Shown here: piece after piece, positions 1-47,261 of the stretch | Layout: each line of letters starts with the position of its first letter | How positions within the stretch are numbered: the stretch's first letter is position 1 | Assembly (NCBI GenBank): GCA_905478415.1 | Contig: CAJQIG010000002.1 | Coordinates: 71,573-118,833, forward strand | Direction: 5' to 3' | DNA from: an uncultured Patescibacteria group bacterium | Lineage (GTDB): Bacteria > Patescibacteriota > Microgenomatia > UBA1400 > PJMF01 | DNA length: 47,261 nucleotides | Made by a program: the position numbers and the translations under genes | Notes under the pieces: generated by a model | Database searches by the model: none | Told to the model about the DNA's origin: nothing | What the model saw: the letters and a program-made list of their open reading frames with translations, nothing else

Positions 1-6
1 ATCGAC

Positions 7-1845
7 ATGGTCCGAGATCCCAACTACCGTTCCCGAGCAGCTCTGACCAACCTTCTAACTGCAAACTTTGTCTCGTTTGCCGCCGAATATACTCGAGGTG
101 AAGTCATTTCAACCTTTGAAATGGATGTCTCTCCCTCAACGGGTCTTTTAGGAATGTTGGCTTCATATACCCAAGGTTTGTTGGGTATGGGCGAGAATTT
201 TGAGTCTAAACTCGAAACCAAAGGAAAATCAATCACCAGAGCTCAACTCGAAACAAACAACATGTATAAGCTCGATCAATGGGCAGTTGCAGCTCCCATT
301 GGCTCTCTTTTTATCTGGAACAGTCCTCCAGGTAAAGTTTCTGAAGGATATGCTGGGCTCAACTCACACTCGTTTATTTTTGCCTACGAAAAAACTTCCG
401 CAGATAAAGTGGTTCTTCATCAATATCGAACCTGGATGAATCTGGAACAACACCAAACCTTTCAAACTGCGCTCGATACCCAAAACGCTGAACTAAAAAC
501 AACATCAGTTCAAGACTCACACCAGATCATTAATAACACTGCAGTTCTCTCACCCAAAGACATTGGTTGTGAAAACGCTCAGCAACTTGTTTCTCTATTA
601 GAAAAAAATGCCTATGAGTCCTCAGATACTTGGAGGACAAAACCTAGTGAGATGCCCCAAATCGATGAGGCAGAGTATGCCACCTTTAGAGATTTTTTAT
701 TAAGCCTGTATATCCGAACTGTAGTGCCACTATTGTTAGCAGAAGTTCCCGAAGTAGAAAGCACTGAAGACCCACAGTGGCAAACTTTTATTGCTTCAAA
801 AAAATATACAGATTTGATCTCGCAACTGGACATTGCCTTTGGCATCCTTGCCTACCAGCCACTGGTAAAGTGGGTTGAAGCCGCAGATGAAACACCTCAA
901 AAATCAAAGAATATCCTTCAAAAGCTTTTCTCGAAATCTAACAAAGAAACAAACAAAATTACTGAGATGAGCCAATCTCAAATTGAAGAAGGTCTTATGA
1001 CCATGTATCAACTCCGGGTAGCCAAACTAAAAGGTGAAAAAATGGATGCTCAAAAAGTCTCTACTTATAACACCTTAGCCCAGGTGCTCCTTTCAACTAC
1101 GTCAAGGGGTCTCAGCCTTGGTCAGTGCGGCATTGGCACCTTTATTCCCACAAAAATGTTACAAACAGGCATGCCTCGAGCCCAGCTCGGGGCCCCACAA
1201 CTACTTAATCCCGGATTGGCAGCAGGTCTACCAGCTAAAGAAAAACTAGAGCTCTCTAACCATCTCAATACTCTCAGTTTTTTGCCGCTCGTACTTCCAA
1301 ATGGCGAAACCTGGTACATCAAAGCCCAGCACTACACTGAATATAAAACTTTCTTCACCCAAAACGAAGTTGAGTACTCCCCGCAAGGATTTCCCATCGG
1401 CCCCTGCGGCTGGGCACTTCGAGGTGATTCTCGAGGCGAAGATGAATTAGTGCTGACTGTTTCTGAATATAACCAACTCCAAGCATTGCAAGCCTTACTC
1501 TTACAGGACTTACTCGATAATCCGGAAGAAAGTTTTGATGTATTTGCCTCCAAATTGCTCGATTCTGCGCAGTCTGAATCAGAAAAAGTCGAGATTGCAG
1601 AAGTTATCGCACTGCTCAAAGAAGCCCTTAAAACTACGCTCGATATTGGGGACCTACTCTTTAGTGAGTTCTTTGATGCACTCAAGCTGTTTGCCCACCC
1701 TGTTTTGTCCGAGGTTGCTCAGAAAGTATCGCTCTCAAACTTTATTTTCAATCCGGAAGAAACTGCTTCGCAGGTTGTGGTTATTTATCAACAATCGACA
1801 CAAAAAATGCATGTAAATCCTGATAGAAGGTCAGCACTTCAGTAG
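7..1845 (+). CDS. hypothetical protein, 612 aa (possibly 5'-truncated by the window edge)
   Basis: Uninterrupted 1.8-kb ORF. The frame is still open at bases 1-6, so the real start may lie upstream. It ends 27 nt before the next co-directional ORF. No family motif recognised. Confidence 0.6.
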   Translation: MVRDPNYRSRAALTNLLTANFVSFAAEYTRGEVISTFEMDVSPSTGLLGMLASYTQGLLGMGENFESKLETKGKSITRAQLETNNMYKLDQWAVAAPIGSLFIWNSPPGKVSEGYAGLNSHSFIFAYEKTSADKVVLHQYRTWMNLEQHQTFQTALDTQNAELKTTSVQDSHQIINNTAVLSPKDIGCENAQQLVSLLEKNAYESSDTWRTKPSEMPQIDEAEYATFRDFLLSLYIRTVVPLLLAEVPEVESTEDPQWQTFIASKKYTDLISQLDIAFGILAYQPLVKWVEAADETPQKSKNILQKLFSKSNKETNKITEMSQSQIEEGLMTMYQLRVAKLKGEKMDAQKVSTYNTLAQVLLSTTSRGLSLGQCGIGTFIPTKMLQTGMPRAQLGAPQLLNPGLAAGLPAKEKLELSNHLNTLSFLPLVLPNGETWYIKAQHYTEYKTFFTQNEVEYSPQGFPIGPCGWALRGDSRGEDELVLTVSEYNQLQALQALLLQDLLDNPEESFDVFASKLLDSAQSESEKVEIAEVIALLKEALKTTLDIGDLLFSEFFDALKLFAHPVLSEVAQKVSLSNFIFNPEETASQVVVIYQQSTQKMHVNPDRRSALQ

Positions 1846-1857
1846 ACCCCCGCACCC

Positions 1858-1866
1858 TGGTATACT
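1858..1866 (+). promoter_or_regulatory. extended -10 box TGgTATACT, 6 nt upstream of ATG 1873 (leaderless-type promoter)
   Basis: TG at 1858-1859 and TATACT at 1861-1866. The spacer is ATCACC and contains no SD. Confidence 0.5.
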
Positions 1867-1872
1867 ATCACC

Positions 1873-4800
1873 ATGGCGGCTGAAGGAAATTCACCAGATT
1901 TAGTGCGTGTCGAAGACGTAAAACGTCTTGACCCTTCTTTGACCCTAAAACGCAACCGTTCTCAACTCGAAGCACTTGTAACTGAACTCCAAAAAGCTGT
2001 TCGAAATGACGAGCTTCAAGGAGGCTTAATAGTCAGGGCTCCACTGAGTGATGGCAGAATTCACGAACTCACTGTTTCCCATTCAACTCGAGAAGGTCTT
2101 TCGACTGAAGAGCAAAAGGATACTCTTTTTTGGTCTGATTATGCTGCCCTAATGCTCGACGTTGCTCAAAAGTTTAAGCTCACAGACTTGCGAGATGAGT
2201 TTTCACAGTATGACAAAACAGCTCGACAACTGGACACATGGGCCCATCAACCAAATGCTCCCAGCGAGACAGTTGATGAACTCACAATGTGGAATAATCG
2301 CTACAAAGCTGCAGAGCTCCTTCAAAAACTTTCAGGAGCCCTCTCAACAGGAATTACAGAGACTGAAGAAGAAGTTGTCGATGAAGAACCTGATAAAGAT
2401 GAAAAGACTACTGAATCAGAAGACGAAAAAGCAAAAAAACTACTAGCCGCCCTTGCAGCTCAAAAAGATGAAAGAGAAGCAAACTCAGCTGTTGTCACAG
2501 CTCCACCTGGAGGAGATGATGGTGACACCGCCCAACCAGCCTCAACAGAACCCAATCTCGAGCCAGACCAAAAAATCGATCCAAGCCGCCCACTGACAGA
2601 ACAACTTTCTCGAGATCAACTCCGCCAGTACAACACCAATGTTGCTTGGATGTCGAGCTTCACGCTCCTCCAAATTGCCGATAGCATGGGTGTTGATATT
2701 AATCAGCTTGATCCAGCCCTCAGAGCCGAAATCACCAACTATGCCACCGATTTTCTTGCCCGTGAAGGCGATATTAATGCACTTCTTAGAGGTAGTCCAA
2801 CAGCCCGCCTCCGATCTATTCGAGGTCTGCAACGATATCTAACAGAAAAAAGCTTTTTCGCTACACATAATGTCTCGATGGGCATTGTCCAAAAAACCGA
2901 TGACATTTTTGAGAAAAAAATTCACACAATTTTAGGTGACAACAATGGGGTAGTCGATAAAAATATCGAAAAAACAGTCGACGCTATTATTATTGCCCAC
3001 GGTGACAAAGCAGCAGAACTAATACAATCATTCGATAAGAAAAAAATTGAACTTATCTTTGGACTAGAAACATATAACCTTCAACCAGCTCAAATTGAAG
3101 CCTTTAAAAGCTCACTTATTTCATATGCTCAAGTTCGTATTGTTGAAATTGTTCTCCATACTCAAGATGAAGCTGTTAAAGATGGTCTCGTCACTGATAC
3201 AAATCCATCAGAACAATCGGCTGAACAACTCGCATCCCAAATTAGTAGTGTTAGAGCCACCATTTCTCAACATTCCTCTAATGATGATGAAAAAGGTGAG
3301 CTTACCGCTGATGCCACTACCCATAAAACAGGTAGCACAAGTAAAAAAATCACGTTTGCACTTGGCCAAAATGAGAAAATTTTTGGATCTTACTGGCGCA
3401 GCCTCAGTCCAGAACTACAAGCTGTAGCACTCGTTTCACTTGGGGCAGGACATCTCGTTAAGCAACCCGGTGACCATCCCCCTGGTGGCTACGAAATGCC
3501 AATTAACATCGCCGAGTTTAACCCAAGCGTATTAGGTAAATACGCCAAGGCGGTAGAACAACAGCAAAAAATATATGCTTCCATTGAGTTGGAAATGGCC
3601 CAAGAGATCTTTGAATATAATGTCGCCGTTGAACGAGCTGAAGTCTTGGCCATGAACATGCAGGCTGAGTACATCAAACAAAACGAGATGGTGCTTCGAC
3701 TCCAGATGGCACAAGAAATTGCTTTAGAACAAGCCAGTCTCCAACAAATGATGACTACTGAGTCTGCCCTCGAAGAACCTCAACGACAAACTGACTCTCC
3801 GAGCAACAAGCTTAGTAAAACCATGCGTTCTGTGGGACGTAAAAAATCTGCTAGTGCTGCTGGAAGTCAAGCTAAAGAGTTAGCATCAAAAAAACTTAAT
3901 ACTGCAGTGGCTGGTGCAACTCAAAAAGCACTCGGAGCAATTCCAGGTGTCGGTGCCGCCTTGGCTGGTGGCCACATTGCTCTTTCTAAGATGATTGGTG
4001 AAAAAAACACCAATAAGCTCATGCTGTTTCTGGGAGGAGGAGCTGCTGCTGGTATTGGCTATGTGGTTGCTAAAACACTCCAGGCACTCCAAACTCTTGG
4101 TGGCATGATTGGAGGAGCCGTCGGGGGGTTTGCTGGATCATTTTTAGGAATTGGTGGCACAGTTGTCGGATTCATTGGAGGCGCAAACCTTGGTGCCGCT
4201 GCACAAAACTGGCTAGCCGGCATCTTTGGAAAAGGCGCTGGAGCCAGCACAACTTCATTTGGATCGAGTGGACTTGGAGGAAGTGTTCTTTCGGGAGGTT
4301 CAAGCCTCCCCACGCTCTCTGCTCCGTCAGCCGCGAGTGTCGCCCAAGGAGCAACAACCGTTACTAATGCCGCGGGAAATGTAGTTGGAGGAATTACTAA
4401 AGCAGTTGGACAAGCTACTCAATCGCTTCCCAGTGCATCGGCTGTGGCAACACAGCCACTTGCTTCTACCCCATTTTTAGAAGGACTCAAAGCTGCCTCT
4501 CAGGCTGGAGCAAAACTTATTTATAGCATTCCCTTTATGTCGGTCATATTAGGAATGAGTATCCCAGCACTCTACACTATTATTGTTTTTCTGGTGATTA
4601 TGGGAGCATTTTTGGTACCAATGCCGTTTACTATTAACTCAAGTAATCCCTCAATTTCTGAGTATGCTCTTATCTCTAAAACAGCATCTCCAGAAGAAAT
4701 TGAAAATAATGTTGAAGAAGACATTACTTATGTTATTAACATTGTCCCCAAATCGGGGTATCAACTTGAAATTAAGCGTGTTGATGATGAGTTTTTAGTT

Positions 4801-5598
4801 CTTGGTGGAGATGCAACTACTCCAACATCCCCGCTGTCTCTCACCTCTTTTGAGGCTGGAAAGTTCTCTTCTCGCCAGGAAGCTGAATATACCGTAACCC
4901 TTTCTGGTGAAGATGCCCTTGTTATTAACACAGTAACTTTTACTGTCGATGTTTTTGATTCCAGTGGAAAATTAGTAACTCAAGGTGAAAGCATTAGCGC
5001 TCTGGGCTTAGTAATTATTGGCGACCCTCCAATTGGTTGTTTTGAATTTGCTCCAGCAGGGATAACTACAAACTACGAAGGTGGCTCAAATACATCCATT
5101 GAGTGGAACCAACAAGATATTGTCAAGTTTTTAAAAGCCTTTATTAATCGAGTTGGCACTAACCCGCAATATCTATCACTCCTCTGTTCAGAGGGTGATA
5201 TTACTGTTCACAAGTGGCCAGCCCACCCAGAACACTTTTGGGGGTGGCAAGTGAATGAAAATAAAATAGGTTTTTACGCAGAGTTCTTTGATGCCAGTAC
5301 TCAGTGGATGGAGTACACATTGGTTCATGAAAGTGGCCACTTAATTAATGATAGAAACCCGGGACTTCAAAACCAGTTTACTCAAATTCAAACAGATGCA
5401 GGCTGCTTCACCTACCCTTTCCCAGGCAGATGCAGTGAGTCTGAAGCTTTTGCAGAAGCCCTTGTTGATTATGTTGTTTGGCAAACCCACAGCTTTAGCT
5501 TTGAGGGTGTGTGGACGGGAGTATTCCCATTCAAGACAATGTACCCATCAGAGTATGCATGGATGCAAACAAATATATTTGGAGGAATCGAGTACTAG
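1873..5598 (+). CDS. large membrane protein with a glycine-zipper block and a C-terminal HExxH (zincin-like) domain; T4SS-associated by context
   Basis: 1241-aa ORF with an acidic, coiled-coil N-terminal half. A Gly-rich GxxxG block (IPGVGAALAGGH ... GGMIGGAVGGFAGSFLGIGGTVVGFIGGANLG) lies at nt ~3920-4300. A hydrophobic segment (IPALYTIIVFLVIMGAFLV) lies at nt ~4560-4620. HESGH is at 5326-5340, followed by the acidic stretch SESEAFAE. Confidence 0.8.
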   Translation: MAAEGNSPDLVRVEDVKRLDPSLTLKRNRSQLEALVTELQKAVRNDELQGGLIVRAPLSDGRIHELTVSHSTREGLSTEEQKDTLFWSDYAALMLDVAQKFKLTDLRDEFSQYDKTARQLDTWAHQPNAPSETVDELTMWNNRYKAAELLQKLSGALSTGITETEEEVVDEEPDKDEKTTESEDEKAKKLLAALAAQKDEREANSAVVTAPPGGDDGDTAQPASTEPNLEPDQKIDPSRPLTEQLSRDQLRQYNTNVAWMSSFTLLQIADSMGVDINQLDPALRAEITNYATDFLAREGDINALLRGSPTARLRSIRGLQRYLTEKSFFATHNVSMGIVQKTDDIFEKKIHTILGDNNGVVDKNIEKTVDAIIIAHGDKAAELIQSFDKKKIELIFGLETYNLQPAQIEAFKSSLISYAQVRIVEIVLHTQDEAVKDGLVTDTNPSEQSAEQLASQISSVRATISQHSSNDDEKGELTADATTHKTGSTSKKITFALGQNEKIFGSYWRSLSPELQAVALVSLGAGHLVKQPGDHPPGGYEMPINIAEFNPSVLGKYAKAVEQQQKIYASIELEMAQEIFEYNVAVERAEVLAMNMQAEYIKQNEMVLRLQMAQEIALEQASLQQMMTTESALEEPQRQTDSPSNKLSKTMRSVGRKKSASAAGSQAKELASKKLNTAVAGATQKALGAIPGVGAALAGGHIALSKMIGEKNTNKLMLFLGGGAAAGIGYVVAKTLQALQTLGGMIGGAVGGFAGSFLGIGGTVVGFIGGANLGAAAQNWLAGIFGKGAGASTTSFGSSGLGGSVLSGGSSLPTLSAPSAASVAQGATTVTNAAGNVVGGITKAVGQATQSLPSASAVATQPLASTPFLEGLKAASQAGAKLIYSIPFMSVILGMSIPALYTIIVFLVIMGAFLVPMPFTINSSNPSISEYALISKTASPEEIENNVEEDITYVINIVPKSGYQLEIKRVDDEFLVLGGDATTPTSPLSLTSFEAGKFSSRQEAEYTVTLSGEDALVINTVTFTVDVFDSSGKLVTQGESISALGLVIIGDPPIGCFEFAPAGITTNYEGGSNTSIEWNQQDIVKFLKAFINRVGTNPQYLSLLCSEGDITVHKWPAHPEHFWGWQVNENKIGFYAEFFDASTQWMEYTLVHESGHLINDRNPGLQNQFTQIQTDAGCFTYPFPGRCSESEAFAEALVDYVVWQTHSFSFEGVWTGVFPFKTMYPSEYAWMQTNIFGGIEY

Positions 5599-5625
5599 TG
5601 GCACTTAAGCCAGAAAAAAAACTAT

Positions 5626-6255
5626 ATGCCAAACGCAAAAAAGCACCTCAATCAAGCCTACGAAGAATCTAAAATTACCCAATCAGGAAAATCAAAAAAA
5701 ATATATTGGTTTATTTTAGGAACGTTAGCAATACTGTTTGTAATTTCGGCAGTTATTACTCAGTTTTTACCTATCGATGAACCTCCTGTTCAACAAAATA
5801 CTTGGGAAGGCGTTACTCCTGGTTATAAACTCACTCAAACAGTCACTGCTCAGCTAGGTTCTCCAGTAGAAATAAAGAAGTTGGCAGGAGAAAAACAACA
5901 GCTGTCATACAAATCAAACGACTTTAAAAGCTACTATAATGAAGTTGTTATTTCCAAAGAAGGAAACGTAGAATTTATTAAAACTCCAATAGCCTATGAT
6001 ACGAACCATACACTCACCAACTACACCGTACTCTACGGTACTCCAGATTTAGAAAGATATGCTTCAGAAATAAGTTCTGCTCTCAAAGCTCATGTCTTTT
6101 TAGAGGAAGGACTTGTTATCATTGCAAATAAAAAAACTGATGTTGTCGAAGCTATTTGGTACTTTGAGCCTACAACTGAGGATGTGTTTTTAAGAACACT
6201 AGGAGAAAAGTTAACCAAAGAACCCAGTCAGCCAGAAGCCTTTCCAGGATTATAA
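5626..6255 (+). CDS. bitopic membrane protein, 209 aa; T4SS-associated by context
   Basis: One N-proximal TM helix (IYWFILGTLAILFVISAVITQF) followed by a soluble domain of ~150 aa. It starts 27 nt after the previous ORF. Confidence 0.7.
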   Translation: MPNAKKHLNQAYEESKITQSGKSKKIYWFILGTLAILFVISAVITQFLPIDEPPVQQNTWEGVTPGYKLTQTVTAQLGSPVEIKKLAGEKQQLSYKSNDFKSYYNEVVISKEGNVEFIKTPIAYDTNHTLTNYTVLYGTPDLERYASEISSALKAHVFLEEGLVIIANKKTDVVEAIWYFEPTTEDVFLRTLGEKLTKEPSQPEAFPGL

Positions 6256-6396
6256 CTACTTTTCACTCCACTGACTTCCTTCACCTAGCACCAAGCACCA
6301 CTTTCCTGTTATTATGGTACGTAAGACTTATTGAGAAGTAAGTAGTTTTTTGCTTGCCTCACAAAAAAAGTATTCAGAAAGTAGTGACTGCCCTAC

Positions 6397-7605
6397 ATGA
6401 GAGAACACCCGATACCTCAAGATATCACCGGCTATAAGTTCCACATAATTGGAAGTATGACTCTTAAGCAATTTTTAGAAATTGCTATTGGTGTGATTGT
6501 TGGCGGCATTATCTATGCATCTAATTTACCAGGAGCAGTTAAGTTTCCCTTAATCCTTGTTGCCGTAGGACTTGGTGCAATGGCAGCCTTTTTACCAATT
6601 GAGGAGCGCCCGCTTGATCATTGGATAACTGTTTTTATCAGGAGTATGTACAAACCTACTCAATTCTTTTGGAAACGAGAACCTCACATTCCCGAGATCT
6701 TCAGCTTTACTCCAAACTTAAACACCACTGTTCAAGAGGACGAAGTTAACCTTGGACCAGTAAAAAAAGAACGAATCAGAGAATACATGACTTCTGTCCC
6801 AAGTACCACTGATCCTTACGCATTCGATGCTGATGAAGTTTCTAGAATGAGTGCTATTTTAGGTTCTTTTTCATCAGTCACTACCTCAAAAACAACGATC
6901 ACTTCAGCCCAAATTGCTCAAAAACCTCAGCTGGGAGTTCGAGTCAGAAATTTCAGACCTCAACACCAAGAGCAAGTGGTCTATGAAAATCAGACAACAG
7001 CTACTCAAGCGACAGCTGTTCCTACCGGTGCACGTGTTGTTGAAGAACAAGTTGGAGCCAACGCAGATCTGACCGAAATGTATGCGGAGCGCCAACAACT
7101 CTCAAAACAACAAAAAAGCGCTGATCAAGTGGCAACCGAAATTTCCATTCCAGAAACCGAAAACATCCATATTGTGGACCCCGCCACACTAGCTCAACAA
7201 GAAGAAAATCAAAGCGCGGCAATGGTACAAAGTGCAAACAACATGACTTTTATGGAGAAGACCGAGGATGGCACTGGGTCAGATACAAAAGCAACAGAAG
7301 CTGCTGCCTTTAATGTGAATCTCCCCTTTCCTGAAGCACCAACAGAACCAAACAAACTGGTGGGAATGGTTTTAACGAAGGCAAATGACCTCGTTACCAA
7401 TGCAATTGTGGAAGTTTTGAAAGCTGATGGAACCGTAGCTCGTGCGGTCAAGACAAATGCTCTTGGTCAGTTCTTTATCACCACCCCACTCGCCAACGGC
7501 AACTACACACTTGAAATCGATAAAGATGGGTTGACATTTGAACCGCTCACGCTAAGTTTAGATGGAACCGTAGTGAAACCAATAGAAATTAGAAGTCTCA
7601 GTTGA
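6397..7605 (+). CDS. PrgI/VirB3-like T4SS membrane protein fused to a carboxypeptidase-regulatory-like beta-sandwich domain
   Basis: The N-terminus HPIPQDITGYKFHIIGSMTLKQF plus two TM helices matches my recollection of the PrgI family. The C-terminus (LVGMVLTKANDLVTNAIVEVLKADG..GQFFITTPLANGNYTLEI) has the CarboxypepD_reg-like pattern. Confidence 0.6.
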   Translation: MREHPIPQDITGYKFHIIGSMTLKQFLEIAIGVIVGGIIYASNLPGAVKFPLILVAVGLGAMAAFLPIEERPLDHWITVFIRSMYKPTQFFWKREPHIPEIFSFTPNLNTTVQEDEVNLGPVKKERIREYMTSVPSTTDPYAFDADEVSRMSAILGSFSSVTTSKTTITSAQIAQKPQLGVRVRNFRPQHQEQVVYENQTTATQATAVPTGARVVEEQVGANADLTEMYAERQQLSKQQKSADQVATEISIPETENIHIVDPATLAQQEENQSAAMVQSANNMTFMEKTEDGTGSDTKATEAAAFNVNLPFPEAPTEPNKLVGMVLTKANDLVTNAIVEVLKADGTVARAVKTNALGQFFITTPLANGNYTLEIDKDGLTFEPLTLSLDGTVVKPIEIRSLS

Positions 7606-7641
7606 GACAAAGGAATAAACCAGTTAAGATAGAAGTACTGC

Positions 7642-8991
7642 ATGCCCGAAAACACACTTCACTCTACCACTCAAAAATTTCTTGATATTTTCGATATTAC
7701 TAATAATGTCGTAATTTTAAAAAATGGAACTGCCTCAATAATCATCCAAGTTGATGCTATGAACTTCGGACTGTTAGCCGAAGAAGAACAAGACAGCATC
7801 ATGTACGCCTATGCTGGACTACTGAACTCTCTAAACTATCCCATCCAGATTATTATTCGTTCTCAAACAAAAGATGTCACTGGCTACCTTCAAATACTCA
7901 AAGACCAAGAAGATAAGACTGCTTCCCGGCCACAGCAACAAAGAATTCGTCGCTACCGTGAATTTGTAACCAACTTAATTCGAGAAAGAAATGTTCTTGA
8001 TAAAAAATTCTACGTCACCATTAGTGCCACGCCACTTGAAGTTGGATTACTCGCCCCACAAAGTTTTGTACCAGGTCAATCTGAAGCACAAATAACCCCA
8101 GAGCAAAGAGCCACCGTTCTCGAGAAGGCTCGCAATTTGCTCGAACCAAAACGTGACCATTTAATTGCACAATTTTCTCGGATAGGTCTCTTTTCTCGAC
8201 AGCTCACCACCCAAGAAATCATTCAGTTTTTCTACCTAAGCTACAATCCAGAGGCATCTGAAGGACAACACATTGCCGACTCTAATAACTACACAACCCC
8301 ACTCGTAACCGCTGGGGTAGAAGGAACTACCATGAACGATGCTCCAATCCCTGCAATGCCGTCACCGGCTCCTGTTGCAGACACGCAACCAGCACAAACC
8401 CCAATGCCTACAGGTCCCGTTCCAGCACCAGCTACAGTCCCACCGCAACTCACTGATACTCCAGTAGCTCCACCAGTTGAACCAATCGTCGAACAAACAC
8501 CAGCTGGAGAATCTATGACTACTCCTTCCACTGCTGGATATACACCAACCCAAATGCCAGCCCAACCAACTACTCCTGCAGCACCACCTGCTCAGCCAGC
8601 TACCACAGAGCCAACGGCTCCTGAGAAACCAACTGTTTCAGCACCTGTTCAAACTCAAACACCAGAACCAATACAACTTGAGCCAACAGCTCCAATTGTC
8701 AAACCAGATATTCCTAAAACTCCTCCAGCTAGCCCTGCTCCAGCTCCAGGCCCCACGTTAGACTCTTCAAAAGGAGAAAGTGATTTGCCAAAGCCAACAC
8801 TTCCCATGGACCCTCCAACGCCAAATCCTACACCTGAAACCCAAACACCAAGTGCTGTTATTGAAACAGCAGAAATCGAGCCTGTGGTACTGCCACCTTC
8901 AGAACCCACTGATACATCTTCACAAAAAACAGAAGAGGCTGTTACTCCAGCTCAGACAGGAACTGACCTACCGCCACTACCAGAAATTTAG
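7642..8991 (+). CDS. T4SS-associated protein with a globular N-domain (~215 aa) and a ~235-aa Pro/Thr/Ala-rich tail
   Basis: 449-aa ORF lying directly between the PrgI-like gene and virB4. The N-terminal pattern FLDIFDITNNVVILKNGTASIIIQVDAMNFGLLAEEEQDSI resembles the N-terminal non-ATPase domain of Gram-positive VirB4/PrgJ-type proteins. That resemblance is from memory and is unverified. Confidence 0.6.
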   Translation: MPENTLHSTTQKFLDIFDITNNVVILKNGTASIIIQVDAMNFGLLAEEEQDSIMYAYAGLLNSLNYPIQIIIRSQTKDVTGYLQILKDQEDKTASRPQQQRIRRYREFVTNLIRERNVLDKKFYVTISATPLEVGLLAPQSFVPGQSEAQITPEQRATVLEKARNLLEPKRDHLIAQFSRIGLFSRQLTTQEIIQFFYLSYNPEASEGQHIADSNNYTTPLVTAGVEGTTMNDAPIPAMPSPAPVADTQPAQTPMPTGPVPAPATVPPQLTDTPVAPPVEPIVEQTPAGESMTTPSTAGYTPTQMPAQPTTPAAPPAQPATTEPTAPEKPTVSAPVQTQTPEPIQLEPTAPIVKPDIPKTPPASPAPAPGPTLDSSKGESDLPKPTLPMDPPTPNPTPETQTPSAVIETAEIEPVVLPPSEPTDTSSQKTEEAVTPAQTGTDLPPLPEI

Positions 8992-9003
8992 TAAGATACA
9001 ACA

Positions 9004-11004
9004 ATGCCTGACCTAAGCTCATTACTACCATTTGGAAAAAAGAAAAAAACTGATTCTACGGCTGATACTAGTCCTGAAGCCGTAGCCCTTCACAAACAAG
9101 AGCACGAGTTAGAAAAACTCAAAGAGTTTTCTAGAGGTTTGGTGACCATCCAAGATATTATTGCTCCAGAAGCAATTGAGGTCGATTTTACCTTTCAAAA
9201 AATAAATGAGACCTTTACTCGCACACTTTTTGTAGCCGGATACCCTCGGTCAGTGCCAGCTAACTGGCTCTCACCTCTTATTAACTTTCCGCATCAGATT
9301 AATGTTTCAATGTTTGTCTATCCGGTTGATTCTGGAGAAATTCTTGATAACCTGAAACGAAAAATAACAGAAATGGAGGCTGAAATTCAGTCTGATTTGC
9401 GTGCCGGAAAAATTAGTAACATTAACACTGAGGTTAAGCTCGAAGATGCCCGATACATTCGAGAAGAATTAGCAAAAGGCTCAGAGCGCTTCTTCCAGTT
9501 TGGCCTTTATGTGACTATTCAAGCCAAGGACAAGGAAGAACTTGATAGAGTCACTAAAGCTATTCAATCTTCTTTAGGATCACTTTTGATTGTTTCAAAA
9601 AAAGCTACGCTCCAAATGGATGATGGCTTTAAGTCAACACTACCAATGGGTGTCGACAAGCTCCAGGTTACTCGAAACATGGATACAACATCACTCGCAA
9701 CAACTTTCCCCTTTACTTCTAGTGAGTTAACTATGGAAACCGGCATTGTATATGGCATTAACGAGCATAATGATTCACTGGTTATCTTCGATCGCTTTAA
9801 GATGGAAAACGCCAACATGGTCATCTTTGCTAAGTCTGGTGCTGGCAAGTCATATACGGTGAAGCTCGAGATTCTTAGACAGCTCATGTTTGGGGCAGAA
9901 GTGATTGTCCTCGACCCAGAACATGAGTACGAAGACCTTTCAGTCGCTGCCGAAGGTGAATATATTAATTTTACCTTTAACTCTAAAGCCAAAATTAATC
10001 CTTTCGACTTATCAAATCTCTATGAAGAGGGTGAAAACGAGTTGGGACAAAAGATTATTGGTCTCCATGGATTGTTGAAAGTCATGCTTGGTGAAATGAC
10101 TGCACAACAAGACGCACTCCTTGATCGAGCACTTGTAGCAGCCTACAAAGCCAAAGGTATTACACCAGATCCAGCCACCCAAACAAATGAACCACCCCTT
10201 ATGGAGGATGTCTATAAAGCTTTGATTGGTATGGAAGATGGCGACGCTAATGATATTGCTGCTCGACTTGAAAAATTCATCACTGGTTCGTTCCGCGGAA
10301 TTTTCGACCAAAAATCAAACATTAACATTACTAACCAGCTCACCGTTTTTTCAGTGAAAGAAATGGAAGAAGGACTCCGCCCGATTGCCATGTACATGAT
10401 TTTGGACTTTATTTGGACTCGTGTTAAAAAAGACCTCAAAAAACGAATTTTAGTTGTTGATGAAGCCTGGTACTTTATGAAGCATCCAGATTCAGCTTCG
10501 TTTATCCACTCAATGGTCAAGCGTGCTCGAAAATACTACTTAGGAATTACCACTATTACCCAAGATGTCGAGGATTTCTTGCATAATGATTACGGTAGAG
10601 CCATTGTGACCAATGCTTCGATTCAGTTCTTGATGAAACAATCTACTGCATCTGTGCCAATCTTGTCAGAAACCTTCTATTTATCTCAAGGTGAAAGACA
10701 ACTTCTTGTTACGGCCGATGTTGGAGAAGGTATTTTCTTTGCTGGACAGAACCATGTGGCTCTCAAAGTTGTTGCTTCTCCAGAAGAACACGAGCTGATC
10801 ACCACTAACCCTGAAGAAATGTTTAAGCGCCAAGAAGACAAAAAAGCACTTGATGACGCAGTTGCCAAACCTGCACCACTACAACAAAAACCACAAGAAC
10901 CGGTCGCTCAACAAAAGCTCCAAGAAAAAATGCAATCAAAGCCTACAGAGCGTTCTTCGCAAAATTTATATTCTATTGACGACTACGTTCCGCCTGAAAA
11001 ATAA
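9004..11004 (+). CDS. virB4: VirB4/TrsE/PrgJ-family type IV secretion ATPase
   Basis: Walker A AKSGAGKS (GAGKS at 9838-9852), Walker B ILVVDEAWYF, and the N-domain motif AGYPRSVPANWLSPL. It starts 12 nt after the previous ORF. Confidence 0.85.
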   Translation: MPDLSSLLPFGKKKKTDSTADTSPEAVALHKQEHELEKLKEFSRGLVTIQDIIAPEAIEVDFTFQKINETFTRTLFVAGYPRSVPANWLSPLINFPHQINVSMFVYPVDSGEILDNLKRKITEMEAEIQSDLRAGKISNINTEVKLEDARYIREELAKGSERFFQFGLYVTIQAKDKEELDRVTKAIQSSLGSLLIVSKKATLQMDDGFKSTLPMGVDKLQVTRNMDTTSLATTFPFTSSELTMETGIVYGINEHNDSLVIFDRFKMENANMVIFAKSGAGKSYTVKLEILRQLMFGAEVIVLDPEHEYEDLSVAAEGEYINFTFNSKAKINPFDLSNLYEEGENELGQKIIGLHGLLKVMLGEMTAQQDALLDRALVAAYKAKGITPDPATQTNEPPLMEDVYKALIGMEDGDANDIAARLEKFITGSFRGIFDQKSNINITNQLTVFSVKEMEEGLRPIAMYMILDFIWTRVKKDLKKRILVVDEAWYFMKHPDSASFIHSMVKRARKYYLGITTITQDVEDFLHNDYGRAIVTNASIQFLMKQSTASVPILSETFYLSQGERQLLVTADVGEGIFFAGQNHVALKVVASPEEHELITTNPEEMFKRQEDKKALDDAVAKPAPLQQKPQEPVAQQKLQEKMQSKPTERSSQNLYSIDDYVPPEK

Positions 11005-11137
11005 TTTTCAGACTGCTAGAGCAACCTATTTCGCCCCTTGCTAAATGTGGAAAACTTTTTGTATAACTAGGGTGTTATCTTTGAGACAATTCGTATTCTC
11101 AAAAAACACCCACTGCCCCCAATTAAGAACTAGTACG

Positions 11138-11146
11138 TGTTAGAAT
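11138..11146 (+). promoter_or_regulatory. extended -10 box TGtTAGAAT, 9 nt upstream of the dnaA ATG
   Basis: TG at 11138-11139 and TAGAAT at 11141-11146. There is no SD before ATG 11156. A one-mismatch DnaA box, TGTGGAaAA, lies at 11046-11054. Confidence 0.45.
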
Positions 11147-11155
11147 TTTTTGCAT

Positions 11156-12733
11156 ATGTCTTCTTTGCCAGATGGAGTTACAACTGCTCAAGTACAAAAA
11201 ATATGGAAGAGTGTTTGTGCTGAGTTACAGCTTCAGCTATCCCCCGCTGTTTATAACACTTGGATTGTTTCTAACCCCCTTACTAGTTTGGTTTTTCTTG
11301 ACGATACGCAAGCACTGGCAACAATTACGAGCCCTACCGCTTTCCACTCAACAAACTTGAAGAAAAATCTCCACTTACAAATCAAACATTCTCTCGACAT
11401 ACACACTACTAGGAACTGTAATATCGAGTATCGAATTGGCGACCCGAGCTTAGCTTTTGAAACACCAAGCTCAGGGACTGTTAACAACCAAACAGCACCA
11501 GGATTTGGAAGCATTAAGACAGACCTCTATCCCGAACAAAAACCCCAAGTACAGCAGCAGTCACAACAAAACTACTCACACCAGATTGGACACAACCAAG
11601 AACATCAAAATCAACAAACCACTTCACCTCGAGTGGAAGATCTTTTTTCTGAACAGTCACTTTCTTCAGCACAGAGTGATCGGGTTGGAGCTATCTCGAG
11701 AAAAATTGGTCTTAGAAATGACTTTACATTCGAGACATTTGCCGTTTCTACCACTAATGAAATGGCTCATGCGGCTGCTACTGCCGTCTCAAACAGACCT
11801 GGAAATGCCTATAATCCTCTCTTTCTCTATGGAGGAGTTGGGGTTGGAAAAACCCATCTCATGCACGCAATTGGTAATAATATTTTAAAAAACAATAGTA
11901 ACTGTCGCATTATTTACTCGACTGGTGAAGAGTTTACCAATGAAATTGTCCATGCAATTCGAAACAAAAAAGCCAATGTGTTTAAAGGGAAATACAGATC
12001 TGCAGATGTGCTTCTTGTTGATGATATTCAATTTATAGCTGGTAAAAATGCTGTGCAGGAAGAATTTTTCCATACCTTTAATGCACTCACTAAACAACTC
12101 AGCCAAATTGTCCTCACTAGCGACAGGCCGCCCCATGAAATGAACCTTCTCGAGGACAGACTGCGCTCTCGTTTTGAAGCAGGACTGATGATAGATATTG
12201 GGCAACCTTCGTTTGAACTTCGGACAGCTATTTTACTCGTCAAAGCAAAAGCTGCTCGCATTGATATTCCTATGGAAATTGCTAAAACCATTGCCTCTCA
12301 AGTAGAGAGTGCTCGAAAAATTGAAGGTATCATCACAAGTATTAGGTCTGAAGTGGAACTGAAACGCCGAACAATAACTCCAGAACTTATTCAAGAGATC
12401 CTCCGAGTAGAGATCACTGAAAAAAGACCAATGATTAGAGTTACTCCTTCAGAAATTATCAGAACCGTTGCAAATCACTACAAATTTAAGCAAACTGCTA
12501 TTAAGGGAGCTCGGCGTTCAAAGCCATTGGTCACGGCGCGCCATATCGCTATGTACTTACTCAAAGAGGATCTTTCTCTTCCACTCACGGAAATTGGAAA
12601 GTGGTTCTCAAACCGTGATCACACAAGTGTTTTGCATGCCGTTAACAAAATAAATAAGGAAATGGCTATTAACGATCAAGTTCGTCAAGATATTTCGGCA
12701 CTACGAATGACTTTGACTGCTATATCAAGATAA
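11156..12733 (+). CDS. dnaA: chromosomal replication initiator DnaA
   Basis: AAA+ Walker A GGVGVGKTHL, LLVDDIQF, a C-terminal DNA-binding helix region (RDHTSVLHA) and a Gln-rich domain I-III linker. I prefer ATG 11156 to the TTG at 11150. Confidence 0.95.
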   Translation: MSSLPDGVTTAQVQKIWKSVCAELQLQLSPAVYNTWIVSNPLTSLVFLDDTQALATITSPTAFHSTNLKKNLHLQIKHSLDIHTTRNCNIEYRIGDPSLAFETPSSGTVNNQTAPGFGSIKTDLYPEQKPQVQQQSQQNYSHQIGHNQEHQNQQTTSPRVEDLFSEQSLSSAQSDRVGAISRKIGLRNDFTFETFAVSTTNEMAHAAATAVSNRPGNAYNPLFLYGGVGVGKTHLMHAIGNNILKNNSNCRIIYSTGEEFTNEIVHAIRNKKANVFKGKYRSADVLLVDDIQFIAGKNAVQEEFFHTFNALTKQLSQIVLTSDRPPHEMNLLEDRLRSRFEAGLMIDIGQPSFELRTAILLVKAKAARIDIPMEIAKTIASQVESARKIEGIITSIRSEVELKRRTITPELIQEILRVEITEKRPMIRVTPSEIIRTVANHYKFKQTAIKGARRSKPLVTARHIAMYLLKEDLSLPLTEIGKWFSNRDHTSVLHAVNKINKEMAINDQVRQDISALRMTLTAISR

Positions 12734-12752
12734 GACATCTCTCAAATAGCAC

Positions 12753-13012
12753 TTATCCACGATTGTGGATAAAGTCGTGGATAAAGTGGGGAAAGGATAG
12801 TGCATAGTTGTTAACAAAAAAGGGTTATGTGTATAACTTTGTAAAAACTATTCACAGTGCTCAGTGTTTTGCAGATAAGATATTCACACTAGACCTTGGC
12901 GAGTATCCACATATAATTAACACTAGGTTTCTTGAGGTGTATTGCTAGTTATGCACGATTTTGGCACTACCTACTACTACAACTACAAGTTATATATATA
13001 CATATAGTTAAG
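12753..13012. promoter_or_regulatory. candidate oriC: DnaA-box cluster plus an AT-rich element between dnaA and dnaN
   Basis: The DnaA-box 9-mers are TTATCCACg at 12753-12761, TGTGGATAA at 12764-12772 (perfect match, opposite orientation) and cGTGGATAA at 12776-12784. Further boxes are cTATtCACA at 12848-12856, aTATtCACA at 12880-12888 and gTATCCACA at 12903-12911. The AT-rich run TTATATATATACATATAGTTA lies at 12990-13010. Confidence 0.75.
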
Positions 13013-13018
13013 AGCATC

Positions 13019-14131
13019 ATGAAAATTCAAATCTTACAAGAAAACTTACAAAAGGGATTATCCTATCTCTCAAAAGCTATTCCATCAAACCCTCAATTAC
13101 CAATTTTATCTTCAATTCTTTTTGAAGCAAAAGAAACTGGTTGTGTCATTTCAGCAACTGATTTGTATTTTGGGGTGAGAGCTCAATTACAGTCATCGGT
13201 AAAAGAAGAAGGAACGATAGTGATTCCTGGTAAACAATTTAAAGAATTGATTTCTTCTTTACCTTCAGGAAAGTTGGAATTAACCTTTACTGATGGAACA
13301 TTAACTATTGCTTCAACTCACTCAAAAACAAAGTTGCAATGTCAGTCTGCCGAAGAATATCCTCAATTTCCTCAAGTTGAGGGCCAAACCTATTCTTTTT
13401 CTAGTCAACAATTCCAAGATATTGATCGAGCAGTAGGCTTCTCTGCCTCAACAGATCAAGCAAGACCAGTGTTAACGTCAATCCTGTTTGAAATATCCCA
13501 AAAGGGTCTTTCTACCGTGACGACGGATGGTTTTAGGTTAAGTATGTATACAGTTCCGAATTCACAGTCTCAGACAGCTTCACGGCTACTTTTACAAGCG
13601 AAGGCACTGCAAGAAGTTAATCGAATTGTGAAGCAAATTGATGAACAGACTGTGAGCTTCGTTGTTTCTGAAGAATTAAAGCAAGTGTATTTTTCGGTCG
13701 GTGATGTAGAAATGTACATCCGTTTAATCGAGGGAGAGTATCCTCCCTATGAGAAAATTGTTCCTTCTGTTTTTACAACAGAAGTTACTTTTTCCGTTGG
13801 AGAATTAGAAGATAATATTAAGCGCGCTCTTATCTTTGCTCGTGATGCTTCCAACATTATTAAATTTACGGTTGGAGAAGATAAAACAGTCCAGCTTTCG
13901 GCCTCGTCTCCTTCTCTCGGCACCTTTGAGGGGCAACTGCAGTCAGTGACTGTCTCTGGTGACGCCGTCGAAATTGCCTTCAATGCTAAATATGTGCAAG
14001 ACATTCTTAAGGCTATTGCTGGAGAAAGTTTGTGGATGGGAATGGGAGAAAGTTTAAAACCAGTTCTCTGTCGTGCAACTGATTCCGACGCAGCCGAGTA
14101 TGTGATTATGCCGTTTAAGGTAAATGGGTAG
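13019..14131 (+). CDS. dnaN: DNA polymerase III beta sliding clamp
   Basis: MKIQILQENLQKGLSYLSKAIPSNPQLPILSSILFEA is a typical beta-clamp N-terminus. The length is 370 aa when counted from ATG 13019. The ORF-track start at 12932 runs through the DnaA boxes. Confidence 0.93.
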   Translation: MKIQILQENLQKGLSYLSKAIPSNPQLPILSSILFEAKETGCVISATDLYFGVRAQLQSSVKEEGTIVIPGKQFKELISSLPSGKLELTFTDGTLTIASTHSKTKLQCQSAEEYPQFPQVEGQTYSFSSQQFQDIDRAVGFSASTDQARPVLTSILFEISQKGLSTVTTDGFRLSMYTVPNSQSQTASRLLLQAKALQEVNRIVKQIDEQTVSFVVSEELKQVYFSVGDVEMYIRLIEGEYPPYEKIVPSVFTTEVTFSVGELEDNIKRALIFARDASNIIKFTVGEDKTVQLSASSPSLGTFEGQLQSVTVSGDAVEIAFNAKYVQDILKAIAGESLWMGMGESLKPVLCRATDSDAAEYVIMPFKVNG

Positions 14132-14160
14132 TAAACAGAGCTTTTCAAACTGATTTTTCC

Positions 14161-14169
14161 TGGTATACT
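14161..14169 (+). promoter_or_regulatory. extended -10 box TGgTATACT, 8 nt upstream of the rpmH ATG
   Basis: TATACT at 14164-14169 and ATG at 14178, with no SD between them. Confidence 0.5.
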
Positions 14170-14177
14170 ATGCACCT

Positions 14178-14330
14178 ATGCCAAAACGAACATGGAATCC
14201 TAAGAAAAAAAAGCGAATGAGAAAACATGGTTTTCTTAAAAGATTGATGTCACTAGGTGGCAAAGCAATCTTAAAGAGACGTCGAGCAAAAGGTCGAAAA
14301 TCTCTCGCAGTAGCTAAAAAAATTAAGTAA
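14178..14330 (+). CDS. rpmH: 50S ribosomal protein L34 (50 aa; below the ORF-track length cutoff)
   Basis: My own translation gives [50 protein letters not shown]. It carries the L34 signatures HGF..R and RRRAKGRK, and it sits directly upstream of rnpA. Confidence 0.9.
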
Positions 14331-14341
14331 TATCATTATTT

Positions 14342-14677
14342 ATGCTGCCTAAGCAGTATGCCTTCAATCTCCGTCACGAGAAGAACTTTTTTAGTAAAGC
14401 GAGACGGATATATTCTCGATATTTCACCCTGTTTTACATTCCCAGCGATCATTTTGGGGTTACGGTAGTAGTTCCTAAAAAAGCCGCTCGGTTAGCAACA
14501 AAACGAAATTGGTTGAAACGGCAAATAAAAGCTGCGGCTATTCGAGTGATTACTGCTTTAGAAGAAGCTAATACTAGCTTTTTTGTAGTACTAGTGGCAA
14601 AATCGGCAGCGGTTGCCGCACCGAGAGAAGATCTTTTCAAAGAACTGTTTTCGTCACTTAAAAAAGTAGTACACTAA
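14342..14677 (+). CDS. rnpA: RNase P protein component
   Basis: 111 aa and basic, with an RNR-like motif (ATKRNWLKRQIK). It occupies the conserved position between rpmH and yidD. Confidence 0.85.
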   Translation: MLPKQYAFNLRHEKNFFSKARRIYSRYFTLFYIPSDHFGVTVVVPKKAARLATKRNWLKRQIKAAAIRVITALEEANTSFFVVLVAKSAAVAAPREDLFKELFSSLKKVVH

Positions 14678-14889
14678 TGATTGGTAAAAGACAGACACTC
14701 AACGTAATATTTCGAGTGTATCAGGCGTTGAGAGCGTTACGATATGGCGTATTAACCACTGTGTTTGGAGTGACAATTCACTGTAAACATACGCCTACTT
14801 GCGGAACATACTGGTTTCGAAAAATGGAATCAGATGGAATCTTAAAAGGCAGTGTAAAAGGATTGAAACGAGTACTCACCTGTTGGTAA
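14677..14889 (+). CDS. yidD: membrane protein insertion efficiency factor YidD
   Basis: 70 aa with a Cys-containing core (HCKHTPTCGTY ... RVLTCW). It overlaps rnpA by 1 nt (TAATG). Confidence 0.8.
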   Translation: MIGKRQTLNVIFRVYQALRALRYGVLTTVFGVTIHCKHTPTCGTYWFRKMESDGILKGSVKGLKRVLTCW

Positions 14890-14912
14890 GTGCTTAAAAA
14901 AAGAAAGACTCT

Positions 14913-15659
14913 ATGCAAGTTGTTGTTGATGGATTTATTCAATTAATCGTTTTGTTAAACGATCTCACTGGAAGTCTTGGTTTAGCAATTTTAGTCTTTA
15001 CCTTTCTAATTCGCAGTGCTCTGATTCCTTTGTCTTTACCGACACTTAAGGCAAGTAAAAAGATGAGGGAGTTGCAACCAGAACTCAAAAAACTTAAAAA
15101 GAAGCATGGTAAAGATAAAAAAGCGCTGCAAACAGCTCAAATGGAGTTGTATAAAAAATACAATGTTAATCCTTTGGCTGGATGTATTCCCCAATTAGCG
15201 CAGTTTGCGGTTTTAATTATTTTATACCGAGCACTCATCTCATTTTTAAATGCCGAACATATTTCGATAAATACTCAGTTTTTCTGGATGAATCTTTCAG
15301 AAGTTGATAGCACCTACATTTTGCCAGTTTTAGCGGGTCTTTCACAATTTGTATTATCTCTCATGATTGCTCCTGGTGCAGAAAAAGATGACATCATACC
15401 AAATGATAGTAAGAGCAAAAAAGTTCAAAAAGAAAATGAAAAAGAAGAAGGTATGGCCGACATGGCTCAGAGCATGCAGCAGCAAATGATGTTCATGATG
15501 CCGCTTATGACTGGCTTTTTCGCAACGCGGTTCCCTTCTGGTTTGGCTCTCTATTGGGTAGCGACAACCATTTTTAGTATTGGTCAACAGTACTATGTAT
15601 CTGGCTGGGGTGGCATTACAACCTATTCACAACGACTGTTGGCACGTTTTAAAAAGTAG
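14913..15659 (+). CDS. yidC: YidC/Oxa1-family membrane insertase (short form)
   Basis: The sequence LIRSALIPLSLPTLKASKKMRELQPELKKLKKKHGKDKKALQTAQMELYKKYNVNPLAGCIP is the canonical YidC core. Confidence 0.92.
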   Translation: MQVVVDGFIQLIVLLNDLTGSLGLAILVFTFLIRSALIPLSLPTLKASKKMRELQPELKKLKKKHGKDKKALQTAQMELYKKYNVNPLAGCIPQLAQFAVLIILYRALISFLNAEHISINTQFFWMNLSEVDSTYILPVLAGLSQFVLSLMIAPGAEKDDIIPNDSKSKKVQKENEKEEGMADMAQSMQQQMMFMMPLMTGFFATRFPSGLALYWVATTIFSIGQQYYVSGWGGITTYSQRLLARFKK

Positions 15660-15705
15660 TCCAACTCCATTATTTTAGAAGTATTTATACAAGGAAAAAA
15701 GTAAC

Positions 15706-16167
15706 ATGACAATTGAAACCTTTTTAACCCAATTATCAGAACACTGCGGTGTTCCTGTCGATGAAACGCAAGTTGAAGTAACCGAGGACGGCGAATATTT
15801 GCGAGTAGTTATGACGGTGCCCCAAGACGATTCTGGTGTGTTTATTGGCTACCACGGAGAGACTCTAGATTCTCTCCAACGGGTAACGCGAATTATCTTT
15901 CAAGAAGAATATCCTGATCACAAAATTACCGTTAACTTAAATGAGTACCGAGAACAAAGACAAGAACGCCTCAAGGAAATAACAGAGTCTGTAGCTGATA
16001 GGGTCTTGGAAACAGGTGAAAGTTACACTTTTAACTCTCATTTTCCAGCTCACGAGCGATTTATTATTCACTCTTCACTAGCTGCAAATGAAAAATATGT
16101 TGAGCTCGAAAGTGTCTCTGAAGGAGATTCTCGAAATCGCAAATTAACTATACAGTTCAAAGCATAA
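15706..16167 (+). CDS. khpB: Jag/KhpB-type RNA-binding protein (KH plus R3H)
   Basis: 153 aa, located downstream of yidC. It has a KH-like segment (VFIGYHGETLDSLQRV) and an R3H-like segment (HERFIIHSSLA). An AAGGAAAA SD lies upstream. Confidence 0.8.
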   Translation: MTIETFLTQLSEHCGVPVDETQVEVTEDGEYLRVVMTVPQDDSGVFIGYHGETLDSLQRVTRIIFQEEYPDHKITVNLNEYREQRQERLKEITESVADRVLETGESYTFNSHFPAHERFIIHSSLAANEKYVELESVSEGDSRNRKLTIQFKA

Positions 16168-16205
16168 CGAAGATTTGGTATAACAAAATAGAGTAAGGAA
16201 TACAT

Positions 16206-16634
16206 ATGAAGCTATTTGTTTTTACTGACGGAGGATCTCGAGGAAACCCAGGTCCTTCTGCAATTGGAGGAGTTATTCTTCAAGATGCAAAAGATGGAGC
16301 TGTTATAGCTGATTTTTCTGAATATTTGGGTGAAGGCACAAATAACGAAGCTGAATATAAAGGTCTTCTCCACTCTCTTGAATTGGTACAAACTTTTTTT
16401 GCAGAGCATCCTGAAGTTGATGAATGTGCTTGGCATTTAGATTCTAAGTTAGTTGTTGAACAGATTAACAAAAACTGGAAAATAAAAGAGCCTCGCATGC
16501 GAGTGTTTGCGGAAAAATGTTGGAGTATTCTTTCAACATTCCCCTTCAAAAAGACAATTATGTATGTGCCGAGAGCTCAAAATGCAGTGGCAGATTCTCT
16601 AGTAAATCAAGCTCTTGATGCTCATCAATTATAG
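16206..16634 (+). CDS. RNase HI-family protein
   Basis: Motifs FTDGGSRGNPGPSAIGGVI, NNEAEYKGLL and AVADSLVN (DEDD-type RNase H fold). An AAGGAA SD lies upstream. Confidence 0.8.
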   Translation: MKLFVFTDGGSRGNPGPSAIGGVILQDAKDGAVIADFSEYLGEGTNNEAEYKGLLHSLELVQTFFAEHPEVDECAWHLDSKLVVEQINKNWKIKEPRMRVFAEKCWSILSTFPFKKTIMYVPRAQNAVADSLVNQALDAHQL

Positions 16635-16698
16635 ATTTTTCTAAATTAGCCATTTCACCGCCACTAATAATTCATTACAATGGGAACTGAAAGTTTCT

Positions 16699-19653
16699 AT
16701 GGTGCCCCAATTAGTCACACAGCTCGACTCGGATGCGCCACTCGTTGTAGTGGTTGGGTCTTCTGGTCTTTTAAGAACTGAAATCACTCGAGGTGTTAGG
16801 GCCTTGGGCTTGCAGGTGAAAGCCTTTTCGGAAGCTGAATCAACTCGCTTTACGGAACACCTTATACAAGCATATAAAGTCGTTTGGATTGTTTCTTCAC
16901 TTAGCTATTTTTCAGATGATTCCAACTCTGTTAAAGCTGTTTTGCAAGCTGTTTCTAAAAAAGTTGTACTAGTAGTTCCCCTGGCTATAGGCATAGAACC
17001 AACCAGATCAACTCAAGAGTTGTCCGAATGGCAACAGCTAAGTAGTTTGCAGGAAACAATCATTCTTGATTTAAACAGTCAATTTACTGATTCTTTGTTT
17101 ATATTTGCAGAAAATATAGCTTTTGATGGTGTCTTTCCTCTAGAGTATTGCGTATCTAAAATTGAAACAGGTGTCGTTATCGACCCTGGCTTTTCTTTTT
17201 CTGTACAAACTATTTCTGCATTTGTGACGACTGCTCTTCCTCACTTTTTTAGACCTGGATCACAACAGAGTATTTTAATAAGTGGATCTTTATTGGATAG
17301 TGAGTTCTATCTTGAAGAATTTGTGCGGTTATACTTTGCTTATTTTGCAGAACAAGTTTCGATTCAACGTGAATACCTCACCCCTAAAACAGCAATTCCT
17401 TTTGAAGTGAATCAAGTAGTTTTAGAAACTCAAAATGCTCAATCAATTGTTGATGAGTATGTCAGAACATTTAAAAACAAACGATCTTCTCTAAAAAAAG
17501 TAGCTGTTTCACAGCCCTTAGCTCGGCCGATGTTTCAAAAACAAGCACAAGTTGTAGAGACAAAACCTGCTTCAGTTCAAATTGAGATTGAGTATGAAAC
17601 TGTTCAAAACCAAATGCCAAAAGAAGAAAGTACTGCCTCACTTGTTGAAACAAGGGCGGTTGTTGCAGAAAAACCTGTAATTGAAACACCAAAATCAAAA
17701 GAAGACGAAGAACTACTCGACATAAACCAAGAGTTGTCACGGATTTTTAAAGCCCCTCGTACTGTGCAAAAAGCAGCTCGGGTTGAAAAAATGGCCCAGA
17801 CAGAGGTGCATCATGTGGGTAAATCAAAACGAAAAAAAATATTGTTTTATGGAGGACTTGGATTTATTGGGGTCGGGTTTGGATTTTTAGTTTTAATTGG
17901 CCTTTTTTTAGGAACGCAGTTTTTTCTTAAAAGACAGTTGTTTGCAATTGCTAAAACAGCGGTGCAGACGCATACGGTTGAAGAAAAAGAATGGAATAAC
18001 CTTCGTCAAACTGCTGGGTTTCTTGATGTGCAATCAAAAACGTATGGGGCAGTCTTTGATTTAGCTATGATTAGTGATGCTGATCATTTAGTCGAAGTGA
18101 CTTCACAATTAGCAGATATGTCACTGCTCCTACAGTCCACAGAAAAAGATCTGCAAGATGTCGTGTACCTCATACTTGGTAAACAAGACGGAGAACTCGA
18201 AGTTCTGACGAAACGAATGACATCTCAAGCAGAAACCACATATGAAAATCTCTCATTAGTGAGAGCAGGAATTGAAGTCATTCCTTTTTCAGTTGCCTCA
18301 AATGAAAAAGAAACGATTTTACTAGAATACCAAAAGAAAATTGATGAAATTAGAACCGCACTTATTACACAACGTCGAGTGCTGCCACTTTTACAAGATA
18401 TATTTGGTGGGGCTAAAAAATCATATTTAATTCTCTTTCAGAATGAACAAGAGCTTCGCCCGACTGGTGGCTTTATTCAGGCTGCAGCTCTGCTGACATT
18501 TAGTGATGGAACGCTTATATCCAGTCAAGTATTTAGTAGTTATGATATTGATAGCATGGTTGCAGGCTCGGTGGCGCCCCCAGAAGATTTACCTCGATTT
18601 TTAGGAGAACAACAGTGGTACTTCCGAGACAGTAACTGGAACCCTGATTTTACCTCTTCAGCTTCTAAAGCAGCATGGTTTATGACCAAAGCCACCGGCA
18701 CTAAAATTGATGGAGTTGTGGGAATGACTCTCAAGTCGACAGCTGACTTAGTTGAAGCATTGGGCCCTCTAGAAATTCCTGAACATTCTGAAATTGTGAC
18801 GCATAAAAACATTGATGCTTTGATGGAATACCACTCTGAAAAACTACTGATTAAAGGTGATACTTCAAAAGCCTACTCGGTTTTAATTCTCGAGAGACTG
18901 GTTGAAAAAATTGAAACGATCAAACCAGAAAAAATTAACGGATTCTTAGCAGCTATAGGTAAAAATCTCGACGAAAACGAGCTACTCATCTCGGTTACAG
19001 ACGATACCACAGAAGAAGCTTTGACTACTCTTGGTTGGACTGGAGTGTTGGTGAGACCAGAGTGTCCTTCTCAGTTTTCTTCTCAAGTTTGTTTGGTTGA
19101 TACGATTGCCCAAGTTGAAGCTAACGTTGGTGTGAATAAAGCTAACTACTACCTTGAGGAAGCTGTTGCCCACGTGGTGGAGTTGTTGCCTGGTTTAGCG
19201 CAACACACTCGAACGATTCGTGTCGAAAACACGGCTGAAATTAACTCTTGGCCTAAAGGAGATTACCGAGCCTACTATCGATTTTATGTAAATGCCAATG
19301 CAAAACTTGATGAAGTTACGATTAACAATCGCAAATTAACAAAAGAAGACTTGGTTGAAAGAGTTGAACAAGGTAAAAGTATGATTGGCTTTTTAGTGAC
19401 AGTGCCTGTTCAGGCACAAGCAGAAATTGTTCTAAAATACTCGGTTCCGCTTGTTGGAGACGAAGCCTATTCATATGCCTTTTTTGATCAAAAGCAGCCT
19501 GGAAGACAAACTTCTACTCAAGTAACAATTATTCCCTACTCAGGTTTAAAACCAGCAAAAATTGCTCCACAGGCTGAAGTAACAGCCGCTGGAATTGTCT
19601 TTGACACTGAAACAAGGAAATCTCACGGTTTCTATGGCGTTGAGTTTAGATAG
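16699..19653 (+). CDS. DUF4012-domain membrane protein, 984 aa
   Basis: The motif LILFQNEQELRPTGGFIQAAALLTF matches the DUF4012 signature as I remember it. A central TM helix (ILFYGGLGFIGVGFGFLVLIGLFL) is present. Confidence 0.8.
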   Translation: MVPQLVTQLDSDAPLVVVVGSSGLLRTEITRGVRALGLQVKAFSEAESTRFTEHLIQAYKVVWIVSSLSYFSDDSNSVKAVLQAVSKKVVLVVPLAIGIEPTRSTQELSEWQQLSSLQETIILDLNSQFTDSLFIFAENIAFDGVFPLEYCVSKIETGVVIDPGFSFSVQTISAFVTTALPHFFRPGSQQSILISGSLLDSEFYLEEFVRLYFAYFAEQVSIQREYLTPKTAIPFEVNQVVLETQNAQSIVDEYVRTFKNKRSSLKKVAVSQPLARPMFQKQAQVVETKPASVQIEIEYETVQNQMPKEESTASLVETRAVVAEKPVIETPKSKEDEELLDINQELSRIFKAPRTVQKAARVEKMAQTEVHHVGKSKRKKILFYGGLGFIGVGFGFLVLIGLFLGTQFFLKRQLFAIAKTAVQTHTVEEKEWNNLRQTAGFLDVQSKTYGAVFDLAMISDADHLVEVTSQLADMSLLLQSTEKDLQDVVYLILGKQDGELEVLTKRMTSQAETTYENLSLVRAGIEVIPFSVASNEKETILLEYQKKIDEIRTALITQRRVLPLLQDIFGGAKKSYLILFQNEQELRPTGGFIQAAALLTFSDGTLISSQVFSSYDIDSMVAGSVAPPEDLPRFLGEQQWYFRDSNWNPDFTSSASKAAWFMTKATGTKIDGVVGMTLKSTADLVEALGPLEIPEHSEIVTHKNIDALMEYHSEKLLIKGDTSKAYSVLILERLVEKIETIKPEKINGFLAAIGKNLDENELLISVTDDTTEEALTTLGWTGVLVRPECPSQFSSQVCLVDTIAQVEANVGVNKANYYLEEAVAHVVELLPGLAQHTRTIRVENTAEINSWPKGDYRAYYRFYVNANAKLDEVTINNRKLTKEDLVERVEQGKSMIGFLVTVPVQAQAEIVLKYSVPLVGDEAYSYAFFDQKQPGRQTSTQVTIIPYSGLKPAKIAPQAEVTAAGIVFDTETRKSHGFYGVEFR

Positions 19654-19770
19654 CTGTTGAAGCTATTCTCTCCCCTTTTTAAACGGTTTTACGAGCTTCA
19701 GAAGCTTGTTTTTGTTGATAGTGAACGGTGTGTTTGTTGTGGAATGGCTTTTTGTGATGGAATCTATACT

Positions 19771-19800
19771 AAAAGGAGGGCGGCGCTTGCGCCGCCCTCC
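19771..19800 (-). terminator. GC-rich hairpin terminator between convergent genes (a U-tract is present only for the - strand rplY transcript)
   Basis: GGAGGGCGGCG-CTTG-CGCCGCCCTCC at 19775-19800. AAAA at 19771-19774 reads as UUUU on the - strand. Confidence 0.75.
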
Positions 19801-19826
19801 CCTTCACTCATTACATTCTGTAAGAA

Positions 19827-20501
19827 TTACTCAGTTTTTGTCTCAGTTGGAGTTTCAGCACCTTCTTCAGATTGAGCTGTGTCAGTTTGTTCTTCTGTCG
19901 CCTCTTCAGGTTCATCGACAGTTTCTTCTACTTCTGCAGCTACTGCTTGAAGTACAACGACGGTCTCGTTTGCAGGGTCAACGTCTTCACCCAGTTCAAG
20001 CGTGATCTTGCTTTTATCAAAGGTGAGATCTGCGAGAGTAATACTCTGCCCCACTTCGGTGAGTGAGCTGATATCGACTTCAAATTTTTCTGGTAAGTTA
20101 GCTGGGAGAGCTTCAACTTCGACTTCATTTTTAACTTGGTTAACAATGGTCTCAGGAATGTCACACTCGCCAATGAGTTCGATTGGCACCATAGCAGAAA
20201 CAGCAACGGTAAGATTCACTCGGAGAAAGGAAGCATGCACGAACGAGCCATTGATAGAATTGTAGGCAACATCGTCAATCAAGACTGGCTGCTCTTTTTC
20301 CTCATCAATACTGACGTAAATAAGTCCCGTATCACCCTGTTGTTCATACAGTTTCTTAAAAGCAATGGTATCCATAGTAACTGATTCGGAGTCTTTACTG
20401 AGCCCAAATACGTTTCCAGGTGTTTTACCCAATTTTCTGAGTTTTTTTACCTTCTCTTCTTTTTCTCGAGAAGTAACGTGAAAAACAACTTTTTTAGACA
20501 T
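19827..20501 (-). CDS. rplY: 50S ribosomal protein L25/general stress protein Ctc
   Basis: Motifs KLRKLGKTPGNVFG and VLIDDVAYNSINGSFVHASFLRVNL, plus an acidic C-terminal tail. Confidence 0.88.
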   Translation of the reverse strand: MSKKVVFHVTSREKEEKVKKLRKLGKTPGNVFGLSKDSESVTMDTIAFKKLYEQQGDTGLIYVSIDEEKEQPVLIDDVAYNSINGSFVHASFLRVNLTVAVSAMVPIELIGECDIPETIVNQVKNEVEVEALPANLPEKFEVDISSLTEVGQSITLADLTFDKSKITLELGEDVDPANETVVVLQAVAAEVEETVDEPEEATEEQTDTAQSEEGAETPTETKTE

Positions 20502-20669
20502 AGAGTTCTTTCTAAATTAAGTAACGATTGTAATTTGTATTGTAAGTACTGTCCTGTCAGTTTTCGTTTCTATATCAAAGACAATACAAATAATATAGGA
20601 CTTTGTCAAGTGTAGTATCTAAAAACAAAGTATTATATTTAAACGTTTTACGTTGATATATGGGGTAAA

Positions 20670-21101
20670 TTACTTGAAAATTTGATTGTTTGGATCAACT
20701 TTTCTTGCTTGTTCCCAGTAGTAAATTGCTTTGTTTTCTTCACCAAGAGCTTTGTAGAGCTGTGAAATGTTAATGAGAATGTCTCGGTGAGATGGTTGTT
20801 TTTCGAGTAAATCGAGCCACTTCTCTAATTCAAGTTGAGCCTCCTGATGGCTCAACTCCTTTTTTATAAAGAACTCTTGTTGAGCTGGAGTAGTTTGTAG
20901 TAGCAGTATTTCTTGATTCGCTTCTAGCTTTTGTGAAACTTTAAAGAGTGACATAAGTACAATGCTTCCCAAGATTATCAGAGATAGTATGAGAATATAT
21001 CGAGTTTCACCAAGTTTTACCTTAATAATTTCGATTAAAAAATGGATCAGAGATAGACTGAGTCTAAACTCGAAGTAGAGAAGGGCAAGAGTTATCGTCA
21101 C
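20670..21101 (-). CDS. small membrane-anchored TPR-like protein
   Basis: A TM helix (ILILSLIILGSIVLMSLF) followed by a TPR-like end (LYKALGEENKAIYYWEQARKVDPNN). It uses a GTG start, and a cATACT box lies 6 nt upstream. Confidence 0.6.
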   Translation of the reverse strand: MTITLALLYFEFRLSLSLIHFLIEIIKVKLGETRYILILSLIILGSIVLMSLFKVSQKLEANQEILLLQTTPAQQEFFIKKELSHQEAQLELEKWLDLLEKQPSHRDILINISQLYKALGEENKAIYYWEQARKVDPNNQIFK

Positions 21102-21477
21102 CTCACTAGTATGAATTGCTTTTCCTAAAATCTCAAGTACGTTTTTATGAGCTACTTAAGACTGTTTTGATGCGCTTCTATGGAGTGCTAAAAAGACCGA
21201 TATATGAGCATAATAAGAGACGTGAAACGTTGTGAAATCTTTTTATTGTGTTTCGGGAATGAGTAGAGTCGTTCATTTGTTATTTTTAATTGCAGCTCAC
21301 ATCGAGTTTTTATTGGCTTTTTTTAAAATAAGTGAGTTGTGATTTAGTTGGTTGTTTTTGGGTGCTTAAAAACGTTGTTTTTATACATAAAAATGATGTC
21401 TAGACACAATCTATATAATGTATAAATAGCTACATCAGAATTTTAACGATTCTAGGCGATGTCTTGTGAGGGTTTTT

Positions 21478-23724
21478 TTATTTATTTGGCCAAGGAGTTG
21501 TGATTAGAAGAGGAGTGGTAACCACTTTTTCTTCTAGTAACTCTTGCCAAATTGTTTCAGTTACGAATGGCATAAAGGGGTGTAATAGCTGAATGAATGT
21601 TGTGATTCCATCGATAATTGCTTTGTTTGAGAGCTTTGCAGCTTTGTTTTCCTCGATACAGATGTCACAGAACCAGTGCCAAAATTCGTTGTAGATATAA
21701 TCTGCAGCTAGTCCTATTTGGAGTTTATCTAGAAGCGCAGAGGACTCAGTAACTACCTCTGAAAGTTTTGTATAGAATGCTGCATCTCCGATAGCGGCTT
21801 TAGATGTTGCTTGTTCTTGATTATTGAGAATAACAAATCGAGTAGCGTTCCAAATTTTGTTTGCAAAGTTTCGCATGGCTTTGAAGTCACCTTCGCCGAC
21901 TGATTTATCTTGACCTGGAGTGCTACGAATAACCAAGGCCATTCTGAGGGCATCTGCCCCATATTTTTCGACAACTTCGATAGGGTTGATAACATTTCCT
22001 TTGCTTTTGCTCATTTTTTGGCCTTTTTGGTCTCGAACTAAGCCATGCAAGTAAACATCTGAAAATGGCGATTTTCCTGTCTTGTAGATTCCAAGAAGCA
22101 TCATTCTCATGACCCAGAAGGGGAGAATGTCATACCCTGTTTCCATGACGGACGTTGGGTAGAAGCGTTCAAAATCACCCTCTATAGTATTTTGGAGCGT
22201 TACAAAGGGCCATTGAGCAGAGCTAAACCAGGTGTCGAAAGTGTCAGTTTCTTGTATCCAAACTCCTGTTTTTGGTTGGGTTTCTGAAACTTGGTAGGGG
22301 ACTGATGCATCAGCAAGTACTGATTGAATACCAGCTCTAATTTCCTCAAGTTTGTACGTCTTTAGAAGGACTGAAAGTTGCTCTTGAACAAACTTTTTTT
22401 CGGCATCTAAAAAGCCAATTGTTATGTGTTCTTCTTGGTCTTCAACTTGGTACCAAACAGGAATACTTATTCCCCATACAATTTGTCTGGAAATATTCCA
22501 ATCTTTAAGGTTTGTGAGCCAGTGACGAAGAATTTTTTCTCGACCAGCACCATGGATAGTTGTTTCACCTGAATCAAGTGAAGCTAGTGCATCACGGACC
22601 AAGTTTTTAGTTTCGTCTTGTACTTTAATAAAGAATTGAGGAAGCGGAAGCGGTTCAATTACGCGTTTACAACGATAGCAGGTGCCAACTCGGTTTTGAT
22701 ACTTTTCATCAATGTGGTCAATAAGTCCTTTTTGAGTGAGTTCTTCGACAATTGCCTTTCGACCACTTGCAACATTAAGTCCGGCGAATTTACCCGCTAT
22801 ATCGGTTAATTTGCCCTTTGAGTTGATGGCTATTTTGATTGGTAAATCGTGCTTTTTTGCAATTTCAAAATCGTTTGGGTCGTGAGCTGGGGTTATTTTA
22901 ACAATACCGGTTCCAAACTCAGGATCAACATAGTCGTCGGCGATGATGGTCATTGCCTCATTTGTTAATGGGTTGAGAACTTTTTTTCCAACCAGGTGAT
23001 TATGTTTTTTATCAGTGGGATTAACAGCAAGGTGGGTATCGGCAAAAATTGGTTCTGGGCGAACGGTGGCTACCATAATGAATTCGCTTGGATCTTCAAC
23101 GAGTGGATATTTAACGAAGTAGAGCGGAGACACCTGGTCGATATGATCAACCTCGAGTTCTGAGTAACTCGTTCCACATTTTGTACAGTAATTTACCAGT
23201 CTAAAGTCTCGGTACACCAGTCCATCTTTGTGTAGTTGTTTAAATGTTTCGAGTACCGTTTTGACGATGTCTTTATCGAGAGTGAATTTATATCGACTCC
23301 AGTCTGCACTGGCACCAAGTTTCTTGATTTGATCAACAGCAATGCCTGAATTTTCTTGGACGTACTCCCAGATCATGTTGTAGAGAGTCGATCGATCAAA
23401 GTTGAAGCGACTTTGCTTCTTTTTTTGCAGTTTTTTTTCGAAGACAAATTGAGTCTCAATTCCGGCGTGGTCTGTACCTGGAATCCAGACAGTATCGTCA
23501 CCGAGCATGCGGTGATAGCGAATCATGATATCTTCTATGGTCACAAAGATTGCGTGTCCTACGTGTAGTGGGTCGTTGGCATTAGGGGGCGGCATAATGA
23601 TACTGAAGTGCTTCTTAGAAGTTTTTAGATCTTCTGGTGCAGAGTCAGGGTTAAAAGCATCGGCTTTTTCCCACAAGGCGTACATTTGTTCTTCAGTTTG
23701 AGTGTAGTTATATCTGGAATCCAT
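21478..23724 (-). CDS. valS: valyl-tRNA synthetase (short, 748 aa)
   Basis: Motifs PPPNANDPLHVGHA, WIPGTDHAGIETQ and KMSKSKGNVINP. I take the start at the ATG of MDSRYNY (23724). Confidence 0.92.
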   Translation of the reverse strand: MDSRYNYTQTEEQMYALWEKADAFNPDSAPEDLKTSKKHFSIIMPPPNANDPLHVGHAIFVTIEDIMIRYHRMLGDDTVWIPGTDHAGIETQFVFEKKLQKKKQSRFNFDRSTLYNMIWEYVQENSGIAVDQIKKLGASADWSRYKFTLDKDIVKTVLETFKQLHKDGLVYRDFRLVNYCTKCGTSYSELEVDHIDQVSPLYFVKYPLVEDPSEFIMVATVRPEPIFADTHLAVNPTDKKHNHLVGKKVLNPLTNEAMTIIADDYVDPEFGTGIVKITPAHDPNDFEIAKKHDLPIKIAINSKGKLTDIAGKFAGLNVASGRKAIVEELTQKGLIDHIDEKYQNRVGTCYRCKRVIEPLPLPQFFIKVQDETKNLVRDALASLDSGETTIHGAGREKILRHWLTNLKDWNISRQIVWGISIPVWYQVEDQEEHITIGFLDAEKKFVQEQLSVLLKTYKLEEIRAGIQSVLADASVPYQVSETQPKTGVWIQETDTFDTWFSSAQWPFVTLQNTIEGDFERFYPTSVMETGYDILPFWVMRMMLLGIYKTGKSPFSDVYLHGLVRDQKGQKMSKSKGNVINPIEVVEKYGADALRMALVIRSTPGQDKSVGEGDFKAMRNFANKIWNATRFVILNNQEQATSKAAIGDAAFYTKLSEVVTESSALLDKLQIGLAADYIYNEFWHWFCDICIEENKAAKLSNKAIIDGITTFIQLLHPFMPFVTETIWQELLEEKVVTTPLLITTPWPNK

Positions 23725-23731
23725 AGTATGT

Positions 23732-23740
23732 ATTCTACCA
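23732..23740 (-). promoter_or_regulatory. extended -10 box TGgTAGAAT, 7 nt upstream of the valS ATG
   Basis: The - strand reads TGGTAGAAT ACATACT ATG, with no SD. Confidence 0.5.
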
Positions 23741-23922
23741 CACCTCGAGTAGGGGAGAGAAGAGCAGATATTTAGTTGTGAAAAATGGTTTGAGCAAAGA
23801 AAAAAGGCCAAAACTCTTGGTCTTGACCTTCTCTTGTTGAGAAATCTGAGGACTGTTTCTCCTCTGCTGGGGAACGCAGCGTTCCCTAAGGGAGAGACAA
23901 AATTGTCTCCAGATTTTTCAAT

Positions 23923-24028
23923 CTACCTAGTAGTATCCCATATAAGTATTACTTTGTCAAGCTTTGATGTGTTTGGAATATGTTTGATACTAGTAAACCG
24001 CTTAATATTATGGGATACTACTAGGTAG
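23923..24028. repeat. perfect 20-bp inverted repeat with a 66-bp spacer
   Basis: CTACCTAGTAGTATCCCATA at 23923-23942 is the exact reverse complement of TATGGGATACTACTAGGTAG at 24009-24028. Confidence 0.95.
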
Positions 24029-24112
24029 TAATCTCGAAGCCACACTTGTGTGGGGGAGGGGTTGTTTTCTTTAAAATATCATATAGATTACCTAATCTAA
24101 GTGAGGTGTCAC

Positions 24113-24427
24113 ATGAACCAGGGCCAGAAGGCTTTAGCTATATTTATGGTAATTGCAGCAGTCGGGTTATTTTGTGTAACCGGATATGCTGTATTGTCAG
24201 GCAATGTAGCATATGCATACTTTGCCGAAATCTCATCCGGGCTGTTTGCTATTAGTGGAGTGGTTATTTTCTTTGGAAGTTTGGCTGTATTTAAGCCAGC
24301 TGCAGTGAGAGTAATCATTATTGGAATAGCTGCACTATTTATTGGTCTGGCAGTATTAGCTGTTTTTTTTGGAACAGGAGAAGCTCCAATTGTTGGGGGC
24401 CTAACGCTAGTAGCAGCTTTTTCGTAG
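24113..24427 (+). CDS. small polytopic membrane protein (104 aa)
   Basis: A GAGG SD at 24103-24106 lies 6 nt before ATG 24113. The protein has three to four hydrophobic helices. Its stop codon abuts the left end of the IS. Confidence 0.6.
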   Translation: MNQGQKALAIFMVIAAVGLFCVTGYAVLSGNVAYAYFAEISSGLFAISGVVIFFGSLAVFKPAAVRVIIIGIAALFIGLAVLAVFFGTGEAPIVGGLTLVAAFS

Positions 24428-25040
24428 CGAGGAAACTCCGGACAGTTCATCCATTGGAGCGAAGCGATAGTGTCCGGGGATGAACGCCTCATAGCACCGA
24501 AGGTGCTATGATGTCATCATGAAAACCCGGAAGTTAAATCATAGTGTGTATAAACACCAATATCACTTGGTATGGGGGACGAAATATCGTCGGAAATTTT
24601 TCAAGAAGTATGTTGGAGATGAATTTGAACATCTTCTATACGAATTAGTTAAAAAGAAGTATCCAGATTTATATATCGAAGCGGTTAATACAGACCAGGA
24701 TCATGTACATATACAGATAGAAATACCACCAACATATGCAGTGTCAGACGTAGTAAAGCGAATAAAATGGCATAGTAGTGTGTACCTCAAGAAGAAGTTC
24801 AAATTTATCGATAGAATGTATATAAATGGAAACATTTGGGGTGTGGGATATTACTCATCAACCATAGGATTGGACGAAGAAACAATTAGAAAATACATAG
24901 AATATCAGGGGAAAGAAGAAGTCCTCCAGACACCGAGTCTATTTGAATAAAATTTTCATGAGAACTTGACCTTTAGGTCATTGCGAAGCAAATAGGAAAC
25001 CCCGGACATTGGCGTAGCTGTCCGGGGAGGACGTCATTTT
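24420..25040 (+). mobile_element. IS200/IS605-family insertion sequence (tnpA only); boundaries approximate
   Basis: A Y1 HUH transposase gene is flanked by similar, same-orientation subterminal hairpins. The left one is AGGAAACTCCGGACA..TGTCCGGGGATGAACG (24430-24486). The right one is AGGAAACCCCGGACA..TGTCCGGGGAGGACG (24994-25033). Confidence 0.75.
24519..24950 (+). CDS. tnpA: IS200/IS605-family transposase TnpA (Y1 HUH)
   Basis: Motifs YKHQYHLVWGTKYRRKFF, HUH (DHVHIQIEIPP) and a catalytic-Tyr region (WGVGYYSSTIG). The length is 143 aa. Confidence 0.92.
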   Translation: MKTRKLNHSVYKHQYHLVWGTKYRRKFFKKYVGDEFEHLLYELVKKKYPDLYIEAVNTDQDHVHIQIEIPPTYAVSDVVKRIKWHSSVYLKKKFKFIDRMYINGNIWGVGYYSSTIGLDEETIRKYIEYQGKEEVLQTPSLFE

Positions 25041-25043
25041 GGA

Positions 25044-25274
25044 GTGCTTGGTTCTGCCATGGCTTGGCATAAGCAAAAGCTTCAGGAAGATCCACAATAT
25101 GTCTTAATAATTGGAGCTAACTTCGTGTTAGGACTGGTTAGTTTTTTTGTCGGCTCAGCCGCCGGCATATATTTTGGATTTGGATTTTTTATCGGTGTAT
25201 GGGGGTTGTACCTTCTCTTAGCTGCTCTTGGCAGAAAAGGGGCGGAACAAGTTGCCAAAATTGGTAAAAGATAG
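25044..25274 (+). CDS. small membrane protein (76 aa from GTG 25044, or 71 aa from ATG 25059)
   Basis: Two hydrophobic helices and a basic C-terminus. The reading frame is open from inside the right end of the IS. Confidence 0.5.
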   Translation: MLGSAMAWHKQKLQEDPQYVLIIGANFVLGLVSFFVGSAAGIYFGFGFFIGVWGLYLLLAALGRKGAEQVAKIGKR

Positions 25275-25293
25275 TAATCTAGTTGATTTTTAT

Positions 25294-25322
25294 AATAGCC
25301 CAGACAGTATGTCTGGGCTATT
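25294..25322. terminator. 12-bp perfect hairpin between convergent genes (no U-tract on either side)
   Basis: AATAGCCCAGAC-AGTAT-GTCTGGGCTATT. Confidence 0.55.
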
Positions 25323-25394
25323 CTCGTATAGAATCATCTTTTATTCCTGCATGATTCCAGGATTATTACCGCAACGCCTAGAATACAGGTGTCA

Positions 25395-27206
25395 TTAGGA
25401 ACCGGTGCCAACTAAGTATTTAGCTGACCATGGTCGATAGGTTGACGAGTATGTGTTCTGATAAAGGACTTCGCCCTCAGCATCTTTAACAGTGTGTGTA
25501 AACTTGGCTTTCAAGCCTGAAACAGCCCAATCTACTTGCTTTTTGACGCCTGCTGGAAGGGTTGGGTCGTTGATATATTCTGTAGGGAGAGCAGGGGTGG
25601 CTCCCCATTTTTTGTAGTCGGTGACTTCGGTAGTGCGACCATCACTGGTGCCAAAGAGTTCAACGGTAAGGTGTAAATTTTCTCTATCGTTTGTGGTATG
25701 AATAAGCACGTAGTGGTCAGTGTCATTAATGAATCTAAGATCAATATTTCCAGAGTAGACAGTGGCATCAAAACCAGGGTCTGAGTTGAGTTCGTAATAG
25801 CTGACTCTATAGCTATGGGGGAGTCGACGGGAAATATTAAGGCCGGCATCAAGAAGAGAACGGAACAGTGTCGAACTCACTTGGCAGACACCACCACCAT
25901 CACCGAGTTCTGTTCTGCCGTTAGCAATTACATATGCAGGCTGAAACCCAGTAGCTTTCGAGACTTCACCGAGAGTTTTATTAAATGAAAACTCTTCACC
26001 AGGTGCTATGAGTTTGTTATTAACTCGAGCAGCGGTTACGGCTACATTATTTATTCTGGTTGGAATACTGTGATAGTAGTAACTCTCTCCAAAACCAATT
26101 CGTTCACTAATACCGTAGCCATTTGTTGCAGACAGTATAATGGCTGGTTCGAGCGTCGTAATGGGGAGCAGAATCTCGGTCTCTGTGGTTTCACTCTCTG
26201 AAAGCTTGTCTATTTCAGAAGCTAAGAGTTCAAAAGTCTTTTCGGTATCTAGTTTTCGGCCTTTTCGGTGAGGTGCGAACTCAGTGACGGTTTTTGTTTC
26301 TTCAGAATACTCAAAAACAGCGTTTTGTGGTTCTCTATAGATTTTTTCTGACCACGTGTCTAAGAATTCTTGAGTTGTATCTTTGGAAATGTCTTCCGGA
26401 AAGCGCAAGAGGGAGATGATATCTCGATCGGTAAAGTAGATTGAGATGTCTTTATCGTACTTAAGAGTTATCTGGGTGCCCACAAATTTTTTGGCACGCT
26501 CTTTAAATGAAGCAACTTCTTCATCTGTTAACGTTGCGCTCGTTGAGGCAACTTGGAGGGGAATGTTGAACTGTTCAGCGGCTATAGCAGCTGCAATAGC
26601 CTGGGCATTTTCTTCGACAAGCACTTTTCGACCTGTTTTTCCTTCAAAAACAGAGAGAGAACTCGGTGTGCCAGAATAGGTGAGGGTTGCTGTTGGTTCT
26701 TTGCCTTCAACATCAACGTTCTCGGCTAGTATTGAGACGAGTGTATCTATTGATTCTTGGTTGATCTCAAGATTGGAGGTGAGGTGCGTGGGGTTGGTGA
26801 AACTGGTTATGAGTTGTTTAATGCGAGTAGTGAGGGAATCTTCTTTGCCGTGGAGGGCAGCAACTGAAGCTAAGTAGTGTGTGTTTCTTTTCAAATTAAG
26901 TTCGGCTCCGCTTGAGGCAATTTGGATGTCATCGACCGATACTACTATAGTAGCTTCTGGAATTTCTGATTGGCGTTGCTCTAAAAGTAGTAGTGCCTCT
27001 GGTAAAGTTGTTCCTCCTATATAGATGCCATCTATGGTTGTGTTGGGTAAGATCTTGTCTTCTAAGTTTTTATCGAGTAGAAATAAACCAGAAAAGGCAA
27101 GACCGAGTCCAAATGCGATTAAAACTACTAACCAACGATCCCAAGGAAGTTTGTCTCCAATCAAGAGTTCAGAAACAAAACTGTGTGTGTAAGGTGGTTT
27201 TTTCAT
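25395..27206 (-). CDS. VanW-family protein with a C-terminal G5-like domain
   Basis: An N-terminal TM helix. The VanW core is GDGGGVCQVSSTLFRSLLDAGLNISRRLPHSYRVSYY. Confidence 0.85.
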   Translation of the reverse strand: MKKPPYTHSFVSELLIGDKLPWDRWLVVLIAFGLGLAFSGLFLLDKNLEDKILPNTTIDGIYIGGTTLPEALLLLEQRQSEIPEATIVVSVDDIQIASSGAELNLKRNTHYLASVAALHGKEDSLTTRIKQLITSFTNPTHLTSNLEINQESIDTLVSILAENVDVEGKEPTATLTYSGTPSSLSVFEGKTGRKVLVEENAQAIAAAIAAEQFNIPLQVASTSATLTDEEVASFKERAKKFVGTQITLKYDKDISIYFTDRDIISLLRFPEDISKDTTQEFLDTWSEKIYREPQNAVFEYSEETKTVTEFAPHRKGRKLDTEKTFELLASEIDKLSESETTETEILLPITTLEPAIILSATNGYGISERIGFGESYYYHSIPTRINNVAVTAARVNNKLIAPGEEFSFNKTLGEVSKATGFQPAYVIANGRTELGDGGGVCQVSSTLFRSLLDAGLNISRRLPHSYRVSYYELNSDPGFDATVYSGNIDLRFINDTDHYVLIHTTNDRENLHLTVELFGTSDGRTTEVTDYKKWGATPALPTEYINDPTLPAGVKKQVDWAVSGLKAKFTHTVKDAEGEVLYQNTYSSTYRPWSAKYLVGTGS

Positions 27207-27354
27207 AATGGATCAGTACGTCTAGTTTTTTTAGTATTTCTGTTGTTTCGTTCTAAATCTATTCTATGTTATTATAAACAAAGAATGTACTTGATGTACC
27301 TAGCATTTCTGTTCTTAGTAGTGCTTTTTAGTTCAAAGAGAATCAAAACCAATA

Positions 27355-29178
27355 ATGAATAGCCCACTGCCAAAGCCCACTGTTCCAACTTCAGCCGCAC
27401 AACCTCCTGCAACTGGGCCAACTGTGCAGCCAGCAGCTCCAATACAACAAGCAAAACCCGCTGCTCCTGTTGCCCCTGTTCCAGTTAAAGCACCAGATAC
27501 TCAAGTAGCGCCACCCAAGGCTCCTGCAGCTACCGTTCCTGCTACAGCTCCAACGGCTCCGGTGAACCCAACTGCTATGCCACCTCAGTCACTTTCAGCA
27601 CTTTCATCTATGACGAGTACCCAAATTCCTAAAAACAACCTAACGGCAATTCCTAAAGATCCAAGCGCAATGGTTCCTCCTGCTCCAAGTATTCCAGGAG
27701 TGGCTCCAGCCCAATCATCCGGAATAGCTGCACAACCACAGCCTCCAGCTGTACCAGGAAAACCAGGTGGAGCTGTTCCTCCCGCAGGTGGTAAAAAGCC
27801 ACAGTTTGCCAAAGTTGAAAAACCAATTGCTAAATATGCTGTTATTGGAGTAGTTATTCTACTAGTGCTTGGCTTGGTTGGTGGAGCTATCTCATTCTTT
27901 ATGGGTAAGTCAAATAACTCTGTCTCAGTCAAAACACCAACTACAACAGGTGGAGCTAACTCGGGGAGAGAAGTGGTCTCTGGAGAAGAAAAAACAATTG
28001 AGTATTGGGGCCTTTGGGAACCAACTGAAGTTATGACGGAAGTAATCTCAGATTTTGAAAAGGCTAACCCTGGCATCAAAGTTTCCTACAAAAAACAGTC
28101 TCACCTGAATTATCGCGAGCGATTGCAGACCGCAATTTCTGGTGGAAATGGGCCAGATGTATTCCGGTTCCATGCTTCGTGGACTCCAATGCTGCTAGGC
28201 GAACTTAAACCAATTCCAAATTCAGTGATTAGTGCCGCCGAATTTAAATCTACCTACTATCCAGTTGCAGTTCAGCAACTACAAGCCAACGGACAATTTG
28301 TCGGTATTCCAACTATGTATGATGGTTTGGCCTTACTTTACAACAAAGAAATGTTTGAAACTGCTGGTTTAGCTGTTCCAACCGATTGGGCAGCTGTCAA
28401 GGAAGCGGCAAATAAATTAGTAATTAAGAATAGTAGTGGGGCTATCTCTCGAGGTGGCATTGCTTTGGGAAATGCTACTAATGTTGATAATTTTTCAGAC
28501 ATTTTAGGGCTGTTGATGTTGCAGAATGGGGCCACACTCACCCAATCAAATAGTCAAGAAGTTGCAGATGCACTCAGTTTTTACACCAGTTTCCAAGCTA
28601 CAGATGAAGTTTGGAGTTCAGAACTCCCGAATTCTACCGTTGCTTTTGCTCGAGGCGAAGTAGCTATGATTATCGTTCCTTCTTGGAGAATTCATGAGAT
28701 TTTAGCCCAAAACCCAGATCTCAACTTTGGTGTCTCTACGGCTCCAATTATTGAAGATCAATTAACTTGGGGAACATTTTGGGCAGAGGGTATTAACTCT
28801 AAGAGTAAAAACCAAGAAGCCTCAGCAATTTTCCTCAAGTATCTGAGTCAAAAGGAAACGCTTGAAAAGTTCTATGACGCTGCGAGCCAAGTTCGTGCGT
28901 TTGGAGAGATCTACCCCCGTATGGATATGGCTGCAGACTTAGCTGACAACGAGTATGTGGCTCCTTACTTAGCTGATGCTCCGTATGCTAAGGGATGGTA
29001 TATGAGTTCGTTCACCCATGATAATGGTATCAATGACCAAATCATCAAGTACTATGAAGATGCTGTCACAGCTATAGCTGTTGATGGTAAAAAGGCTACT
29101 TCTGTACAAACCACACTTGATGCTGGTGTCTCACAAGTGCTGAGACAGTATGGTGTGAGTGGAGCTTTATCTCGCTAA
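27355..29178 (+). CDS. family-1 extracellular solute-binding protein (ABC-type) with a Pro/Ala-rich N-terminal extension and a TM anchor
   Basis: Motif IEYWGLWEP..FEKANPGIKVSYKKQ..YRERLQTAISGGNGPDVFRFHASW. The TM helix is YAVIGVVILLVLGLVGGAISFF. No permease or ATPase gene is adjacent. Confidence 0.8.
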   Translation: MNSPLPKPTVPTSAAQPPATGPTVQPAAPIQQAKPAAPVAPVPVKAPDTQVAPPKAPAATVPATAPTAPVNPTAMPPQSLSALSSMTSTQIPKNNLTAIPKDPSAMVPPAPSIPGVAPAQSSGIAAQPQPPAVPGKPGGAVPPAGGKKPQFAKVEKPIAKYAVIGVVILLVLGLVGGAISFFMGKSNNSVSVKTPTTTGGANSGREVVSGEEKTIEYWGLWEPTEVMTEVISDFEKANPGIKVSYKKQSHLNYRERLQTAISGGNGPDVFRFHASWTPMLLGELKPIPNSVISAAEFKSTYYPVAVQQLQANGQFVGIPTMYDGLALLYNKEMFETAGLAVPTDWAAVKEAANKLVIKNSSGAISRGGIALGNATNVDNFSDILGLLMLQNGATLTQSNSQEVADALSFYTSFQATDEVWSSELPNSTVAFARGEVAMIIVPSWRIHEILAQNPDLNFGVSTAPIIEDQLTWGTFWAEGINSKSKNQEASAIFLKYLSQKETLEKFYDAASQVRAFGEIYPRMDMAADLADNEYVAPYLADAPYAKGWYMSSFTHDNGINDQIIKYYEDAVTAIAVDGKKATSVQTTLDAGVSQVLRQYGVSGALSR

Positions 29179-29209
29179 TTTTTTATTCTTTCTAAAAAAC
29201 ATCCTATAG

Positions 29210-29238
29210 TTGACGCTATCTGGTATTATTGGTATAAT
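29210..29238 (+). promoter_or_regulatory. near-consensus sigma70-type promoter TTGACG-17-TGgTATAAT
   Basis: -35 box at 29210-29215, TG at 29230-29231 and -10 box at 29233-29238. It lies ~165 nt upstream of ATG 29404. Confidence 0.65.
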
Positions 29239-29403
29239 TCCCAGACTTATTGCGTCTCGATTTTTTTGAGGTGCGATCTTCTCTTTCTTTTACCCTGGTG
29301 CCGTTACTGGTGCTGTGCGGTGATGTTTGATTGAGATGTCTTTAACAGTTAAAGAGAAAAAATATAACCTGCACATCATGTGCAAAGGAGGTCTGAAAGC
29401 CCC

Positions 29404-31332
29404 ATGAGTACATTGGGTGCGCGTTTAAAAGAGGCATGGGAATGGACTTTGAAAGATAAGCAAACCCTATTAGTGGGGGAGCTATCTTTAGGAGCAGTTC
29501 TCGTTGTTTTATTGATTTTAATGCAAGTTCCTGGCTGGGTTGTGGCAAGTTCGTTAGAGAATGCTGAAGCTCAAATTAACCAGGCATACACCTTAATTTC
29601 AGATGCTCAAAGTCGTTATGACTCGGAGGCTGGATGGTACGACGATTCCTACACGGATGATATCCCCGTTTGGCTTGCTGAAGCAAACATGCTTTTGAGT
29701 GAAGATGGTGTTAGAGGAGCCGAAGTTCTTTTGACTCAAGCTCGTGATGGGAATTATGATGATGCCCGTCAGCTTGCTGGAGATGCTACCAGTTTGGCTA
29801 AAGAAGCCCAACTAGTAGTTCAGCAAGTGTTCGTAAAGTTAGATGAAAATCAGGCTTTGCGTGATAGAGCGTTCTCTGCATTACAAGGTTTAAAGCGAGA
29901 CAAATCGTCAGCCGGAACTTTGTTAGCAGCTGCTCAAAGTCGTTATGACAGAGAGCACGTTGATCACACGTTGAAATACACGAGTGAGTTGGAAACAAAG
30001 TTGCAGCAAGCTGATTCAAGGTTTAGTTCTGCAAGCGATTACTTAGCTGCAGCTACTGCGAATTTACCAGATGTGAATATAAATGATCATTTGGGAGATC
30101 CGTTGTTAGCGCTCGATAATATCGAGCAGGCAGTAGTGGAAATCACTGAGCAAAACACGCTGACTGCGTATGTGACGTCAAGGCTAGACTATCTGGCTGA
30201 GGCAAAAGCAAACGCTGCTAGTAGGACGGCTCAAGCAGAAATTGAAATTGAAGTATCAGATTCCCACTTGTGGAATCTAGTTGTAACTCGAGACTATGAT
30301 CCAGATCGGGCTCTTCAACAGGCCTACGGTCTTTTGGATTCGGCCGTCTTTAGTTACGACAAAGCAGTAGAAAAGTTAGAAAATCCTGTGTTTGGAGATG
30401 GAAAAATCGATTACCCCGTCGCGTATGAAGCGGCGAAGGCATCGATAGCATCCTCGAATGCGGCGATTGCAAGTGCTAACCAAGTAGTAGCAGCTGACGA
30501 TGCCTCTTTGGCAAAGTTAGCTCAATATGATTCTCGTAGAGCTTCGGCGCAAAGTGCGATTTCAAATGCACAAAGTGCTGAAAATACTCTCCGAAGTAAT
30601 CATGCTAGCTCTGCTTGGAGTGGCGTTAGCTCTAATATTTCAAATGCTCAGTCAAAACTTTCAACAGCAGCTTCGCTTCGACAAGATGCCATTAATGCTC
30701 GAACATCACAAGATTTTTTATTAGCTGATTCTAAGGCGCAACAAGCGCTAAACGAATTGGGGAATATTGAATCACTGTGTAATTCTGTAGTGTCTCGAAA
30801 GAGTACTTTGGAAAATGTTCGATTGCACGACTGGCCTAATGCCAAAAGCGATGCTGAGTCTGCTATTCGCAGTGCTCGAAGTCAAATTAGCGCTTCGCAT
30901 ACGGACGCCAGTGTTTACTCTGCAAACAGTTTGATAGAAGACGCTGAATCTGCCGCTCGACAAGAGCGGTATGAGGATGCAGTTCGTTTGGCACGCGACG
31001 CAGAAAGTGAAGCTGACTCTGAGCGGCGTGAGGCGATTTCTGATGAGCAAGCCTACCAGCGGCAGTTAGAAGCTGATGCTCAAGCAACTCGCGATAAAGC
31101 TGAGGCAAATGCACAAGCAACTCGACAAAAAGAGAATGCAAATGCCCAAGCCACACGGGATGCGGAAAGTATTAATTCTAGCCCACCAATTGATTCTGGA
31201 TCAGGATCTGATTCTGGTAGTTCCGGAAGCAACAACTCTTCAGGAGGATCAAGCAACAGTGGAGGTTCTTCTGGAGATAGTGGTTCAATTGGCGGCAGTA
31301 ATGGCGACAATTGTGCCTTTGGATGTCCCTAG
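29404..31332 (+). CDS. membrane-anchored alpha-helical repeat protein with a Ser/Gly-rich tail ending in CAFGCP (642 aa)
   Basis: An AAGGAGG SD at 29385-29391. The TM helix is LLVGELSLGAVLVVLLILM. The body is Ala/Ser/Gln-rich and helical with internal repeats. No family recognised. Confidence 0.75.
   Translation: MSTLGARLKEAWEWTLKDKQTLLVGELSLGAVLVVLLILMQVPGWVVASSLENAEAQINQAYTLISDAQSRYDSEAGWYDDSYTDDIPVWLAEANMLLSEDGVRGAEVLLTQARDGNYDDARQLAGDATSLAKEAQLVVQQVFVKLDENQALRDRAFSALQGLKRDKSSAGTLLAAAQSRYDREHVDHTLKYTSELETKLQQADSRFSSASDYLAAATANLPDVNINDHLGDPLLALDNIEQAVVEITEQNTLTAYVTSRLDYLAEAKANAASRTAQAEIEIEVSDSHLWNLVVTRDYDPDRALQQAYGLLDSAVFSYDKAVEKLENPVFGDGKIDYPVAYEAAKASIASSNAAIASANQVVAADDASLAKLAQYDSRRASAQSAISNAQSAENTLRSNHASSAWSGVSSNISNAQSKLSTAASLRQDAINARTSQDFLLADSKAQQALNELGNIESLCNSVVSRKSTLENVRLHDWPNAKSDAESAIRSARSQISASHTDASVYSANSLIEDAESAARQERYEDAVRLARDAESEADSERREAISDEQAYQRQLEADAQATRDKAEANAQATRQKENANAQATRDAESINSSPPIDSGSGSDSGSSGSNNSSGGSSNSGGSSGDSGSIGGSNGDNCAFGCP
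31075..31170 (+). repeat. 33-nt (11-codon) tandem repeat, ~3 copies, inside the CDS
   Basis: The units are at 31075-31107, 31108-31140 and 31141-~31170. They encode DAQATRDKAEA, NAQATRQKENA and NAQATRDAES. Confidence 0.85.
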
Positions 31333-31344
31333 GAGGATGAATCC

Positions 31345-32142
31345 ATGATGACTTTTATACTTTGGTTTATAAGATTTTTAGTTTTAGTGGTAGCAGTTGC
31401 AATGGTTCGAATGGCCTTTGTATATTGGTATCGTCGCAATAGTACCAGCCCTTTGGCTGTGTTACTCAGAGAAAAGTTGTTTTTTTTGCCTTCTGGTTTT
31501 TGGCCAACTCCACTTGTGGATGACGGCCCAACTCTAACAGAGTTAATTGAAGAGCAGGATGAAGAACTCGATCCTGAACGACAGTTGTTAAAAGCAGAAA
31601 AAGGACATTCGTTTGTATTTAATTTTGTTTCCCAAACTGTGGTTGGCCGAGTGTCAACACAGCGGATGGAGCAAGAAGTACAACGGAACAACTACCCTTG
31701 GCACGATGTGCCCGGTGAAAGAAACCAATTTGTCTTTGTTGACGGAAATCAGGCCTTTGCGTATTATCCATTTGGGGAGCGCGGCCGACCTGTTTGGTTT
31801 TTCTTAGAACCAGAAGATGCGTCAGGCCTTTGGGAGTATTTCAAAGGATCTGATACAGAACCTGGCCCCGCCAGAAAATTTGGAGCAAGTCGTCAGTTAG
31901 GTACTGTCACTTTTACTTTGTTTGGTAAAACCTGGAAGATGAAAGACATTGGGATGAACTCATTCCGTGTCGAATCTGGGCGGAACCTAATTATGAAAGG
32001 AAATGGGCGTTTTGCTCATTTGGTTGCTGAACAAGTTGATGGAGATGCCGTTCTGTTTTTTACCCATATCGAAGAAGGTGAGGGTTACGACGGCGTTTGG
32101 ATTGGTGAACAGGCAGATATGGACTTTTTGTCTGATTTGTAG
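31345..32142 (+). CDS. membrane protein, 265 aa, with a possible DUF4178-like C-terminal domain
   Basis: An AGGAGG SD at 31331-31336 overlaps the upstream stop codon. The N-terminal TM helix is FILWFIRFLVLVVAVAMV. The DUF4178 call rests on weak recollection only. Confidence 0.7.
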   Translation: MMTFILWFIRFLVLVVAVAMVRMAFVYWYRRNSTSPLAVLLREKLFFLPSGFWPTPLVDDGPTLTELIEEQDEELDPERQLLKAEKGHSFVFNFVSQTVVGRVSTQRMEQEVQRNNYPWHDVPGERNQFVFVDGNQAFAYYPFGERGRPVWFFLEPEDASGLWEYFKGSDTEPGPARKFGASRQLGTVTFTLFGKTWKMKDIGMNSFRVESGRNLIMKGNGRFAHLVAEQVDGDAVLFFTHIEEGEGYDGVWIGEQADMDFLSDL

Positions 32143-32254
32143 GTCAAAGTTTTTTTAAACTAGTTTTGTTTAGAGATACTGCACAGAATAAGACTTCCTG
32201 TTCAGTATGATTATCTTTGAAGTCTTAAAACTAACCATTTTTAGGAGAATAAAA

Positions 32255-33016
32255 ATGACCGTAAAAGCTTTAAAATTGAATTTAAGTGAAACAATTGCAG
32301 TTTTTGTTGAAAATCTAGGTGACCTGGCTCAGTCCCGTATTCCTAACAGCAAAAAATTGGAAAAAGTGCTGGCGCGGATGCACAAGCAAATGCTCGAGCT
32401 TCGTCAGTCATATCGTGATTCTCTGGCCCAGGTTAATTTGTACCACAATGAAGGAAAAAACACTGGTTTGATCCCTGAATTGGAATCGAAATTAGCCAGC
32501 TACGATGAACAAGGGCGAATCTGGACAGATGAACAAAAAGCTATTGAGGCCGATTCCCCGGATACATACAAGCGTCGTACTGATTGGCGGCGTTTAGAAC
32601 AGCAACTGAATGCTCTTGACGAGAAGATGGCGGCGGACGAGCGCTCGCTTGCAAACTATCGTTCCATTCTTAGTACCAATAAAGAGACGTTGGCTATTCG
32701 TGAAGGTCATTATACCAAGGCTAAAACCAGCTATGAAAATCTGAAAAATTATGGCCCGGCTATTGTTAAACAGATGGAAGCCAAAAAGGCTGCTATGGCT
32801 GAGAACGATGAGGCCCGTCAAGAAAAAGTTGTCTTGAATGATTCAACAGCTATTTTGAATGAACTTCAAAGTGAAATGGATTTGGTTGATGCAGAATATG
32901 ATGCTGAACTGCAGATTTCCGATGAGGAAGAGCCGTTCGACATTGATGCTGTTATTGCCAATGAAGCAGCTGAAGCTCATCGCAGTGAACGTCGAAATCG
33001 TTGGGCTCAAAATTAA
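32255..33016 (+). CDS. coiled-coil protein, possibly PspA/IM30-like (253 aa)
   Basis: An AGGAG SD at 32243-32247 lies 7 nt before ATG 32255. The protein looks all-helical with charged heptad-like stretches and an acidic C-terminal segment. The family assignment is tentative. Confidence 0.7.
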   Translation: MTVKALKLNLSETIAVFVENLGDLAQSRIPNSKKLEKVLARMHKQMLELRQSYRDSLAQVNLYHNEGKNTGLIPELESKLASYDEQGRIWTDEQKAIEADSPDTYKRRTDWRRLEQQLNALDEKMAADERSLANYRSILSTNKETLAIREGHYTKAKTSYENLKNYGPAIVKQMEAKKAAMAENDEARQEKVVLNDSTAILNELQSEMDLVDAEYDAELQISDEEEPFDIDAVIANEAAEAHRSERRNRWAQN

Positions 33017-33042
33017 CAATTTTTCTCTTTAACATGTAGTAC

Positions 33043-33076
33043 AAGCCCTTGGTCATTACGATCAGGGGCTTTTTTT
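33043..33076 (+). terminator. canonical intrinsic terminator
   Basis: AAGCCCTTGGTC-ATTAC-GATCAGGGGCTT forms 12 bp including 2 G-U pairs. A run of Ts follows, to 33076. Confidence 0.85.
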
Positions 33077-33118
33077 GTTTCTTTTTGAGAGATAGTCGGT
33101 GTTTTCAAAACACTTGAG

Positions 33119-33127
33119 TGCTATACT
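33119..33127 (+). promoter_or_regulatory. extended -10 box TGcTATACT, 6 nt upstream of ATG 33134
   Basis: TATACT at 33122-33127, spacer GCCATC, no SD. Confidence 0.5.
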
Positions 33128-33133
33128 GCCATC

Positions 33134-34072
33134 ATGGACAAAAAAGATCAAACCCTAGCAAAGCAGGTTCTGTTTGGATTGGGGTACACTGATCAATTTT
33201 CATTTCCTTTAACTGTTGAAGAGTTGTGGCAGCGGCTTCCGGCTTTGGGGGAGCAGTTTAGTTTTTCAAAAAATACGTTTCTGAAAATGGTATTTCAGCT
33301 TGAAAAACAAAAAATGGTGAGTATTCAACGACCATACACAATGATTTTTTCTAAAAAAAAACACCTTCAAATGCTTATTAAAATTCGAAATGAGCGAGCT
33401 ACTTTTGCACTCAAAAAGTTAGAACAGAGTAGAGAACTACTCGATTTTTTACAGAGAATCCCTTTTATTTCAGGGGTTTTGGTAACCGGATCAGTCTCGA
33501 TGTTGAATGCGCGATCAGATGATGATGTCGATTTTTTGATTATTACCAAACCGCATACGCTCTGGGTGACGCGACCATTTGTTATTTTCTACTCTTGGTT
33601 GAAGGGCAAACGACGCTCTTGGAAAAAGGAAGAAAAGAACAGTTGGTGCTTCAACTTTTGGTTGGAAGAAACGGCGCTGAATATTCCCAAGCAACAACAG
33701 ACCTTGTATACAGCCTATGAGTTATTGCAGGCTCATTGGCTATTGGCAGAACCTCGAGTTCAAGAAGCATACTACCAACAGAATAAGTGGGCTTATCGAA
33801 AAGTACCACGCCTCTACGATGAAGTACGTACTCAGCCGGCAGCAGTTGTTCGAAGTACGAACACAACTCAAAAACAAGAAGCGCTCTACCTTTTCTTTTA
33901 CTTTCCTATTGTGTTTATAAACAGAGTTTTTTATATTTTGCAGCGTTTGTATATGAAATCTCACCAGACTACCGAGCGAGTAGGGCGTTCACATGCATTT
34001 TTCCATCCGCGTGATACCCGTGGGCTTTTGTACCAGGGACTCAGAAAGAGCTTACTTCGCCTCATGAAGTAA
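33134..34072 (+). CDS. Pol-beta-superfamily nucleotidyltransferase-domain protein (312 aa)
   Basis: The motif GS-x9-DVDF (TGSVSMLNARSDDDVDFLIITK). Confidence 0.7.
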   Translation: MDKKDQTLAKQVLFGLGYTDQFSFPLTVEELWQRLPALGEQFSFSKNTFLKMVFQLEKQKMVSIQRPYTMIFSKKKHLQMLIKIRNERATFALKKLEQSRELLDFLQRIPFISGVLVTGSVSMLNARSDDDVDFLIITKPHTLWVTRPFVIFYSWLKGKRRSWKKEEKNSWCFNFWLEETALNIPKQQQTLYTAYELLQAHWLLAEPRVQEAYYQQNKWAYRKVPRLYDEVRTQPAAVVRSTNTTQKQEALYLFFYFPIVFINRVFYILQRLYMKSHQTTERVGRSHAFFHPRDTRGLLYQGLRKSLLRLMK

Positions 34073-34086
34073 CAGCAGTTTGCAGG

Positions 34087-34092
34087 TATACT
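34087..34092 (+). promoter_or_regulatory. -10 box TATACT, 7 nt upstream of ATG 34100
   Basis: The sequence reads GGTATACT ATATACC ATG, with no SD. Confidence 0.45.
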
Positions 34093-34099
34093 ATATACC

Positions 34100-34606
34100 A
34101 TGTCTGATAGCCTAAATCATCAACTGTTTACTTTTTCCTCACCGTACACGTTGCCGACCCCCCTGGCAGAACTCCTGAATGATCACGACGGTGAAACGAC
34201 TGTGCTGGTGACAGGTGTTTTTGATGTACTACACCAAGAACATATCAATTTTTTAAAAAAAGCTCGAGAACTGGGCACGATCCTGGTTGTCGCACTCGAG
34301 AGCGACTCTCGGGTGCGCCACCTCAAAGGCTCCACCCGGCCTCATTTCCCTCAACAAAAACGCCGAGTACAGATTCTCGACTTAGCTCTAGCTGACATCG
34401 TAGTGATACTTCCAGAAGAGTTTTCAGATCCTGAACACCACCGAGCAGTGATATCGCAGATTCAGCCAACCTATTTAGCGGTTTCATCACACACTCAACA
34501 TTTGGATAAAAAACAGGCCATTCTAGCTGAGTATGGGGGGCGAGTTGTAGTGGTGCACGAAGAAAATCCAGCGGTATCGACTACAAAACTTTTAGTTAAG
34601 CCTTAG
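34100..34606 (+). CDS. cytidylyl/adenylyltransferase-family protein (RfaE domain II / TagD-like)
   Basis: VLVTGVFDVLHQEHINFLKKARELG fits the HxGH-class nucleotidyltransferase N-terminus, but it reads HQEH. The length is 168 aa. Confidence 0.7.
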   Translation: MSDSLNHQLFTFSSPYTLPTPLAELLNDHDGETTVLVTGVFDVLHQEHINFLKKARELGTILVVALESDSRVRHLKGSTRPHFPQQKRRVQILDLALADIVVILPEEFSDPEHHRAVISQIQPTYLAVSSHTQHLDKKQAILAEYGGRVVVVHEENPAVSTTKLLVKP

Positions 34607-34868
34607 TTTGCTCAACTACTTGAACTTTTTGTGGCTGAGTAATTTCGTTTTCCTTGATAGGAACGGCAATGTTGTGACCAGTTTCTCTGAGAACAATTTC
34701 CCTGGCTCTCTCATGGCTGTTTCCTGCATCTCGTTCTTTAAGATACATTTTTTCAGCTTCTCTTTTTGAAATGAGGGTTTCAGTTTCTGTCATATATATG
34801 AGTGTATCATGTTTCTCTTCTTTAGTAGAGGAAATATTCAGCTTGTTTCTTTCTACCTCTTTCCTCAT
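34596..34868 (-). CDS. hypothetical charged protein, 90 aa
   Basis: The ORF has a TGcTACAAA box 6 nt upstream of its ATG (- strand, 34875-34883). Its 3' end overlaps the convergent gene by 11 nt. Confidence 0.5.
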   Translation of the reverse strand: MRKEVERNKLNISSTKEEKHDTLIYMTETETLISKREAEKMYLKERDAGNSHERAREIVLRETGHNIAVPIKENEITQPQKVQVVEQTKA

Positions 34869-34906
34869 ACTATCTTTGTAGCAACTACACTTTTTGAAAG
34901 GAACAT

Positions 34907-35212
34907 ATGAAAAAATTTCTATTGTTAAGCTTACTCGTCAGCGGAGCACTGTTGAGTGGCTGTACTGGAAAGACAACTCCTGCGGCGACTGATAAGACGG
35001 ATCAAGCTCCTGGAGTTGAATCGAAGCAAGGTGACACCACTAAATCTGGAACCCTTGTAAAACAGGGTGCTAAGTATTATATTAAGTCACCAGCTGGAGT
35101 TATGGATGAAGTTGAAACGTACTCAGTTGATTTTGAATCATACGTAGACAAGCAAGTAACCGTGACTGGTCAATATAGTGGAGACACTTTATTTGTCGGT
35201 GTGATTGAGTAG
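34907..35212 (+). CDS. small lipoprotein
   Basis: A signal peptide with a lipobox (LLSLLVSGALLSGC). An AAAGGAA SD lies upstream. Confidence 0.8.
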   Translation: MKKFLLLSLLVSGALLSGCTGKTTPAATDKTDQAPGVESKQGDTTKSGTLVKQGAKYYIKSPAGVMDEVETYSVDFESYVDKQVTVTGQYSGDTLFVGVIE

Positions 35213-35222
35213 TAAGAAAGAT

Positions 35223-36623
35223 ATGGCCAAACAAAAATCACTCTTTATTTGTCAGGAATGTGGCTGGTCATCTCCTCGTTGGTCGGGGCAGTGTGGCAGT
35301 TGTAGTGAATGGAACACGCTGGTCGAAGAAGTTGCCGAAGGTGGTGCCATTGCAAAACAAGCTAAAAAAGCCACAAAAAGAGAAATGGCCAATTCTTTGA
35401 TCTCTTTTCCAGAGGTGGAAGCACTCAGCGGCGCAAAATCGCGTTTTTCTACAGGAATTGGAGAGATGGATCGTGTTTTGGGTGGTGAAAAAGGCAACAA
35501 AGGCATGGTTCCCGGCGCAGTTATGCTTATTGGAGGCGAGCCAGGAATTGGTAAGTCAACAATTCTCACCCAAATGTTAGTCACTATTTTAAAAGAGCAA
35601 ACAAAGCAGGGGGGGAGTCAAAAAAAACTACCACCGCTCATGTACGTGAGCGGGGAAGAGAACCCCTCACAGATAGCCCTGCGGATTGAACGCATCGCAG
35701 AAACAAAACTGACTCCAGACCAGCAGGCTCGTTTATTGTTTGTAACCTCTACCGATGTCGATGTTATTGTTGGTCACATGGAAAAGGAAAAGCCCGCACT
35801 GGTAGTTGTAGATAGTATTCAAACCATTACCACGTCAGAACTAACGGGTGTGGCTGGTAGTGTCGGACAAGTGCGTGAGTGTACAGACAAAATAACTACT
35901 GCCGCCAAGCGTTATCATATTCCCACCTTTTTAGTTGGTCATGTTACTAAAGATGGAAAAATTTCGGGTCCAAAAGTGCTTGAACACATTGTGGATGCAG
36001 TATTGGAATTAACAGGGGAGCGTACGGCAGATCTACGTCTGCTTAGAGCCATAAAAAATCGTTTTGGAGCCACTGATGAAGTGGGTGTGTTTCGGGTGCG
36101 CGAATTCGGATACGAATCAATTACAAACCCTTCAGAATTGTTTCTCACTGATGGGGACGCCCCCATTTCTGGATCAGCTACGGTTTGTATTGTCGAAGGA
36201 ACTCGTCCACTGTTACTTGAAGTTCAAGCCTTGGTTATTGGGTCACAATTAGCCATGCCCCGTCGAGTGGGGAGGGGAGTTCCCCTCTCAAGGATTCAAG
36301 TAATGGCGGCAGTACTACAAAAACACTGTCGGGTGCCGTTGGGAACGAATGATATTTTTGTGAGCATAGCCGGTGGGTTTGAAGTTAAAGAGCCAGCTAT
36401 TGATTTAGGTTTGGCTGTTGCTATTGCTTCCTCGCTCACAAATAAGAGTATTCCTAAAAGAACACTATTTGTTGGAGAAGTGGGTTTATTGGGAGAAGTA
36501 CGCTCGGTTAACTTGCTTGAAAGGCGCATCAAAGAGGCGAAAAGACTAGGTTTTGAACAAATAATTTCAAAAAAGACACACGACAGGGTTGAAGATATTT
36601 TGCGAGAGTTTAAACTGATTTAG
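35223..36623 (+). CDS. radA: DNA repair protein RadA/Sms
   Basis: A zinc ribbon (CQECGWSSPRWSGQCGSCSEWNT), Walker A (GGEPGIGKST), the KNRFG motif and a Lon-like C-terminal domain. Confidence 0.93.
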   Translation: MAKQKSLFICQECGWSSPRWSGQCGSCSEWNTLVEEVAEGGAIAKQAKKATKREMANSLISFPEVEALSGAKSRFSTGIGEMDRVLGGEKGNKGMVPGAVMLIGGEPGIGKSTILTQMLVTILKEQTKQGGSQKKLPPLMYVSGEENPSQIALRIERIAETKLTPDQQARLLFVTSTDVDVIVGHMEKEKPALVVVDSIQTITTSELTGVAGSVGQVRECTDKITTAAKRYHIPTFLVGHVTKDGKISGPKVLEHIVDAVLELTGERTADLRLLRAIKNRFGATDEVGVFRVREFGYESITNPSELFLTDGDAPISGSATVCIVEGTRPLLLEVQALVIGSQLAMPRRVGRGVPLSRIQVMAAVLQKHCRVPLGTNDIFVSIAGGFEVKEPAIDLGLAVAIASSLTNKSIPKRTLFVGEVGLLGEVRSVNLLERRIKEAKRLGFEQIISKKTHDRVEDILREFKLI

Positions 36624-39058
36624 TTTTGTTTTTTTTGTTGTGTTTGCTTGTTCTGATTTTGTTGGTTAGCCTGTTGTTGATTATTTTGAGGTTTTTTACT
36701 TGAATTGTTGTGCTGCGGCTTCTTTTTTTGTCCACCTTCAGCCTCACGTTTTTTTCTATTAACCTCGGCACGTCGTTGCTCTTCGGCAATCTTGGCAGCT
36801 TTTTCTTCTGCTGTATCCTCCATGCGCTCTTTATTGGCTTTGTGTTCTTCGGCCATATCCAGAGATTTTTTTCGTTTTGCATAGCGTTCACTACTGACTT
36901 TAATAACCTTAGCTCTGTTTTTATTTGTGCTTTTAGCAGGACCCAGAGTGAAGGCAGGGAAGGGTCGAGAAATCATGTTGTCGATAGAAACTTTGTTAAT
37001 AATTTGGTGACGACTGAGTGAAACCAGGTCATCCTTGGTATATTTTTCTCCATATTCCTGCTCAAAGGCTGCAGCATCTTCAGCACCCATCACAAAACTG
37101 ACAATGCTACCACAGTTACCAAAGATAGCCTTCTGAACTTCTTCTGGGATCTGGGCAATATATTGATTGGCAAGAATTAAGTTTAGTCGGTACTTTCGAG
37201 CTTCAGAAAGAATTTTATTAAACGATTCAGTGGCAAAGTTTTGGAACTCGTCGACGTAAAGATAGAAGTCACGTCTATCTTCCTCAGCAATATGGACTCG
37301 AGACATGGCTGCTAACTGAATCTTGGTAATCAACATGGCTCCCAAGAGAGTAGCGTTATCTTCTCCAAGCTTACCTTGAGAGAGATTAACCAGGACGATC
37401 TTGCCTTGATCCATGGCTTCTTCAATACTGAAAGAACTTTTTCGAGCATTAACCACATCTCTGACCAGAGGAGAGGAAACAAATTGTCCAACTTTATTAA
37501 GAATTGGAGCAATAGCTTCATTTCGTTGTCTGTCCTGCATTTTGTTAAATTCGTAGAGCCAGAAGTTTTTGAGAACAGGGTCATCGAGTTCTTCGACTAA
37601 ACTGTCTCTGAAACGTTTGTTTGTCAGCATGTCCATAATGTCAGAAAGACGAGCAGTTTTACTCTTTAAGAGAGTCAAAAGGGCATTGCGCAAAATGTAC
37701 TCAAGCCGAGGACCCCAAGAATAACCATAGAGTTTTTGGAAGACAGAGACAATTCCAGAGGCAATGAGTTCTCGATGAGCAACATTTTCGCCTTCAAAAA
37801 GATTGAGCTGGACGGTTCGATGTGGATCCGCTGGGTCAAAGTAGATAACATCATTGATGCGACGAGAAGGAATGTAGTCGAGTAGGGTCTCGACTAGGTC
37901 ACCATGAGGATCGATAACACAGAGGCCTTCATCGTTTTTCAGATCATTAATGGCCATATTAGCGAGGAGTGTGGATTTACCAGTACCAGTTTTACCGATG
38001 ACATACATGTGGCGGCGACGATCTGCGCGCTTGAGGCCATAGACATGCTCTTGATTTTTATATTGAGCCCGAGCATAGGGGTTAACCTCTCTTTTTTCTT
38101 CTCGAGGCATATCGCGAGTAACAATCGGAAGATTTTCCGGTGGTTCACCAAGCAAGTTCTTTCCCCAAGCAATATTTTGAATCGGTTCGAGAGTTCTATT
38201 TGGAAAGTGGAGTACTGCGGCCAACTCATCAATAGAGAGGTGCATACTGCGTGTTCTTCTGAATGATCTGGTTTGCATTAACCGCAAGTACTGTTCTCGC
38301 CAGAAGTAAATTTTTCTGAGGATGAGACTATTTCCTTCGCTCTCGGTTAGTGTTCCGAAAGAGGCGACAACGGTTTCGAGAAGCAGTTGACTACGTTCAT
38401 TCGTATGAGCAGAAACAGCTACGCGGATAGCAACCTTAAGGGCAGCTGGTTTTATCTTCTTTTCGATCAGGGCTTTTTTTTGATGTTTTCCGGTAATAAC
38501 TTCGTTGAGAGCATCAGTGCTTTTTTTCGTTTCAATCAGGCTCAGTCCTTTGTTTTTCCATGTTTCGCTATCGAGTGTGAGGCAGAATTGGATAACTACT
38601 CGGTCGAGCGTGTCGAGTTTTGAAAGTGTTGAAAGCAGCGGGGCAATGGGATCAATGTCTTTGAAATCTTGATACGTTTTTAGAGGTAGATACTCGGCTC
38701 TTCTCAACACCACATCGCCAAGACTAATAAAGCTGCTTTGTTCTTGGTTGTATGTCTGTGGGTTATTGAGAGAAGTTACCGTATCGGTACTCATTTCACT
38801 GATTAAGATACCAGGATAGCTCGCAGACAGCGTGCCTTTTATATACTCCATGAGTCGGACGGGTGTATAGACCTGAAAGAAAATTTGTTGATTCTCGGTA
38901 ATAATTTCGATACTGAGATACTCATTTTGGCCCACAAGTCTTCGCCACCAGTCGTTATGAAGCTCTGGAAGGGCAGAAAAAAGCTGTACAGCTGCCTCTA
39001 GCGAGTGATCGCTATCACGGCTAGTTCGAAGCTCGAGAAGTACATGTGGAGTTGCCAT
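36620..39058 (-). CDS. TraG/TraD/VirD4-like coupling-protein-type ATPase (FtsK/HerA superfamily), 812 aa
   Basis: Walker A VIGKTGTGKSTLL, Walker B FYLYVDEFQNF, and LILANQYIAQI..GNCGSIVSF. The C-tail is Lys/Gln/Asn-rich. I prefer the start at the ATG of MATPHV (39058). Confidence 0.85.
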   Translation of the reverse strand: MATPHVLLELRTSRDSDHSLEAAVQLFSALPELHNDWWRRLVGQNEYLSIEIITENQQIFFQVYTPVRLMEYIKGTLSASYPGILISEMSTDTVTSLNNPQTYNQEQSSFISLGDVVLRRAEYLPLKTYQDFKDIDPIAPLLSTLSKLDTLDRVVIQFCLTLDSETWKNKGLSLIETKKSTDALNEVITGKHQKKALIEKKIKPAALKVAIRVAVSAHTNERSQLLLETVVASFGTLTESEGNSLILRKIYFWREQYLRLMQTRSFRRTRSMHLSIDELAAVLHFPNRTLEPIQNIAWGKNLLGEPPENLPIVTRDMPREEKREVNPYARAQYKNQEHVYGLKRADRRRHMYVIGKTGTGKSTLLANMAINDLKNDEGLCVIDPHGDLVETLLDYIPSRRINDVIYFDPADPHRTVQLNLFEGENVAHRELIASGIVSVFQKLYGYSWGPRLEYILRNALLTLLKSKTARLSDIMDMLTNKRFRDSLVEELDDPVLKNFWLYEFNKMQDRQRNEAIAPILNKVGQFVSSPLVRDVVNARKSSFSIEEAMDQGKIVLVNLSQGKLGEDNATLLGAMLITKIQLAAMSRVHIAEEDRRDFYLYVDEFQNFATESFNKILSEARKYRLNLILANQYIAQIPEEVQKAIFGNCGSIVSFVMGAEDAAAFEQEYGEKYTKDDLVSLSRHQIINKVSIDNMISRPFPAFTLGPAKSTNKNRAKVIKVSSERYAKRKKSLDMAEEHKANKERMEDTAEEKAAKIAEEQRRAEVNRKKREAEGGQKKKPQHNNSSKKPQNNQQQANQQNQNKQTQQKKQN

Positions 39059-39064
39059 GCATCT

Positions 39065-39073
39065 AGTATAGCA
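39065..39073 (-). promoter_or_regulatory. extended -10 box TGcTATACT, 6 nt upstream of the T4CP ATG
   Basis: The - strand reads CTGCTATACT AGATGC ATG, with no SD. Confidence 0.5.
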
Positions 39074-39256
39074 GAGTGGAAAAAGTCTGTAATAAGAAAA
39101 GAACACCCGTACTAAGTTTCGTGTTAACCTCACAAAAGTTATTCACAGTGATCGTGCTCATCACGCATATGTTGATAACTTTTGTATATATCTCAATAAA
39201 ATACGATAAAATAAAACTATGAGATGCTTTTTAATTTAACGAACTTAAACTATAGG

Positions 39257-39285
39257 TTGACTGAGTAGCAAAAACGAGTTATACT
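39257..39285 (+). promoter_or_regulatory. candidate promoter TTGACT-17-TATACT with no ORF downstream
   Basis: -35 box at 39257-39262 and -10 box at 39280-39285. The next ~220 nt have no ORF and end at the hairpin at 39459-39508. Confidence 0.4.
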
Positions 39286-39458
39286 CGACTAAGAATTGAG
39301 TAAGTTGTGGTTTTCAACTCAGTTGACACCCATTGATTTACTAGTGATCCTTAAATATTATTTTGATAGCTTTTCAAACCTTTTGGTATGCTTTGATTGT
39401 TTAGAGGGGGATTCAGGAGGTGGAGAGCTCCTATTTGCTTAAAACGGGTTTAAATCAC

Positions 39459-39508
39459 AAAAAAAGCATTATTATCGCTGGACAGACCACGAGTAACAAT
39501 GCTTTTTT
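39459..39508. terminator. bidirectional intrinsic terminator (A7-stem-loop-stem-T6)
   Basis: AAAAAAAGCATTATTA....TAACAATGCTTTTTT. The stem is imperfect (AGCATT/AATGCT plus TTA/TAA). Confidence 0.7.
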
Positions 39509-39528
39509 CTCAGATAAGTGTTTCAATA

Positions 39529-39711
39529 CTAGGTCAAAACACTTGTGGACTGATAGTAGCAATCAGGGTAATTCTTGTAAATAGTATCTTTATATATCAA
39601 AATAGTTGTTTCGCATTTTCTTTTAAGATGTGGGGCTTTGTGTGGAAGTTTGACAGTTGGGCAGGCAGTTGAACTTCCACTCTGAGCTTCATATCTTTTT
39701 TTTGATCCCAT
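39529..39711 (-). CDS. hypothetical small basic Cys-containing protein, 60 aa
   Basis: The ORF ends ~20 nt before the bidirectional terminator. No SD or family motif recognised. Confidence 0.35.
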   Translation of the reverse strand: MGSKKRYEAQSGSSTACPTVKLPHKAPHLKRKCETTILIYKDTIYKNYPDCYYQSTSVLT

Positions 39712-39715
39712 AGCG

Positions 39716-39744
39716 TTGATTATTTTGATGTTATTTGATATACT
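39716..39744 (+). promoter_or_regulatory. promoter TTGATT-17-TGaTATACT
   Basis: -35 box at 39716-39721, TG at 39736-39737 and -10 box at 39739-39744. It lies ~100 nt upstream of ATG 39847. Confidence 0.55.
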
Positions 39745-39846
39745 ACAGCCGATTCCTTCGTGTATTCGAAGGTCGTTTAGCGTGAAGCTAAATAAGAAGG
39801 TCGCCTCTGCCTTTTCCAGAGGTCTTTAACATATAAGGAGGCTCGT

Positions 39847-40116
39847 ATGAGTCGCGAAGTGATAACAGGTGGACCTAATAATATGTCTTTAATGATGAGT
39901 TTGTTCTCAACTGAAGAACAACCCTACTTTGTTTTTTTTAGCACCACCAGCGGGGAAACATTGAAAATGCAAATAAGAGGGTTAGTTCAAGAAGATGGCT
40001 CTGGTGAGAGCTGGAATGTGACAGCAGCAATGGAGCTGCCTGGACCACTTATTTTGCGAACTGAAGTGAAATTCTATTACTCGGCAAAATTTCGCCGAGG
40101 AACTTTGAATATCTAG
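39847..40116 (+). CDS. hypothetical protein, 89 aa
   Basis: A strong SD (TAAGGAGG) lies 6 nt upstream and a canonical terminator lies downstream. No family recognised. Confidence 0.7.
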   Translation: MSREVITGGPNNMSLMMSLFSTEEQPYFVFFSTTSGETLKMQIRGLVQEDGSGESWNVTAAMELPGPLILRTEVKFYYSAKFRRGTLNI

Positions 40117-40141
40117 CTTTTTATAACCTTATATAGTGTAG

Positions 40142-40175
40142 AGCCCCAGTATGAAATATGACTGGGGCTTTTTTT
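40142..40175 (+). terminator. canonical intrinsic terminator
   Basis: AGCCCCAGT-(10 nt)-ACTGGGGCT followed by TTTTTT. Confidence 0.85.
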
Positions 40176-40207
40176 ATCTCATTTTTCTAATTTAACATCC
40201 TATAACA

Positions 40208-40235
40208 TTGACTTTTTTTAAAAAAGTGTTATACT
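40208..40235 (+). promoter_or_regulatory. promoter TTGACT-16-TGtTATACT
   Basis: -35 box at 40208-40213 and -10 box at 40230-40235. It lies 36 nt upstream of the sortase ATG. Confidence 0.6.
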
Positions 40236-40271
40236 AATGGAGTAGTACAGCACAAATGTACTCGAGAAAAC

Positions 40272-41054
40272 ATGCCAACAGTACAAACAAAACCACTCTT
40301 TTTTGAACAAACGTTCCCCCGAACGCGCGCTGCGTTGTTGGGGCGCCCTGCTGTACCTGAACAAAAAACAGTAAAAAAACGTACTACAACCAAGCTTCCT
40401 GCCTGGTTGTTACCAATAGTAAACGTATTTTTATCTGGTTTGATTGGACTGAGTATTCTTATTGGTTCAATTCTTGTTGTTCCAGGTGTGTATTACTTCT
40501 TTTTTCCGGCAGATATTGTCAAAATGGAGCCTCCAGAAGTAGAATCGCCTCTAGGTGGGGAGTACACAACAGAACAAACTATCGAAAATAAAGAAGAGTA
40601 TAAGTACACTCCAGAGTACGATGAAACACTTCCAGACGGAAATTGGATTTCAATTCCACTCATTGGGGTAAAAACTGAACTTCGTCCAACTGAAAAACCT
40701 GAAGAAGCTCTCGAAAAGGGCGTTTGGTGGGTGCCAGATTTTGGAAAAGCAGGTGACACTGAGCTGCCTATGATTGTAGCCGCCCACAGATTTGGATGGC
40801 AGTGGTGGTGGCAGTCAGATTACTGGAAGTACAATTCATTCTACTTATTACCAGAAGTACAGCCAGGAGATAGAGTCGAAATTATCTCCGACCATCGTAA
40901 GTGGGAGTATGAGATTTATGCTGGAGAAGAAGGTCAAGACATCACTGACTATGATGCAGACTTGATTCTCTATACCTGTAAATACTTGCAATCACCCGTG
41001 CGTCACTTTAGATATGCGCGTTTAATTGATCCGACAGCAAACACACAGCAGTAG
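40272..41054 (+). CDS. sortase-family transpeptidase
   Basis: An N-terminal TM helix. The His region is PMIVAAHRFG, the catalytic Cys motif is DLILYTCKY and the Arg region is VRHFRYARL. Confidence 0.8.
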   Translation: MPTVQTKPLFFEQTFPRTRAALLGRPAVPEQKTVKKRTTTKLPAWLLPIVNVFLSGLIGLSILIGSILVVPGVYYFFFPADIVKMEPPEVESPLGGEYTTEQTIENKEEYKYTPEYDETLPDGNWISIPLIGVKTELRPTEKPEEALEKGVWWVPDFGKAGDTELPMIVAAHRFGWQWWWQSDYWKYNSFYLLPEVQPGDRVEIISDHRKWEYEIYAGEEGQDITDYDADLILYTCKYLQSPVRHFRYARLIDPTANTQQ

Positions 41055-41250
41055 AGGAGAGACTCCAATTTAGGCCTGTATTATTTTTTTAAACCTGATA
41101 CAATGGGAATTCGGGTAAACGCACGTCTTTTCAGACTTTTAATTCTATTTTGGTATATTCAAAGGTGATAGCACTGCTTTAAGCAAAGCATTGTTTTAGT
41201 ATTGTTGTCTTTTTTTCCAGGTTTGTATTGAGTTAGTGTGTAAAGAAAAC

Positions 41251-42978
41251 ATGTTCAAAGTATATAAAAAATACTACCAGTTTTTGTTTCGCTATAAGTG
41301 GCAGTTCTCACTGTTCATCATTTTTTTGGTGGGTTTGAGTATAACTGAGAGTATTCAGCCATATTTTTATAAGCTTTTTATTGAGGCTATCCCAAAAGGA
41401 GATCCATCTTTATTGTTGTCTATTTTGTTTATGTACTCGGGGTTGCGTATTTTGCAACTTATTCTTGATGTTTTCACCTACATATTTGGAGATTCGGTCC
41501 TATTGCCGTCTGCTAGAGATGCCCGGATGGCTGTATTTAAGAAGATTCAGGATCTAGATTTTGCGTTTAGTTTGAAGAAAAGTACTGGTTCAATGATTTC
41601 CTCTATCAAGAGAGGGGACATGGCTTTTTTCAATTTATTTCATGCAGTTAATATCAAGTTAGTCAGAATTGTGCTCAATTTTTTCGTCATCATGTGGGTC
41701 TTTGTTCAGATTAAGACAGAGATAGCATTGGTGATGCTGGTGTCGATGGCCCTCAACATGATTTTTGCGTACTTTTTAATCAAGACAAATATTTTGGCTC
41801 GAAAGAAGTTCAATGAGGAGGAAGACAATATCTCGAGTGTGATTGTCGATAACATGATAAATTTTGAGACCGTGAAGCTGTTTGCAAAGGAGCATGAAGA
41901 ATACAAAAAATTGAGTAAGAAATTTGTGCCTTGGATCGAGAAGTTGTGGGGATATGCTAACTCGTTTAGAAAAATCGATGTTGTCATTGGTACTCTTGGA
42001 GAACTGAGTTTATTTTTAGTGTTATTCGTTGGAATTCAACAAGTCAGTGATCTGCAACTGAGTGCCGGTGAGTATGTGATGGTGCTTGGCTTTGTCAGTT
42101 CGTTTTACCCAAGATTCTTCGAGTTGATCTACGAAATGAGAAATATTGCCAAACACAATGTTGATTTGCAAAAGTACTTTGATGTCTTTAACTTTGAAAC
42201 CTTGGTAGCGGATCCTGCTAAACCAGTTGAAAAAGCCAGTGCTAAAGGAGAAATTGTTTTTGATAATGTCAACTTTTCATACCCTCAAGGTCAACAGGAT
42301 GCTCTTAAAAATATCTCACTTCGAATTCGAGAGGGGCAGTCAATTGCTTTTGTGGGACACTCGGGCGCTGGGAAGACTACCATCACGAAGCTGCTGATGC
42401 GTTTTTATGACGTTGACTCGGGAACCATTACGATTGATGGAGTCGATATTACTGATCTTACCAAAACAAACTTACGTTCATTTATGGGTGTTGTACCTCA
42501 AGAGCCAGTTCTTTTTAATGACTCCATTGCCTACAACATAGGATATGGAGCCGGGACGACGGACCTCAAGGAAGTTGTGGCAGCGTCTAAGATGGCAAAT
42601 TTACACGATTTCATCAGTGATCTACCAAAAGGATACCAGACTGCTGTAGGAGAACGAGGAGTTCGCCTTTCTGGTGGTCAGAAGCAACGACTTGCGATCG
42701 CTCGAATGATTCTTTCTACTCCAGACATCATTATTTTTGATGAGGCTACTAGCCAACTGGATAGTGAATCTGAAAAGTTGATTCAGGATGCGTTTTGGAA
42801 GGCTTCAAAAAATAAAACCACCTTGATTATTGCGCATAGATTATCTTCGATTACCCGAGCAGATGTGATTGTGGTTATGGCTGACGGTGGAATTGCTGAG
42901 ATGGGAACACACAAGCAACTTCTGAGAAAAGAGGGGCTTTATAGTAAGTTTTGGAAGTTGCAGACTGAGGTTTCGTAA
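41251..42978 (+). CDS. ABC exporter, fused permease and ATPase (MsbA/type I exporter-like)
   Basis: Six TM helices in the N-terminal half. Walker A GHSGAGKTT, signature LSGGQKQR, Walker B IIIFDEATS. Confidence 0.9.
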   Translation: MFKVYKKYYQFLFRYKWQFSLFIIFLVGLSITESIQPYFYKLFIEAIPKGDPSLLLSILFMYSGLRILQLILDVFTYIFGDSVLLPSARDARMAVFKKIQDLDFAFSLKKSTGSMISSIKRGDMAFFNLFHAVNIKLVRIVLNFFVIMWVFVQIKTEIALVMLVSMALNMIFAYFLIKTNILARKKFNEEEDNISSVIVDNMINFETVKLFAKEHEEYKKLSKKFVPWIEKLWGYANSFRKIDVVIGTLGELSLFLVLFVGIQQVSDLQLSAGEYVMVLGFVSSFYPRFFELIYEMRNIAKHNVDLQKYFDVFNFETLVADPAKPVEKASAKGEIVFDNVNFSYPQGQQDALKNISLRIREGQSIAFVGHSGAGKTTITKLLMRFYDVDSGTITIDGVDITDLTKTNLRSFMGVVPQEPVLFNDSIAYNIGYGAGTTDLKEVVAASKMANLHDFISDLPKGYQTAVGERGVRLSGGQKQRLAIARMILSTPDIIIFDEATSQLDSESEKLIQDAFWKASKNKTTLIIAHRLSSITRADVIVVMADGGIAEMGTHKQLLRKEGLYSKFWKLQTEVS

Positions 42979-42997
42979 GCTGGGTAGAGGTGTTTTT

Positions 42998-43025
42998 TTG
43001 ACAAAACACCAAATATGCGTATAAT
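42998..43025 (+). promoter_or_regulatory. consensus promoter TTGACA-16-TATAAT upstream of rho
   Basis: -35 box at 42998-43003 and -10 box at 43020-43025. It leaves a leader of ~135 nt before ATG 43163, which has an AAAGGAA SD. Confidence 0.6.
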
Positions 43026-43162
43026 AGATGCCAATACCCCCTTATAGTAGGTAATTTTCAAGAGATACTCTATATCATTTTCACTTCTCATATTTGTTTG
43101 TGACACATGCCTCTGAGCACTCTTTAGTCAAAAAATAGTAATAAAGTATTTCTAAAAGGAAT

Positions 43163-44569
43163 ATGCCAATAAAAAAAACCGACACTACCAAGACCGTAAC
43201 AGCTCAAAAAGTTAGTGATGCAGTTGAAGCTCCAGCAAAGGAAGCACCAGCAGCCACAAAACCCAAACGAGCCACAACTGCTGAAGTTGTGACAGAGATT
43301 AAACGCAAGCAAGCGCTTAAGGATATTCCTGTTGCTCCTTTGCAAAGAGGTAAAAATTCAGGAAATGGTCACTCGAAGCAAGGTGATCGATCAAACGGTT
43401 CACAGAACCAAAATCAAAATCAAAACGCTAATCAACGAGATGCAAAGGTGATTACTGGTTTACTCGATCTTTCTCGAGATGGACACGGTATTGTTCGCGT
43501 CAGTATGTCTGGAGATGAAGATGGCGATGCTTACATTGCAACTTCACAAGTTCGTCGCTTTAAGATGCGTCCTGGTGACCAAGTTACTGGCCCAGTTCGT
43601 GAACCCAAAGATAATGAACGATATTGGGGAATGCTTCGTGTTGACGAAATTAATGGTAAGCCAGCAGCCGAAGCTCGTAATGAGCAAAGAGCTAACTTCA
43701 AGAAATTAACGCCAGTGTATCCAGATGAACAAATTATGTTAGAGACAGGGGAAGAGCCTCTCGATCTAAGAATTATTGACTTAATTGCTCCAATTGGAAA
43801 AGGACAGCGAAGTTTAATTGTGTCTCCACCTAAGGCTGGTAAGACAACTTTGCTTAAAAACATTGCTACCGGTGTCGCTAAAAATCACCCAGAAATTCAT
43901 GTGATGGCAGTGCTCGTTGGAGAACGTCCAGAAGAAGTTACCGACATTAAGCGCCACATAGACCGACTTACGAATGGTAGGGGAGAAGTAGCGGCCAGTA
44001 ACTTTGATGAATCTGCGACTGATCAGTGTCGTGTTGCTGAGTTAGCTTTAGAAAAAGCAAAGCGAATGGTAGAAAAGGGACAAGATGTTCTGATTTTACT
44101 TGATTCAATTACTCGACTTGCTCGAGCGTATAACTTATCTATCCCAACTTCTGGTAGAACACTTTCTGGTGGATTTGATCCAGCCGCGTTGTTTCCTCCA
44201 AAGAAGTTCTTTGGAGCAGCTCGAAACTTTGAGGTTCCTGGTAGTTTAACTATTATTGGAACTGCATTAGTCGAAACGGGTTCTCGTATGGATGATTTAG
44301 TGTACGAAGAGTTTAAAGGAACAGGTAACCAAGAAGTACACCTGAGTCGTCGAATGGCCGAGCGTCGTATTTGGCCAGCTCTTGATGTTCAAAAATCTGG
44401 AACACGTCGAGATGATCTTTTGATTGAAGGTATGCAGTACCAATCGATTATGACATTGCATCGCATGCTCGATATGTTAGATGGTAATGAACGAACACAA
44501 ACTCTGATTCAACAGCTTAAAAAGACGAAGACAAACAAAGAGTTTCTTTCTTCACTAAAGACAAGCTAG
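43163..44569 (+). CDS. rho: transcription termination factor Rho with a low-complexity N-terminal extension
   Basis: Walker A SPPKAGKTTLL, LLDSITRLARAYN, and a CSD-like start (GLLDLSRDGHGIVR). The ~95-aa basic, QN-rich N-terminus is atypical. Confidence 0.93.
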   Translation: MPIKKTDTTKTVTAQKVSDAVEAPAKEAPAATKPKRATTAEVVTEIKRKQALKDIPVAPLQRGKNSGNGHSKQGDRSNGSQNQNQNQNANQRDAKVITGLLDLSRDGHGIVRVSMSGDEDGDAYIATSQVRRFKMRPGDQVTGPVREPKDNERYWGMLRVDEINGKPAAEARNEQRANFKKLTPVYPDEQIMLETGEEPLDLRIIDLIAPIGKGQRSLIVSPPKAGKTTLLKNIATGVAKNHPEIHVMAVLVGERPEEVTDIKRHIDRLTNGRGEVAASNFDESATDQCRVAELALEKAKRMVEKGQDVLILLDSITRLARAYNLSIPTSGRTLSGGFDPAALFPPKKFFGAARNFEVPGSLTIIGTALVETGSRMDDLVYEEFKGTGNQEVHLSRRMAERRIWPALDVQKSGTRRDDLLIEGMQYQSIMTLHRMLDMLDGNERTQTLIQQLKKTKTNKEFLSSLKTS

Positions 44570-44598
44570 GATCTCAGGAAGGTTCGCCGTCGGGACTT

Positions 44599-44607
44599 TG
44601 CTATAAT
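44599..44607 (+). promoter_or_regulatory. extended -10 box TGcTATAAT, 17 nt upstream of ATG 44625
   Basis: TATAAT at 44602-44607. Confidence 0.45.
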
Positions 44608-44624
44608 GTAAGGTACCAAAGATC

Positions 44625-45734
44625 ATGCCAAGAATACAATTTTCGAAACCTCGAGTTTTTTCTGAGTTGAATGAATTTCTCCATTTTATTGCTTGGTATG
44701 TTCGTACTAGGGGATACAAGTGGTTCACTAAGTTTGAAATTCTCAAAGATCTGTTAGTGGACTTGCTGTACCAAAAGCGAGGAAAGTATACTCGACCTTT
44801 TATGCATTTTGGCACGATTGGGCTGGTTTTTTTGGTGATTACTATTGGTCCAGTACTGTTGTCAAAGACAGAGAGCCAGGCTAAGGGAGAAAGTTCACAG
44901 ACGGTCATGTCAGCCTCTATTTTTGGATCAGACTTTTCGACTTCTCAAGCAGAAGATGTCGCCCGGTTCAGAGGTGGTGAAACGATTACCCACTTTGTGG
45001 CTGAAGGAGAAACACTTAGTAGTATTGCCAGTCGATATAACTTAGATACTTCTACTATCCTCTGGGAAAATGATTTGACAGAAAAGTCAGTACTCAAACC
45101 GGGACAGGAACTGAGTATCTTGCCCGTTGATGGTGTGCGTCACAAAGTTGCCAGAGGTGAGACTATTTTTAGTATTGCTAAGAAGTATGGTCTTGATAGT
45201 GCTCAAGCTCAGGTGATTGTTGACTATCCATTCAATGAATTTCTTAATGATGAAACATTTGGTTTAGCAACGGGTCAGCCATTGATGATTCCAGGTGGTG
45301 TGCCACCAGAAAAACCAGCACCTGTTAAGAAGGTGGCGGTCACAGGACCGGTTGATGTGGTAGTTGGTGCTGGTTCTGGGCAATTTATTTGGCCAGCTGC
45401 TGGTAGAATCACACAGGGGTATAGTTTTTACCATAAGGCAATTGATATTGCTAATCGAGCCGGTGGCTCAATTTTAGCTGCAGATGCTGGAACTGTTGTC
45501 GGAGCTGGTTGGCTGGATAACTCGGGATATGGAAATCGAGTTATTGTTGACCATGGAAATGGATTTGTGACCTTGTACGCTCACATGAGTGTGGTGCAGG
45601 TCAGTCCAGGGCAACAGGTGGGCCGGGGAGCAGTTTTAGGACAAATGGGAAGTACAGGAAGATCGACAGGAGTTCATTTACACTTTGAAATTCGCAAGGG
45701 TGGTTTGCTCAACCCACTTTCCTTCCTTCAATAA
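44625..45734 (+). CDS. LysM-repeat M23-family peptidoglycan endopeptidase
   Basis: A TM helix, two LysM repeats (GETLSSIASRYNL and GETIFSIAKKYGL), and an M23 core (YHKAIDIA..GYGNRVIVDHGNGFVTLYAHMS..GVHLHFEI). Confidence 0.9.
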   Translation: MPRIQFSKPRVFSELNEFLHFIAWYVRTRGYKWFTKFEILKDLLVDLLYQKRGKYTRPFMHFGTIGLVFLVITIGPVLLSKTESQAKGESSQTVMSASIFGSDFSTSQAEDVARFRGGETITHFVAEGETLSSIASRYNLDTSTILWENDLTEKSVLKPGQELSILPVDGVRHKVARGETIFSIAKKYGLDSAQAQVIVDYPFNEFLNDETFGLATGQPLMIPGGVPPEKPAPVKKVAVTGPVDVVVGAGSGQFIWPAAGRITQGYSFYHKAIDIANRAGGSILAADAGTVVGAGWLDNSGYGNRVIVDHGNGFVTLYAHMSVVQVSPGQQVGRGAVLGQMGSTGRSTGVHLHFEIRKGGLLNPLSFLQ

Positions 45735-45775
45735 ATAAGCATAGAAGAAACATAAAGTATAGAAAAAATAATATA

Positions 45776-47035
45776 ATGATAGATTTAGTAAAATTACTCT
45801 TGATTGCAGGGGATGGTGGTAATGGCCGTGTCTCTTTTCGTCGAGAAAAATACGCTCCTAAGGGAGGCCCTAATGGTGGGGATGGTGGTAACGGTGGATC
45901 AGTTATTCTAGTTGGAAATAAAGATATTTCGACTTTAAAAGAATATGTGGGTCAAGTTTCGTATGGGGCTGAGCCAGGTCAACTTGGAGGCGCTAAAAAT
46001 AAATACGGTAAAAAAGGTGCTGACACCATACTTGAAGTTCCCATTGGAACAAAGATTTACATCATTGCTGAGAACTTAGTCGCTCGTAAGAGAAGAACGA
46101 AGTATGGGGCAGATAAGCTTGTTAAGTGGGCTGAAGTTACTCACGAAAAATACCACCTTGAAAAAGAGGGGCAGCGACCAGATTCAGTGGAGTTGCAACC
46201 TGTGTGTTCAACTCAGGCTGCTATCGATTTTGAAGATGTTATTTTAGAAGATGGATTTGATACATACATGAATGTTTCTTCGAGTAAATTGCTCAATGAT
46301 GACTCAGTTGAAAAACTAGAACTTACCACTATTCTTGAAGATGGTCAAAAAGTGTACCTGACGCAAGGTGGATTTGGTGGTCGAGGAAATGATCGTTTTA
46401 AAGGACCTGCCGAAACAACCCCACTCTTAGCTGAGTATGGAACAGAGGGAGAGAAGCGGATGGTCCTACTCGAACTCAAGTTGTTGGCTGATGTTGGTCT
46501 AGTTGGATTTCCAAACGCCGGCAAGAGTACCTTACTTTCGATTATGACAAAGGCTCGGCCAAAAATTGCTAACTATCCTTTTACAACGATTGAGCCACAC
46601 TTAGGTGTGCTTTCGAGCACCGATGGTTCTCGAGAAATTGTTGTTGCAGATATTCCAGGGCTTATTGAAGGGGCTAGTGAAGGTAAGGGATTAGGTTTTG
46701 ACTTTCTTCGCCATGTAGAAAATACCAAAACCCTCTTATATGTACTATCTCTTGATGAAATTGTTATTTTTGACAAAAATCTTTCTGATTCGGATCGAGC
46801 AGAGTTGCTGTGGAAGCAGTATCAAAGTTTGCAGAACGAACTGCGTGAACATAATGAGGTGTTACTTAAAAAGAATAGTTTAGTCAGTATCAATAAAATT
46901 GATCTTTACTCTAAAGAGCTTCAAAAAGAAATTACCAGCCTTTTCAAGAAAAAAGGTGTGGATATTCACTTGTTTAGTGGCGTGACGGGGATTGGACTTC
47001 CAGATTTGACAGAGGCCTTATTTCATAACCAGTAA
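45776..47035 (+). CDS. obg: GTPase Obg/CgtA
   Basis: The Obg-fold Gly-rich N-terminus (AGDGGNGRVSFRREKYAPKGGPNGGDGGNGG), G1 (GFPNAGKST) and G3 (DIPGLIEGA). Confidence 0.92.
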   Translation: MIDLVKLLLIAGDGGNGRVSFRREKYAPKGGPNGGDGGNGGSVILVGNKDISTLKEYVGQVSYGAEPGQLGGAKNKYGKKGADTILEVPIGTKIYIIAENLVARKRRTKYGADKLVKWAEVTHEKYHLEKEGQRPDSVELQPVCSTQAAIDFEDVILEDGFDTYMNVSSSKLLNDDSVEKLELTTILEDGQKVYLTQGGFGGRGNDRFKGPAETTPLLAEYGTEGEKRMVLLELKLLADVGLVGFPNAGKSTLLSIMTKARPKIANYPFTTIEPHLGVLSSTDGSREIVVADIPGLIEGASEGKGLGFDFLRHVENTKTLLYVLSLDEIVIFDKNLSDSDRAELLWKQYQSLQNELREHNEVLLKKNSLVSINKIDLYSKELQKEITSLFKKKGVDIHLFSGVTGIGLPDLTEALFHNQ

Positions 47036-47057
47036 CCCTTTTTATTTGTAGTACTAA

Positions 47058-47084
47058 AAAGCCCCGCTCTATGAGCGGGGCTTT
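47058..47084. terminator. bidirectional intrinsic terminator
   Basis: AAA-GCCCCGCTC-TAT-GAGCGGGGC-TTT, lying between obg and a convergent partial ORF. Confidence 0.8.
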
Positions 47085-47107
47085 CTGTGCTACTACGTAT
47101 TTTATCT

Positions 47108-47260
47108 TTATGGAGTAGGAGATGCTTCTTCGACAACTGTTGGTTCAGTTGCTGCTTCAGCTGGTGGAGCAGTGAGATCAACATCCTCGGTTGTATCAGA
47201 TTGAATATCTGTACCGCCATTGATGGCTTGATCTGTAATTGAAGGAGTATTGACTTGATT
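47108..47260 (-). CDS. 3' end of a - strand gene running off the window (acidic tail ...TEDVDLTAPPAEAATEPTVVEEASPTP)
   Basis: My own translation shows a frame open from the window edge to a TAA at 47108-47110, 24 nt before the terminator. Only 50 codons are visible. Confidence 0.4.
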   Translation of the reverse strand, partial: NQVNTPSITDQAINGGTDIQSDTTEDVDLTAPPAEAATEPTVVEEASPTP

Positions 47261-47261
47261 G

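Follow-up and report, generated by a model that had tools for sequence, protein, structure and literature searches.

Organization of the locus

The window, i.e. the whole stretch of 47,261 nt of Patescibacteria DNA analysed, opens with six co-directional ORFs (g1 to g6) on the plus strand, separated, in this order, by spacers of 27, 27, 141, 36 and 12 nt. The start of dnaA, at 11150-11156, lies 145-151 nt past the end of the last of them, virB4. These coordinates agree with the original prediction, which described six ORFs with gaps of 12-141 nt, ending about 150 nt before dnaA. The first ORF, taken there as a 612-aa protein, is incomplete, as the window begins inside it: the identical genome L081 has the full gene, of 642 aa in the gene call and of 650 aa if the longest ORF is taken. 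Genes and features are listed below; dnaA and the origin are given as context.

1..1845 (ORF 7-1845), plus strand: g1, soluble protein; 5' end lost at the window start, full gene in L081
1873..5598, plus strand: g2, giant membrane protein, made up of the four following regions
1873..3792, plus strand: g2 N-terminal region (aa 1-640), presumably in the cytoplasm; contains a coiled coil and an acidic low-complexity stretch
3928..4623, plus strand: g2 membrane region (aa ~686-917), from a hydropathy scan; Gly-rich hydrophobic helices with a Ser/Gly/Ala-rich loop between them
4654..5022, plus strand: g2 extracellular beta-sandwich domain (aa 928-1050), all-beta in the AlphaFold model
5023..5598, plus strand: g2 C-terminal HExxH zinc-peptidase-like domain (aa 1051-1241), with HExxH and EAFAE motifs
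5626..6255, plus strand: g3, bitopic protein of 209 aa, with an N-terminal TM segment (aa ~27-47) and an ectodomain; short form of the family found at this position throughout
6397..7605, plus strand: g4, PrgI/VirB3-like membrane protein; its C-terminal extension is long and ends in a CarboxypepD_reg-like beta-sandwich
7642..8991, plus strand: g5, TrsD/TraC-like; free-standing VirB4 N-terminal domain (aa ~9-230), then a Pro/Thr/Ala-rich tail (aa ~231-449)
9004..11004, plus strand: g6, VirB4 ATPase without its own N-terminal domain
11150..12733, plus strand: dnaA, not a part of the T4SS; always the next gene 3' of virB4
12753..12911, no strand: likely oriC, five clustered DnaA boxes in the dnaA-dnaN spacer
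36620..39133, minus strand: T4CP-like ATPase (TrwB_AAD_bind, TraG-D_C)

The replication origin beside the operon is real: the GC skew reverses at about 12-13 kb of the window, with its minimum at the same place as the DnaA-box cluster. The G+C content of the operon (0.40-0.46) lies in the upper part of a range overlapping that of the other window DNA (0.37-0.45). Three minus-strand genes are found 5' of g1 in L081, and the operon is flanked on both sides by housekeeping or lineage genes. The T4CP-like gene is located 25.6 kb from the operon, on the other strand, as had been predicted (25 kb); its product shows no predicted TM segment, and a functional link to the operon is putative. According to the literature, T4CP genes at such a distance occur commonly in Patescibacteria, and that of Southlakia epibionticum is not essential (PMC12102498). 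Relaxase and integrase families were looked for among the ORFs of the window and not found; radA and one IS200-type transposase, 13.5 kb downstream of virB4, are encoded in it. No VirB2-like pilin gene was found in the 47-kb window, nor in the 6 kb upstream in L081, and no recognisable VirB6 within the window, so that the machine, as seen here, may be incomplete, and may be less minimal than in the original prediction; VirB2-like pilins and a VirB6 homologue, present in other classes, could sit outside the window.

Conservation among related genomes

The locus was compared with those of 80 related Patescibacteria genomes, the closest 80 of 414 relatives found, in which g6 is 70-89% identical; conservation is shown, in other words, for VirB4 identities of at least 70%. 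The order PrgI-like, TrsD-like, VirB4, dnaA, on one strand, was the same in 69 of 69 loci, an arrangement far beyond chance. Conservation of the linkage to virB4 was a check named beforehand by the original prediction, which is borne out. In 72 of 72 loci the identity of VirB4 is higher than that of DnaA (medians 79% and 56%). Upstream of the PrgI gene, a giant ORF and a bitopic ORF are present in essentially every locus with sufficient upstream sequence; membership in the giant-ORF family was confirmed by iterated HMMs in 30 to 52 loci, according to the region.

The first gene is less regular. In about 10 of 47 loci a member of the g1 family immediately precedes the giant gene, and a second family, of about 570 aa, occupies the same position in about 7 loci, with a marginal relation to g1 (hhalign 57%, E 1e-4). 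No Pfam or PDB relatives of g1 were found. Heading the operon, g1 appears to be accessory and lineage-restricted.

The ATPase unit and the PrgI-like protein

The VirB4 identity of g6, already proposed, is confirmed by the NCBIfam model conju_CD1110 (381 bits, cut-off 325; model positions 174-734 of 752) and by PDB 4AG5 (E 1.4e-44). Residues 9-130 of g5 match the N-terminal domain of VirB4 models (NCBIfam VirB4_plasma, positions 103-236, E 2e-9) and TrsD/TraD (E 5e-4), and its precomputed Pfam match is PF26593, TraC-like. Coverage of the CD1110 model is complementary, g5 corresponding to positions 15-120 and g6 to 174-734. As g5 is a copy of the VirB4 N-terminal domain, VirB4 is in effect split, with this domain supplied by a separate protein. 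Across loci, g5 can be aligned in its N-terminal part only, and its total length differs widely.

The assignment of g4 as PrgI/VirB3-like holds as well, Pfam PrgI matching aa 5-89 with 32.8 bits (cut-off 27). CarboxypepD_reg matches aa 321-379 with 27.5 bits, under its cut-off of 32.3. The protein was found in 71 of 80 loci, with a median identity of 44%.

The giant protein and its bitopic neighbour

Proteins of the g2 family range between 1100 and 1700 aa (1241 aa here) and keep their position. The N-terminal region was detected by iterated HMM in 30 loci, always within the giant ORF at this position, and a profile of 18 sequences identified no PDB relative. The membrane region is conserved in 44 loci, with an uncertain number of helices; position and hydrophobic segments are what suggests a putative channel role. 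The protein resembles extended VirB6 proteins, i.e. polytopic VirB6 with large hydrophilic domains (review PMC12857230), in being large, in having extensive hydrophilic domains besides several hydrophobic helices, and in belonging to a T4SS operon. The likeness is architectural only, however, since none of 35 orthologues gave a TrbL/VirB6 Pfam match at E <= 0.1, and the helices are Gly-rich. The beta-sandwich domain, conserved in 52 loci, is modelled by AlphaFold with pLDDT, averaged by block, of about 65-91, and Foldseek returned for it generic Ig-like, cohesin and pilin-type matches only.

The original prediction found no assignable motif in this protein, and missed the zinc-peptidase signature at its C-terminus: HESGH (aa 1152-1156, nt 5326-5340), followed by EAFAE (aa 1191-1195, nt 5443-5457), where H, E, H and the glutamates of EAFAE are invariant across 13 sequences. 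An HExxH followed by a glutamate-containing motif is as in zincin metallopeptidases, and the weak Pfam matches are to zincins only (ATLF, M57, M78, M91, YgjP-like, DUF4344; best E 0.03-0.2). Unlike zincins, however, the domain reaches no curated peptidase family threshold, and occurs almost only as the tail of giant proteins: among 1.84 billion representative proteins only 149 relatives were found, and in most of them the match lies at the C-terminal end, or close to it, of a protein of about 500-1700 aa. No PDB sequence relative was found, and the last ~70 residues of the AlphaFold model, the C-terminal part of this domain, have low confidence. In most orthologues the same position is taken by Peptidase_M23, an endopeptidase of peptidoglycan, detected in 7 of 7 orthologues at first, and then in 24 of 35. 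From this replacement of M23 in the lineage of the window, peptidoglycan may be suggested as the substrate of the HExxH domain.

The following gene, g3, comes in two forms: the short one was found in 12 loci and the long one, which has about 330 aa, in 47. A C-terminal segment of some 80 aa is common to both (hhalign 96%, E 1.5e-9). Searches of Pfam and PDB gave no relative of g3, and its AlphaFold model is unusable (pLDDT 42). Of the four proteins that the original prediction could not place, those of 209 and 642 aa are indeed without detectable family or fold, whereas the other two can be placed, if only in part: the 449-aa one is TrsD/VirB4-N-like and the 1241-aa one carries the zinc-peptidase tail.

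Every HExxH tail of g2 comes with a short g3 (12 of 12 loci) and every M23 tail with a long one (47 of 47). The two types are interleaved in the VirB4+DnaA+DnaN tree, and in sister pairs g4 to g6 are 45-90% identical, yet the g2 tail and the g3 ectodomain cannot be aligned. Interleaving and strict pairing suggest that the outward-facing end of g2 and g3 are swapped as a unit between related genomes, behaving as a swappable cassette, although the co-variation could reflect mere adjacency, with one recombination tract covering both. This exchange as a unit, and the orphan HExxH domain in the place of M23, are new with respect to the literature.

Comparison with known systems

The operon is a Patescibacteria-clade, conjugation-derived T4SS (Wang et al. 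2023; Quinonero-Coronel et al. 2025), and is not new as a system; the comparison shows that it derives from monoderm conjugation machinery of the MPF-FATA class. Clusters of this kind, described in 2023 and 2025, are chromosomal and occur widely among ultrasmall Patescibacteria (PMC10633639, PMC12102498). In the single species tested, the Saccharibacterium S. epibionticum, they are essential, and are reported to be required for epibiotic growth (PMC10633639); the importance for epibiotic life mentioned in the original prediction is thus on record. VirB4 of this clade has TrsD and PrgI as partners and adjoins dnaA/dnaN/rnpA, relaxase is missing and the T4CP is distant (PMC12102498). The reading as a monoderm-type T4SS-derived module without nearby relaxase or coupling protein stands, but two other points do not: the operon was presented as a candidate system, while the clade had already been described (PMC12102498), and the non-ATPase components were called undefined, while Table S2 of Wang et al. 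2023 gives structure-based identities for them in Saccharibacteria (PMC10633639). Altogether, the observation is confirmed and its interpretation partly supported.

In common with the S. epibionticum cluster (SEML1_0006-0019), the window has a chromosomal VirB4 adjoining TrsD-like and PrgI/VirB3-like genes, next to dnaA, dnaN, rpmH and rnpA, without relaxase and with a far T4CP. A very large neighbour ending in a cell-wall peptidase is also shared: according to Table S2, a protein of >1100 aa with a C-terminal DD-peptidase (SEML1_0007, DD-peptidase fold) adjoins virB4 in S. epibionticum (PMC10633639), to which g2 is likened by description. In contrast to that cluster, the window lacks a VirB2-like pilin array, a lysozyme/CHAP protein and a recognisable VirB6; its giant protein is encoded upstream of PrgI, not beyond virB4, and ends in an orphan HExxH domain, not in an M23 or M15-like one.

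Gram-positive MPF-FATA systems (pGO1/pSK41 Trs, pCF10 Prg, pIP501 Tra, CTn2 CD1110) share with the operon a VirB4 over the CD1110 cut-off, a PrgI-type VirB3, the lack of outer-membrane components, an associated peptidoglycan hydrolase and, in pGO1, a separate TrsD-type protein corresponding to the VirB4 N-terminal domain. PrgK of pCF10 also has a LytM/M23-type domain. Unlike these systems, the operon is not on a mobile element and has no relaxase, oriT or adjacent T4CP; in place of an SLT/CHAP protein, the hydrolase of its family forms the terminal part of a giant polytopic protein; PrgI has a 300-aa extension and TrsD a 220-aa proline-rich tail.

Proposed role and alternative explanations

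The best explanation, with a probability of about 0.75, is a Patescibacteria-clade T4SS with parts as assigned, working as a host-directed machine with a peptidase-tipped g2. The VirB4/TrsD ATPase would be anchored to the membrane by g4, and g2 would be the membrane-spanning, wall-crossing part, whose terminal peptidase may cut peptidoglycan, either its own or that of the host, allowing the machine to assemble or to reach the host cell. A partner, regulator or protector of this peptidase might be provided by g3, and g1 would be a fast-evolving accessory gene. Because relaxase is absent and the sole T4CP-like gene is distant, a protein or other macromolecule exchanged with the host would be a likelier substrate than conjugative DNA.

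The similarity of VirB4 to the model of a CTn2-type ICE, CD1110, to which it is closest, the occurrence of TrsD and PrgI in Gram-positive conjugative plasmids and the IS200-type transposase would fit the remnant or cargo of a Gram-positive-type ICE or plasmid, integrated by chance beside the origin. This is largely refuted, and very improbable, as position and order recur in 69 of 69 related species, conservation of VirB4 exceeds that of DnaA, the flanking genes are housekeeping or lineage genes, the G+C content overlaps that of the other window DNA, though in its upper part, and neither a relaxase or integrase family nor a T4CP nearer than 25.6 kb, on the other strand, was found; the literature concludes for a single ancient acquisition of the T4SS followed by vertical descent (PMC12102498). 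A machine importing DNA or RNA, comparable to ComB, a T4SS of Helicobacter, or to the archaeal Ced system, could feed a cell unable to make nucleotides, whose synthesis is absent in Patescibacteria. It would agree with the weak matches of g6 to the archaeal DNA-import ATPases CedB (E 1.6e-17) and CedD (2e-8), far below cut-offs, with radA and the T4CP-like gene in the window, and with a 2026 preprint that connects tubular structures and a monophyletic VirB4 with feeding on host RNA. It is nevertheless unlikely: no nucleic-acid binding or processing function is detectable in the operon, and S. epibionticum requires its T4SS, but can do without comEC-dependent DNA uptake and without the T4CP (PMC12857230, PMC12102498). 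The T4SS is hence separate from classical competence, while another import route could still apply.

VirB4 powers pilus biogenesis in classical systems. A motor mainly assembling VirB2-like pili for host attachment, with no substrate transfer, would be in keeping with the tubular structures seen at a host interface and with the VirB2-like pilin arrays, which are frequent and essential in Saccharibacteria and also abound in Microgenomatia (PMC12102498). It is quite improbable here, given the lack of pilin-like genes in the 47-kb window and in the 6 kb upstream in L081; nor is either of the conserved partners a pilin, one being a giant membrane protein tipped with a hydrolase and the other bitopic. 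Swapping of a tail with its neighbour is typical of polymorphic toxin cassettes. The co-variation of tail type and g3 form in 59 of 59 loci, and the repeated exchange of types between related genomes, would suit an effector/immunity pair, in which the HExxH/M23 tail, once released, acts as a toxin on the host wall, while the producer is protected by g3. This idea deserves some credit, yet it is doubtful, as no cleavage site or release mechanism was seen and joint replacement is explicable by adjacency alone; moreover, g3 is membrane-anchored, with a C-terminal module common to both forms, and a structural partner fits equally well.

The operon and its replication origin

The six ORFs of the operon (g1 to g6) precede dnaA on the + strand, where the original prediction had placed them.

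Features of the locus (positions in the window; ORFs from ORF calls, origin from motif matches)
7-1845, +, g1, ORF cut at its 5' end
1873-5598, +, g2, giant protein
5626-6255, +, g3, 209-aa bitopic protein
6397-7605, +, g4, PrgI/VirB3-like protein
7642-8991, +, g5, 449-aa TrsD/TraC-like protein
9004-11004, +, g6, VirB4 ATPase
12753-12911, dnaA-dnaN spacer, DnaA-box cluster (five matches in 160 nt), likely oriC
36620-39133, -, T4CP-like ATPase, 25.6 kb off the operon, with no predicted membrane segment

The spacers between the ORFs measure 27, 27, 141, 36 and 12 nt, and dnaA starts 145-151 nt past the end of g6. For the first ORF the predicted position within the window holds, but its start does not: the real one lies upstream of the window edge, as seen in L081, a contig from a genome with identical genes that extends further upstream. 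There g1 is 642 aa long as called and 650 aa as the longest ORF. Since three minus-strand genes precede the full-length g1 in L081, the operon begins at g1. At 2532-3965 of the same contig, upstream of g1 and on the minus strand, two adjacent soluble proteins of 174 and 295 aa are encoded, similar to each other in their central and C-terminal region, as paralogues would be, and devoid of any Pfam family; beyond them lies a gene of more than 1225 aa, again with no family.

The origin is genuine: the cumulative GC skew turns at about 12-13 kb, and the five DnaA boxes lie together in the dnaA-dnaN spacer. An inverted pair of DnaA boxes, at 12753-12761 (+) and 12764-12772 (-), was scored as a hairpin by the terminator scan, which found no convincing terminator within the operon. 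The promoter scan was uninformative, promoter-like sites being no more frequent than in shuffled sequences, and the Rfam scan of the window returned no RNA family. Beyond dnaA, and in the same orientation, come dnaN, rpmH, rnpA, yidD, yidC and jag. In DnaA (11150-12733), a low-complexity insert of about 60-80 aa, rich in Gln, Asn and His, separates the N-terminal domain from the AAA+ domain.

VirB4, TrsD-like and PrgI-like proteins

The g6 protein matches the NCBIfam model conju_CD1110 (E 9e-114, 381 bits, cut-off 325), the Pfam families P-loop_TraG, AAA_10 and CagE_TrbE_VirB, and the solved VirB4 ATPase domain of PDB 4AG5 (E 1.4e-44); judged from its sequence, it is a VirB4 ATPase of the monoderm (MPF-FATA) type. 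Of the 752 positions of the CD1110 model, g6 spans no more than 174-734; the N-terminal positions 15-120, which it lacks, are matched by residues 23-128 of g5. The g5 protein also aligns to the N-terminal part of another VirB4 model (E 2e-9), matches the TrsD/TraD family, and has a precomputed Pfam match to PF26593 (TraC-like). This 449-aa protein, at first considered unplaceable, can therefore be placed. It is a free-standing VirB4 N-terminal domain of the TrsD type, extended by a 220-aa tail rich in Pro, Thr and Ala. Its orthologues range from about 220 to 760 aa across the loci, a few fragmentary ORFs aside; the variation appears confined to the proline-rich tail, the first ~230 residues being 45-73% identical. 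In g4, a PrgI domain scores above the Pfam cut-off and a CarboxypepD_reg-like domain is found at the C-terminus.

Conservation in related genomes

A VirB4 scan, restricted to one genome per species, identified 414 relatives, the best 80 of which (70-89% identical) were used for comparison; these are mostly titled Patescibacteria, Pacebacteria, Paceibacterota, Microgenomates or Woesebacteria. Many related-genome loci (L002, L004-L006, L007, L062 and others) are titled "uncultured Pseudomonadales", "Limisphaerales" or "candidate division TM6", and these titles look like taxonomic mislabels on loci with a Patescibacteria-type operon and dnaA synteny. Word-indexed homologue searches gave at least 2 and at least 3 proteins, and the one with a concatenated profile of g3 and the g2 tail, limited to 8000 candidates, gave at least 2.

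Among the best 80 of the 414, nearly all loci with enough sequence keep the synteny with dnaA. The PrgI-like, TrsD-like and VirB4 genes and dnaA occur in the same order and on one strand in all 69 loci with all four, with g5 adjoining virB4 in 69 of 69, and g4 is kept in 71 of the 80. The linkage to virB4, on which the original prediction had made its case depend, is conserved in these 69 related loci. Within the same set, identity is higher to VirB4 than to DnaA in 72 loci out of 72, the medians being 79% for VirB4, 56% for DnaA and 43% for DnaN. The fixed order and the stronger conservation of VirB4 are those of vertical inheritance under strong constraint, and not of a mobile element. Nor does the locus have the make-up of a mobile conjugative element: it has no relaxase, the T4CP gene is far away, and in 69 of 69 species the operon sits beside dnaA. 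The remaining ORFs of the window matched no relaxase, integrase or pilin family, and the only coupling-protein-like ATPase is indeed, as had been noticed, distant and on the other strand.

Where the sequence reaches far enough upstream, the PrgI-like gene is preceded in essentially all loci by two ORFs: a giant one of 1100-1700 aa, in which hydropathy shows hydrophobic segments in mid-protein, and then a bitopic one of 190-400 aa. By iterated HMM searches the giant ORFs form one family, recognized in 30 loci through the N-terminal region, in 44 through the membrane region and in 52 through the first extracellular domain. The g1 family is seen in about 10 of 47 loci only, so that the conserved core is g2-g6; many loci have a divergent gene in place of g1, and another family of comparable size, found at that site, is at best marginally related to it.

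The giant protein and its tail

Single-sequence scans of g1, g2 and g3 against Pfam, NCBIfam and PHROGs gave no match, nor did PDB sequence and profile searches with the three proteins, the N-terminal domain of g2 or its C-terminus; profile searches found no relatives of g1 or of the g2 N-terminal domain. None of 35 orthologues of g2 matches TrbL/VirB6 in Pfam at E <= 0.1. Hydropathy, which scores Gly-rich helices poorly, predicts 3-5 segments for the window protein and 1-6 for its orthologues.

The tail of g2 carries the motifs HESGH (aa 1152-1156) and EAFAE (aa 1191-1195), of which H1152, E1153, H1156, E1191 and E1195 are invariant in 13 sequences, at identities down to 28%. In Pfam, this HExxH domain gives only weak matches to assorted zincin peptidases (best E 0.03-0.2), which place it in no curated peptidase family, and a PDB sequence search found no relative. 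Only 149 relatives were found among 1.84 billion representative proteins, most of them matching at or close to the C-terminal end of proteins about 500-1700 aa long; in the distant carriers Pfam detected no informative co-domain, one cadherin-repeat match being a false positive. An AlphaFold model of aa 928-1241, built on a shallow alignment (pLDDT 70), shows a beta-sandwich and then an alpha/beta domain, the last ~70 residues, within the HExxH domain, being unreliable (pLDDT below 50). Foldseek returned generic matches for the beta-sandwich only, and neither the model nor Foldseek gave a confident zincin fold for the HExxH domain.

At the same position, Peptidase_M23 was found in seven of seven orthologues and then in 24 of 35 tested. 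A conserved Gly-Cys-aromatic motif stands at the junction before the tail: GCF where the tail is HExxH, GCW where it is M23. Enzymes of the M23 family cut peptidoglycan as endopeptidases, and T4SS operons normally carry a wall hydrolase. A predicted peptidoglycan-cleaving domain is present in the operon of the orthologues (M23 in 24 of 35), and from this positional replacement we infer a putative role of the same kind for the HExxH domain. A separate gene of the window (44625-45734) encodes a LysM and Peptidase_M23 protein (E 1e-31), so that the genome retains a housekeeping M23 enzyme although its g2 has none. In two related loci the giant gene departs from the usual layout: in L009 (667-6429) it is split into two ORFs of 555 and 1335 aa, and in L004 (1628-6460) about 260 residues follow the M23 domain, which lies inside the protein at aa 1277-1351 of 1611.

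The small bitopic protein

The g3 protein occurs in two forms, a short one of about 200 aa, to which that of the window belongs, and a long one of about 330 aa, which share a C-terminal module (hhalign probability 96%, E 1.5e-9). The VirB8-like topology originally noted for g3 recurs in nearly all loci of the hydropathy scan, as one hydrophobic stretch close to the N-terminus. Among 61 proteins at the g3 position a Pfam scan found no common family and no match to VirB8, PrgL or TraM, and a PDB search with a 13-sequence profile gave no match; the AlphaFold model, again from a shallow alignment (pLDDT 42), was discarded. The extra length of the long form is not a relocated HExxH or M23 module, for which hhalign gave probabilities of 0.1-0.2%.

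Joint replacement of the g2 tail and g3

All 12 loci with the HExxH tail have the short g3, and all 47 with the M23 tail have the long one. The HExxH loci do not form the single clade that was considered: in a neighbour-joining tree of VirB4, DnaA and DnaN they are scattered, each beside an M23-type sister. In five such sister pairs g4, g5 and g6 are 45-90% identical; where both g2 are complete they are collinear as far as the tail, and g3 can be aligned at most over the membrane anchor. The scatter of the types, together with this collinearity up to the tail, indicates that the 3' end of g2 and the ectodomain of g3 have been replaced together several times. No description of such an exchange was found in the literature searched.

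Adjacency alone could be enough to explain why the two parts are replaced jointly. A functional pairing, in which g3 might be partner, regulator or immunity factor of the tail, is an attractive idea, still conjectural. A more far-reaching reading is that the 3' end of g2 and the ectodomain of g3 would make up an exchangeable "warhead plus partner" cassette within a T4SS that is otherwise vertically inherited and probably essential. There would be at least two types (M23 with long g3, HExxH with short g3), possibly with an M15-like third in Saccharibacteria, and replacement would have occurred repeatedly between related genomes, perhaps tracking host cell-wall chemistry. Taken as a whole, this reading is tentative, with a probability of about 0.35. 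If it is true, the HExxH domain would represent a new metallopeptidase family that cleaves the envelope, with g3 as the matching regulator or immunity factor.

Comparison with published Patescibacteria systems

Patescibacteria, which account for a very large part of the uncultured bacteria, live attached to other microbes, and no T4SS before theirs had been shown to be essential to its own cell. According to Quinonero-Coronel et al. 2025 (PMC12102498), their VirB4 proteins form a monophyletic clade, nested in the monoderm MPF-FATA class; TrsD is the most frequent partner, accompanied by PrgI/VirB3 homologues, relaxases are rare, T4CP genes are distant, and dnaA, dnaN and rnpA are nearby in Paceibacteria and Microgenomatia. 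VirB2-like pilin genes are frequent, though not universal. In the same survey VirB8 is hardly detectable, VirB1 mostly lacks linkage to virB4, and VirB6 is scarce in Microgenomatia.

The operon of the window resembles these systems in having virB4 with an adjacent TrsD-like and a PrgI/VirB3-like gene, in its chromosomal position near dnaA, dnaN and rnpA, and in the absence of a relaxase. Unlike many of them, it shows no VirB2-like pilin gene nearby: neither a PF18895/PF04956 match nor a pilin-like small ORF was found in the window and the 6 kb upstream. The original prediction was correct and well located as an observation, with its novelty overstated, the system having been published (PMC12102498). 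In what appears to be the class of the window, the 2025 survey detected no VirB6, VirB8 or linked VirB1; for these roles the hydrolase-tipped giant membrane protein g2 and the co-varying bitopic g3, conserved near PrgI, TrsD and VirB4, are concrete candidates.

In Southlakia epibionticum the T4SS cluster is essential (Wang et al. 2023, PMC10633639). Table S2 of that work lists a VirB4 and a PrgI protein, with a hypothetical protein occupying the TrsD position; further entries are an NTF2-like and a VirB6-like protein, six pilins and one lysozyme/CHAP protein. Another listed protein exceeds 1100 aa and has a DD-peptidase fold at its C-terminus, with M23 proteins among the structural neighbours. 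Because non-ATPase proteins are identified there, the statement that such components remain undefined is outdated for Saccharibacteria; it is still fair for the lineage of the window. Judged by its description, the protein of more than 1100 aa looks like a counterpart of g2 with a third kind of tail.

The locus is therefore a known and important system, already published, to which the cassette and the orphan HExxH domain add modest new leads. The exchanged part is the outward-facing end, and host specificity and wall breaching become testable ideas.

Other genes of the window

The T4CP-like protein has a 370-aa N-terminal extension and, unusually for a coupling protein, no predicted membrane segment; its gene (-) and radA (+), both within 35205-39133, converge with a 4-nt overlap. 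A single mobile-element gene was seen in the window, that of an IS200/IS605-type Y1 transposase (24519-24950; Pfam Y1_Tnp, E 9e-31); just upstream of it, the opposite strand encodes a 127-aa ORF without a family match. A sortase-domain protein is encoded at 40272-41054. Four consecutive + strand ORFs of 650, 265, 269 and 312 aa, with no Pfam family, occupy 29380-34072, just after the genes for a solute-binding protein and a VanW/PG_binding_4 protein; two of the four have an N-terminal hydrophobic segment.

Follow-up and report, generated by a model that had tools for sequence, protein, structure and literature searches.

The gene at nucleotides 1873..5598 (+ strand) of the window, a 47,261-nucleotide stretch of a contig from an uncultured Patescibacteria group bacterium, encodes a T4SS-associated scaffold protein of 1241 amino acids that carries a zincin head at its C-terminus. 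In otherwise syntenic loci this scaffold terminates in a Peptidase_M23 domain instead, a swap of heads that is a new result, and the gene directly downstream is exchanged together with the head. The ATG-started ORF and nearly all of the features described in a first-pass annotation of the sequence are real, but the co-swapped downstream gene was absent from that reading and changes the picture. Full-length homologues share ~52% identity and conserved synteny and are annotated as hypothetical proteins, and a profile of the C-terminal region retrieves 343 clusters. The protein features and operon genes given below are all on the + strand.

The C-terminal ~190 amino acids (aa 1050-1241, nt 5020..5595), previously unannotated, are predicted to be a zinc metallopeptidase of gluzincin type, an assignment supported by AlphaFold, Foldseek and profile searches. 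The AlphaFold model of the head, computed with a 50-sequence alignment (pLDDT 94.5, pTM 0.90), places HExxH and ExFAE on consecutive long helices (98-116 and 144-157 in domain numbering) after a three-stranded sheet, as expected of the zincin that the first-pass annotation had proposed. HESGH is located as described at nt 5326-5340 (aa 1152-1156) and is proposed to provide two zinc-ligand histidines and the catalytic glutamate; H1152, E1153 and H1156 occur without exception in the homologous domains (132/132). The acidic SESEAFAE, once guessed to supply a third zinc ligand, contains E1191-A-F-A-E1195 (nt 5443..5457), in which each glutamate is present in 130/131 homologues and F1193 in 127/131; E1191 and E1195 align with the EFFAE of anthrax lethal factor and the Pro-Pro endopeptidase PPEP-1, so that E1191 is the probable third ligand and E1195 a putative supporting residue. 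The first glutamate of that motif is presumably E735 in lethal factor and E185 in PPEP-1. A candidate transition-state-stabilizing tyrosine, Y1181 (nt 5413..5415), is conserved in 115/130 homologues and aligns with the tyrosine of '...LTSYGRTN' in lethal factor, which we take to be Tyr728.

Similarity of the head to characterized enzymes is marginal. Foldseek ranks only zincins at the top of its PDB matches, led by 4l7a, lethal factor and PPEP-1 (TM 0.46-0.53), with E-values no better than 0.018, and in a viral structure library some of the top matches are lethal-factor-like or other peptidases, all weak. The profile search against PDB sequences finds lethal factor (E 1.5e-3) and PPEP-1 (E 4.5e-3) and aligns HExxH, ExFAE and a C-terminal P-x-x-[YF]-x-F helix with both; no Pfam or NCBIfam model reaches its gathering threshold on the head. 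Lethal factor and PPEP-1 are thus weakly indicated as the nearest relatives. Alignment to these MEROPS M34-type gluzincins (lethal factor; PPEP-1/Zmp1; Pfam ATLF, PF07737), which for lethal factor includes the conserved tyrosine before the glutamate helix, is at 9-15% identity, E 1e-3 to 5e-3 and TM about 0.5, and the ATLF model touches 4/50 members, all below threshold; the head differs from them in having extra N-terminal strands and four cysteines, all conserved in its closest full-length homologues and two (C1056 and C1105) family-wide, and in being membrane-tethered on a T4SS scaffold. The best Foldseek match is the Bacteroides 'putative zinc-binding metallopeptidase' 4l7a (E 0.018) and the second-best PDB profile match is 9urd, of the Pfam Peptidase_Mx1 type (E 1.3e-3), both alignments beginning at the sheet, running past HExxH and reaching an EDF-x-E helix. 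These belong to the substrate import-associated zinc metallohydrolase lipoproteins of outer-membrane nutrient uptake loci, and Peptidase_Mx1 touches only 5/50 members, below threshold.

The break between scaffold and head falls exactly at G-x-P-x-x-G-C, which in this protein is the junction motif G-D-P-P-I-G-C (aa 1050-1056, nt 5020..5040). Among homologues G1050 is conserved in 136/137, P1052 in 117/137 and C1056 in 138/140; in M23-headed relatives the junction reads GxPxxGCWP, and similarity to the M23-headed protein of locus L012 stops at aa 1057. The M23-headed proteins, which are annotated as murein endopeptidases, keep the N-terminal scaffold, glycine zipper, membrane helix, Ig-like domain and junction motif, and their genes hold the same locus position. 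The VirB4 of M23-headed genomes is 76-83% identical to that of the window and its close zincin-headed relatives, compared with only 57-60% for other zincin-headed loci; the swap is therefore recent or recurrent. Zincin and M23 are the only two head types found to date. These positional orthologues, with Peptidase_M23 at the same place, lend strong support to the suggestion that a metallopeptidase has replaced the wall hydrolase usual in T4SSs. The M23 family is best known for cutting peptidoglycan cross-links, but the HExxH zincins of lethal-factor/PPEP type known to us cleave proteins rather than peptidoglycan, and thus replacement by M23 does not prove that the substrate is the same.

The gene downstream (nt 5626..6255) encodes a single-pass membrane protein of 209 amino acids, with a predicted membrane helix at aa 26-44 and an ectodomain of ~160 amino acids, that is specific to the head type. 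A member of this ~200-amino-acid family is directly downstream in 9/9 zincin-headed loci, whereas an unrelated family of ~316-331 amino acids takes its place in 5/5 M23-headed loci for which DNA is available (Fisher p=5e-4, a value that ignores relatedness among loci), and a sixth M23-headed contig, known without DNA, has a 334-amino-acid gene at that position. By hhalign, the two families align over the membrane-helix region alone. The 209-amino-acid partner has no Pfam or PDB match, no recognizable inhibitor fold and no conserved metal-binding residue.

The operon is that of a Gram-positive-type T4SS beside dnaA/dnaN. The partner gene is followed by genes for a PrgI/VirB3-like protein (nt 6397-7605; Pfam PrgI 1.1e-7), a TrsD/VirB4-N-like protein (nt 7642-8991; weak TrsD match) and the VirB4 ATPase (nt 9004-11004; TraG P-loop 2.5e-21), together a T4SS core (nt 6397..11004) in which NCBIfam conju_CD1110 scores 381 bits against a cutoff of 325. 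The family gene adjoins PrgI-TrsD-VirB4 in 13/13 loci or contigs long enough to show the neighbors, and dnaA/dnaN follow wherever the contig reaches that far, matching the locus arrangement described for the T4SS of Patescibacteria (PMC12102498). VirB1-like proteins with Peptidase_M23 have also been reported from this group (PMC12102498). Upstream in the same operon, a soluble protein of 612 amino acids (nt 7..1845), with no membrane helix and no family match, has counterparts of 640 amino acids in locus L001 and 648 amino acids in L012, the latter 32% identical. Between L001 and the window the large protein is 52% identical and VirB4 90%, so the large protein evolves much faster than the machine. 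In loci L007 and L009, shorter zincin-headed members are encoded directly after VirB4. A sortase gene is present elsewhere in the window (nt 40272-41054), which implies that wall-anchored proteins exist.

The N-terminal domain (aa 1-650, nt 1873..3822) is acidic as first described, with 105 Asp/Glu to 68 Lys/Arg and a pI of 4.77. A signal peptide is lacking, and the domain is presumed to be cytoplasmic. The claim that this half is a coiled coil is not confirmed: a crude heptad scan gives no clear segment, and the region has no match in Pfam, NCBIfam, PDB or PHROG. It is a family-specific scaffold, recovered by jackhmmer in 38/152 family representatives including M23-headed ones; in longer members, jackhmmer also finds two to three copies of a module corresponding to aa ~150-340. 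The basic block that follows (aa 651-790, nt 3823..4242; 23% Gly, 19% Ala, pI 10.7) consists of a Lys/Arg-rich lead-in and about four Gly/Ala-rich hydrophobic helices, and its glycine-zipper periodicity is real: GxxxGxxxG occurs six times compared with 1.9 expected in shuffles (p=0.02), and glycine spacing at i+4, with z=2.1 in this protein alone, reaches z=14.9 in 79 pooled family representatives, with z=11.5 at i+8 and 7.5 at i+12. At least three zipper motifs lie within 300 amino acids upstream of the Ig-like domain in 79/116 relatives. The hydrophobicity of the block is only marginal, its helices scoring +3 to +4 on an approximate biological hydrophobicity scale, and these scores do not confirm the earlier description of it as a membrane block. 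The composition of the next segment (aa 791-878, nt 4243..4506), an almost uncharged linker rich in Ser, Ala, Gly and Thr, and the hydrophobicity of the one after it (aa 879-921, nt 4507..4635; Kyte-Doolittle score 2.58) bear out their earlier descriptions.

Within this hydrophobic segment, aa 897-915 (nt 4561-4617) are the only autonomous membrane helix by approximate insertion energy (-1.3), and 92/116 relatives have a strong membrane helix no more than 70 amino acids upstream of the Ig-like domain. The flank of the helix is mildly basic on its N-terminal side and acidic on its C-terminal side (two Lys/Arg to seven Asp/Glu), from which we infer an N-in/C-out orientation. The protein has four cysteines, all of them in the head; family-wide conservation is ~98% for C1056 and C1105, and the four closest full-length homologues keep the complete set. 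As first proposed, the head is predicted to be extracytoplasmic, which agrees with the charges found on either side of the last membrane helix and with the placement and conservation of the cysteines. The number of membrane crossings is uncertain, and an odd count of zipper helices in the membrane would put the head in the cytoplasm. Between helix and head, the region said to start like an Ig-like repeat at TASPEE (aa 922-1049, nt 4636..5019) is confidently modeled as an all-beta sandwich (pLDDT 74-89 for aa ~930-1050) whose Foldseek matches are generic, to the beta-sandwiches of cohesin, CARDB, integrin and C3; this spacer is common to zincin-headed and M23-headed relatives.

The favored explanation, to which we give an even chance of being correct, is that the protein serves as an accessory subunit in the T4SS of this ultra-small Patescibacteria/CPR bacterium, a chromosomal, origin-proximal system of Gram-positive type (MPF-FATA-like), and that it is a peptidase cutting the envelope, with a head that can be exchanged and a partner specific to that head. 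The large acidic domain would remain cytoplasmic, the basic zipper block and the one strong membrane helix would anchor the protein to the cell membrane, and outside the cell the Ig-like spacer would carry a zinc endopeptidase of lethal-factor/PPEP-1 type, with zinc bound by H1152, H1156 and E1191, E1153 acting as general base and Y1181 assisting. The head may cut peptide bonds of the envelope where the machine sits, either those of peptidoglycan, by analogy with the M23 head of close relatives, or those of wall-anchored proteins, by analogy with PPEP-1, thereby filling the role of VirB1, PrgK, TraG or CwlT-type hydrolases in other T4SSs; the host cell wall at the contact zone is a possible target. 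Head and next gene would form an exchangeable two-part cassette, in which the membrane-anchored partner, sharing a compartment with the head, most likely acts as a guard, inhibiting or regulating the peptidase so that its producer is not harmed. Domain layout, conserved catalytic motifs, fold, linkage to the T4SS and the joint exchange of head and partner are shown by the analysis, while topology, substrate and what the partner does are inferred.

The Gram-positive T4SS wall hydrolases (VirB1-like: PrgK of pCF10, TraG of pIP501, CwlT of ICEBs1, TcpG of pCW3) are likewise encoded in VirB4 operons and membrane-anchored with an extracytoplasmic hydrolytic domain, a topology that is predicted here. 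Their catalytic domains are lytic transglycosylase, lysozyme, CHAP, NlpC/P60 or M23, the last of which is presumably present in PrgK, rather than an HExxH zincin, and we know of none with a counterpart of the ~880-amino-acid N-terminal part (acidic domain and zipper), the Ig-like spacer or the head-specific partner. Comparable in position and layout is SEML1_0007 of Southlakia epibionticum ML1, a protein of 1113 amino acids encoded directly after VirB4, as in L007 and L009, and near dnaA (Wang et al. 2023, PMC10633639). It too is a large protein of a patescibacterial T4SS locus with a small C-terminal peptidase, but of Hedgehog/DD-peptidase (M15-like) fold rather than zincin, and it is essential for epibiotic growth by Tn-seq (PMC10633639 Tables S1/S2).

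A less probable alternative is that the zincin or M23 domain is a toxin, the T4SS presenting or delivering the large protein, whole or as a C-terminal part set free from it, to a host or competitor bacterium, with the zipper aiding insertion into the target membrane and the co-swapped membrane protein serving as cognate immunity protein of the producer. A conserved N-terminal region, an exchangeable C-terminal enzyme at a conserved junction and a co-varying adjacent gene are hallmarks of polymorphic toxin systems, whose heads include the lethal-factor-like zincin Tox-ALF (Zhang et al. 2012, PMC3482391); the predicted placement of the partner ectodomain in the compartment of the head and the fast evolution of the large protein relative to VirB4 fit as well, and bacteria-killing T4SSs with effector-immunity pairs are described in Xanthomonas and Stenotrophomonas. 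Polymorphic toxins differ, however, in having RHS or filamentous repeats, a releasing peptidase and cassette arrays, whereas this gene is in single copy at a fixed position inside a T4SS core operon, with two head types so far, a partner whose immunity function is putative, no orphan head or partner cassettes in the flanks examined, and neither a releasing protease nor a T4SS secretion signal of known type found. So strong a membrane anchor speaks for a protein that stays in the producer, and the ML1 protein, likened to this one by position, is required for growth, as a structural component would be.

It is rather improbable that the head, instead of acting on peptidoglycan, cleaves specific envelope proteins as PPEP-1 does, such as the producer's own T4SS pilins or adhesins or proteins on the host surface, controlling attachment and release or maturing machine components with the partner as substrate adaptor or regulator. 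Such an activity would suit a head whose nearest relatives of known function are protein endopeptidases, in a group with VirB2-like pilin arrays in its T4SS loci (PMC12102498) and in a genome whose sortase gene points to wall-anchored proteins, but no candidate substrate was identified and the head is interchangeable with an M23 domain of murein endopeptidase annotation. Least probable is the reading that the zipper and hydrophobic segment form a membrane translocon of extended-VirB6 type, with the C-terminal domains as accessories. The family conserves the zipper block, the stretch of the operon that the window covers has no recognized VirB6 homologue, and extended VirB6 proteins combine at least five hydrophobic helices with large hydrophilic domains (PMC12857230), but the resemblance to them that had been noticed is not supported: this protein and its relatives lack any TrbL/VirB6 or PrgH match, and a single segment is confidently membrane-spanning. 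The resemblance to phage tape-measure proteins is not supported either, since PHROG tape-measure matches arise only through the M23 domain of relatives. In ML1 a VirB6-like gene exists besides the peptidase-tailed one (PMC10633639), and the syntenic locus L001 encodes, ~5 kb upstream, a separate protein of 565 amino acids for which four to five membrane helices are predicted, from segments that score below the threshold.

The ORF at 1873-5598 on the forward strand of the window starts with ATG and encodes a protein of 1241 amino acids (aa) in which several modules proposed by the first-pass annotation can be located: an acidic N-terminus (pI 4.77 over the first 650 aa), a Gly-rich block (aa 651-790; 23% Gly, 19% Ala), a Ser/Ala/Gly linker (aa 791-878), a strongly hydrophobic stretch (aa 879-921), the sequence HESGH at nt 5326-5340 (aa 1152-1156) and, downstream of it, the acidic motif EAFAE at nt 5443-5457. 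A coiled coil had also been proposed for the N-terminal half, and none was found in a crude heptad scan (home-made, and a weak test). The Gly block is basic (pI 10.7), and the four Cys of the protein all lie within its last 190 aa. The glycine-zipper pattern is more than a matter of composition: GxxxGxxxG occurs 6 times against an expected 1.9 (p=0.02), and the Gly i+4 spacing, for which z=2.1 in this protein alone, reaches z=14.9 when pooled over 79 family representatives, with 11.5 and 7.5 for the i+8 and i+12 spacings. On an approximate biological hydrophobicity scale, the only stretch that qualifies as an autonomous membrane helix is aa 897-915 (-1.3), against +3 to +4 for the zipper helices; in all, there is a single confident membrane helix, with about four marginal ones in the Gly zipper. 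An Ig-like beta-sandwich is confidently predicted in the ~125 aa preceding the C-terminal domain. Being acidic and having no signal peptide, the N-terminus is probably cytoplasmic; the chain is predicted to cross the membrane at aa 897-915 and to place its C-terminus outside, given the acidic C-terminal flank, the Ig-like domain, the conserved Cys of the C-terminal domain and the equivalence of that domain to Peptidase_M23 in relatives. The protein has no match above threshold in Pfam, NCBIfam or PHROGs, and a 'Host_attach' match (E 0.019) was dismissed as below cutoff and within an acidic low-complexity stretch. A profile of the N-terminal domain gave only chance-level matches in the PDB, and paralogy with the 612-aa protein encoded upstream was looked for and not found.

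The C-terminal domain (aa 1050-1241), here called the head, is assigned from its motifs and its modelled fold to the zinc metallopeptidases of the zincin/gluzincin type (clan MA). Word-indexed protein searches were sparse (three matches with the full protein, one with the C-terminal third and one with an N-terminal profile), and it was an exhaustive representative search that opened up the family: with the last 321 aa as a profile and an E cutoff of 1e-3, 343 clusters (at 50% identity) were matched, most of them proteins of 800-1670 aa in which the match lies at the extreme C-terminus. The close homologues, which carry the name 'hypothetical protein', come from groundwater MAGs of 'Candidatus Pacebacteria'. 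Among aligned domains from clusters at 50% identity or less, H1152, E1153 and H1156 of the HExxH motif are invariant (132/132), E1191 and E1195 are each present in 130/131 homologues, F1193 in 127/131 and Y1181 in 115/130, and C1056 and C1105 are ~98% conserved. AlphaFold modelling of the head gave a pLDDT of only ~40 with a 5-sequence alignment and succeeded only with 50 sequences (pLDDT 94.5, pTM 0.90). In this model (domain numbering), strands 65-70, 79-83 and 86-90 come before a helix (98-116) that carries HExxH at 107-111, the placement on which the first-pass proposal of a zincin depended, and ExFAE is on the next long helix (144-157; E146, E150).

The top Foldseek matches of the head in the PDB are all zincins, namely 4l7a from Bacteroides, anthrax lethal factor and PPEP-1, with probabilities of 0.87-0.90, TM scores of 0.46-0.53 and a best E of 0.018, none reaching 0.001; against viral models, some of the top matches are lethal-factor-like or other peptidases, all of them weak. 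A profile of the head compared with PDB sequences matched CapP (5.7e-4, HExxH region only), a Bacteroides zinc metallohydrolase lipoprotein (1.3e-3), lethal factor (1.5e-3) and PPEP-1 (4.5e-3). The alignments with lethal factor and PPEP-1 span HExxH, the E-F-F-A-E helix, which provides the third zinc ligand in both enzymes, and a C-terminal P-x-x-[YF]-x-F helix; the conserved Tyr of the head is matched by a Tyr in the lethal-factor alignment, and Tyr178 of PPEP-1 does not line up with it. Because no Pfam family reached its gathering score for any of 50 head members, the head is placed outside the M34/ATLF-type gluzincins, as a distant relative that lacks annotation; PF07737 (ATLF) matched 4 of the 50 below threshold (best E 0.015) and did not match the head of the window.

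The gene belongs to a type IV secretion system (T4SS) operon. Upstream, at 7-1845 (+), is the gene of the 612-aa soluble protein, which has no detectable family, signal peptide or membrane helix. Related loci with this gene order keep a counterpart just before the big gene (640 aa in L001, 648 aa in L012). The 612-aa protein may either act together with the N-terminal domain of the big protein in the cytoplasm or be itself a substrate for secretion. Downstream, after the gene of a 209-aa single-pass membrane protein (5626-6255, +), follow a PrgI/VirB3-like protein fused to a CarboxypepD_reg domain (6397-7605, +), a TrsD/VirB4-N-like protein (7642-8991, +), a VirB4 ATPase of CD1110/FATA type (9004-11004, +; NCBIfam conju_CD1110, 381 bits against a cutoff of 325), dnaA (11150-12733, +) and dnaN (12932-14131, +), with yidC beyond on the same strand as the T4SS genes. 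In the PrgI/VirB3-like protein, a pair of membrane helices (aa ~20-68) is followed by a ~230-aa Gln/Thr/Ala-rich linker and, at the C-terminus (aa 321-379), by a CarboxypepD_reg-type beta-sandwich (E 3.9e-6). Most related loci encode this fusion too (L001, L006, L007, L009, L012, L014), and in L008 only its CarboxypepD_reg part was matched; it is unusual for a VirB3 to bear an external Ig-like domain. The TrsD/VirB4-N-like part comprises aa 1-230, followed by a ~220-aa Pro/Thr/Ala-rich low-complexity tail that varies greatly in length in relatives (whole proteins of 211 to 547 aa). With its CD1110/FATA VirB4, its TrsD and PrgI neighbours and its chromosomal position near dnaA/dnaN, the locus is the chromosomal, origin-proximal, Gram-positive-type T4SS (MPF-FATA-like) described for Patescibacteria by Quinonero-Coronel et al. 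2025 (PMC12102498). In the window, and in all other loci that extend into neighbouring genes, a family gene adjoins PrgI-TrsD-VirB4, and dnaA/dnaN lie beyond the T4SS genes wherever the contig reaches that far. The place of the family gene is before PrgI in some loci, the window among them, and right behind VirB4 in others (L007, L009). The latter position is held in Southlakia epibionticum ML1, the one genetically tractable Patescibacterium studied by Tn-seq, by SEML1_0007, which is essential, has 1113 aa and ends in a Hedgehog/DD-peptidase fold, and the T4SS of ML1 is essential for epibiotic growth (PMC10633639).

Not all members of the family end in a zincin. Among 152 retrieved representatives, 19 match the profile only in its Ig-like part and end in a different domain of ~150 aa with the motifs H..D and HLHYE, which is Peptidase_M23 above the Pfam threshold (46.9 bits in representative P0144; also P0120 and P0071). 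These M23-headed proteins have in common with the protein of the window the N-terminal scaffold (jackhmmer), the Gly zipper, the membrane helix and a junction motif, G-x-P-x-x-G-C (aa 1050-1056). A strong membrane helix lies at most 70 aa upstream of the Ig-like domain in 92 of 116 family members, and at least three zipper motifs lie within 300 aa upstream of it in 79 of the 116. Only two head types, zincin and M23, were sampled, because the search profile held the Ig-like domain plus the zincin head; two metagenome scans with the Ig-like domain gave no match, and a search of genome contigs for related loci with the single protein gave two. In longer members of 1570-1670 aa (P0144, P0136, P0119, P0084, P0085, P0089, P0071), the N-terminal module equivalent to aa ~150-340 occurs in tandem two to three times (jackhmmer), so that the cytoplasmic scaffold varies in length by whole modules.

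The exchange of heads can be seen by comparing the window with the M23-headed locus L012, where identity is 79% for VirB4, 68% for TrsD, 65% for DnaA, 45% for PrgI and 32% for the upstream 612/648-aa protein. The big proteins are alike up to aa 1057, at the junction, with no similarity beyond; the small genes that follow them have no similarity; and nucleotide similarity restarts exactly at the start codon of PrgI. In the DNA of these two loci, the borders of the swapped region show neither a recombination site nor a repeat. In the VirB4 tree, two M23 loci, L012 and L013, fall among three with a zincin head, namely the window, L001 and L008 (79-83% identity), whereas VirB4 of the further zincin loci L007, L009 and L011 shares only 57-60% identity with this group. 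Thus, the exchange has been recent or recurrent and does not follow a deep split between clades.

The small gene downstream of the big gene, termed the partner, changes with the head. Directly downstream in 9 of 9 distinct zincin-headed loci (the window, L001, L004, L005, L007-L011) are homologous single-pass membrane proteins of ~180-217 aa; in 5 of 5 M23-headed loci with DNA (L006, L012-L015) there is instead a single-pass membrane protein of ~316-331 aa, homologous to its counterparts but not to the ~200-aa family, and a sixth M23 contig, without DNA, has a gene for 334 aa in this place. Fisher's exact test of head type against partner family gives p 5e-4 with relatedness ignored, a value that overstates independence because the compared loci are related. 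When the two partner families are compared by hhalign, only the membrane-helix region aligns and the ectodomains are not detectably homologous, which leaves unsupported the idea that they are one- and two-domain versions of the same fold (e.g., VirB8/NTF2-like). Pfam and the PDB gave no match to either family; a motif of the ~200-aa family, W-x-G-[IV]-T-P-G, is faintly BamE/DUF4309-like (E 0.03-0.1) and serves as a lead only. As judged by these sequence comparisons, the head and the gene that follows it are swapped as a unit between closely related machines. One of the zincin-headed loci, L005 (JACKFX010000007.1), with a 59%-identical head and a ~200-aa partner, is from a GTDB representative genome whose record bears the title 'Pseudomonadales bacterium isolate HK-STAS-PATE-16'; both PATE in the isolate name and the genes present hint at a Patescibacteria MAG under a wrong title.

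Upon the demonstrated domain order, catalytic motifs, fold, T4SS linkage and head-plus-partner cassette can be placed a mechanism in which the zincin head, carried on the Ig-like spacer, would cut peptide bonds of the envelope where the T4SS sits. By equivalence with the M23 head, the substrate would be the peptides of peptidoglycan; by analogy with the nearest characterised relatives (lethal factor, PPEP-1), it would be proteins, and a role for the head as a protein-specific protease like PPEP-1 is considered improbable. The partner, predicted to be in the same compartment as the head and specific to its type, would most simply be a guard or regulator of the head enzyme. A T4SS-attached, envelope-cutting zincin with such a head-specific partner is given roughly even credence. 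The first-pass annotation had been reminded by the architecture of extended VirB6 proteins and of phage tape-measure proteins. Identity with VirB6 was rejected, and a VirB6-like channel role is very improbable, because neither this protein nor its relatives match a TrbL/VirB6 or PrgH profile, only one membrane helix in it is confident, and a separate polytopic protein is encoded upstream in the syntenic locus L001. Homology to tape-measure proteins was also rejected: the protein matches no PHROG and is encoded in a T4SS operon, and the tape-measure PHROG matches of M23-headed relatives are confined to the M23 domain.

The possibility that the head is the effector and the partner the immunity protein of a polymorphic effector-immunity system draws on an architecture that is the defining one of polymorphic toxins (PMC3482391): alternative C-terminal enzymes are found on one N-terminal scaffold with a break at G-x-P-x-x-G-C, the adjacent downstream gene co-varies with the C-terminal domain, and the swap occurs among loci with VirB4 ~80% identical. 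Against it stand the fact that the gene is a single, fixed member of a core operon, the strong anchoring of the big protein, and the essentiality of the protein found at the equivalent place in the ML1 locus, and this possibility is rated as rather unlikely. Similarly doubtful is a T4SS of these bacteria (CPR) with a built-in modular weapon, in which exchangeable peptidase heads (lethal-factor-like zincin, M23 and perhaps M15) would be pushed or delivered onto the envelope of the host bacterium, with a cognate immunity partner. If true, it would be an effector-immunity system wired directly into the T4SS of a monoderm episymbiont and would supply a concrete reason for the essentiality of the T4SS in epibiotic growth.

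T4SS-linked wall hydrolases are well known. The protein of the window resembles the VirB1-like hydrolases in being encoded with VirB4 core genes, but differs from them in having no lytic transglycosylase, lysozyme, CHAP or NlpC/P60 domain (Pfam, NCBIfam), and relatives carry M23 in place of these. Peptidase-tailed essential proteins beside VirB4 have already been tabulated for ML1 (PMC10633639). The searchable literature yielded no account of this family of HExxH domains, of the common scaffold (acidic domain, Gly zipper, membrane helix, Ig-like domain, junction) or of the co-exchange of head and partner. The comparison defines a widespread T4SS-linked scaffold family (343 clusters at 50% identity) and names, at its predicted outer tip, a zinc-peptidase domain unannotated until now, with catalytic residues clear enough for mutation. 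These results offer direct handles on the substrate of the enzyme, on a possible inhibitor role of the partner and on whether the wall that would be cut is the producer's or the host's, and they suggest that these bacteria may adjust their host range, or their attack on hosts, by exchanging enzymatic heads. With Pfam-type models of the head and of both partner families, hundreds of 'hypothetical proteins' could be annotated.

No tRNA gene (ARAGORN) or Rfam family at gathering score was found on either strand of the 47 kb window. Cumulative GC skew over positions 1-14000 falls steadily to a minimum at ~12-14 kb, beside dnaA/dnaN, and then rises, which fits a replication origin there; with the origin at this minimum, the T4SS operon (7-11004, +) would be on the strand of negative GC skew, with its transcription running toward the origin and thus head-on to replication. 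A VirD4-type coupling protein of 837 aa (TrwB_AAD_bind, 3.2e-12; TraG-D_C) is encoded at 36620-39133 (-), ~25 kb from VirB4 and on the opposite strand, beside a RadA/Sms-like gene (35205-36623); in L007 and L009, the coupling-protein gene is directly beside the PrgI gene. Envelope-remodelling genes in the window encode a VanW/PG_binding_4 protein (25395-27206, -), a sortase (40272-41054, +) and a free-standing LysM-Peptidase_M23 protein (44625-45734, +; M23 at 109 bits), so that the genome owns an M23 enzyme besides its zincin-headed T4SS protein.
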